The notes: a model not told the origin generated them from the letters alone. Counted from the first letter of the stretch, positions 1-43,990 are shown. The stretch: DNA of 43,990 nucleotides from Piedraia hortae CBS 480.64 (GCA_010093745.1 MU006043.1:1-43990); one strand, 5' to 3'. Made by a program: numbers and translations.

Positions 1-532
1 CATACAAATCTCTACGGAAAACTAGTTGACGCGTGAAGTCGAGAGCCGAGCGACGGTTACTAATAATGCGCGTAATATACCGCATATTCACAACAATATC
101 AGTCTCAATTCCGGTCACGTGAGATCCTACACCACCGAGACCATTACCCTTTTGTTCTTCACGCGTTGTTCTAGTCTTTTTGGCAGCATATCGTAGCGCA
201 CACCGCATAGCTCCGTCCCTTGCGCCCTCCGGCCTCTCGGGTTTGACATTCTCACTCGTTTTGACAGGCCAGACTGAGTCAGACCCAATTGCCGAACATT
301 TGAATGGGAAGAAATCAACAATGGGCAAACGAACGAACAACCCCCAGGAAGCAGCAGAGGCATGGGGGCAAAGACTGCCGAGAGATAATATTGGCAAGAA
401 GAAGGGGCGAACTTTCCGTTGTGCTTAGACGATGAAGATCGGGCTTTCCCACAAGGAACCCATTCGCATGCGCACAACGGGCAAGCGGGGAAAGGGCCAC
501 ACCATGGGAAATGAGACTGCGGTTGATTTTGT

Positions 533-599
533 ATCATTCAACGCCGAGGCGGTGTCGTCCCGAAGGACTAACCGCGACCTCCCGAGGGGCAAGGGGGCG
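533..599. repeat. 67-bp dispersed direct repeat, partner at 9614-9680; fragment of the unknown minus-strand gene at ~9.3-11.3 kb
   Basis: atcattcaacgccgaggcggtgtcgtcccgaaggactaaccgcgacctcccgaggggcaagggggcg aligns without gaps to 9614-9680 at 58/67 identities; minus strand reads APLPLGRSRLVLRDDTASALND vs APMSLGRPRLVPRDDTASSLYD. Confidence 0.9.
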
Positions 600-614
600 C
601 GCTATATAAGCTAG

Positions 615-3600
615 GAAAACTATTTACGGCCTTGTGACCTACCTAACCAGCAAATCTTTTCCCGAGGGGTTTTCGAAGAATTTGGGCCGTGGCACTTCTC
701 CACATAGCGGGACCTGTCCATGGCGTTGTGTTGTCATTGCTCCTGTGTCACACCAGCTCCCCGCGAGGGCAAAGCTCGTGGTAAAGCCCAGTATTGTCCA
801 GGAACGTGGCGAAGTGCTGAGGTTTCAGTACCAGTTCAGCGAGGTATTTGCACCTGGCGTTGTAATCCAGCATGCGTCTTGGGCCCTCCCAAAACCATGG
901 CCATAGCCTCCATCGTCGTTGGAAGAGCAAGCAGTGGACAAGATGGTCCGGGGCTTTTGGCTTTCCGCAACTGCAGTCCATGGTCGCGTCTTGATGACCA
1001 AAGCGGAGGTGTTACTTCGCAGAGTCGCCGTGTCCGGTCCATAGCGCCAACAAGCGTTGTAGAACCGGTCTTGGCAAGGACAACAATTCGTGCTCTCGCA
1101 TGACGAACGGCAAAGTCCATCGCTTGTACTTGTCTGAGAGCTTGGCTTTGAGCCTATTCCAGTTCTCTCTGACGACGTCGGCGAAGATCTTTATAGCTTT
1201 GGCTTTGATGCCCTGCAGCTGTCGGACCGACTTCCGCGTCGCCCCCAGCACGGCAGCCGATCTTGGCCGTCGCGTTGGCCAGTTCATTTCTTTAGATGCC
1301 CGTATGGCCGGGACACCGCTTCACCCTCACGTCTCGCCCCTTGGCGGCTTCGTGGAAGGCACGAAACGCCCAGTGCGAGCAGATGGAGGCATCTGCTCGT
1401 AGACACCATATGACTGCGGTGTTGTCGGTACAGAGTCAGGTGCGATTTTGTTGGCCTCTTTCCTGCTGGTATTCGACGGCCGCTTCGAGACCTCGCCAGG
1501 CGCCGACTGCCTCAACGTCAAGGGCAACGGAGTATGGATCTACACTGGCTGCCCCGGATGCGACGCAGTGTCGGCCGAGGAAGACGGCGTAGCCGTATCA
1601 CCTTTACCCACCTGAGAGCCGTCGCTGTAGACGACCATGTCATCGCGTGGCAGACTGTTGACCCACAAGACGAAGTCTTTGTCTGCTTCTTCTTTCGTTT
1701 CGCCCCCTCTCGGATCAACTCGGGACCCAGGGGTGTGCTGTGGGTCGACCAGAGGAGGCCTATCGATCTCCTCTAAAACATTACCAGCGCGCAAGAGCCT
1801 TGTACAGGTTTTCTCGGCGCGGTCGCTAGAAGGGTCCAGACGGCCTAACCTGCGTGCCAATGGGTGCTTGGCGTCTACTTTGCGAATTTGCGTGGCGTGC
1901 CGTAACCGAGCCTGCTCCAAAGCCATCAGTCCGGTTGGTATGCCGGCCTCCATGAACAAAACACGGTTTGGCGTTGTCCTCCACGCGGGCAAGGCCACTC
2001 TCGCCGCGGCTGTCGGTACCTTGTGGATGCGATGGGTGTGCCAGCCAACGCGCGCACTCATGACGCTCCTGCCTCTGGCTGCAGGTTTCTTTGGCCGCTC
2101 TGCCAGACTTCAACGCAGTAAAGGGCCATATATGCATGGCGCATGTAAAAATGACTTTCCGCAGGGAAGCAGCAGGCGGACCATACGTTACTCCCGCAAG
2201 GCTCCGCATATGGGTCGTCAGCTTTTGGGCCTTGGCGCATCTATCGGAGACATGTCTGCGAAAGGTAAGCTTTCGGTTCATGTACACTCCTAGCCACTTC
2301 ACTGCCGGCTAAGGGCCTTCCGTGGTTGGCTGGATCGTGAATGTGTCATCCGCTACTAGGGCGGGGGGAATCGTAGCCTCTACCGCGCGAGAAGTGCATC
2401 AGTTCGACCTTTTCCGGCGCGAAATGGACTTTGTTTGCCCTACCCCAATTGAGAATCGAATGTACGTCGTCTGCTAGAGCGTTGGTGGACTCCTCCAATG
2501 TCCTACCCACCCTGTACACGCATATATCATCAGTGTAGCCAAACCGTAGCTGTGTTCTGACCCAGCAGTTGAGCAAGGCAAAGCAGGTACAGCACCGGAG
2601 ATAGCGAGCTGCCCTGAGGCGTGCCGCAGGATACTGAGGCCAGCTGCGTAGTCTGTTCTTCCATCCTGACCTGCACGCGGCGATCGGCGAGGAATGATGC
2701 AACAAATCGTAGGAACTCGATGGGCCATCCCTGTCCTCGCATCCGCTATAATAGTCTTCGAGGCAGTAGCGCATCAAAGACGGACGGCCGCTGCTGCCAC
2801 CTCTCTGGCAACCACTCGCTCAATACCTTTGCCTAAGCAAGAGAGGAGAGCGATGGGTCTCCACGACCTAGGAGACGACCGGTCTTTCTTTCCCGGTCTG
2901 GGGATCATGACGACATCAGCCGTCTTCCAGTGCGTCGGGATGTACGCTAGGTCTAGGCACGCGTTGGTGACAGCAAAGAGCCAGTGCTTTACATGGTCCT
3001 AGCATGCCCGCAAAAGCCTGACGGTGATGCCGTCTATTCCCAGTGCAGTGCTTTTCGATCCAATTGTCGCTTTTTCCACTTCCTCTAGGCTCACTATGGA
3101 GGACCAGGTGAACTGCTGGTATCCCTCTTCGTCAGACCATCCTTGGAGCGGGTCCGAGCTAACGTCGTCGGCGGCTGGGAATCTCTCCAGGAACTGCGTC
3201 CTGAGTGCCACGGCCTTTTCAAGTGTATCGTCAATTTGGTGTCCATGAATGAGCAATGGAGGCGCTTTTAGCTTGGGCTTCCATCGGTACCACGCAATTA
3301 TCTTGTACAGGGCGCGGTCGGAGTCAATCCCATCTATCAGCTTACTCCAAAACTCTCTCTTAGCGTCGCGGACGTCAGTGCAGAAGAGGCGATACACTTC
3401 GCAGTTCGCCGGTCTCTGGCCTTGCGACCGTGAGCATGCTCGCTTCCATGCTTGATGTTCGCGATGGCAGACGTCTGTCCACCAAGGGGCATTCCTGGCG
3501 GTTTCTCGAGACTGCGGTTGAGAACTGGGAGCGGGCTGCTATTGCCCGTTTTCGATCGACTATCACGTTCAGGCGATAGCAGGTCAAGCAGATCCTGAAG

Positions 3601-3720
3601 GAACATAATCAAGATTTTTCGGGGAAGGGGGAGTGTCGTCGACCCAGTGACGAGGCCGAAAGCCTCCAGCAACTGGACAGCCACCATTACCAATTCATCG
3701 CGGTCGACTCCACCCTCGCT
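615..3720 (-). mobile_element. Decayed, 5'-truncated Tad1-like LINE ORF2 (RT, RNase H, C-terminal CCHC); boundaries approximate
   Basis: Frameshifted pieces read WW..REFWSKLIDG, SWRPIALLSCLGKGIERVVA, GTPQGSSLSPVLY, FGYTDDI (YADD box), KWLGVYMNRKLTF, RNase H VVYSDGS and zinc knuckle CSCGKPKAPDHLVHC. No endonuclease or ORF1 seen; many stops and frameshifts. Confidence 0.92.
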
Positions 3721-3974
3721 TATCGACCTTATGACCTCAGTGTAGAAACCGCATGAATTTCGATGCGATTTCAAAGTGTAGGGATGAGGAATCACCAAAT
3801 TTCAAGAGCTTGATACCGAACCCTGTGGGTCTTTGTCCTTGAACCCCACGCGGAGTACAGGCAATACGAAATAATCGAACGCAAACTCTCTCTTTCATTT
3901 AAAATGGTTGTATCCAGCCTTTCACTCATTTTCAATTCCCTCTTCCTTCCCTTTAACAGACAAGGCAACTGCGA

Positions 3975-4742
3975 TCAACACCATCCTATCTTTGCTTCGG
4001 GAAAAGAAGCAGGGAGTGACCACGGGAATGTTATGAAGAGACGCGAGATTACTCTCAAGATGTGGGCAGATAGTTTTCGATCAACTGACCATCCATTCAC
4101 CGTCTGACTCGCAATGAGTGCTACGCCGCACACCTGCGTTTCCAAGTGCGGCTTTCGATCCATGGTTTCTCCACAGAGGCTGCCAGGAAAAGGTATCGCG
4201 ACAGGAGTATCTTTTTTTTATCATTTGATGCCACGAACTCGTCGATGCTCATCGATGATGAGCGCAGCTCTGGGCGGTCCTTCAAGGCGTGCGCCATATG
4301 TAGGTCGAGGATCTTTAATGTGTGGCTTTTCTCGTTTAATGCCAAGGTGGGTCGTCACGGACCGGCTTCTTGTGAACCTTTTCAGTATCTCCACCAACGC
4401 CTTATCTGCGAGGGAAAGCTCGCAATGTTTCCAATAGGTACATGGAGAATAGTAACCATATTCTCCCACCTGCAATCCCCAAGAATCATAATGGCAAGAC
4501 GCTGTTTTGATATCTGCGCTCATAATTGTCGATTTATTTGGATGATAGTTCATGCACCGTCTTCCCTGCCAACGCATCCATTTCCTTTTCCAGGCATTCA
4601 CCCATCTCACGCCGTTCGTCTTCTATCTCCACCACTAACGAATTCGTGACTTGTCAATTCGCTTCTCGAGGTCTTCTCCTGCCACTACTAGCACACGTCG
4701 GATCGTTTCGCGCACTGCACGTTTCAGCCCTTCATTTATCAT
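3975..4742 (-). pseudogene. Degraded ORF of unknown family, head-to-head with the PolB relic
   Basis: Protein-like pieces in alternating frames from ATG 4742 (MINEGLKRAVRETIRR.../VVEIEDERREMGECLEKEMDALAG.../LALNEKSHTLKILDLHM...); no recognisable motif. Confidence 0.35.
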
Positions 4743-4859
4743 TTTGATGCTGTGTGTGCGGAGAAGAAAAAGATGTGGGCAGTTGGCAAGATCCTGAAGT
4801 GTCGGGGAGAAATGTGCACATTCATCGCAGCTCCCAGGGTCAACCATCCGGCCTTAACC

Positions 4860-6383
4860 ATGTTCACCCTCTTCTACACAGGCAGAAAAGTGACCATGCT
4901 CTTTTACGGCCTTGATCCGGATGTGCAAGAACACGTCCACGAGTACACGGTACCGGCATTTTCCGCTGGGTCATCGTCGGACGCTAAAGATTGTTGCGCG
5001 ATCTGTCAGCCATCATCAACAGAATGTCTATCCTCCCGGCAAGATATCTCTTCCTCCCTTGGTAGTCCAGTACCTTTCCGGGCCCGTGCCAGAATCAGGG
5101 GCACAGCCGCTATCGCCTAATGGCGAGCGAACAGTGCCCTGGTGCTCTGGGGCTTTTGGACGGCCGCAGGTGCAGTTAAGAACTGCGTCTTTGTACAGTC
5201 TACAAGACCATCTCCGTACACTTCAGCGATGGAAAAGATCCAGAGACACCTCGAAGCGGGTGCCACGATAAGGTGGGTCGGGTATCATGGTGTACGCACA
5301 GTCTGGGTTCATCTCTCGTATCCGAATGCATTCGTGAAAGAAATAGTAGAGCTCAGGGAAGACTACACAGATCCATCATTCGTACAGATTCGATTGTCTG
5401 CAGCAGCAAATCCTGAGACTACAACTGGCACCATATGGAACTCGGGAAGCAGGCTAGAACTTTTGTGGCTCGCATCCATCATAGGGCTAAATCCGGATGC
5501 CGGTGCCAGCGCTGGTGTAGGGCGTGCATTTCATGGAGACGTGGGTTGCACTATGGGATATGACATCGAACAGGACAGATCGCGGATCCCGTTGAGTTCA
5601 TTTTTGACAGCAAGCGAGACTATCACTTGCATAGCAACTTACTGCAGCTGTGGAGAATTAAGGCTCTTCAGCATCATAGATGGGGTCCAATTCGATTACA
5701 TCCTCTGTAGGAGTTCGTGTGAGTCTGTATCTAAGTTCATAGAGTATGCAAGTCCCATGCACCACAATGGCTGGTAGGATACAACAACTTCAGATACGAC
5801 AATGTTAGGCTCGCTTTCCATGCTGACCCCAAGTACGATTCTATCTACATCCCAATGAGGGTAGGATCCGGGTCGTCACTGTCACATGCATTCTATATCG
5901 ACATAGAGGGTGTATACAATGTAGATATTCTTGTCCATCTTGACAAGACAAGGAGACATGCATACATGAATATGTCACTGGCCACGCTTGTGAGGCATCA
6001 CAATGTAGGGGAGAAGATGGACTTTGACACAGCGGACTTGCAGGACTTGGAGAAGCTTTTCGAATACAACATCCACGACTCTATGATTACAATGAAACTA
6101 GCACATGCGTCCAATGCGATGGACGAAATCACCTCTCTCGCTGTAGTTGCATGCGCCCCAATAATAGACTGTGTCCGCTTCGTCAGTGGAACTCTCGCAG
6201 CATGCTCTATAGTATCCTATTGTCTTGAGCATAGGATTTCAATGGATTGGTCACCGTGTCTCACAGCCATTGAGTACAGAGGAGCCGAAGTTCTGAAACC
6301 CATCATTGGACTCCACGAAGATGTAGTGTCATGCGACTTCTCGTCTATGTATCCCACTGTACTTATTGGAGCCAATATATCTA
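4860..6383 (+). pseudogene. Family B DNA polymerase (RNA-primed, delta/virus-like), intronless, truncated after motif A
   Basis: ATG 4860; in-frame TAA 5118-5120; single frameshift near 5755. Exo I GYDIEQD (DIE at 5562-5570), Exo II WLVGYNNFRYD (5768-5800), SLATLVRHHNVGEKMD, Exo III YNIHDS (6065-6082), YRGAEVLKPIIGLHEDVVSC and motif A DFSSMYP (6335-6355), then GANIS. Motifs B and C absent. Confidence 0.93.
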
Positions 6384-7277
6384 TAGTACATGTACCGCAT
6401 AGACCACATTCTCTAGGAAACAATAGCGCTTCCTAAATGCATCTTCGGGGACACCGATGACATTCCTGAATGAGACGAGTTCGACGCCCTTTTGTCCAGC
6501 ACTATAGATCGATGGATGAGGTGTATGGTGCCTGGGCCGCTCTTCAGCTAGAGATGACAATTCAACTGCACATACAGTCTTGCCACGAGGGTATGATGCT
6601 TGTCCACCATTGTGCTTGAACACACGGTATTGCTTTTTCCCTCCCAGCTTGGGCCAAAAACAAATTGCACCATACGCTGATATAGCAGAGTGCTGATAGC
6701 TCATTTTCAGATCCATGATAGATGCCATAGGGTCGCTAGAGGAAACAGATATCCGCACTGTGATGGGATCATTCAATCCATTCATGTGTCCTCGCATGTA
6801 TACCACCCGCCGATTTTCGTCAGAACGGACATCTTCGATCAGCTCTAGCATCGTGATTTGTCTCATTGTGCCGACAAAGCTATCTGGGTCGCATTCGGTA
6901 CTACAGCAATAAAAATCCCAGGGTGCAGATGTGATTCTCACAATGGGGTAGAAATAGGCAGTGGCCTGATATCCTCCAAGTACAGCCCCATGCTCGACCA
7001 TTGCTCGCAATATAGCTGTGGCATCTGCTCTGAGTGGAGCAAAGTGTGCAAGTGGATCCTCAACAGAGTCACGGGCAGCCTTGCGTAGTGCAGAATCATG
7101 CGCACATATGCGATTGATGTACTCTATGGCTTCCTTGCGGTAGTCGTCCGCGAAGTCTCTGTGGCCTATTCTAAGCGCCAATAGGCGCTGGAGAATTAGC
7201 CTGTCTGGGGCTAGCTCATCGACCTCTCGGATCAAAAACGAGAGCCCGAGTATTGCTGATACTGTCCCTGCACCCAA
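6381..7277 (-). CDS. Intronless ORF (298 codons, probably truncated at both ends) with a Pol-beta-type nucleotidyltransferase-like signature
   Basis: Uninterrupted frame; MVEHGAVLGGYQATAYFYP...SAPWDFYC resembles the hG[GS]...DxD NTase motif with the first Asp replaced. No ATG start; the stop lies at the junction with the PolB relic. Confidence 0.5.
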   Translation of the reverse strand: MGAGTVSAILGLSFLIREVDELAPDRLILQRLLALRIGHRDFADDYRKEAIEYINRICAHDSALRKAARDSVEDPLAHFAPLRADATAILRAMVEHGAVLGGYQATAYFYPIVRITSAPWDFYCCSTECDPDSFVGTMRQITMLELIEDVRSDENRRVVYMRGHMNGLNDPITVRISVSSSDPMASIMDLKMSYQHSAISAYGAICFWPKLGGKKQYRVFKHNGGQASYPRGKTVCAVELSSLAEERPRHHTPHPSIYSAGQKGVELVSFRNVIGVPEDAFRKRYCFLENVVYAVHVL

Positions 7278-7589
7278 TCAATGCCGAACTGGTTTGCCAG
7301 CTCAGCATGCGGTGACGGGATGACGGTGGTTGGGTGACAACAGACCCGCCGAGTCAGGCGGCTCTCGGTGGGAAGTCCGATTGGCGAAAGCTTCCAGAAC
7401 GACATTATCCCTTCTGTCTTCACCGTCAGTGTTGCTACTTTTTTCTTCTCGAGACGGGCCTGAGGCAAGCAGCGCACTTCTAGGTCCGCCCACACCTTGA
7501 TGTCTTGGCTACTTTGCTGGCGCGTATCGTTCTCCAACGCAACCCCACGCTCTCGCACCTCTTCCTCTTGCTGTGCCAGTCGCGCGCAT

Positions 7590-8144
7590 GGTTCTCCTAT
7601 TTGAACTACGTCAGTATTACTGAGGTCGTCGACATTCGTCTTCGTGAGCCTCAAGGACACAGTAGTCAACGTTGACAATGATTCCCTTCTTGGTGGCACG
7701 GAATGCATTGCTCAAGTCACGCGGCTCGAAGTTATCGTCACGCGTGATGATGCCGCAGCTGTCCGTGCAGTTGTTCAGTGTCTTCCACCACTCGGTGTCG
7801 GTGCTGTTCAGCCTATCATCATCTACCTGGACGGCCGCGTTCTCGATGTGTGTCCCGATAAACTTGGGCATGCCAACGTACATATAATCGACGCCGTAGT
7901 TCTGGCCCCTGTTGTACGGCACCGCTACATTGGCTTGCTTAAGGACCATACTCTCAAAATTGTTGAGCTTGAAGGACACTGGGGCGCGCCAGTACCGGTT
8001 GGTTGGATTCTTCTTCTTGGTAAACTCGCTCGTGGTCTCGCTGATTGTGCCGATGACTACCTCGACCTTACCGAACGTTTCCTTCGTCCAGTTATTGACC
8101 GTTTCGAACGGATTCCTTTGAACTTTCGGTTTGGCGTCCGTCAT
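7590..8144 (-). pseudogene. Small intronless beta-rich orphan protein, candidate OB-fold ssDNA-binding protein; frameshift near 7665
   Basis: ATG 8144 in AACATG context; MTDAKPKVQRNPF...RYWRAPVSFKL...DYMYVGMPKF...WWKTLNN...KGIIVNVD continues in another frame as TVSLRLTKT. The function is inference only. Confidence 0.45.
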
Positions 8145-8229
8145 GTTGCGAGATAGTCCTGGGAGCCCAACTTTCCCTGTCATGGACCGTAGTGATATCT
8201 GCAACTGCGAGAGCGTTGCGTTCTTTTAA

Positions 8230-8733
8230 TTATGCACGACGGATTGGTCTAAGGCCACGCAGGTAATTGACACCGTCAACGTTGCGAACCGCGTACGGGG
8301 ATATCAATCTCGCCTTTGATCAAATTGATTCTACAGGTAGCTTCAGCATGCATGATAGTATGAGGAGGACTTCGTACCCATCGTGGCAATTCACTTCATC
8401 TCGAGTCTCGGCTATGAGCTCGACGGCCTCGTTCATCTTGGAATTACAAAACGTTAGCAACAACGTGTAGGGCCTAACCGGCATCGAGTCATAGCGAAAC
8501 CGGGTGTACATACACGCACACGCAAAGTCCAGCCTAGCGTGGCTGCCTTCTGGTGGAGCCGCAGGTGGCACAGTCAATGCGTCGACGTTCATATGTATGG
8601 CCACGACGCAACTCTTCCACGAACCCCTAATAAGCACGTTCGTCGCGGCGGGACTGTGCAGCGTCTGTTATAATCTGCTTAAGATGAATGTGTCGATCAT
8701 CTTTGGCCCGCGGATATCACTGGGTTCTTTCAT
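8230..8733 (-). pseudogene. Degraded intronless orphan ORF (~167 codons, two internal stops)
   Basis: One frame from ATG 8733 through a TAA near 8668 and a TGA at 8320-8322 to TAA 8230-8232 (...RPYTLLLTFCNSKMNEAVELIAETRDEV...*SKARLISPYAVRNVDGVNYLRGLRPIRRA*). Confidence 0.45.
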
Positions 8734-8785
8734 CTCTGGCTGTAGTCATTGAGACTGATGGTCAAAGCGGGCGAGCATTTCGTCT

Positions 8786-9118
8786 TTGTTGCGCAAATGG
8801 CGGGACGAGGCACCGAGCTGGGCCAATGAAGATCGCCATGATAATGTTGGCTTTCGCCTTGCGAATTGGTTATCGGGAGTCCTTGCCAGTGTCAATGTTT
8901 GCTGGATGAAAGACGTCGGAGCGGAAGATGTCAGCTATATCCCCGCAATGTATGATCAATACAAGCAGGCAATTGATCGGAAAAAGATAGACTAGACACA
9001 TGAACCAATCACCCTTGATTAGCCGGTTGTCTTCGATGCCTGTATGCTCGAAATACCATTTGATTCTCACATCCCAATCTTTAGTGACTTTATGAAAGGT
9101 GTGGAAAGCCTAGTGTGA
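8786..9118 (+). pseudogene. Degraded orphan ORF fragment (two internal TAG stops)
   Basis: LRKWRDEAPSWANEDRHDNVGFRLANWLSG...YIPAMYDQYKQAIDRKKID*THEPITLD*PVVFDACMLEIPFDSHIPIFSDFMKGVESLV* in one frame. Confidence 0.35.
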
Positions 9119-9322
9119 GCAGGCTGACGCATTGCCTGTATGCACTAGATCACCGCTGTGTTGCCCGTGCAGGTTCAGATGTGATTCCTTTGGCTTCCTT
9201 TCTGCTGATAGTCGACGGCTGCTTTGAGTACCCCCTCCAGACGTCAATTACCTGCGAAAGATGAGGGAACAGAAAATTTCACGACGTGGGCCATTGGGAT
9301 TGGCTGGTGCGCGCGATGATGA

Positions 9323-11290
9323 TCACTTGCATAGCCCATTGGGCAGCCTGCGTTGTCGCTCCTCCTCCGAGAACCTTACCTTCAACAGGTCAATGGGCTC
9401 GCCGGGATCGTCTAGAAGGACGTTATTGTCGCTGGGCGTTTTATGTCTTTTGACCTTCTCGTCGTGCTTGTCCTGCATCTGATTGCGGGTGATCTTGTCC
9501 ACGAGGGCAGGCCATCCAGCCCAGTCCTTCTCCCCCGACTGGTCGACATGGTTGCGCACGGCTCGCAGGATCTTGTCGACGAACAAGCGGCAGAACAGCT
9601 TTTGTTTGTTTTCATCATACAACGACGAGGCGGTGTCGTCCCGAGGGACTAACCGCGGCCTCCCAAGCGACATAGGGGCGACGGCTGAAGGATTCGATCT
9701 TCGAGGCCTCATCCAGCTCGCCAGTTGTAGCCAGGACTTCGAACTCCGCCTTCCAATTGACGTACGACCGGTTGCCTTTTTTGAGAGGTTTCGGCTTGAT
9801 CGTGGCTAGCCGAGCGCCATTAATCTGTAGATATACTGTGAGTCGGGGTTTCCCACAGAGGCTGAAGTATTTTCGCAGGGCGGCAGAATGCGCTACCATC
9901 AACACGTGCAAGTAAAGTCGATTCACTTCTTGAATTTTCGAGCGGTTGTCTTAACAACTGGACTACTGGAAATTGGACGAGGTGACGTCGGATGGGAGTT
10001 TGGAAATCCACAAAAACTTCTTCCAGTGCTTGTCAACCATGTCCCTAAATATCCTGCCGCTTGTGGTCTTGGTAACGGCTTCAATAACGTTCAGATCGAG
10101 AGAACCTGCTGTTAAAGAAATCTCGTTTGCTTGTCTGTCCAACACGTACTTTGAGACGTAGAGCTCTGTGCTTATGACACGACGGAAGGACGGATGGTCT
10201 TGTGTGCCGCCGTTGGCGCTTTTTGGGTCTCCATTCTTGAAAGTTCCAAACCTCTCGAGGTGTTTCCTCTTCCCACATCAGTCCAAGTCTGACGACGCAC
10301 TTGTTAAGCCATAAGTGAAAGTCAGGTGCGTGGTCAGGCTTGGACTGGTGGGATTATCAATCTGCTTCCGATGGTCTGGAGCTTCACATACAAGTATGTG
10401 TGTATGTCCAGGATCCACTTCTCCCGTCTTTCCATTGTTTGCGAAGCAGCGACAGAGACATTTGTAGGCTGTCGATCTAGCCTTGGCTGAGAGCCCCCAG
10501 ATGTTGCATGGGGGTCGATGTATCAGAAAACAATCGATCTTCCGCGCCCCCTTCGCACACGAGCATTGTTGGCGTTGAGGTGCTGAGCCATGTTGGATTG
10601 GAATCAACGGAAGATTACCAAACTTGTGTCAGCTGTTGGAAGTCGTTACCGATGAATGGGCCACCTTCCTCTCCATATTTGTGGGTTTCAGCAATGTTGT
10701 CTGGCGCCAGACCGTCTTGGTTCTTTGGGACCCAGATTCCAGTACAGTCCGTCGGAGTCCACTCTGTTGATCTTGTCTCATAAGATCAAATGACTTCATG
10801 ACTTTCTGCTAAACGATCCATTCGAAATACTTCTCCTGAATCTCAGTCCCTGGCCTCATGGCTTTTATATGCCGTGGACGCATGACTGGTTTCCTGCGTG
10901 ACTTGTGTGTTGCCACCGTCCGCCTGGGATTCAACGAAGTTTCCCTCATCAATTACCATGCCAAATTCATCGTCGGACGTTGCTTCGTCCACCTCTGCTC
11001 GCATGAGCGAAGGTGCGTCATATCTGGGCGTACCACGCGTAGGCGTCTGGTAGCCTTCGACTTGTGAATAGCCCCACGGCCTAAGGCTGTAGCAGCCCCC
11101 ATTCCAAAGCGCAGGGTGTCGCAATCGATAAGATCTGAGCTTGTTGTGGATCACTGTGGCCACAAATTCCACCCCAGCATCATCATCTTTGAGTCCTATC
11201 CTCTGGAGACGCCTCTTCGTATTCGTGGATGGAAATATCTTCGATGGCGCTACCGTGATTGGGTAGCTGAGGCAGATTATCCTGATCGAT
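9323..11290 (-). pseudogene. Long degraded gene of unknown, multi-copy family
   Basis: Consecutive protein-like minus-strand pieces (10843-11172, 9963-10145, 9615-9926, 9323-9712) broken by stops and frameshifts; part of it is duplicated at 533-599. Confidence 0.45.
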
Positions 11291-11354
11291 TATGATGTCT
11301 CAGTAGCCATCGTTGTGCGCCTTGACATATCGTAGCCATTGATCGACGTGACCA

Positions 11355-13225
11355 CGCGGAACTTGCAGGAAACCCCGGAAAGAATGCACTGAACCAGTTG
11401 ACCGTGCCAAGGAACTGCTGGGGCTGCTGTTTAGTGGTTGGTTTGGGCCAAGCAGTGAAGGCGTAATTGGCAAGATCGGGGGCGCGATGAAGACATGAGC
11501 CACGAAGTGCTCGAGGTAGCGCACCCTTTGTTGGAAGAAGTGGGACTTGGCTGTTAAAATTTCTATTTTAGCCTTGTGGAGGATATGGTTAACGTGGTCG
11601 ACATGGCGTTGATGTTCCTCGCGAGTGTCCAAGTGGATGAGGATATCATCAATGTAGGCGAAAGCGTATTTTTTAGCAGGCTCCAGAAGGTTGTCGATAA
11701 ATCGCTGGAATGTGGCTGGCCCGTTACGTATGCCGAAGGACATTACGTTATACGCGTAAGTTCCTTCCGAACATTTAAACGCTCTTTTGGAGCGTGATGT
11801 CGGGGAAAGAGAAACGTGGTGGAAGGCATGACGTATGTCAATGAGGAGAACATTTCGTGAAGTGGCTGTTCTCTGCAGCAAGTCTGCCAAGTTCGGGATG
11901 GCATAGGTGTCTGGCGTGGTGACTTCGTTGAGTGCCCTATGATCAACGCACATTCGAAGCGTTTGGTCTCTTTTCGGGACAAATAATATATTAGCCGCTC
12001 TCGGCCTTGGACGGCTTAATCCAGCCGCGTTTGATGCCCTCGTCCAGCGTGCTTTGAAGGGAGTCTTTTTCAGTGGCCAAAGATGCGCGGGGATTGCGTC
12101 CATTCTTGAAAGGGCCGGTCATGGCAATATGGCAAGTCCCAGAGACTGCCTCCTCCTTGATATACGGAAGACCAAGGATCAGGGACTCGGTCAGGGCCTT
12201 GACGACATAGCAGAGCACGGGTCGAGAGCTAATCTCGATCATGACGCGTTCGGCGTGTTTGGCGATTGAAATACCCGTGGACCCGGACAAATTGACCGTT
12301 GACGGCAGGCGGTCTGGTGGGGCAATTCTTTCACGGATGCAATTGTCTGCCGCACCCGTATCGATTAGCGCCTGATACGTGGTGATGTTGAGGGTCACTA
12401 GCGTGCGTTCAGCTGCTGTTTCGTGTTCACCAGCAATGGCGATCCGATTGATGGGTTTTCCCTCCGTGGAGATTTTTGCGTAGCAATCCTTTGCGACATG
12501 TCCAGTCCACCCGCAGCGATGGCACTTGTCGGAGGTGACCTTGCGCTTCCGCCCACGGCGAGTGGGCCGGTATTGGGATCCAGTGGCACCCTTAGCTAAG
12601 TCTTGAAGAGACTCGATGCGTTTAGCATTGTCCTTGAGTAAGTCGTAAGTCGAAGTGTCGCAGTGGATTAATGCAAGTTTAAGTGCAGGCTTGAGGGCTT
12701 GATAGAATACCGCGTGGCGTGCTTGGACGGGCCAGTTAAACTGGCCCGCAAGAGAACCCATCTCGGCAATGAGGTTGGGCACCGTGGACGAGTGCCGGAG
12801 GCGGGAGATGCGAAGCTCCGCCTGGGCTCTGCGCACTTCTTCACTCTCGCCAAATATTTCCAGAAGAGCAGCCTCCAGGGCGCTCCACTTCTGGAAAAAG
12901 ACGGGTTGAATAGGACCCGTCCGAACGAACCAGTCCTGGGCATGCCCGCGCAGCTGATGAGCCACGTAGGCACACTTAATAGCCTGATCCTGGAGGTCAC
13001 TATCAAGTACTTTCTTGAGCCTCACGTGCATAAGAAAGGCAGGCAAGACCTGGGGTCGCCCATAGAACGTGATGCCGCCATTCGTGGCAACCTCGAAGCT
13101 GATTGGCTTTGCATCTATTATTTCCAGTTCTTCCTGAAGCTCATCGTCGTCGTCGTCATTCGAATACTACTCGTCTGATAGCTGTGTACGCAGCCAGAAG
13201 CCGGCTTCCAGCCGTTCGTGGGGAA
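11355..13225 (-). mobile_element. Ty3/gypsy-type retroelement relic, copy 1 (gag, protease, RT)
   Basis: Gag with knuckle CHRCGWTGHVAKDC, aspartic protease ALIDTGA, RT LFVPKRDQTLRMCVDHRALN...MSFGIRNGPATFQR...YIDDILI; frameshift near 12000. No RNase H, integrase or LTR recognised. Confidence 0.93.
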
Positions 13226-16200
13226 GGCAGAATTGTGCGTCCAAATAATGGCCTTCATTGAGCCCGCTTGCTAGACATGAGATGGTCCACGATGTCCTTT
13301 ACAAGATGTGGTATAAGAACCATTGTGGCCTGATCGGAGTCGACAAGATCAGAAGCCGACAGCTTAAATCACGGTACCAGATTTCTCGCACCATGACTAG
13401 GATAAGCTGGCGCCGATCGGTACTGGCGTGCATGGTATTACCAATGCGAAGCTGGGGTTTTGCCTGGCGTTCCACAATCGTCATTAATCAGTGCCATTAT
13501 TGTCATGTTTCCGTGCTCGTACTGTTTGACAGCCCCATGAAGCCTTGGACCAGCAGCGTTCTAAACAGCCTCGTGACATGGCAAAGGCAAAAACAACTTG
13601 AGCTTTTTGCTGATGCCGTCCAGGCCCTGTATCTCCTCCCAGCTCCTCGTTACCTCCTCTAAAGTGTGTTAAGAAGGTACTGACCACATATCACTATCCT
13701 TGATGTGAGTGGCCTGAAAAAGTTTCGAGTACTTCGCAGTCGCGCACCACAAGTGCAGCAACTCCCGAGCCTGAGAATCATCGGCCACGCCAAGCATCTG
13801 GGACCTGATGGCATAGGAAAACAGGAGCTGTTGTTTATTTGACATTTGGACACCCATCTCTTTATTGCATCAACATCCCAGGACTTGGACGCCCCCAATT
13901 TTAGAAGAGAGCAGTGCTGTTGACTCTCTTGCCTTTGGGTATGACTATCGTCAGCGCATTGATCTCCGCCGACATCCCAACACGTAATCCGGACTAATTC
14001 TTAGCTGCCTCAATTCTTCCCACGCACCAAGGAAAAGCTGATAACGGCTGTAGACCGCTGTGATATGGCAACGGCTTCATGTTCGATCACCAAGATGCGC
14101 GTCGGTGCTTATGTAAGGGTCGCTGAAAAAGGAGACTTGACACCTTTAGTGTCGCAAGATACCGCGACTTGTCAAACGCCCAGGCCTTTCAGCGCTTCGT
14201 TAGCTAACCCTGAAGCTTTATTGCGGCGGCATTCTTTCCATGTTACTTCTGGATTGTGACTTGCGCGAACAAGCGGTAAAAGTTGAAGGCCTTTGAAAAC
14301 ACCAGACAGCAGAGGTGGTGTGCGAGCTTGGTATAGGAACGGGCCGCTCCACATGGGTTGTGCCATTGCCATGTGACATTTTGACAGGCTCCACAGAGAT
14401 GGATGGATAAGTTTGATCAAATATTGGTTTTTACTGCGAAACTTTGCAGAATGCGTCTGAACCAGACAACCCATCCACGTCTAATTCCACGCACAAAGCA
14501 TCCAGTCGCAAAGAAAGTTGATGAAATGTCCTCAAAAAATCGAAGGATGTCATATGCCAGCCGGCTTTGAGATCGGTCGGGTCACGGTGACTTTGCGGCG
14601 TACCAGTGGTCACCGAGACCCTAACACTCGGTTTTACACTTGTACCTCCACGTAATCTGGTTCAACGCAATAGCACAGCGACAACGTTCTGCACCTGGCA
14701 GAAGGCACCGTTGCCACCAACGTAGGAGCTCATAACGGCCTATACATCCTCATACAATATGATGAGTTCCAAAGCTATTCCTCAGGACGTCTCTTGCCAC
14801 TGTGGGCATATGACACCTCAATAATCCCTCATTGAACTCCGACAGAATCAACATTGCCCAACAAAAGTCAACTGTCATGAACCTGTCGCGCTCTTCAAGT
14901 TTCAACAATCCTTTTGCCATCGCTAAGTCCCATCCATCTTTGCTGCACTTTCCTCCGCTATCTACAAGCTTGCTAGCAATAATGTTCAAGCAAATCCACC
15001 GCTTTGTGACAGAGCACAAGAGAGACGAATATCGGGGATTGGTTCAGCGCCTGGCGGGTTTCACGGCTAGCCGTGACAACGCGATCTTGCACACGATGAT
15101 GGAGATGACGGCGAATTACTCGAGAAGGCCATATGTGAAAACATGTGTATTGTTTTAACATTTGAGACTCTCGAATCGTGGTAAACACTTTTTTCGTCCG
15201 TTTCATTCACTTTGGGACCCGGGTCAGAAGTGCAAGGGCTTGGTCAGAATTTCTAACAAAGGGGAATGAGTCTTATAACAGCGAACGAAAAACATAAAGC
15301 ACGAGCCGTTTTATGACGGCGCATGGATGATGTCCAGTCGCGGGAAGATCTACTCTCTGACGTTCCCCGGCGGCCTACATACTTTGCTGGGATCGAAGCT
15401 GAGGCGAAAATATTCTGGCCGAAGCTATTGAAAGCAGCTCATATTACTGTGCGCCTACAAACGGACGCGATGTGAGCGAGGAAATAACGATCAACCGAGA
15501 ATTTAAATTTGCATTTCTTTTAAGGTCAAACACGAGCTCATCGATGTGAAAAGGCAACTTCTTGCAAATCTATCCGTAGGAAGAAATTCCCACCCCTTGC
15601 GAAATTTCTTTCCACGGAAATGTCTTTATAAGTAGTATAATGCTCAATCAATCTCAAAAAACAAGGGCTCATCGATACCCTCAAAGAAGCCAAACAGAAG
15701 AGCAAGAGCAGCGGCTCAGGCTTCAAAGCTGAGGTACGGACGACCGCCTTGAAGGCCCTCCATGACGTGATTGTAAATAGGCTGGCAACTTGCACGATGC
15801 AGATTACTCGATCTGGAAGACGCTGAAGGATAGCTCAGGCCGGGGCATAGACAAGAAGGACTATTTAACGACAGAAGTCATGGAGGCCTACTTCCAACAC
15901 ACTTCCCGGGCTAGAGAGTTCAGCAAGGCCTCTCTGGAGTTCGCCGAAGACCTGGCGACTCTGTGTTAGGATAACCTAGCCGGCAATAGACCCTGTCCTG
16001 CTTTCGGCGGCTAGCAACGGCGAGGCTGAGGACGAAGCCGTTGCTTGTCGCTGCTCACCTCCCAAGCGGCAAAGAAGAGGCGTTGAGGCCTCGGTCACAA
16101 GGCATACAACATCCGTCCGTGGTCCACACTACATACCACGCGGCCATCATGGGAAGCAGCCCGGCTAAAGGTGAGGATACGCCGTCACCAGATGCAGCGC

Positions 16201-17019
16201 AAGATGGCAGTCTGACCAGAACCGGTCGAATGCAGGGGCGGCGCAGATGCCGCCAGGCAGTGCTGAAACAACGGCGATAGCTTTCATACACCATTTTGTG
16301 TGGCAGAACGCATCTGCAAACGATTTACCCGCTATGGCTCTGCAGTAGTGAAGCATCCGAGACGCAAGGTGCAGGCCATGACAGGGGCTGCAATGTAAGT
16401 AATGTAGTCGGCATGTTTGGGTCTCACACGGGCTTCAGGTGCTAACAATTTGCCAACAGGACCCAAACGGAAGTGACGGGGAATCTGCTCCTGCTGGAGG
16501 ATGTCAGCAACTTGTGTAAGTAACTCGTTGGTGACGTTCGGGCCTCGGGCACTGGCAAATCACCCACAGGCAACCGCTACAGTCCGCCAAGGTCCTGAAG
16601 GAGTGTCTTGTCGTCAGAAAGCCTACCACAATCGTGAGTAACGCAGTGGAGACATTTGACTCCCGCCCAAGCTTGGGCGCTGACATTTCACAGGGAGGCG
16701 TTTTTTAGCAGGCGTCGAAACGTTACGGGATCAGATAATGTTTTTTTAAAGACTTCTGTTCTACAAGTCCTTGCGTGCTTTGTCTTGTAGGTGAATGGGT
16801 GCGTTTTCGTGCACTCCAGGTAGCCCTTGCGCGCTTGGCTTGCCAAACCATTTAGCACCAAGCAATCCCTGTGGCGATAGAGAACGGGGCAAGTCACCAC
16901 TCTGGTCTTTTGTCGCTGGTACATGCCTTTTAAGGTTGGAAAAGATAAAACCCGTCTGATTCTGGGATCAACTGTCCAAATGTTACGGTAGTTCATCTAA
17001 CACAACGAGGTACGTGACC

Positions 17020-17199
17020 TATCACTGGTGTGGACAGAGGAAACAGCGATGGAAGAAAGACAACAACGCGACTGTCCGCCCGAGCCGGCGGGCGGAACGA
17101 TGTACAAGAAACAACTAATCTATCAGCGACTACAATGTCGTTCATGCGATCGACATGCCGAAGCACCGTCAAGGATCGACAATGGCCACTGCCTCGTAT
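17020..17199 (+). repeat. Isolated inverted fragment of the same Ty3/gypsy family (5' leader / gag N-terminus)
   Basis: Closely matches the reverse complement of 33872-34043 (e.g. atgtacaagaaacaactaatctatcagc, catgcgatcgacatgccga). Confidence 0.9.
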
Positions 17200-17749
17200 G
17201 ACCCTCGTATCCTCTTGCCGGCGGTGGTTTTGCTGTGTCACTGGGATATAATAGCTATTTTACATCGGTATGCCTTATTCCATGACTGCACAAATCGTCT
17301 GGCGTGATTTCCGGACAGAACGCACGCGATGACACGAATATGTCATACATAAAGAAGGCATTCAACTGTATCGGATTACGTCGACCATGACCTAACAGAA
17401 AGGAAGAATCTCATGGCCACAGAGAGGTAACTGGTATTCAACAATCATCACCGTCCTCAGCAGAGGAAACACGGTATGTTAGGTGAGCGCAACGTAGCGT
17501 GATTCCAATTCTGACAAGGCACAAGGGAATGCATGCCCATCCTCTCGCTATACAAGACAACCCGGCACAATCAATGTGGACCAGCTGATTACCGCGAATT
17601 TGCAATGTTCTTCGCCGAATAATCTGCATTGGCGATTATCACCATAAGAATGAACGAAGCGTGCAATGCGTCCTCAAGTAGAGGGTAACCAACACGATAC
17701 AAGACCGCTTGATTGGCCGATCCCTTCCCGCACTGAGGCCGGAGACGAG

Positions 17750-18219
17750 GTCCACCTGTATGTGGTGTAGGCCACGCCTGTCTATGCTACGGCATTTGGC
17801 AGAGCCAGGAGACCTCAACAGTGGTGGGTCTCGCGCGAAGGCAGCCGCGCTACCTCAATGCCACATAGACAGCGTGGGTCAAGTTCCATGCCGCCCTGCG
17901 GAGAGAATCTCTTCTCCGAGCCAGGGCCTGCCCTGGGCGCTTGGCGTAAACAGAGCATGGGGGAGTTTCCCAGCGGTTCGTGCGGTGCATGCTCTCGAGG
18001 CCGCCACACGGTGAATGCGCTTCTACCAAAACAAGACAAGGCAAGGCTGGGATACTCACTGACCGGCAGGAGAGGCACGCAGCAGGAGGATTGAGAGTCC
18101 TACGGGATATATTTGCTGGCTGGTTTGGGTTTACCTGTAACTATTCTAGACTAGCACGCCTGATGCCCTTCGGGAGGCCGCAGGCGGTCGTACGCGGCTG
18201 TTACCACAACAACAATAAT
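17750..18219 (+). mobile_element. Heavily decayed LINE 3' end with structured UTR and AAC-type tail; 5' boundary approximate
   Basis: Ends tagcacgcc...ggtcgtac...gtta-ccacaacaacaataat, the same terminal motif as the LINE end at 43784-43860. Upstream QQWW and TEHG pieces weakly resemble a LINE ORF2 C-terminus. Confidence 0.55.
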
Positions 18220-18625
18220 CCCACACTGAAGGCGATGGGGGACTTCCGCCGGCAAGTGGACCTGGACCTGAAAATCCAACAAGCCAGCGGAGTCCCTACC
18301 TATTATGCGTTACACTGTTGCTAGAGGCCAGGCTCTCGAACAGACACAGGAAACTGTCAGCTCCCCTTTCCAACCCGAGAGAGAAGCCACTCGGCCGTAA
18401 ATCCCCCGTGCAAAGCGAATGATACTGGCTGCAGGAGAAACGAGGAATACGCCCTTCAGAGCTGAGATGCTAGCTGGGTAGATTGTACTACATAGCTCTG
18501 ATAGCTTCACCATAGGGCTCGGGAGGCTGCGTGCAATCCTTTCGGGGCGCTGCCACGGCGTTGAGTCACAAAAACGGACAACCACGTGAACGAACATGTC
18601 AATAATCGTGTGCTTCACCATTCAT

Positions 18626-19083
18626 CTAAGCAGTCTCCATCACAGTCTCTCCCACTTTGTTCTCCCAAGCACATGCATCTTTTGCGAAAAGCTCCAACTT
18701 CGGCTTCGGGAGAGCATTGTCGGCGAAAAGTCCGTATTGCATGCACCATGTTTCAGGCTGGCTGGCCTCAATGATCCGTACCGGCGAACCACATGCCGAG
18801 CACATGCTTCTTCGGAGCGGCTTCCCGCTAAGGGTATCGTGGTCTGCGTACTCGGTGTGTGTGGTGCCCTTGATCTGGACGTCTCCTTTTGGGATGAGGA
18901 AGGCGTATGATGCGAGACCTCCAGAGCGACGTTTGCAGTTTTGGCAGTGGCACATTAAACTGTCGTAGGAGGATAGCGGAGAGCTGAGCTCAACCTGTAT
19001 TTTTTACGTTAGAAAGGAAGAGCTATGGGATGTGGTCGATCTCAAACCTGGATTGAACTACAAAGACAGCGTCCTGACGACAT
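18626..19083 (-). CDS. GFA/CENP-V (Mss4-like) zinc-binding protein, 134 aa; exons 19083-19048 and 18994-18626
   Basis: MSSGRCLCSSIQ-VELSSPLSSYDSLMCHCQNCKRRSGG...RSMCSACGSP matches the CxC...CHCxxC...CxxCGS GFA pattern; 53-nt GT-AG intron with CTAAC branch. Confidence 0.92.
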
Positions 19084-22000
19084 TGTGAAGTTGTGGGTAG
19101 ATGAGGTTCGGAGCTTCGGTTTTCATCTGCAGGTAGACGTCAAGACTAGACATGGGTTTTTTTTTCTACCGTCTCAAAACAGATCGAAAGTACGTGACGC
19201 TGTGATCTCCTGCAGCTGAATGCCGATCCATTGCGCGCATCGACCGACGACATTGAAGTGACTTTTAACCTATGACAAATTTGCGATTGGAGGACATTGG
19301 AAAAGCATCTGTCTGCGGAATGGTAATGGCCGTTTGATCGAAGCTTTGAAACGGACAGAAGACCGTAGACACTTGAATGTTCTCAACATCTGCCTAGAAG
19401 TGTGATGGCTTGGGGGAGGAATTACCCGCTCTCTTTCTTAGGGTTGACACAACAAACGAAGGTCCGGGAAAATTGGGAGGGCGACTTCTAGTCAACTTGG
19501 AAGAACCACTACTCCTAGCAGGCGGTTGAACTTTTCTCCCACGGACATGACTTGGTACTTTCTTAACAACATATCCGTCATTTGACACCATACGAATCAG
19601 ATCAAAACGTAATGAGGGATGCTGACTTGCTATCGGTGCTTGCCTATTCCATTCTTCTCTCGTCCGGCTCGTTCGCCCGCTCGTCTGAGTCTTTCACTTC
19701 ATCACGGCGCTGACCCGAATACCGATTACGGCATCCTAATAGTATGTATACGCCAAAAACCGATCATGGCCGTGCAATGTTTCCTGGCCCGGCCTTCCAT
19801 CACGAGGCATTTCACCTGTAGGAAATTCGTGACGTAGGCTGTACATTGGCACTCTCATCGTATGAAACTCTCCTCACCATTGTCGTAAAACGGGTCTGCA
19901 TTGGTGGTAGCTACATATAAAAATGAGATGAGTGGGCTGCAGCAGAGTGCAAATGTAAATAAACTTGTTAACTCGGTATTGTTTTATTCATAGAAAGCCC
20001 AGGAAGGGCACATCGACCGCTTTTGATCAAAAAAAAACTCGAGACTAGACATTGCATCCCGGATGAAAATCCGTCCACCTGGAATGAAAGCAGCTACCTT
20101 TGAAGAACACGTGGTTCTCAAAACTAACGCGAGATAGAGAGAAGGCAAAGATTAGCGGGATGTACGGAGAAATAGTACCTTTGGAGATGTAGTTAATTTC
20201 TTCCGAAGCTAACTTCCTCGTTGCGTGTTCAGAAGATATTCTAGGCAAGCGTTCACTGCGAACAGGCGTGAGGAGCTATGGCCTGTTAGATGCAGATGAA
20301 ACGCTCCCTCAATTAGCTAAACTGCGAAAGGTAAGACACCCACAGCTCCTGCCATGGACGTCTCACTTGAATGAACTATTGGGATAGCCTGGAAGCTGTT
20401 CTCTGCCCCTTGATTGGAGAGGGCATGACATGGGAAGTTGTCATGGCGAACTGCGATTCATGTCGTCTTTGCTCTAAGCTCGGGATCGACGATCGGTACT
20501 CGTTTACGCAAAAGCAAAACAGGCTGCTGTTACGACGAATGATTGCCTTCGATTTCGATATTCAGCGCTGTGGCAGAAAATGACCGACTGCAGCATTCTG
20601 ATGGGCGGCATATGGATTTTCTAATCCAGGAGCTGCATCTTAAGGTCGTGGCGTTGTGTCTCTCGCCATCTTGAAAGAGTGGACGATATTTTGTACGCTG
20701 GGTGGTTAGCAACGTCGCGAAATTGGTTGGTCGCCTTACCAGAGGGGACTAAAGATTTTTCTTGGCCAATTGCGAATGGCATCCCGATCTGATTGTGTAC
20801 CGATGCATGAGGGGAACACAATGAATGTTAGTGTACATTCTAGGCCTCGAGTCACGAAGGAACAAGTCAACGCTGCAAGGCCGAGAGACCATATTTCAAA
20901 TTATCATTATTGCTGGATAGCGCCTGGCCAGAGTGGCTGGGCTAAAGACTTAGGGAGATGAGAGGCGAAGCAACATCACTTGGCCGAAGATATGTACTTG
21001 ATTTGTGCTTCTCGCGGGTTTGAATGGCGAGGTCAAGTTTTCCGATTCTATCGAATCAGACCAAGCATGATTGACTTCATAATGTCCACCAAGAACTGCC
21101 TTTGAACGGCATTCAACCGCCGGTAAAATATCGGGAAGCTCAAGAGGGTCTAGGATATTGTGATCTTGTATTCGGTGAGGCAGCGGATCTCGCGTGTCAC
21201 GATTCGGAGGACATTCGTGAGCAAGTTGTATTGCAGCGGTGGGCGTCAGTACGGCTGCTGAAGCGCGTTGGCAAGTCACCCTCGACTCTCGTATTCACTT
21301 CATTGCAAGATGAGGTCAAGGCTGGATCGTCAGTCATCTCTGTCTCGGCGGCTCGCAGAGTCTGTAGACCAGATGTGATTCGATCATTCTGAGTCTACTT
21401 GAATGTACCTTGCAGAAAGGAGGGGAAATCTTTACCCCCGAGTCCTGGCTGCTGGTGTTGATTTAGCTGGTTGTTACTTGTCCTAACGTGAGGGCAGCTG
21501 AAGTGGAATCCACTATCTACTTAATGGAAGTTTGCGGACATATCCCAGGGCAAGGTTCGCCTCGAGCGTTCTTCGATACGCTTTTTGACAACATTTAAAG
21601 CTCTGTCTTTTGGCTGGCCGGCAGCAAGAAGGACTAGTATCGAACACGGTGTGTTCCATGAGAGCGGTTGCACTGGATTGTTATAACCACTGATGTATGT
21701 ACCACGCCCTTTACGTAAAGGTTCGACTTGCATGGCATTAGGAGGGAGCAGCTTCCACGGAGCAGCTAAGTTAAGCATAACTTGGCACGTGCTATTTATG
21801 CAAGGTTAGAAATATTCTCAAAAAGGCGGTGACCTCTGTGTCCTTGTGACAAGCTAGAGAGCAAGTATTCATGGCCGGTGGGTTTCATGTCTCAAGCCAA
21901 TAACAAAAAGCCCTTTGAAAGTCAGTATAAGCGGGGCAAATTGCGATTGGAGAATAGCCAATTTGGGTTTTGCTAGAGTCACCACGGAAGATGTTTGATA

Positions 22001-23066
22001 TCCCCTTTCCAGAAGGCTCCCAGAAGGCACTGTATAACCTTTGCAAAAGCATTTACCAAGCTTTCACCACATTATACAGCCGAAGTGGGGGGCTTGCGAA
22101 ATAGAGAGAGACATTTCCATAAACCTGGTATTTTCATGACATTGAATTACCTAACATGACTGTGGTTCATGACTTTTGCAGCCAATCGGCTGCAATGCCT
22201 GGTGAGTTGGTGGTGAGATGTCGCCAAAATACATAAATTTGACGACATCTCGGACCGGCTTGTAGTCGAACTGCCAAATTACCCCATTGAGACTAGCGCG
22301 GTGCATGAAGCGAAGACCCGGTCGAGAACAAGGAAAAAGTGGAGACCAAAAGCCATGGTAATCCTCCCCGATCCTGCCCTGCATCTCAAGTTGTCCCGAC
22401 AACCTCTAGAGATTGAGTGAGTTTGTGGCGGCTGTTCCTAATGCTGACAAACTTCTTACGTGGTGGAGACGTGTCGTACCTGAAATATTCTCTAGCAAAG
22501 CCAATATTCAGCCAATCGGCGTAACGCCAGTAGACCCCGCTCTAAAAGTGTGCTCTGGCTCCGAGTATCTGAGGCTGTCAGCACTCGAGGTTTTTTTTTG
22601 ACAATTCAAATTTCCAGAGTTCCAAAACGTTGACACTGAAATCTGACCAAGTCTATTCGTATAAAAGTTCCTCCAAGAAGAAGCTCACCCAGTCGACTTC
22701 GCAATCCCTCCACTTCACGTGCAGTGAAACCGGTGGCTTACAACAAGGCTGATAATCCGGGAGCTCCCGCGTTCCCCGCGACCCGAAGCCTGCGCTAACG
22801 TCACCCGACTTGCGGGGCGAACTTGGTCTGCTCGAGTCTGCGAGCGTTCTCACGCCACGCATATTCACTTTTTGTTGGAGCCCCGTGTTAGTTAGGTTAG
22901 AAGTCCCAAATCCCACGCTGCAGACTGCCCGACGTGTTGCATCTTTGGGGGGGTGGGAGGCCTAATACTTGGGGCCGTCGCCCACGAGCCGTTGGAACTG
23001 CCATGCAATAAAGACCGCAGTGGGCTGGCTAGGTGGAGTTGCGCAGGCAACCAGATCTCGTCCCCG

Positions 23067-25187
23067 ATGGATTTCATGCTGGCCGATCGTCTGCGACGCG
23101 GCGGTGATCCCACGCTTTACAATGCCGAGGAAAATGACATGGGCGACGAGACGCAGTCGCCAATATACCTGCAGCCGTCTATGATACCGGGGATGCAATC
23201 TTATATCAACCCGGGGGCGCAAGTGTATGTCGACCCCGAGGTGCAGACTTATGTAGACCCAGAGGTGCAGTCTTATATTCAGCCGAAGGCACAGTCTCAC
23301 ATCACGCCGGAGGTAGAGCCTTCGCCCGAGATGGGGCCCTATGCCAAGCCAGAGATGGACCTCCCACTGCGGTCGCCATTTAACAAGCAAGGGTTCGCAT
23401 TTGGTCCTCCGGGGGACAGCTCCAGCCCAGAGCCATTCGAACAGTCGACCACTATACCGCTGACAGAGTCCATGTACGCCTTCGCCGGGAATGTTGGGAG
23501 CAGCCCGATGCGGTCTGCATTCGACCCGACGCCGGCGGACTTCAACGTGCAGATGAACCTCGCAGACGAGCGAACAGCCAGTACAACCATCAATCCAGTC
23601 ATGTTTCAAGTTGGCCCCTCACGGCGCCAATCGTGCGCACCGTCTCGCGAACAAACGCCCCCTCTCCAATCCACAAATTCTCCTCAGACTCTCCACTACC
23701 CTCATGTCCAATCGCTGGAGCAGCAACGGCTTCCCTCGCGCCTCCACATCTGGACTAATACGAACAAATCCCGCGTAGAAACACAGATAAATGTGCTTTT
23801 GACCTTGGAAAATCCACCGCCTGGTATTGAGTGGCTGCATCTGCCTCTGCACACTATTGCAAAGTCTAAACTTTTGGCGAGATCTCACTATGAAAGTAGC
23901 AAGACTATCCAGCTGCAAACCAACTTGGTGTGTACATCTGCTATGCGCAATCCCGATCTGCGTGCAAAGGCACTGAAACGGGCAGCGGAGCAAAGCAACG
24001 AGTATGTCCAGTGGAGATCACACTGTTCGAAGCAACATAGCGCGCTAGCTCAGCTAGAAAACAGGGTCAAGGAGCCGATGAAGAATGTTCCTGAGGAGGA
24101 CAAACCGGCTAATGGAGGTGAGGTTCGGATCTGTGCCAACTGCCTGCAGCGAGAGAGAAAACGCGCAGGGCGGAAGAAGGCGCGGTGCGAAGAAGAGCAA
24201 CAGCACTGGGAGCAGTTTGAGTCTGAGCGAGTGGTAGTGTTCAACTCAAACGAGTATCAGACGTTCCGAAAGCCAGGTGTCTTTGAAAAGGAGAGCAGCT
24301 CGAGTCGTCCGCACTCCAGCGACAGCAACTACACTCCTCCGGATGGTGCTCTGCAGGTGTGCCTGGCTATGCGAATCGCTTGTTACTGCCGACATCAGAG
24401 CGAAAAGGAAGGGTTTCAGGTCATTCTCACCGTCAAAGACCGCATGGGGAACATTGTTGCACAGCAATTGACTCCTTCCATTCTCATCACTGACGACCAC
24501 AAGACCAACCCAACCAACGCCGTGACGGTTTCGGCGGAGATCGCACCAAACTATGGTGTGCGGATGCCCAGCCAGTCCATGCACAACTTGCAACAAGCGG
24601 TAGCGCCAGGCATTCATCCATTTTCTTCATCCCGCAGCGCCGGAGACTTGCAAGCTCTGTCATGGGCTGCTACACCACAATCGATTCCACCCCAATTCGC
24701 TAGCCAACCAGTCTCTGCAAGGGCCACCCCTCCGCCCCAAAGTCGCCCCGGCTCACCCATGGGTATCGACGGACCCAACAAGAGAAGGCGGTCATGTTCT
24801 TCCCATCGTCCGATGTTGCAAAGCCTCGACATGACACGAGCGATGCAGATGCAGGCATTCCCTTTTGCTGCGAACATCCCCACCTACTCCATGGCAGGTG
24901 ACAGCGGCAGGGCTCCTCAACGGTTTTCGAATGGCGGCATAGGCTTGGGAAGGGTAGCAGGAGGCATCGCCACAATGCCTACCACTCCGCTATACTATCA
25001 TCCACCAACGTTCGTCCCCCAACAGATCAACCACCACATGAGCAACAGTGCTGGATCTCCAATGGTCGATATCTTTCCCAGTTTGACTAATGGCGAGCAC
25101 ATGATGCCATTTGCAAACCCGCTTGGACAATGGTAAGGATGTCTTCCTCCTTTTGTGGTTTATCCGCTAACCATCCGTTCCTGCAGA
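23067..25187 (+). CDS. SPT23/MGA2-like transcription factor lacking the C-terminal IPT, ankyrin and transmembrane parts (~688 aa; start codon uncertain)
   Basis: KSRVETQI...LHLPLHTIAKSKLL...ICANCLQRERKRAGRKK...MRIACYCRHQSEKEGFQVI...ILITDDHK is the Spt23/Mga2 N-terminal DNA-binding region. A probable intron at 25133-25186 (GTAAGG..GCTAAC..CAG) splits the stop codon TG|A. Confidence 0.85.
23202..23321 (+). repeat. Five imperfect 24-bp coding tandem repeats
   Basis: YINPGAQV YVDPEVQT YVDPEVQS YIQPKAQS HITPEVEP; e.g. tatgtcgaccccgaggtgcagact / tatgtagacccagaggtgcagtct. Confidence 0.85.
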
Positions 25188-25584
25188 TCATCCGTCCACA
25201 TCCCCCTGTACTCTTGATAACATTTTTTCTATTATCCTCCGATGCTTGGGAGGAGGTTTGATGGACCCCTTTTAATTGCCCCTTTTTATTTAAAAATTAG
25301 AATATCTGAAAAGAATGTCATGTTACCGTCAATGTTGTCTGTCTGTGAAATGCCACTGAAATGACTGCTGAACATGTCCGTGAAACACATTGTTTGTACA
25401 GAGCTACGAAAGTTTCAATGCCTCGTAAGGCTGCCATCATTCCCACCCCAAGTCCTGGGGCAGGACATCGAAGAGTCTACGGGTCTGGGTCTACCTTACA
25501 CTAACTTCAGGAAGATCCTCCAGCCCTCTCTCCATCCCTCCAGCCGCAACAAAACCTCTCCCGCAAAGCATGCATACCACCACC

Positions 25585-26982
<1,398 letters not shown>

Positions 26983-27082
26983 GTTGGTCAGTATAGTTGG
27001 AGAATTTTTGCAGCACCAGTTACATGTTCCCCGCAGGTTCGCGAGCACGTCATTGTATTACTAATTTCCTACTTTGCGTTGG

Positions 27083-30000
27083 TTAAATAACTTTGGCCTT
27101 TAACCTACCGCTTTCGTAGTATGTCTCACATGTCGTTCCCTTGTCCTGTTCGGCCCGAATATGGACCCTAGGTAGATGAAGCCCACCCCCTTTCAGTGGC
27201 ACCAGCATCAACGGCAGAGTAGTCGAGCCTTGAATGTGAACCCGAGTACGTCCCCCTATAAGCCAAGTATCGGCTTCTGCTCCGATATCGACAATGTACT
27301 CCCTTGTGTTTCCCGAGCCCTCGCCGAACACGCTTCGAGAGCTCCAGTCGTTGGTGTGCGTGATTTTCAATTTTGCCTCAACCGGCTCGCCCAGTTTTAA
27401 CACATGTCCTTTGTCAATCTCAAGAGCTGCGTGGAATACTGCATCGACTGTTGGGACATCCACAGGAATCCTTAACAATCGAGCCGAGTGCTTGGCCGTT
27501 GCACTGTGCAAGTCAACTGGCAGGTTTTCGTGGTCGGTATGCCAATTTTCAAGCCAGTCTTGCAGTCCGAGTCGGACGTCCGTAGGCAAAGCATTTATCA
27601 CGTCGCCCCAGCCGAATTCGGCAAAATTAGGAAACGCCATCTCGTGCCGGAACATGACGGTTTCCATGTCGACCTGAATGACCGTCTTGCTCCGCTCAAT
27701 TACAAATGGCACTAATAAACGAGATAGGCCTTTGTACCTTGAGTCTTCCAGACGTTTGCTGAAAAGCTGCCGCATTTCTTCCACAAGAAGCTCCTGTGCG
27801 GAGAGGTAGTGGATGCTTAGAATTAGCGCAGCATCTTGTCGACGCACTGAGCTTTCAGGCACCCGTGTGATTTGATACATTAGCTTTGCGGGAAGATGCT
27901 CAATGGTCATCATGTCCTCTGCCGGTGGGGGAGCTCGTACAGTATATGCCGGTGATGAGCTGAGAGAAGTCTTCAAAATTGTCAAGGGCTGCTTGTCGGT
28001 AGATCGAATAGTGAAGTTGGAGAAGAGTCTGTCCATGTGGAAGATGTCGTTAACATCGACGTCGAGAGGCAGCCCATGTCGTAGTGTGGGCGAGCTCAAG
28101 AACCGAAAACTCCCTTTTGAGGTCTCGTAGCTGATCTGAACGCGAATGGAAATCTTGTGCACGTTCTGCTCGACTGTATAAGGCATGATTACGGCGGCCT
28201 TGTGACCAGCCTCCATACCAGCCAGGGCAAAGCCGAGAGTCTTTCCATTCGCACGCTCTATTCCGACCAGTTCAATGTCGGCAAGATGTAGTCGTAAGCC
28301 GGCACTCGTTGGCCGCAGATTCACCACAATGCCATGTACATCATTCCGACCGCTTGATAGTGTCAAGTGCATCTTTCGTACTCGGCCCACTTGCAAATCT
28401 CTTGGTAAACTTAGATTGGCGTCAAAAGCTGTCTCCGGAGGATAAACTAGTACTCGGGGTTGTTCGTGTCCCACGAAAAATTCTGACGGTGAATCGGGAA
28501 CGTCAATGTCATTGACCTTCAAAACTGGCTCGCGTCGCTGAGATTCATGCAAAAAGCGCAGTTTCTTTGCAATCAGTGTAATTGGGCCGATATCAAAAGC
28601 CCCAAGCGCCACGGTTCGTGCACGTAGCTGTACTTGATTGAGGCCCTTTCTGATAATGGTTGGGGCAGAGCAGAGATCGATCGTTTGACTGCTGTCGTCC
28701 ACGCTCACCAGCAGTGCCTTTATGGTCATTTCGACTTCGTCCACCAAAACATGCCGAAACCGCAAATTCAAAGTGAATCCATCTTCTTCGCAATGGTGGC
28801 ACTCTATCCCCAGGCAAATACTTGTAAAAAATTGCTCCGCCGGCCTCATCAAATCTTGTGGAAGATCCTCAGAGAGCGAGATGACTTCGTCAAGAAGACC
28901 AGTCACATCAACGTCACCCTTGGTGGACTCCCTAGCCATTAACTTGCCACAGACTTCAGCCAATAGATCTAGGGAACTCTTGATGTAATCCTCGATGCGA
29001 TCAAGTCTCTTCAAACAAGCTCCGTATATCGACAACAGCTCAGTGTGTACAGCACTCCAGGCGCCTGTGTTATTGCTTGGAAGAAGATGTTGAAGGTACT
29101 CTTCCGCCGCAGCTGCATCGCCTTGTTGTAAACGAAGCATCGCAAGGTCACGTAGGATTGGCTCGACATATTTGCTCTGTGTGGCTAGGGCATAGTACCG
29201 CATTGCCTGATCGCAAAGATCCATATATGTGTCCTGAAAGCTTGACTCAGACTCCAGTAGAGAGAGCAGCTCGGGAGAGATATGTTCGGACATGTCAGCC
29301 TCGACGTTCTTCTTCCCAAGGCGCAAATTCCTCAGATGGTGAAAGGCTGCCCAGCCAGCATACCACCCTTGCTGAGCAGCCACTGTTTCAATCGCCCTAC
29401 GCTGCATCATCACGACCTCGGCGCGGTATGTGGCCAGCTCGGGGAGACCGGGAAATCCCGCGCCTTTGGGTGTTGTAAAGATCTCGCCTCTCTTTGCGTC
29501 CTTGCTGCCAGCAGTCGAAGGTGGACTGGTCAAATCAACACTAGGCGGTTTTTGGAGCTCTGGTTTGCTCGTAAATAGGCTGCTGGATCGTTGGGGATAA
29601 GGATTAGCACCCATTCCGAATGTGAACGTGTCCCCTTTAGGCGTAAGCGTTCCGTTTGTTCTGGTTTCATCATCACCATCCTGTATCGTTTCCAGGATTG
29701 GAGCAGCTGTCTCCATCAAAACCTGTTCGGTGATGGAATATATCCACGAAGATACCAGCGCATCAATATCCGCTTTGCTGCGTTTCGCTGGCGAACGAGC
29801 AAGGTCTTGTCGCAGCATTCGCGCGCCATTGTGAATGAAGCTGGAGCCGCGCCAGCAGACTTCAGATGTGAGTACCAAGTCTTCACCCCCGTCCTCTCTC
29901 TCGCCACGTAGCCGCTGAGCGTTTGCCAACCGCAGAATGATCGACTTTTGGCGCAAGAAGAGGTAGCCGAAGAAGTCAAAGATGGAGATGCTGCTTCGCA

Positions 30001-31091
30001 CAATTCGTTCCCGGTAATTAGTGGCAGATAGTGCCCCTGCATTCCCATCGAGGATTCTCTGTTCGATGTCCTCTGTGTAATCAGCAAATGTGGTAGCGGT
30101 TCCGTCAGCCTTTCCCGAGGCAATGTCTCGTAGAACCATCTCCAGACCGAGGGAAAGCTCGTCATAGATGACCAGAGCATCTTCCACCAGTCCCACGCTC
30201 TCCAAGGCTTTACCCAGACCTTCTTTGTGCACAAAAAAGGTGCAAAAGTTCCAGCCTGGTAAGGACCGCCTGGACTGCTGTACGGTAATGTCTGCTTCAT
30301 ACTGGCGGACTCTGGTGTCGAATGAGCTTAGGATTAACGACTTTATCTTGTCCATGAGATCCTTCCATGCAATGTCTCGCTCTTGTTGGGACTCTTTTAA
30401 GGGACTCGCAGCAGGCGGTGTTGGAAGCAGTTCCGGCGGCATATCTTCTTTCAGCACACGTATCTGGGCCACCCGGTCTATCCCTCCTTTCCCACCTTCA
30501 TTAAAGTCTGCCCTCAGCCGATCAAACACAGTTCTACTACTTTTCCCAGGCAATTTCACCGTCTTCTGCCGCTCTTTCAGCGTGTCAGGCTCCGACTGAC
30601 TCTCTCTCCACCTTGGCTCGCTGGCTGCGACCGTGTTTGGTATTACGACATGAAGAACCAGCCACTGGCACGCATCGTGGTTTTCCACTCGCGTCTGAGT
30701 CTTGACCCATTTCCGAATGCGCGCGCGCTCATCTTCTTTGTACTGCTCCTTGTCGTCGCAGCGGAGCACATAGATCTTGAGATACGGAGATGTCTTCAGC
30801 CCCGGGATCTGGTGTCTCCTCTCCCTTGTCCCTGCCCGAGGGTCTCGAGCTGCCGGAAAGCTTTCCGAGTCACTCACAAACTCGACGTGCAGCTGCCTAA
30901 TCTGCCTTAGGGGCCTCGAGGGCGTTTGCCAGTTGAGGTTGCGTAGAGGTAGTCGGGAAGCAATATCTTTGGAAACCAGTTGAAAAACTCTTGAAGGATC
31001 ATGATATTCGACTATCTTAGCCGTTAGCCCTGTTCACCCCGTAAGAAGTGATGGTCCTGCCTGTGACTTTGGAACTGCTTGAGGCTTCCAT
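27083..31091 (-). CDS. TRS130: TRAPP II subunit Trs130/TRAPPC10, ~1319 aa; exons 31091-31061 and 31011-27083
   Basis: SSKVTVEYHDP...LPLRNLNWQ...RRHQIPGL, RSLPGWNFCTFFVHKEGL..VGLVEDAL..YDEL and C-terminal WLIGGR..LMLVPL..G.L.LP are typical of fungal Trs130. The first intron appears to be GC-AG. Confidence 0.92.
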
Positions 31092-31270
31092 GCCTTCTAA
31101 AGCGTTATGGCGCACAGCGCGCAGATGCGTTATGAATTACCACTTTTACGTTTTTGACAGACAGGATTATCCAGCGCTAAGGCTAAAATTACTCGGCACT
31201 AAAACTAAATCGGATGACAGCCGCGCTGAACTCCCGACTGCAGCAACAACATCCAGACCTTCAAGCAACT
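31092..31270. promoter_or_regulatory. 179-bp divergent intergenic region, probable bidirectional promoter of TRS130 and QCR10
   Basis: Head-to-head ATGs at 31091 (-) and 31271 (+); positional inference only. Confidence 0.6.
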
Positions 31271-31735
31271 ATGCAGCGCGCATTAATCCGACAGGTGCAC
31301 CTTTCCTTATCACCGATTGAACCTCAGCTAACACTCAGTAGACGTCCCACAGCCAAGCCGCCGTCCGGGCGCCATGGAAAGCCTCGGGAATCCGTTCCTT
31401 CCAGAGCCAGTACGGCCCTCAGTATGTCTTCACGAAGCTGCCTATTCTCGAACGATAGGCTGACGATCTGTAGGTATAAGTCCGGCCTCCATTTGTTTCA
31501 CTTCGCCAAGAACGATCTCATGTGGTAGTACGTACAACAGAAGATGATGCCAAGACGCTGACTCTAACACTGATTCAGCGGCAGAATGGGGGCAGGTATG
31601 GGAATTGCAGCGGTCACATTCGCTCTATACTTCTTCGGCCAGGTTCCCAGGGTGCGTGAAGACATTTGGCAGAAGGTCCCCTACTTTGGCCAGTTCTTCA
31701 TCCATGAAATCCCGGCAGACGAGAATCCTTTCTAG
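31271..31735 (+). CDS. QCR10: Cytochrome bc1 complex subunit 10, 104 aa; exons 31271-31294, 31342-31421, 31474-31527, 31579-31735
   Basis: Spliced product ...FQSQYGPQYK...GIAAVTFALYFFGQVPRVREDIWQKVPYFGQFFIHEIPADENPF*; three 47-52 nt GT-AG introns with branch sites. Confidence 0.93.
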
Positions 31736-32099
31736 AGCTTGAGCGGTGTATAGCGCAATGTACTCTTCAACACGATAGATACCTATACGGGCAAGTTGCT
31801 CTCAAGAGCTGTCTAATGTCTCATATGACTTGGCTGGGGTTTGAGGCAGTTGCCATCGTGCTTCAATCTTAAGCCAATACTTGACGCTACCTTCAACGCA
31901 ATATACGTCTGTCTCGTTCTCCGAGTTTTAATGCCCTTGGTTCGCTCGACTGGACAGTTATCCGCACCTGATTGCTGTGGTCCGATACAGGTTTCCAGTA
32001 TGGCCTTGACGCTGATAATAGTCCTCTGGAAAACTACAGTGACTCCTTAATGATGGATGCAGATTATTATGGATCTAATTACTGGGCAGTTGTTTACAT

Positions 32100-34080
32100 C
32101 TTCATTGGGACGGCTCGGAGCATCCGCTGGGTTGGTTTCGCCGGGTGTAAACTTAATGGTGATTGGGGCGGATAGGATAGTTTCTGTCCAACGACTCATG
32201 CGTCTATTCGCGTAATCAGCGTTCCAAATTTGTGCCCAAGCTTGATGGTCGGTGCGGATCGTCACGGTTTGGTGGCAGCTGTGGATAATGTAGGGTAGTG
32301 TTTTGATGGCACGAACAACAGCGAGCATTTCTCGCTCCGTTGTTGAGTAGTTGCGCTCTGCCGGCGGAAAAGCTTTACTAATGATTGCAATTTGTCGACC
32401 ATCCTGAAAGGCGACAGCACCGGTGCCACATGGGGAGGCGTCAGTGTAGATGTCCAGGGCCTTATCAGGGTCGAATAAGGTGAGTGTCGTGGCGACGAGG
32501 AGCGCCTGGATCAAGTTGCGGAAGGCCTGGTCATTGGTGTCGAGCCAGTTAAAGGTGACGTTTCCCGTAAGTTGGTAGAGAGGCGCAGCAATGGAGGCGA
32601 ACTGTGGAACAAAGGCGCGGAACAAATTGGCGGTCCCAAGAAACTGCTGCAATTCTTGTTTGTTGGATGGTGTGGGCCATGAGTCGAGGGCGAACGTGGA
32701 CAAGTCTGGGGCGATGGTTGCGCGCGACACAAAGTGCCCTAGATAGCACAGGGCGCGAGTTTATTTCCAATCACGACTTGCTCCGCGTGCGTGGCAATCG
32801 GGACGCCAGTAGGTCCAGACAGGTTGATCCGTGAAGGCAGTCGATCCGGGTGGGGGAAAGGGGGGGGAACAACACTGGTGCGGATACAGTTGACAGCGGC
32901 ACCCGTGTCGATCAGGGCCTGGTAGGTAGTTCCGCCGATAGCGACTGGGATCCGTTCAGCTCCAGCGTCGGCTTCGCCGGCGATTGCAATCAGGTTGATA
33001 GTCTTTCCCTCCGTGGAGGTCTTCGCGTAACAATCCTTAGCCAAATGGCCTTGGCGCCCGCAACGGTTACATTTGCTGGTAGTGGGCTTATACTTCCGTC
33101 CCCGGCGCGTTGGCTTATGCTGTGGGGGCCCAGTATTGCCTTTAGCTAGTTCTTGCAGGGACTCAATCCGTTTCGCATTCTCCTTGAGTAGGTCGTAGGT
33201 GGACGTGTCACTGTGGATCAACGTAAGCTTGAGTGAGGGATTGAGTGCCTGGTAAAACAGAGCGTGACGAGCCCGGATGGACCAATTCAATTGGTCTGCG
33301 AGAGAGTCCAATTCAGCAATAAGGTTCGGTACCGAAGACTGGTGTCGCAGGCGGGTGATCTGGAGCTCCGCTTGGGCTCGACGGACTTCCTCGCTTTCAC
33401 CGAATACTTCCAAAAGAGCTGCCTCGAAGGCGTTCCATTTTTGAGGCAGGACGGGTTGAACAGAGGCCGTCCGGACAAACCACTCCTGCGCACGTCCGCG
33501 CATTTGGTAGTTTGATCCCGGAGGTCACTGTCAAGAAGTTCCTTAAGCCGTACGTGCATGAGGAATGCGGGCAGGTCTTGGGCCCGACCAGAGAAGGTGG
33601 TCCCGCCTCCCGTGGCGACCTCGAAGCTTTGTCAATTTGGCATCCATCTGGTCCGACTTTGCTTGGGGGTCGTTATCACTGTCGTCCCAATACTCCTCGT
33701 CCGACGGCTGGGTATGCGGTGGGTCCCCGCGGCGGCCCAAAGGGCGAATGGCCTTACAAAACCTCTGCTCAAAAGACGGCATGACGTCTTCATACGCCAA
33801 TTGAGCCTGCAAGACATCGCACACCTTTCTTGACTGGTACAGGGCTCGCTCCGCTCCCCCTTGGTGGGGGTATACGAGCCGGTGGCTAATGTCGATCCTT
33901 ACCGGTGCCTCGGCATGTCGATCGCATGATCGACATTGTTGCTGATAGATTAGTTGTTTCTTGTACATAGTTCCGCCCACCGACTCGGGAGGGCAGTCGC
34001 GTTGTCTTTCTTTCATCGCTGTTTCCTGTCCACATCAGTGATATGCGGCCAGAAGCCGGCTTCCAACCTCTCGTGGGGTG
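32100..34080 (-). mobile_element. Ty3/gypsy-type retroelement relic, copy 2 (leader, gag, protease, RT core deleted, RNase H)
   Basis: Gag close to copy 1 with CNRCGRQGHLAKDC, ALIDTGA, then LQQFLGTANLFRAF and RNase H YTDASPCGTGAV...ERNYSTTEREMLAVV...TDHQ...NPADAPSRP. No integrase or LTR recognised. Confidence 0.93.
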
Positions 34081-34948
34081 GAGTATGAGGCGGGTGATTG
34101 GCGGAGCGGAGAGGGAACCCGGAAGGTGGCAGGTCACGTCCCGGCTGGGAACGAGCTGGGTCGTAAGTCCCACTAAGAAACCCAGCGCTGCGCCAACAGC
34201 AGTTCCCTAGTTTTCTGACCCAATCGCCACCGCCAACGCAACTGTGACTTCCTCAAAAGCAAAAACGAAACCAGCATCAGCTTGCTTTACGTATCTCTTT
34301 CCGCGTAGTATGTGTTGGCGATAACAACAAAGGTAGAGATTCCCTGACATCAGGCTTTTCGAGAGACACAACTTTCGGTCGGCTCCGCCTCATGGCAAGG
34401 GAATCAGCAGCTCATTGGATCATTTCGATCTCAGGTCGCTATTCCTGAGCAAATCAGACAGTACATAGCGTTGCGAGCAGAAAATCACCAAAGATGTCTG
34501 TTAGGGGTGTCGTGTGCCGGGGGCAAGGTCAACGTTCCAGAAAACAAAATCGATACGCCTACAGAAGGTGGGAAAGGGAGGAACTAAACACAAGAAGAGC
34601 ACGACCAGCGTGCAGGGGCCAAGCCTTATCGGCTCGGAGCGGTCCCGGTCCGCCGGGTTATAACAGTGCCCATCAAGATTGGGGGGCACAGCAATACCGC
34701 CAAATATCCAAATGCGTACTTCCATTGCATAGAGTTTGGTGACTAAATAGATTTGAAAACCAGTTGCAAACACTGAAGCTCGTGGAGATGAACCAGTACT
34801 TTCCTTCGGGTCGGATCGGGCCGGATCTTGGCAGAAGTCACGTCATCCACCACTTCATCTATGAACATCATGCGCGATTCCAGTTCATGTGCGTGTGATT
34901 AGACTCTTGTAGGGCTGGAGTTTGGAATATCAGCTGCTTACTTGTCGC

Positions 34949-35245
34949 CTCGCCCTCTAGCGAATGAATATATTGCTCGAAGCTGACGACCTGTGTCTGC
35001 GCCTGCTTCAACAAGGGCTTGAGCTGGGCTGGGAAGAGCTCCTCGTTGATCTTGGCCTTTTGCTTGATCGTCTTGGCCCTCTCGCCGAATTGCAGTGTTA
35101 AAATAGTCTCGGCATCGTTGTAGCTGCTGGGTGAGCAGTTGATGATAAGCGTAGTGCGCGCGTTGCCGCCCAGAGAATCCTGCAGGATGCGTGTGAGTTT
35201 ACTTTCACGATAGTGGATATGGGATCTTCGGCCGTCGGCGAGTGC
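34949..35245 (-). pseudogene. Isolated fragment of kinesin-1 heavy chain (end of motor domain plus neck), 99 codons
   Basis: [99 protein letters not shown]; no P-loop or switch motifs recognised upstream. Missed by the ORF track because it has no start codon. Confidence 0.93.
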
Positions 35246-38200
35246 TGCGAAGGGAGATGGATTTGAATCCCAACAGCAAGTTCAATGCCCCACCTTGTGC
35301 TCGAGTCAGAATAGCACTTCTTGGATTTCATTGTATGAGCATGCGGAGCTGGTACAGGGCATGAGCAGCTCCACCTCCCTTGTACGCAGCGCAAGGTGAA
35401 AAATCCCTACAGCGGACCCATGATACTCGGCGCGGTGAGAATTCGTGAACCAGGACACTAAGTAACGCACATACTGACCAACACAGCGCTGTCAAGCAGA
35501 CCTTGCCCTCCGACCTGTCATCCGGAACGAGCGAGACCGTACGAGTCCGCAAGCCACTGCCGCATTTCTGAAGTACAGTTGCAAGGGACCGCCAAAGCCC
35601 CAGGCAGCACCTCCAGTGGCACTGCCATCAACGGTAGCAAGTGGATGGCAAGTGGACATTATGAAGGCTCCTCCAAGAACTACAAGTGAAGAGCAGAGAT
35701 ACCTACTCGTATACCTAGACGCATCACATCGCACCATTGGCTTCGCCTCTGATGCCTAGAGCCGCATTGGACTCACGAGTCGCATTTTCAAGCACAGAAG
35801 ATTGATGGGAGAAGAGAAAGAGAGCATATAGTGTCGTTGGGCATGTGCTTGACGACACCATGATAAATCGTGGCAAGCGCAAAATTGAGCATAAGCGGGA
35901 GAATAAGGACTAGAGAGTATTGAGCATTGACCAAGTCCCGGATGCATGCCAAGTAACTCATGTGGCCAGCCAAGAACTCGGCGCAAAGTTCCTTGAGAAA
36001 AGAGACACGAATCACCCAGAACGCAAGCTGCTACCTTCCCTCCTGGCCCCTACAGCCTAGAGAACTGCTTCAACCTCCAGCTAAAACCTTAATCGAACAT
36101 CGAAACCTGTCTCGAGCCGCATGTAAGACTTGTTGTGCGATCATACAACCCTCCCAAAAATAAGCACGCAAGGTGCTTGTGTGCCTCGCGCGGCTAAACA
36201 ATCAGCTATTCAGGATCACCTCTCTCGGAGATTGTAATGCCATTACACAGTATCCCGGCAAAAAACCCTCCTGATGCTGGGAACATCATTTGCAAAAGCG
36301 AATGGAAATAATTGCCATTTGAGTGGCTATGTGCGCTGTATGCACCAAATACGCTAGCTCCCTTTCTAATGCCATTCGCGTGTTTCTTCCTAAGGTCTAC
36401 GACTTGTGGACCAAGAAATTAAATCATAATGGACCCCGCATGTGGAAAATAACGGCTGGTCCCCCGTCCGGGAAGATCAAAGGAAGGCTATATATGGACA
36501 TCAGCCCTCTCTATCCATGCCCTTTGCATATTTCCGCCCCTAATATGCAACATGTTGGCCAGCAAAGACATTCACGGGTTTTCAATGATTTTGAAGCTCG
36601 AGGCTGCGTTCCCAGGCATCTGGGGGTTCGGAAATGACATTTGCGCCGGTTTAGTACCAACTGAAGACATTCTTGCCGTGTACCAGTGGACCGACTGTGC
36701 AGCTGCCGGTTAGGTTCGGAAGTGCTTTCGGGTTGGACGAGGGAGAGAATTACGTGCTTTGAGATTAGTACTGATGCAGAGCTGTGGAAGTTTGAGATAG
36801 TCATTCATCCTCAGGAGGAAATCATTTTTCTATGTGGACGTCGAAGCGTGAGTGGAACTGATGATCATGGAGGCGCTGGACGAACTGGTTGGAACATATG
36901 AACTGACGGCCTAAAAGGAACAATGACCAGTGTTTTACAGTGTTACTACCGCCTTACATATGCTATGGAAAGGGGCTCAACAGTGAGAGTTGCTTGGCGT
37001 GGACTAGATGGAAATGCCAGCGAAGCGAACACAGCGGGGTAACTATTGATCAAGAGATATGCTTGTATAGCCCAAGAATCATGGCAACCCACTTCACCCA
37101 GCATGCTCAAAATCGTAGCTACGTCCAACCTTGTAGATCTGCGTTGCTGCCAATTGCCTTTCTGACCTCTGACTCGGCAGAGAAACTCATGAACCAACGT
37201 ACGGGAAACACAGTGATATAACCATAAATCGATTTTCACGGGCATCTAAAGCACTCATTTCTGCTTGCTGCCCCATAAACCCATCACAAAACCTCACAGG
37301 GCCTTTGCAAGGCTGAGATGAGCAGACAAAGAGCTAACGATAATAAATGACGCTGACTCATAAGCAAATAAGCCTTCACGTGCAATGAGGTAATGCCAAG
37401 AAGCCCCACCCTCAGCCACTGCCCCTCTTTTTCTTCGCATATTTCTTCTTCATCACATCATCACTCACTCTTCATCCTCACGCTGCAGACTGGCAAGCGA
37501 CCCAACCATAAGCTGGCCGAGGCTTAAGGCTCAATGCTCCGTGACTGCTCATGGGTAAGCAAGCCTCGGGACCAAACCAAGGGCTTTTCTAACGGTTCGG
37601 TAGAGGCGGCCAACACTGATTGAGATATGTTCTCGATGAGAATGATCCCAGCATGGAGGAAGCAAGAGAGCTTTTGACGAAGGCTGCGGTCGGTCAGCTA
37701 CATTGGGATTGCTCATATTTTTCACGTCACTGACTTGATTATAGACTCTTTGGGAAAGTGTAAGACTCGGGAACTATGATATCGTTAAATGAGCCTTGTC
37801 CGCAAGGGCCACATCATGGAAGATAAAACTTTTGTGTAAGTTGAAACACTGTGAGATGGACTACAGTCACCAACAGGTTCGACAGTAACCTACCACAATA
37901 GTGGGAACTCATGGGGAAAGACCTCATGATACCGCGTCAGGTAGTCTGGCCTCAAACTGGGCCACGGGAAGAAGAGAATGGGACAGATCAATTGAATCAT
38001 CCCAGCTTCAACTTCTACTGGGGTGATTCAATCAATCTGCCCCATACTCTCCCAGTTCTTGCTCGACTTCGCAGCCGGAATTGGCATAGATCTGTGCGGT
38101 CAAGCCGCCGATTGCACAGATCCAATCATTACTACAAAAGACTTGTTTGGCTTTGCTGCTGTCCTTCAGATCAAGCCAGACGAGTCTTGCAAACGGAGCA

Positions 38201-39509
38201 TGTCGAAACAGCTTCCCAGTCGCATCCAGGCAGGCAGCAACTTCTCGACGTCCACTACAACACCGACTGGATTCGACCTAGATCGCACTTTCAAGACGAT
38301 AATGAACACGCCACCTCGAATGTTACACTGGCGTCTTGGACTGGAGTAACAGCCCATTGACTGTTACTCCGGCATCTTCGACTGAAACCCGATTTCCCAT
38401 CTTCTTCTCAGTTTGTTTCTGAGAGACCCCTTTCTGGCTCCAATGTCATTGCCCGGGAAGAGGTGGAAGATGGATGCTTGACCTGGGGTTAATTCATGTG
38501 CTGGGTGTACATGGCTCCTGTCCTGGTTGCTCGCATTATCTTTGCGTGGGTTCCTTGTTGCATGGGCTGGCCGGGTGACTTGAAGGTGTCAAATGGATGT
38601 GGCACCTACCATGACCAGTACCCTAGATAGAAGTCGAAACTTCTCAGGGTTTTTACCTCTATAGAGGAACTTTTTCCTGAGACGGGTCATTGTCTCGTTC
38701 ATGCTTAAGGGCATGGTTCGCTGACGTTGTCCTGGCGAATGCGGTTAGACTGAGGTTGCGTGGAGAAGGGTTTGAACCTCACTTCACATAGAGATAGATA
38801 TCTACATCCACCTTTGGTCAGAGCTGAGTGCACACATTTGTCTTTGCTCTGCGTTCCGCTTTAGTTCTCGGGGGTTCACCCCTCCGGCAGAAGGGCTTTC
38901 GGTGCCGTCTGACCTTATGGAATGAATTCGCCTTGTCTTTCAATGTGTTGGGCTTAGTTGATAGGAGGAGGTTCTCATCATGATTCATTAATTATGTAGT
39001 TAGCTGCGGGCTTCCCAGTGCTTTTATTATGTGGTCCGTTTTCATGATCATGATCATCATGTATGTTCCAGGTAAAGCTGTAGAGCTTTATTTCAACATG
39101 CAAACGACCCATCATTCCTTCTTGATAACTACAATATTTGCGTCATATGTGTTTTGCAGCCGGACTCTGCCATGTCAGGGACTCAAAACATCCAGCTGAA
39201 ACGGCGGTGGGTGGTAAATGCTCATATATATCGTTCTTCCGTCCCTCCAACCGTTTGCCTCCTCCTCCTCCTTCTCCTCCTCCAACGTTTCAAGTCATCT
39301 ATAACCTCAGCAGCAAGTCTACATGATATTCTCTTGACCGGCCGAGCCTTTTTGAGTCACATGACAAGTTTTGCGACGCTTTTGCATCCTGACAGACCCA
39401 CGCCAACCTCACACTGATTTTGCTCGTCTACAGTAAGCTTTGCGATCGGATACATCTCTCCTTGGGCTTCAACCTCCCCATTCGCAAAGCCCTTCACATA
39501 CAGAGAAGA

Positions 39510-39854
39510 GAGAGTACTACAGCATCTGGTAAAGATTGAAGGGAGTTGAGTGGAAAGGCTGGGTGGAAAATGCGTACATCGTTTTCCATCCCTGCTACGG
39601 CTTCCTTTTTTCTCAAAGGGCTTCAATCTATCTATTATCTTGATAGCGAGTCAACACCCTCATAGCTGGCCGATGACGATTTCTGCGGCGCTTTTGCGTG
39701 TCGACAGGTCTCACGCAGATCTGACCAGTCTACATTGAGTATTGTGAGATACCGATACATCTTCGCTTGGGCTACATTCTTATCGTTTACAGAGCTCGTA
39801 ATGATCAAAGGAGGAGAGTACTACAACCTTTGATAACAATTGAAGGGAGTTGAG
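39510..39854. repeat. Imperfect 41-bp direct repeat (39510-39550 and 39814-39854), probably repeat units of a decayed minus-strand gene
   Basis: gagagtactaca...ttgaagggagttgag occurs twice, 304 bp apart; minus strand reads QLPSIFTRCCSTL / QLPSIVIKGCSTL. Confidence 0.75.
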
Positions 39855-40443
39855 GGGGAAGAAAGATTTGAATTACTGCAGTATTCTATCTCCCAGCTCA
39901 TTAAGGTATATTATGAGGGAAAGGATAAATGATTCCAGTTGAGAGATATGGATGCGTAATCTGTTGGCTCAAACATGACACAAAATTGACCCTAAAACCG
40001 TCGACTTGTTTCCGGTTTTGAATGTTCGGCTGCCTCAACGAAAGCTTTTCAGGACGCAGAAACCAGAACTATACACATCTGCACCATCCACTGATGAGGG
40101 AGAAGGAGGGGTTTGTTAAGAGGTTGTTCATACAAGATGCGCTGTTGAGGTTCTTGGTCAGAACTGTTGTGCTACCAGTTCCCGCCTGAACCTAGCGCCG
40201 AATCAATCCCTTCATGTGCGCCGCCATCAAAGCCCAGAGTGCATGTTCCATGGAAAAAGAAACGTTCAAATGCATGTGTGTCACGGGGAACTTGACCTCA
40301 AAGAGAAGCTATGGACAAGAAGGATGTCAGTTGTAAAGAGACCGGAATTGTTCCGTGACAAAATGTCTCTCTTGCTCTGAGTGATTTTCGGCCCGGCCCG
40401 ACCCAATCACTCCTCCTCCGTTCAAAATCGCCTTACATGTAGG

Positions 40444-41578
40444 CAGGGATCAGCAATTTACGGTGAATTTACAGCTCACGTGATGGAACATGTAAATTAT
40501 CCGCAAATTTTACCACTAACCACCTGGAAATTTACTGTGTGGGTCTCACTGCTAATGATCACGTGTTGGATTACACTAGCCAACTTGGCTAGTGCACGAC
40601 GAAGCTACGGCGGCTTGCGCGAGCGATGACGAGCCGTGAAGGCGGGGGTACGAAATGTAATTGCCAGCAACTGGAAGAGGATAGGCACAATGACGATGTA
40701 CCTCGCGGCCATTCTGGATTCGTCCCTTCCGAAAGACCGGAGGCTCACGTTGAAGCCAGAGGGCCTGCGCGCCGTAATGGCCTGGCTGGATGCGCGGTAC
40801 CTCGCTGACGGACTGCAAATATACGGCGAGCTGATGAAGTTTGCTACCAACCAAGATCCGTACAATGATAACTTACGGGCGGCTCCAGCTTGCATGAGCC
40901 CCGTGTCTTGGTGGAAAACGCACTTCGCGAGCCAGCTATCAGAGCTTGCTCGAGATTTGCTATCCATAACGTCAGCCTCGACGTCATCATAGCGGAGCTG
41001 GTCGACATTCGGCCATATCCATTCCAAACCCCGCAACCGGCTCAAGAACCCCAAAGTCGAGAAGTCGGTCTATATCTATAGCAACTCTCGCACGATGGGC
41101 AAGATCAACGCCGACAATGGGCCAATACTCTGGGGTGAAGAAGAAGAAGAAGATGTTGAGGAGGACACTCTGCCAGGCGAGTCGCTTGATCAGCCGGCAC
41201 AGGATATGATAGAACCTCCAACCAGCGATGAGGCCATAGTAGAAGACGAGGCTATTGAAGACAGCCAACTGGTTTGGTTGGATGACAACGAGGATGACGA
41301 CGAGGGCTGGACCTTGGAGAGCGAGATGTTACCAGAGGCTCTTTTGTTGTGAAATACCTGCGTTTGAGATTTCATATCAGTCTGTTCAGTTTCGCTGTGT
41401 ATGTCGTACATCAGCAGAGGCTCGTTGCACTTGATGAATGAGACACCTATGATAAGATGGAAGCGTCAGCAGCAGATCTGGGGGACACATCAAGGTTGAA
41501 AAACTCGTCTCCGGCTACATCTGTAGAGAAATTTACCTGCCAATGTAAATCTTGGCAAACGTAAATCGCCGATCCCTA
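40444..41578 (+). mobile_element. Non-autonomous hAT DNA transposon (internal deletion derivative, 1135 bp)
   Basis: 19-bp TIRs cagggatcagcaatttacg (40444-40462) and cgtaaatcgccgatcccta (41560-41578), 16/19 match; degenerate 8-bp TSD catgtagg / catgcatg; subterminal AATTTAC/GTAAAT repeats at both ends. Confidence 0.9.
40636..41352 (+). pseudogene. hAT transposase C-terminal remnant (dimerisation domain plus acidic tail)
   Basis: SPVSWWKTHFASQLSELARDLLSITSASTSS*RSWSTFGHIHSKPRNRLKNPKVEKSVYIYSN; the conserved Glu of the S-E-R motif is a TAG at 40990-40992. Confidence 0.92.
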
Positions 41579-41675
41579 CATGCATGCGCCACACCTCTGA
41601 TGACCCATCTCATCGGTGACTCACAAGTCCAAGACCTCCTAAAACTTCTACTATCTTTCCAAGTTCCGGCACAAT

Positions 41676-41693
41676 ATCATCATCATCATCATC
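41676..41693 (+). repeat. (ATC)6 microsatellite
   Basis: atcatcatcatcatcatc just upstream of ATG 41713. Confidence 0.9.
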
Positions 41694-41712
41694 AAATTTC
41701 CGTGTAACGACA

Positions 41713-43105
41713 ATGTCCACCTCCCCCAGCTTCAGCCTGGATTCAACGCCATCCTCCCGCACGACCAGCCCAAGCCGCAGTCTCGGCACGTTCGACTCGG
41801 GCAGTACGTACCGTTTCGGACAGTTACGCGACCTTTCAGCATAAAGTTTCTTTGCTGTTCGCGAGCATTGGCACGGGGTTTACGAATATAACCCTCACGC
41901 AGCACGGAGGGGGCGAATACAACCGCGTTGTGATCGCGCGGGCGAAGACCTCTGGAGGTGAAGATATTGAGGGGATTTTTCGCATCCCGCGTGATCTGGA
42001 AGATGAGGTAGGCGAGATGCAGGATCATGTTGCTGTGATGGAGATGTTGAATGCGAGGGGCTTCAAGGTGCCAAAAATTTTGGCGTTTGATGAAATGAAA
42101 TATAATCCCATTCAGTCGCGCTGTATCTCTTTCTTGAGTTTTCAAGGGAGTTGGACCTGCAAGGGGTTTATAGGAGGATGGATCTTGGGGAGAAGTTGGG
42201 GGTTGTGGACGAGTTGGTTGGGTATATGCTTGCTGCGGAGAGGGTTACTTTCCCGTGGTGTGGGATTGTCGGGGCGGGTAAGGGGGCGCCGGTTAAAGGC
42301 TCGGTTTATGATGTGTATGGAGTGCCGAATGTGCGGACTGTGGTTCGAGGGTTTAAGATGACACAGATGGTGTGGGTTCAGAAAGGGAATCGTTGTTTGA
42401 CGTGCTTTTGCGACAGATTCAAGCCAGGTGTAAAATCGCGTACAACACTGAAGACGATCATATTATGCTGGATATATGGGAGAGGTTCCGCATGATTCTG
42501 AATCAAATGCGTGAGAATGGGTACTTTTCCTTTCGCTACGATGCCGCGTCAACTGCGCGGAGTATTCTATTCCACATCGATCTGGAGCCGAGGAACATCA
42601 TGGTTGCCAAAGTGATCGATGATGTTGGCTATAAAATCGACAAGGTAATTGACTGGGATAGAGTGCAGGCCGTGCCTGCGATGATGACACGTCGTCCGCC
42701 AATCTGGCTCTGGGACTACACGAATGAGATGTGGGCGCATCAGACAGGCGTTGCGATACAGTCTGTGAGGAGTGATTTTGATGATGATGCTGGTCACCTG
42801 GACCCGACGAGATATGATGCAGGCAACGGAAGGCTTTCGCCTGATGATCAGCAGATACGTGATCACTTTGAGAACCAGCTTGTTCAGGGACTCGGAAAGA
42901 TCTATCAAGGGTACGATCGAAGTGATTACTTTGAAGAAGCATATGGAAAGGGGCGTTGGATTCATCGCATCGCAAGGTTCGCTTTTGAAGGTATACCTTG
43001 CAATGGAGCCTTTACCAGTTTAAGCACTTTGACGAGGAATGGTCTGCATTTATGAAGCAAGACACCTTGGCAAAACAGATGGGCTGGGAAGCCGAAATGG
43101 AATAA
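41713..43105 (+). pseudogene. APH/choline-kinase-like phosphotransferase, several frameshifts
   Basis: GGGEYNRV, IFRIPR, FKVPKILAFD..NPI, catalytic HIDLEPRNIMV and VIDWD..VP...PPIWLW spread over different frames; ends ...EAEME* at 43105. Confidence 0.88.
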
Positions 43106-43285
43106 ACGCAGTCTTGTATCATAGGAGAGAATTGACAACTTGTAATGAGTAGAGCTTTTTAAAACTACGCCATAAATCCTAAACCTACATCATAATTCCA
43201 TTCAAGAGAGATGTGCCGAAAGAAGTAACAATGTCGTATGCACGCTCACGATAAGATTGTTGGTACATGAACTGAGTGCACATCT

Positions 43286-43860
43286 TTGCTCGCCGCTCCC
43301 GGTAAGCACACGTCATGGGCAGTTCACGAGCCCTCTGCACTGCAACTGGAAAGAACCGACCTACACTACCTCCTGGCCCTGAAGACAGGACATGTAGACT
43401 TCGCGGCGTATCACCGCCGCTTTGACCACCAGGATGCAGTTATGACCTGCTCCGACAGACATGAGAAGACCCCCGAGCACCTCGTACACTGTATACAGAT
43501 CGTTCGCCGCTAGCGTTTCTGGCCCTGGTTCTGGGAGGGGCCACTCCGTCAACTCAATTACGCAGGCCGTCAATGCTACCTCGCCGAACTGGCGAGGCGG
43601 CCAGCCCATTTTGCGGCATTCTTGCACAACACATAATTCTACCACGAGGTTTGTTCTCGCAACTGGACACAGTGTTGTGCCTTGGGACACTGCGAGCCGT
43701 CTACGCTTTCCGGACAGCGGGGAGGCAGGCGGAAGGATGTGTAGGGCGCCTACGCGAGGCTCGATATGCTGCAGTTCCTGGCTTAGCACGCCCTATGCGG
43801 CCAGCCGTTCCCGGTCGTGCTGCCACGACGTTAAAAATCGAAATTAAGAAAACTAAAATA
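43286..43860 (+). mobile_element. Tad1-like LINE 3' fragment with UTR and A-rich tail
   Basis: LHYLLALKTGHVDFAAYHRRFDH...CSDRHEKTPEHLVHC, then FAAFLHNT*FYHEVCSR (compare FATFLDNTGLYHELCPR at ~750-810); ends gttaaaaatcgaaattaagaaaactaaaata. Confidence 0.9.
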
Positions 43861-43990
43861 CCCCACCGGCCTTTGGCGCGAGGGCAAAGCTCGCGGTAGA
43901 AACCAGTGTTGTCCAGGGATGGGGCTATGCGCCTCACGTGGAATATTTCACCCAGCACTTGGACACTATCCCTCCGGCAGAGCGAAGAAG
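43861..43990 (-). mobile_element. LINE ORF2 C-terminal fragment, tail-to-tail with the previous element, running off the window
   Basis: SLDNTGFYRELCPR; cgcgagggcaaagctcgcggtagaaaccagtgttgtccagg matches 761-801. Confidence 0.85.

Follow-up and report, generated by a model that had tools for sequence, protein, structure and literature searches.

Broken family B DNA polymerase (PolB) genes have been described in fungal nuclear genomes by Gong, Zhang and Han (2020; PMC7017919), who reported Pithovirus-like PolBs accompanied by D5 and RNA polymerase genes in non-Dikarya fungi. Another described system is that of the yeast cytoplasmic virus-like elements (VLEs), the zymocin-type killer and helper plasmids, which are small and gene-dense and carry their own replication genes along with a reduced RNA polymerase of the multisubunit type. 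In PMC13348850, these elements are given as 9-13 kb long and replicated by a terminal-protein-primed PolB (pPolB). Among cellular enzymes, the archaeal PolBs, which include those of Thermococcales (KOD, 9N and Tgo) and crenarchaeal PolB1/B3, and eukaryotic Pol delta provide further points of comparison.

The locus analyzed here lies within a 43,990-nucleotide stretch of DNA from Piedraia hortae CBS 480.64 (GCA_010093745.1 MU006043.1:1-43990), hereafter the window. Positions 5229-6388 (plus strand) very probably correspond to the front 55% of a PolB gene from a small virus- or plasmid-like dsDNA element of filamentous ascomycetes, present as a dead relic fixed in the nuclear genome. The window itself is fungal nuclear DNA, with an SPT23/MGA2-type gene at 22896-25136, a TRAPPC10/TRS130 gene at 27083-31033 and Ty3/gypsy retrotransposon remains at 11300-13166. 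This situation is reminiscent of the fundsalphavirus insertions described in PMC7017919, in which a frameshifted PolB likewise sits in the nuclear DNA of a fungus, accompanied by genes for a D5-type helicase and RNA polymerase and with retrotransposons nearby. In contrast, the fundsalphavirus polymerases are Pithovirus-like PolBs of nucleocytoplasmic large DNA viruses (NCLDV) in non-Dikarya fungi, while the family to which the window copy belongs falls outside the NCLDV cluster, is half the size and has its named hosts in Pezizomycotina.

The start of the gene was placed at 5229 (MEKIQ...), where residue 1 of the relatives P0001 and P0160 aligns (tblastn), and a long N-terminal extension is absent from all 23 full-length members of the family (alignment A1). 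A sequence-only reading of the window had the gene begin at 4860. Its first 369 bases (4860-5228, plus strand; MFTLFY...) are outside the polymerase, since relatives align from 5229 onward. The TAA at 5118-5120 (plus strand), which had been taken as a defect of the gene in need of repair, is located upstream of it. The same reading had proposed an unfamiliar Cys-rich N-terminus, an idea that was not supported: DCCAIC (4989-5006, plus strand) is upstream of the gene and so does not belong to its N-terminus, whereas YCSCG (5640-5654, plus strand) is inside the gene and proves to be a conserved family motif, of which C139, C141 and G142 are near-invariant in A1. Part of the upstream stretch (5037-5137) is repeated elsewhere in the genome, as extra, divergent short contigs of sequencing run X1 map there.

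The relic is read in two frames. The first (5229-5750, plus strand; codons 1 to about 174) covers the N-terminal domain, Exo I and YCSCG, and shares 64% identity with residues 1-174 of P0160 and 51% with residues 1-178 of P0001 (tblastn). The second (5750-6388, plus strand; codons about 175-386) carries Exo II, Exo III, the YxGA(E)V..P..G element and motif A, and is 79% identical to P0160 (tblastn). Between them, the two P0160 alignment frames meet at 5748-5751 (plus strand), between ...EYA and KSH..., where one base has been lost relative to the relatives. The frameshift that had been noted at 5755 is hence real in the assembly, at about 5748-5751. It is the sole break within 5229-6388, neither part containing any in-frame stop, and the evidence for it comes from the assembly and from contigs of run X1, possibly the window's own source, at a place where a second run, X2, has no coverage.

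All the motifs previously listed (Exo I-III, SLxxL, GEKxD, the YxGA element, DFSSMYP, DCCAIC and YCSCG) were recovered from the sequence where they had been placed. On the plus strand, Exo I (YDIE, 5559-5570), Exo II (GYNNFRYDN, 5777-5803) and Exo III (YNIHD, 6065-6079) all occupy columns that are invariant in A1; SLATL (5975-5989) and GEKMD (6008-6022) stand between the last two, and the YxGA(E)V..P..G element (YRGAEVLKPIIG, 6275-6310) precedes motif A (DFSSMYP, 6335-6355). The piece 5735-6436 passes the Pfam PF00136 cut-off (30.3 bits against 23, E 2.5e-7) and also matches solved PolB structures in the PDB. When 1.84 billion representative proteins were scanned with it, the best relative was found at E 7.8e-87 with 61% identity, far above what chance would produce, and 353 representatives matched at E<=1e-3, 82 of them at E<=1e-10. 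In trees, the window copy is the sister of P0160 (support 99-100), its nearest relative, to which it is 75% identical. Up to column 386, it keeps all 20 invariant and 16 of the 17 near-invariant columns of the family.

Past this point, homology to PolB stops abruptly, after ANISI at about 6388, which corresponds to codon 386 of the approximately 701 codons of P0160. Of the family's invariant columns, the 14 that follow codon 386 have all been lost, among them those of motif B (KxxxNSxYG), motif C (YGDTDS) and KxY, and no other piece of the gene was found elsewhere in the window by tblastn with P0001 and P0160. The window copy is thus a family member by descent which, judging from its sequence, is incapable of polymerising DNA, because the fingers, the rest of the palm, the thumb, motif B and YGDTDS have been lost.

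At 6384-6390, the polymerase, cut after codon 386, meets a minus-strand neighbour tail to tail. This neighbour, ORF298 (6384-7277, minus strand), is an open frame of 298 codons, shorter in the source's annotation (P0316, 206 aa), where it starts at 7001. It lacks the last ~14 residues of its homologues, which are P0317 and P0335 (311 aa, 51%), P0318 from Podosphaera aphanis (44%) and P0319 (38%). P0335 is encoded on a contig of 56,855 bp, and the contig of the nearest polymerase, P0160, is also 56,855 bp long. The AlphaFold model of the ORF298 family (pLDDT 51.7) was too poor for a fold search. A second open frame of 202 codons (7617-8225, minus strand) is followed by the C-terminal remnant of a D5-like superfamily 3 helicase (8242-8607, minus strand; about 122 codons), which contains an intron-like GT..AG stretch of 47 nt (8331-8377, minus strand).

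The assignment of these frames to an element was supported by the one related element locus that was read, L082, a 22-kb portion, without the ends, of a 27.6-kb contig, whose proteins are 29-38% identical to those compared here and whose PolB is 29% identical to P0001. In tblastn comparisons, the L082 ORF at 6204-7322 matches window positions 7109-6897, within ORF298 (E 2e-6), the ORF at 3832-4614(-) matches 8174-7620 (38% identity over 195 aa, E 4e-37), and residues 329-450 of the helicase encoded at 4681-6015(-) match 8607-8242 (39% identity, E 1e-22). Relative to the helicase, the 202-codon frame also agrees with its L082 counterpart in order and strand; the gene order around the polymerase differs between the two loci. 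A relaxed tblastn of the L082 ORFs against window positions 1-14000 gave no credible match beyond the four regions, and no flanking direct or inverted repeats marking an insertion were found. By homology, the relic is thus multigenic and spans at least 5229-8607, with the 5' half of a PolB gene, two putative element genes and the tail of a D5-like helicase.

Free-standing contigs are common in this family, which would fit an assembly chimera or contamination, in which a free episome has been wrongly joined to fungal DNA. That the Logan contigs of both X1 and X2 break at 5469-5477, inside the polymerase, is a further point in favour of this reading. Contigs of run X1 (DNA) agree with the window over 4800-8800, one of them extending from 5469 to beyond 8800 and another from the upstream sequence into 5477. 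Run X2, from a second sample of the same organism in another study, contains a contig of 2,921 nt with a depth of 748 which matches 6340-8330 and 8378-8800 exactly, skipping the 47-nt stretch within the helicase remnant, and which crosses the 6384-6390 junction without differences. Since X2 is a second sample, the junction at 6388 has been seen independently, a support which the frameshift site does not share. With a copy that is broken and rearranged, unlike the free forms, and that shares the window with host genes and retrotransposons, such an artefact is very unlikely, and the locus is best read as a genuine insertion.

The 47-nt GT..AG skip on the minus strand makes run X2 look like RNA, which is a guess, none of the runs listed as containing this sequence being on record as RNA. 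If so, the three minus-strand relic genes look as though they were part of spliced, abundant transcripts. The polymerase part (5470-6340) has a depth of 0-4 in this presumed RNA run, versus 748 on the neighbouring relic genes.

The gene content of L082 provides a view of the type of element from which the relic may derive. The locus is tightly packed with ORFs on both strands and was read as intron-free. It encodes a D5-like SF3 helicase, which matches DUF5906/AAA and DNA primase families of PHROGs (E 6e-12) and for which a PDB sequence search returned nothing, and an RNase H (E 1e-26). An 806-aa protein matches solely the catalytic C-terminal domains of Rpb2/RPC2 (Pfam E 4e-17, PDB E 1e-11), and a 653-aa protein has a weak match to domain 2 of Rpb1 (E 0.022; E 0.05 in a PDB sequence search). 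NADAR, macro-like and kinase-like genes are also present. For a 568-aa ORF, an Atlas search gave a weak uracil-DNA-glycosylase-like lead (score 0.88), which was not counted as evidence. No capsid, packaging gene, A32 ATPase or VLTF3 was recognised with Pfam and PHROGs in these 22 kb, in which many ORFs are without an assignment. We infer that the source element was virus- or plasmid-like in its lifestyle.

The full-length relatives define a compact family. In A1, all 23 members have a complete proofreading PolB within about 700 aa, in which Exo I-III and motifs A, B and C are invariant. In a collection of 5.8 billion proteins, around 40 close and 40 more distant members were found, followed, among the matches listed, by archaeal PolBs exclusively. 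Among 185,579 prokaryote genomes, no family member was present in the best 80 loci; these are all archaeal PolBs with 23-33% identity, so that the family is not a prokaryotic one. No close relative of P0001 turned up in IMG/VR, where the family profile brought up only generic PolBs (20-35% identity). Members with a named source organism number six and all come from Pezizomycotina (Hypoxylon sp., Ophidiomyces ophidiicola, Aspergillus insuetus, A. sclerotioniger, A. alliaceus and Fusarium napiforme), a host range drawn from these six PolB proteins and one named homologue of a neighbouring gene, most other relatives being metagenome or Logan proteins. When the longest contig was taken for each of the 39 family matches listed, it measured 20-37 kb in 23, was shorter in 15 and reached 56,855 bp in one, these sizes being listed lengths rather than those of proven complete genomes. 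For the truncated proteins of A. sclerotioniger and A. alliaceus, the fungal scaffolds measure 209 kb and 154 kb, respectively, a situation like that of the window copy.

The archaeal enzymes are closest to this family by sequence, profile and predicted fold. On solved structures, the family profile scored highest with the PolBs of Thermococcales (238 bits), Pyrobaculum (218 bits) and Sulfolobus (B1, 191 bits), followed by yeast Pol delta (184 bits), yeast Pol alpha (177 bits), Escherichia coli Pol II (170 bits) and herpesvirus polymerase (164 bits). An AlphaFold model of the full-length relative P0001, rather than of the window fragment, was obtained with a pLDDT of 89.7 and shows the PolB fold, with N-terminal, exonuclease, palm, fingers and thumb domains. 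Its best PDB matches in Foldseek were the Thermococcales PolBs Tgo, KOD and 9N (E ~1e-30, TM 0.58-0.74), and it superposes on archaeal PolBs over its full length. Among the viral models of BFVD, the matches of this same model were spread over the PolBs of many unrelated viruses (11-20% identity) and formed no close group. The family also shares with archaeal PolBs the order of Exo I-III and motifs A, B and C, a size of 700-800 aa and the lack of C-terminal zinc fingers. It differs from them by its low identity (23-33%), its shorter N-terminal region and its occurrence with fungi, on eukaryote-associated virus-like contigs.

These data also bear on a possible host origin, according to which the relic would be a decayed paralogue of the fungus's own Pol delta, zeta or alpha. 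With these enzymes, the family does share the general motifs of RNA-primed, primer-extending PolBs (Exo I-III, a YxGG/A-like element and DxxSLYPS). However, yeast Pol delta and Pol alpha score below the archaeal enzymes, and identity to any non-family PolB is at most ~33%. In most of the relatives scanned, PF00136 is the sole Pfam domain, without the C-terminal zinc finger (zf-C4pol or zf-DNA_Pol) and, in particular, without the CysA/CysB domain of Pol delta. PF03104 is absent at E<=1e-3 in 12 of 15 relatives; two of the other three have a weak match and one, the most distant row, a strong match. In addition, helicase and RNA polymerase genes accompany the relatives on contigs dense with ORFs, and no cellular eukaryotic polymerase is among the 120 matches listed from the 5.8-billion-protein collection. 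This exclusion of a host origin is based on Pfam domains, profile scores, the listing of matches and gene context, and not on a tree; a host paralogue has, in our estimation, hardly any probability. As had been anticipated from the sequence, the relic appears to be no recent copy of a fungal Pol delta, alpha or zeta, being related to enzymes of ~700 aa with lower profile scores for those polymerases, and a foreign lineage is supported by the archaeal-like profile and the intron-free, virus-like contigs. The more specific description of the enzyme as "delta-like" found no specific support, sequence, profile and fold all being closest to archaeal PolBs.

Another conceivable source is a Polinton/Maverick, a mitochondrial linear plasmid or a cytoplasmic killer plasmid of the yeast type, which would have contributed a protein-primed PolB. 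Such plasmids are known in fungi and, according to PMC13348850, VLE-derived clusters occur in nuclear genomes of Pezizomycotina; moreover, the related element L082 resembles yeast VLEs in its small size, its dense gene packing and its own set of replication genes, and in encoding a reduced RNA polymerase. In contrast to VLEs, however, the elements considered here have a PolB of the non-protein-primed type, a D5-like helicase and an RNase H, which fit RNA-primed replication, and contigs of 20-37 kb. PF03175 has no match in the PolB piece of the window nor in 14 of the 15 scanned relatives, with a partial match in the remaining one. The P0001 model superposes on archaeal PolBs along its whole length, and the pPolB of phi29, the one pPolB included in the trees, is the most distant row, on a branch of 4.4 substitutions outside all others (IQ-TREE). 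A protein-primed origin of the polymerase, which the sequence-only reading had likewise set aside, can be dismissed with near certainty. The window gene is classed, on the grounds of its sequence, as a family B polymerase of non-protein-primed type, and the family as a coherent, compact (~700 aa) PolB clade of this same predicted type.

The deep position of the family was investigated with a FastTree tree of 103 rows and a quick IQ-TREE tree (LG+C20+F+G4; 62 rows x 678 columns). The reference rows were labelled by their neighbouring genes (herpesvirus, baculovirus, iridovirus-like and NCLDV capsid-linked loci), by record names (GVMAG, archaea) or by annotation (phi29 pPolB, T4-like gp43, halovirus), and the trees were built without eukaryotic Pol alpha, delta, epsilon or zeta, piPolB and casposon sequences. 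Both trees recovered the family as a single, long-stemmed clade (support 100; stem of 1.34 in IQ-TREE) to which a sister group with some Rpb2-like fusion proteins also belongs, and both set it apart from the herpes and giant-virus cluster. The IQ-TREE tree further unites it with PolBs of archaea, of T4-like type and of a halovirus (support 95). The join with archaeal PolBs (63-95% support) is not robust, as its support drops to 63% when 35 rows are analysed under LG+G4. Forcing the family to join the herpes/giant-virus cluster in these 35 rows costs 2.13 lnL units and is not rejected (p-AU 0.164). Given this weak archaeal join and the AU result, the deep position may be either archaeal-like or giant-virus/herpes-like.

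It is in this context that an endogenous fragment of a giant virus (Nucleocytoviricota), similar to the fundsalphavirus insertions, has to be weighed, the 20-37 kb contigs then being genome pieces or strongly reduced descendants. This proposal is consistent with the AU test and with the D5-like helicase and multisubunit RNA polymerase companions, the same combination as around fundsalphavirus PolBs (PMC7017919). The family, however, is a long-stemmed clade of its own, GVMAG, iridovirus-like and MCP-linked PolBs clustering together without it (98% support), and no named or GVMAG PolB ranks ahead of the archaeal ones among the matches listed. Its polymerases have ~700 aa, versus 948-1,390 aa for the ORFs extracted for the giant-virus and GVMAG rows. 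L082 gave no Pfam match to an NCLDV capsid, A32 ATPase or VLTF3, none of the 39 family matches listed is on a contig above 57 kb, and the fundsalphavirus hosts in PMC7017919 are all non-Dikarya. A giant-virus fragment is therefore an unlikely source, though less so than an artefact or a host or protein-primed origin, and a small element of filamentous ascomycetes is retained as the preferred source of the relic.

For this source, the intact relatives suggest a compact proofreading enzyme of ~700 aa, built like an archaeal PolB, which would extend a nucleic-acid primer rather than a terminal protein. It would probably replicate a 20-37 kb element that is equipped with a helicase, an RNase H and a reduced RNA polymerase of its own. 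The P. hortae copy was inactivated by the loss of one base near 5750 and by a rearrangement that eliminated fingers, thumb and the remainder of the palm. Since the polymerase ends at codon 386 and ORF298 lacks its last ~14 codons, a single breakpoint at 6384-6390 cuts both genes tail to tail, and the simplest reading of this rearrangement would be a single deletion of ~1 kb between two convergent genes; in L082, the gene order around the polymerase is a different one.

As a pseudogene, the relic is ordinary; what it points to is not. The polymerase that it encodes is dead and has no function of its own. We tentatively propose, a little short of an even chance, that it is a fossil of undescribed small (~20-37 kb), probably cytoplasmic dsDNA replicons of filamentous ascomycetes, either viruses or capsid-less plasmids, with a compact, proofreading, archaeal-like PolB, a D5-like helicase, an RNase H and a reduced multisubunit RNA polymerase. 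In the full-text literature, subscription journals and supplements being outside its coverage, no description of this polymerase family or element was found. Studies of PolB evolution gain a new deep branch in the polymerase clade. The question why giant viruses do not infect Dikarya is raised in a recent article (Myers et al., 2026; PMC13533422), and a widespread family of contigs of 20-37 kb with their own polymerase, helicase and RNA polymerase, whose named members are all from Pezizomycotina and of which relics sit in fungal chromosomes, bears on this gap in Dikarya. For this family of contigs, the window relic supplies a physical link to a host. If the proposal is true, no dsDNA virus-like element with a non-protein-primed replication apparatus of its own would have been known in Dikarya before, and these replicons would occur in the free state as well as inserted, and expressed, in host chromosomes.

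The host seems to transcribe and splice the relic genes that adjoin the dead polymerase, a truncated family B DNA polymerase (PolB). In run X2, a second sample of the same organism whose RNA nature is guessed, all three relic genes on the minus strand (window 6340-8800) are spanned by a single contig of 2,921 nt assembled at a depth of 748, which contains open frames of 188 aa (8183-7617, minus strand) and 206 aa (7001-6384, minus strand). This contig lacks 47 nt of the window (8331-8377, minus strand) which lie within the helicase remnant and, like an intron, have GT..AG ends. Collectively, the depth of the contig and this intron-like skip point to host transcription and splicing.

Upstream of the polymerase, additional short contigs from run X1, a DNA run which is possibly the window's own source, map to window 5037-5137 with 3-9 differences each, indicating that this stretch is a repeat with one or more further occurrences in the genome. 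In the interior of the polymerase, contigs from both runs break at 5469-5477, perhaps owing to another copy with the same sequence as far as that point.

Two sets of Ty3/gypsy-type retrotransposon remains are found on the minus strand, one at 11300-13166 (gag, protease and reverse transcriptase), situated ~2.7 kb past the PolB-helicase relic, and the other at 32047-33524, where gag is accompanied by RNase H and integrase-like parts. An open frame at 2999-3538 (minus strand), which has no Pfam match at E 0.1, ends in GIDGITVRLL..., a terminus resembling the beginning of a reverse transcriptase domain of the non-LTR type.

In L082, a 22-kb stretch of a related element, the first ~270 residues of a 568-aa ORF (15152-16858, minus strand) give a weak uracil-DNA-glycosylase-like signal (scored 0.88 in the Atlas, with a structural TM of 0.65 on normalisation by the hit), an identity to be taken as a lead only. 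In the sister clade of the PolB family, some predicted proteins, P0036 (1489 aa) and P0053 (1678 aa), carry an Rpb2 domain-6 region after PolB; they are either genuine polymerase-RNA polymerase fusions or two neighbouring genes merged in gene calling.

Truncated family members also lie on large scaffolds in other fungi, namely P0246 in Aspergillus sclerotioniger (209 kb) and P0254 in A. alliaceus (154 kb), the gene model of the latter having TPR repeats fused on. Chromosomal relics of the element thus seem to be recurrent in Pezizomycotina.
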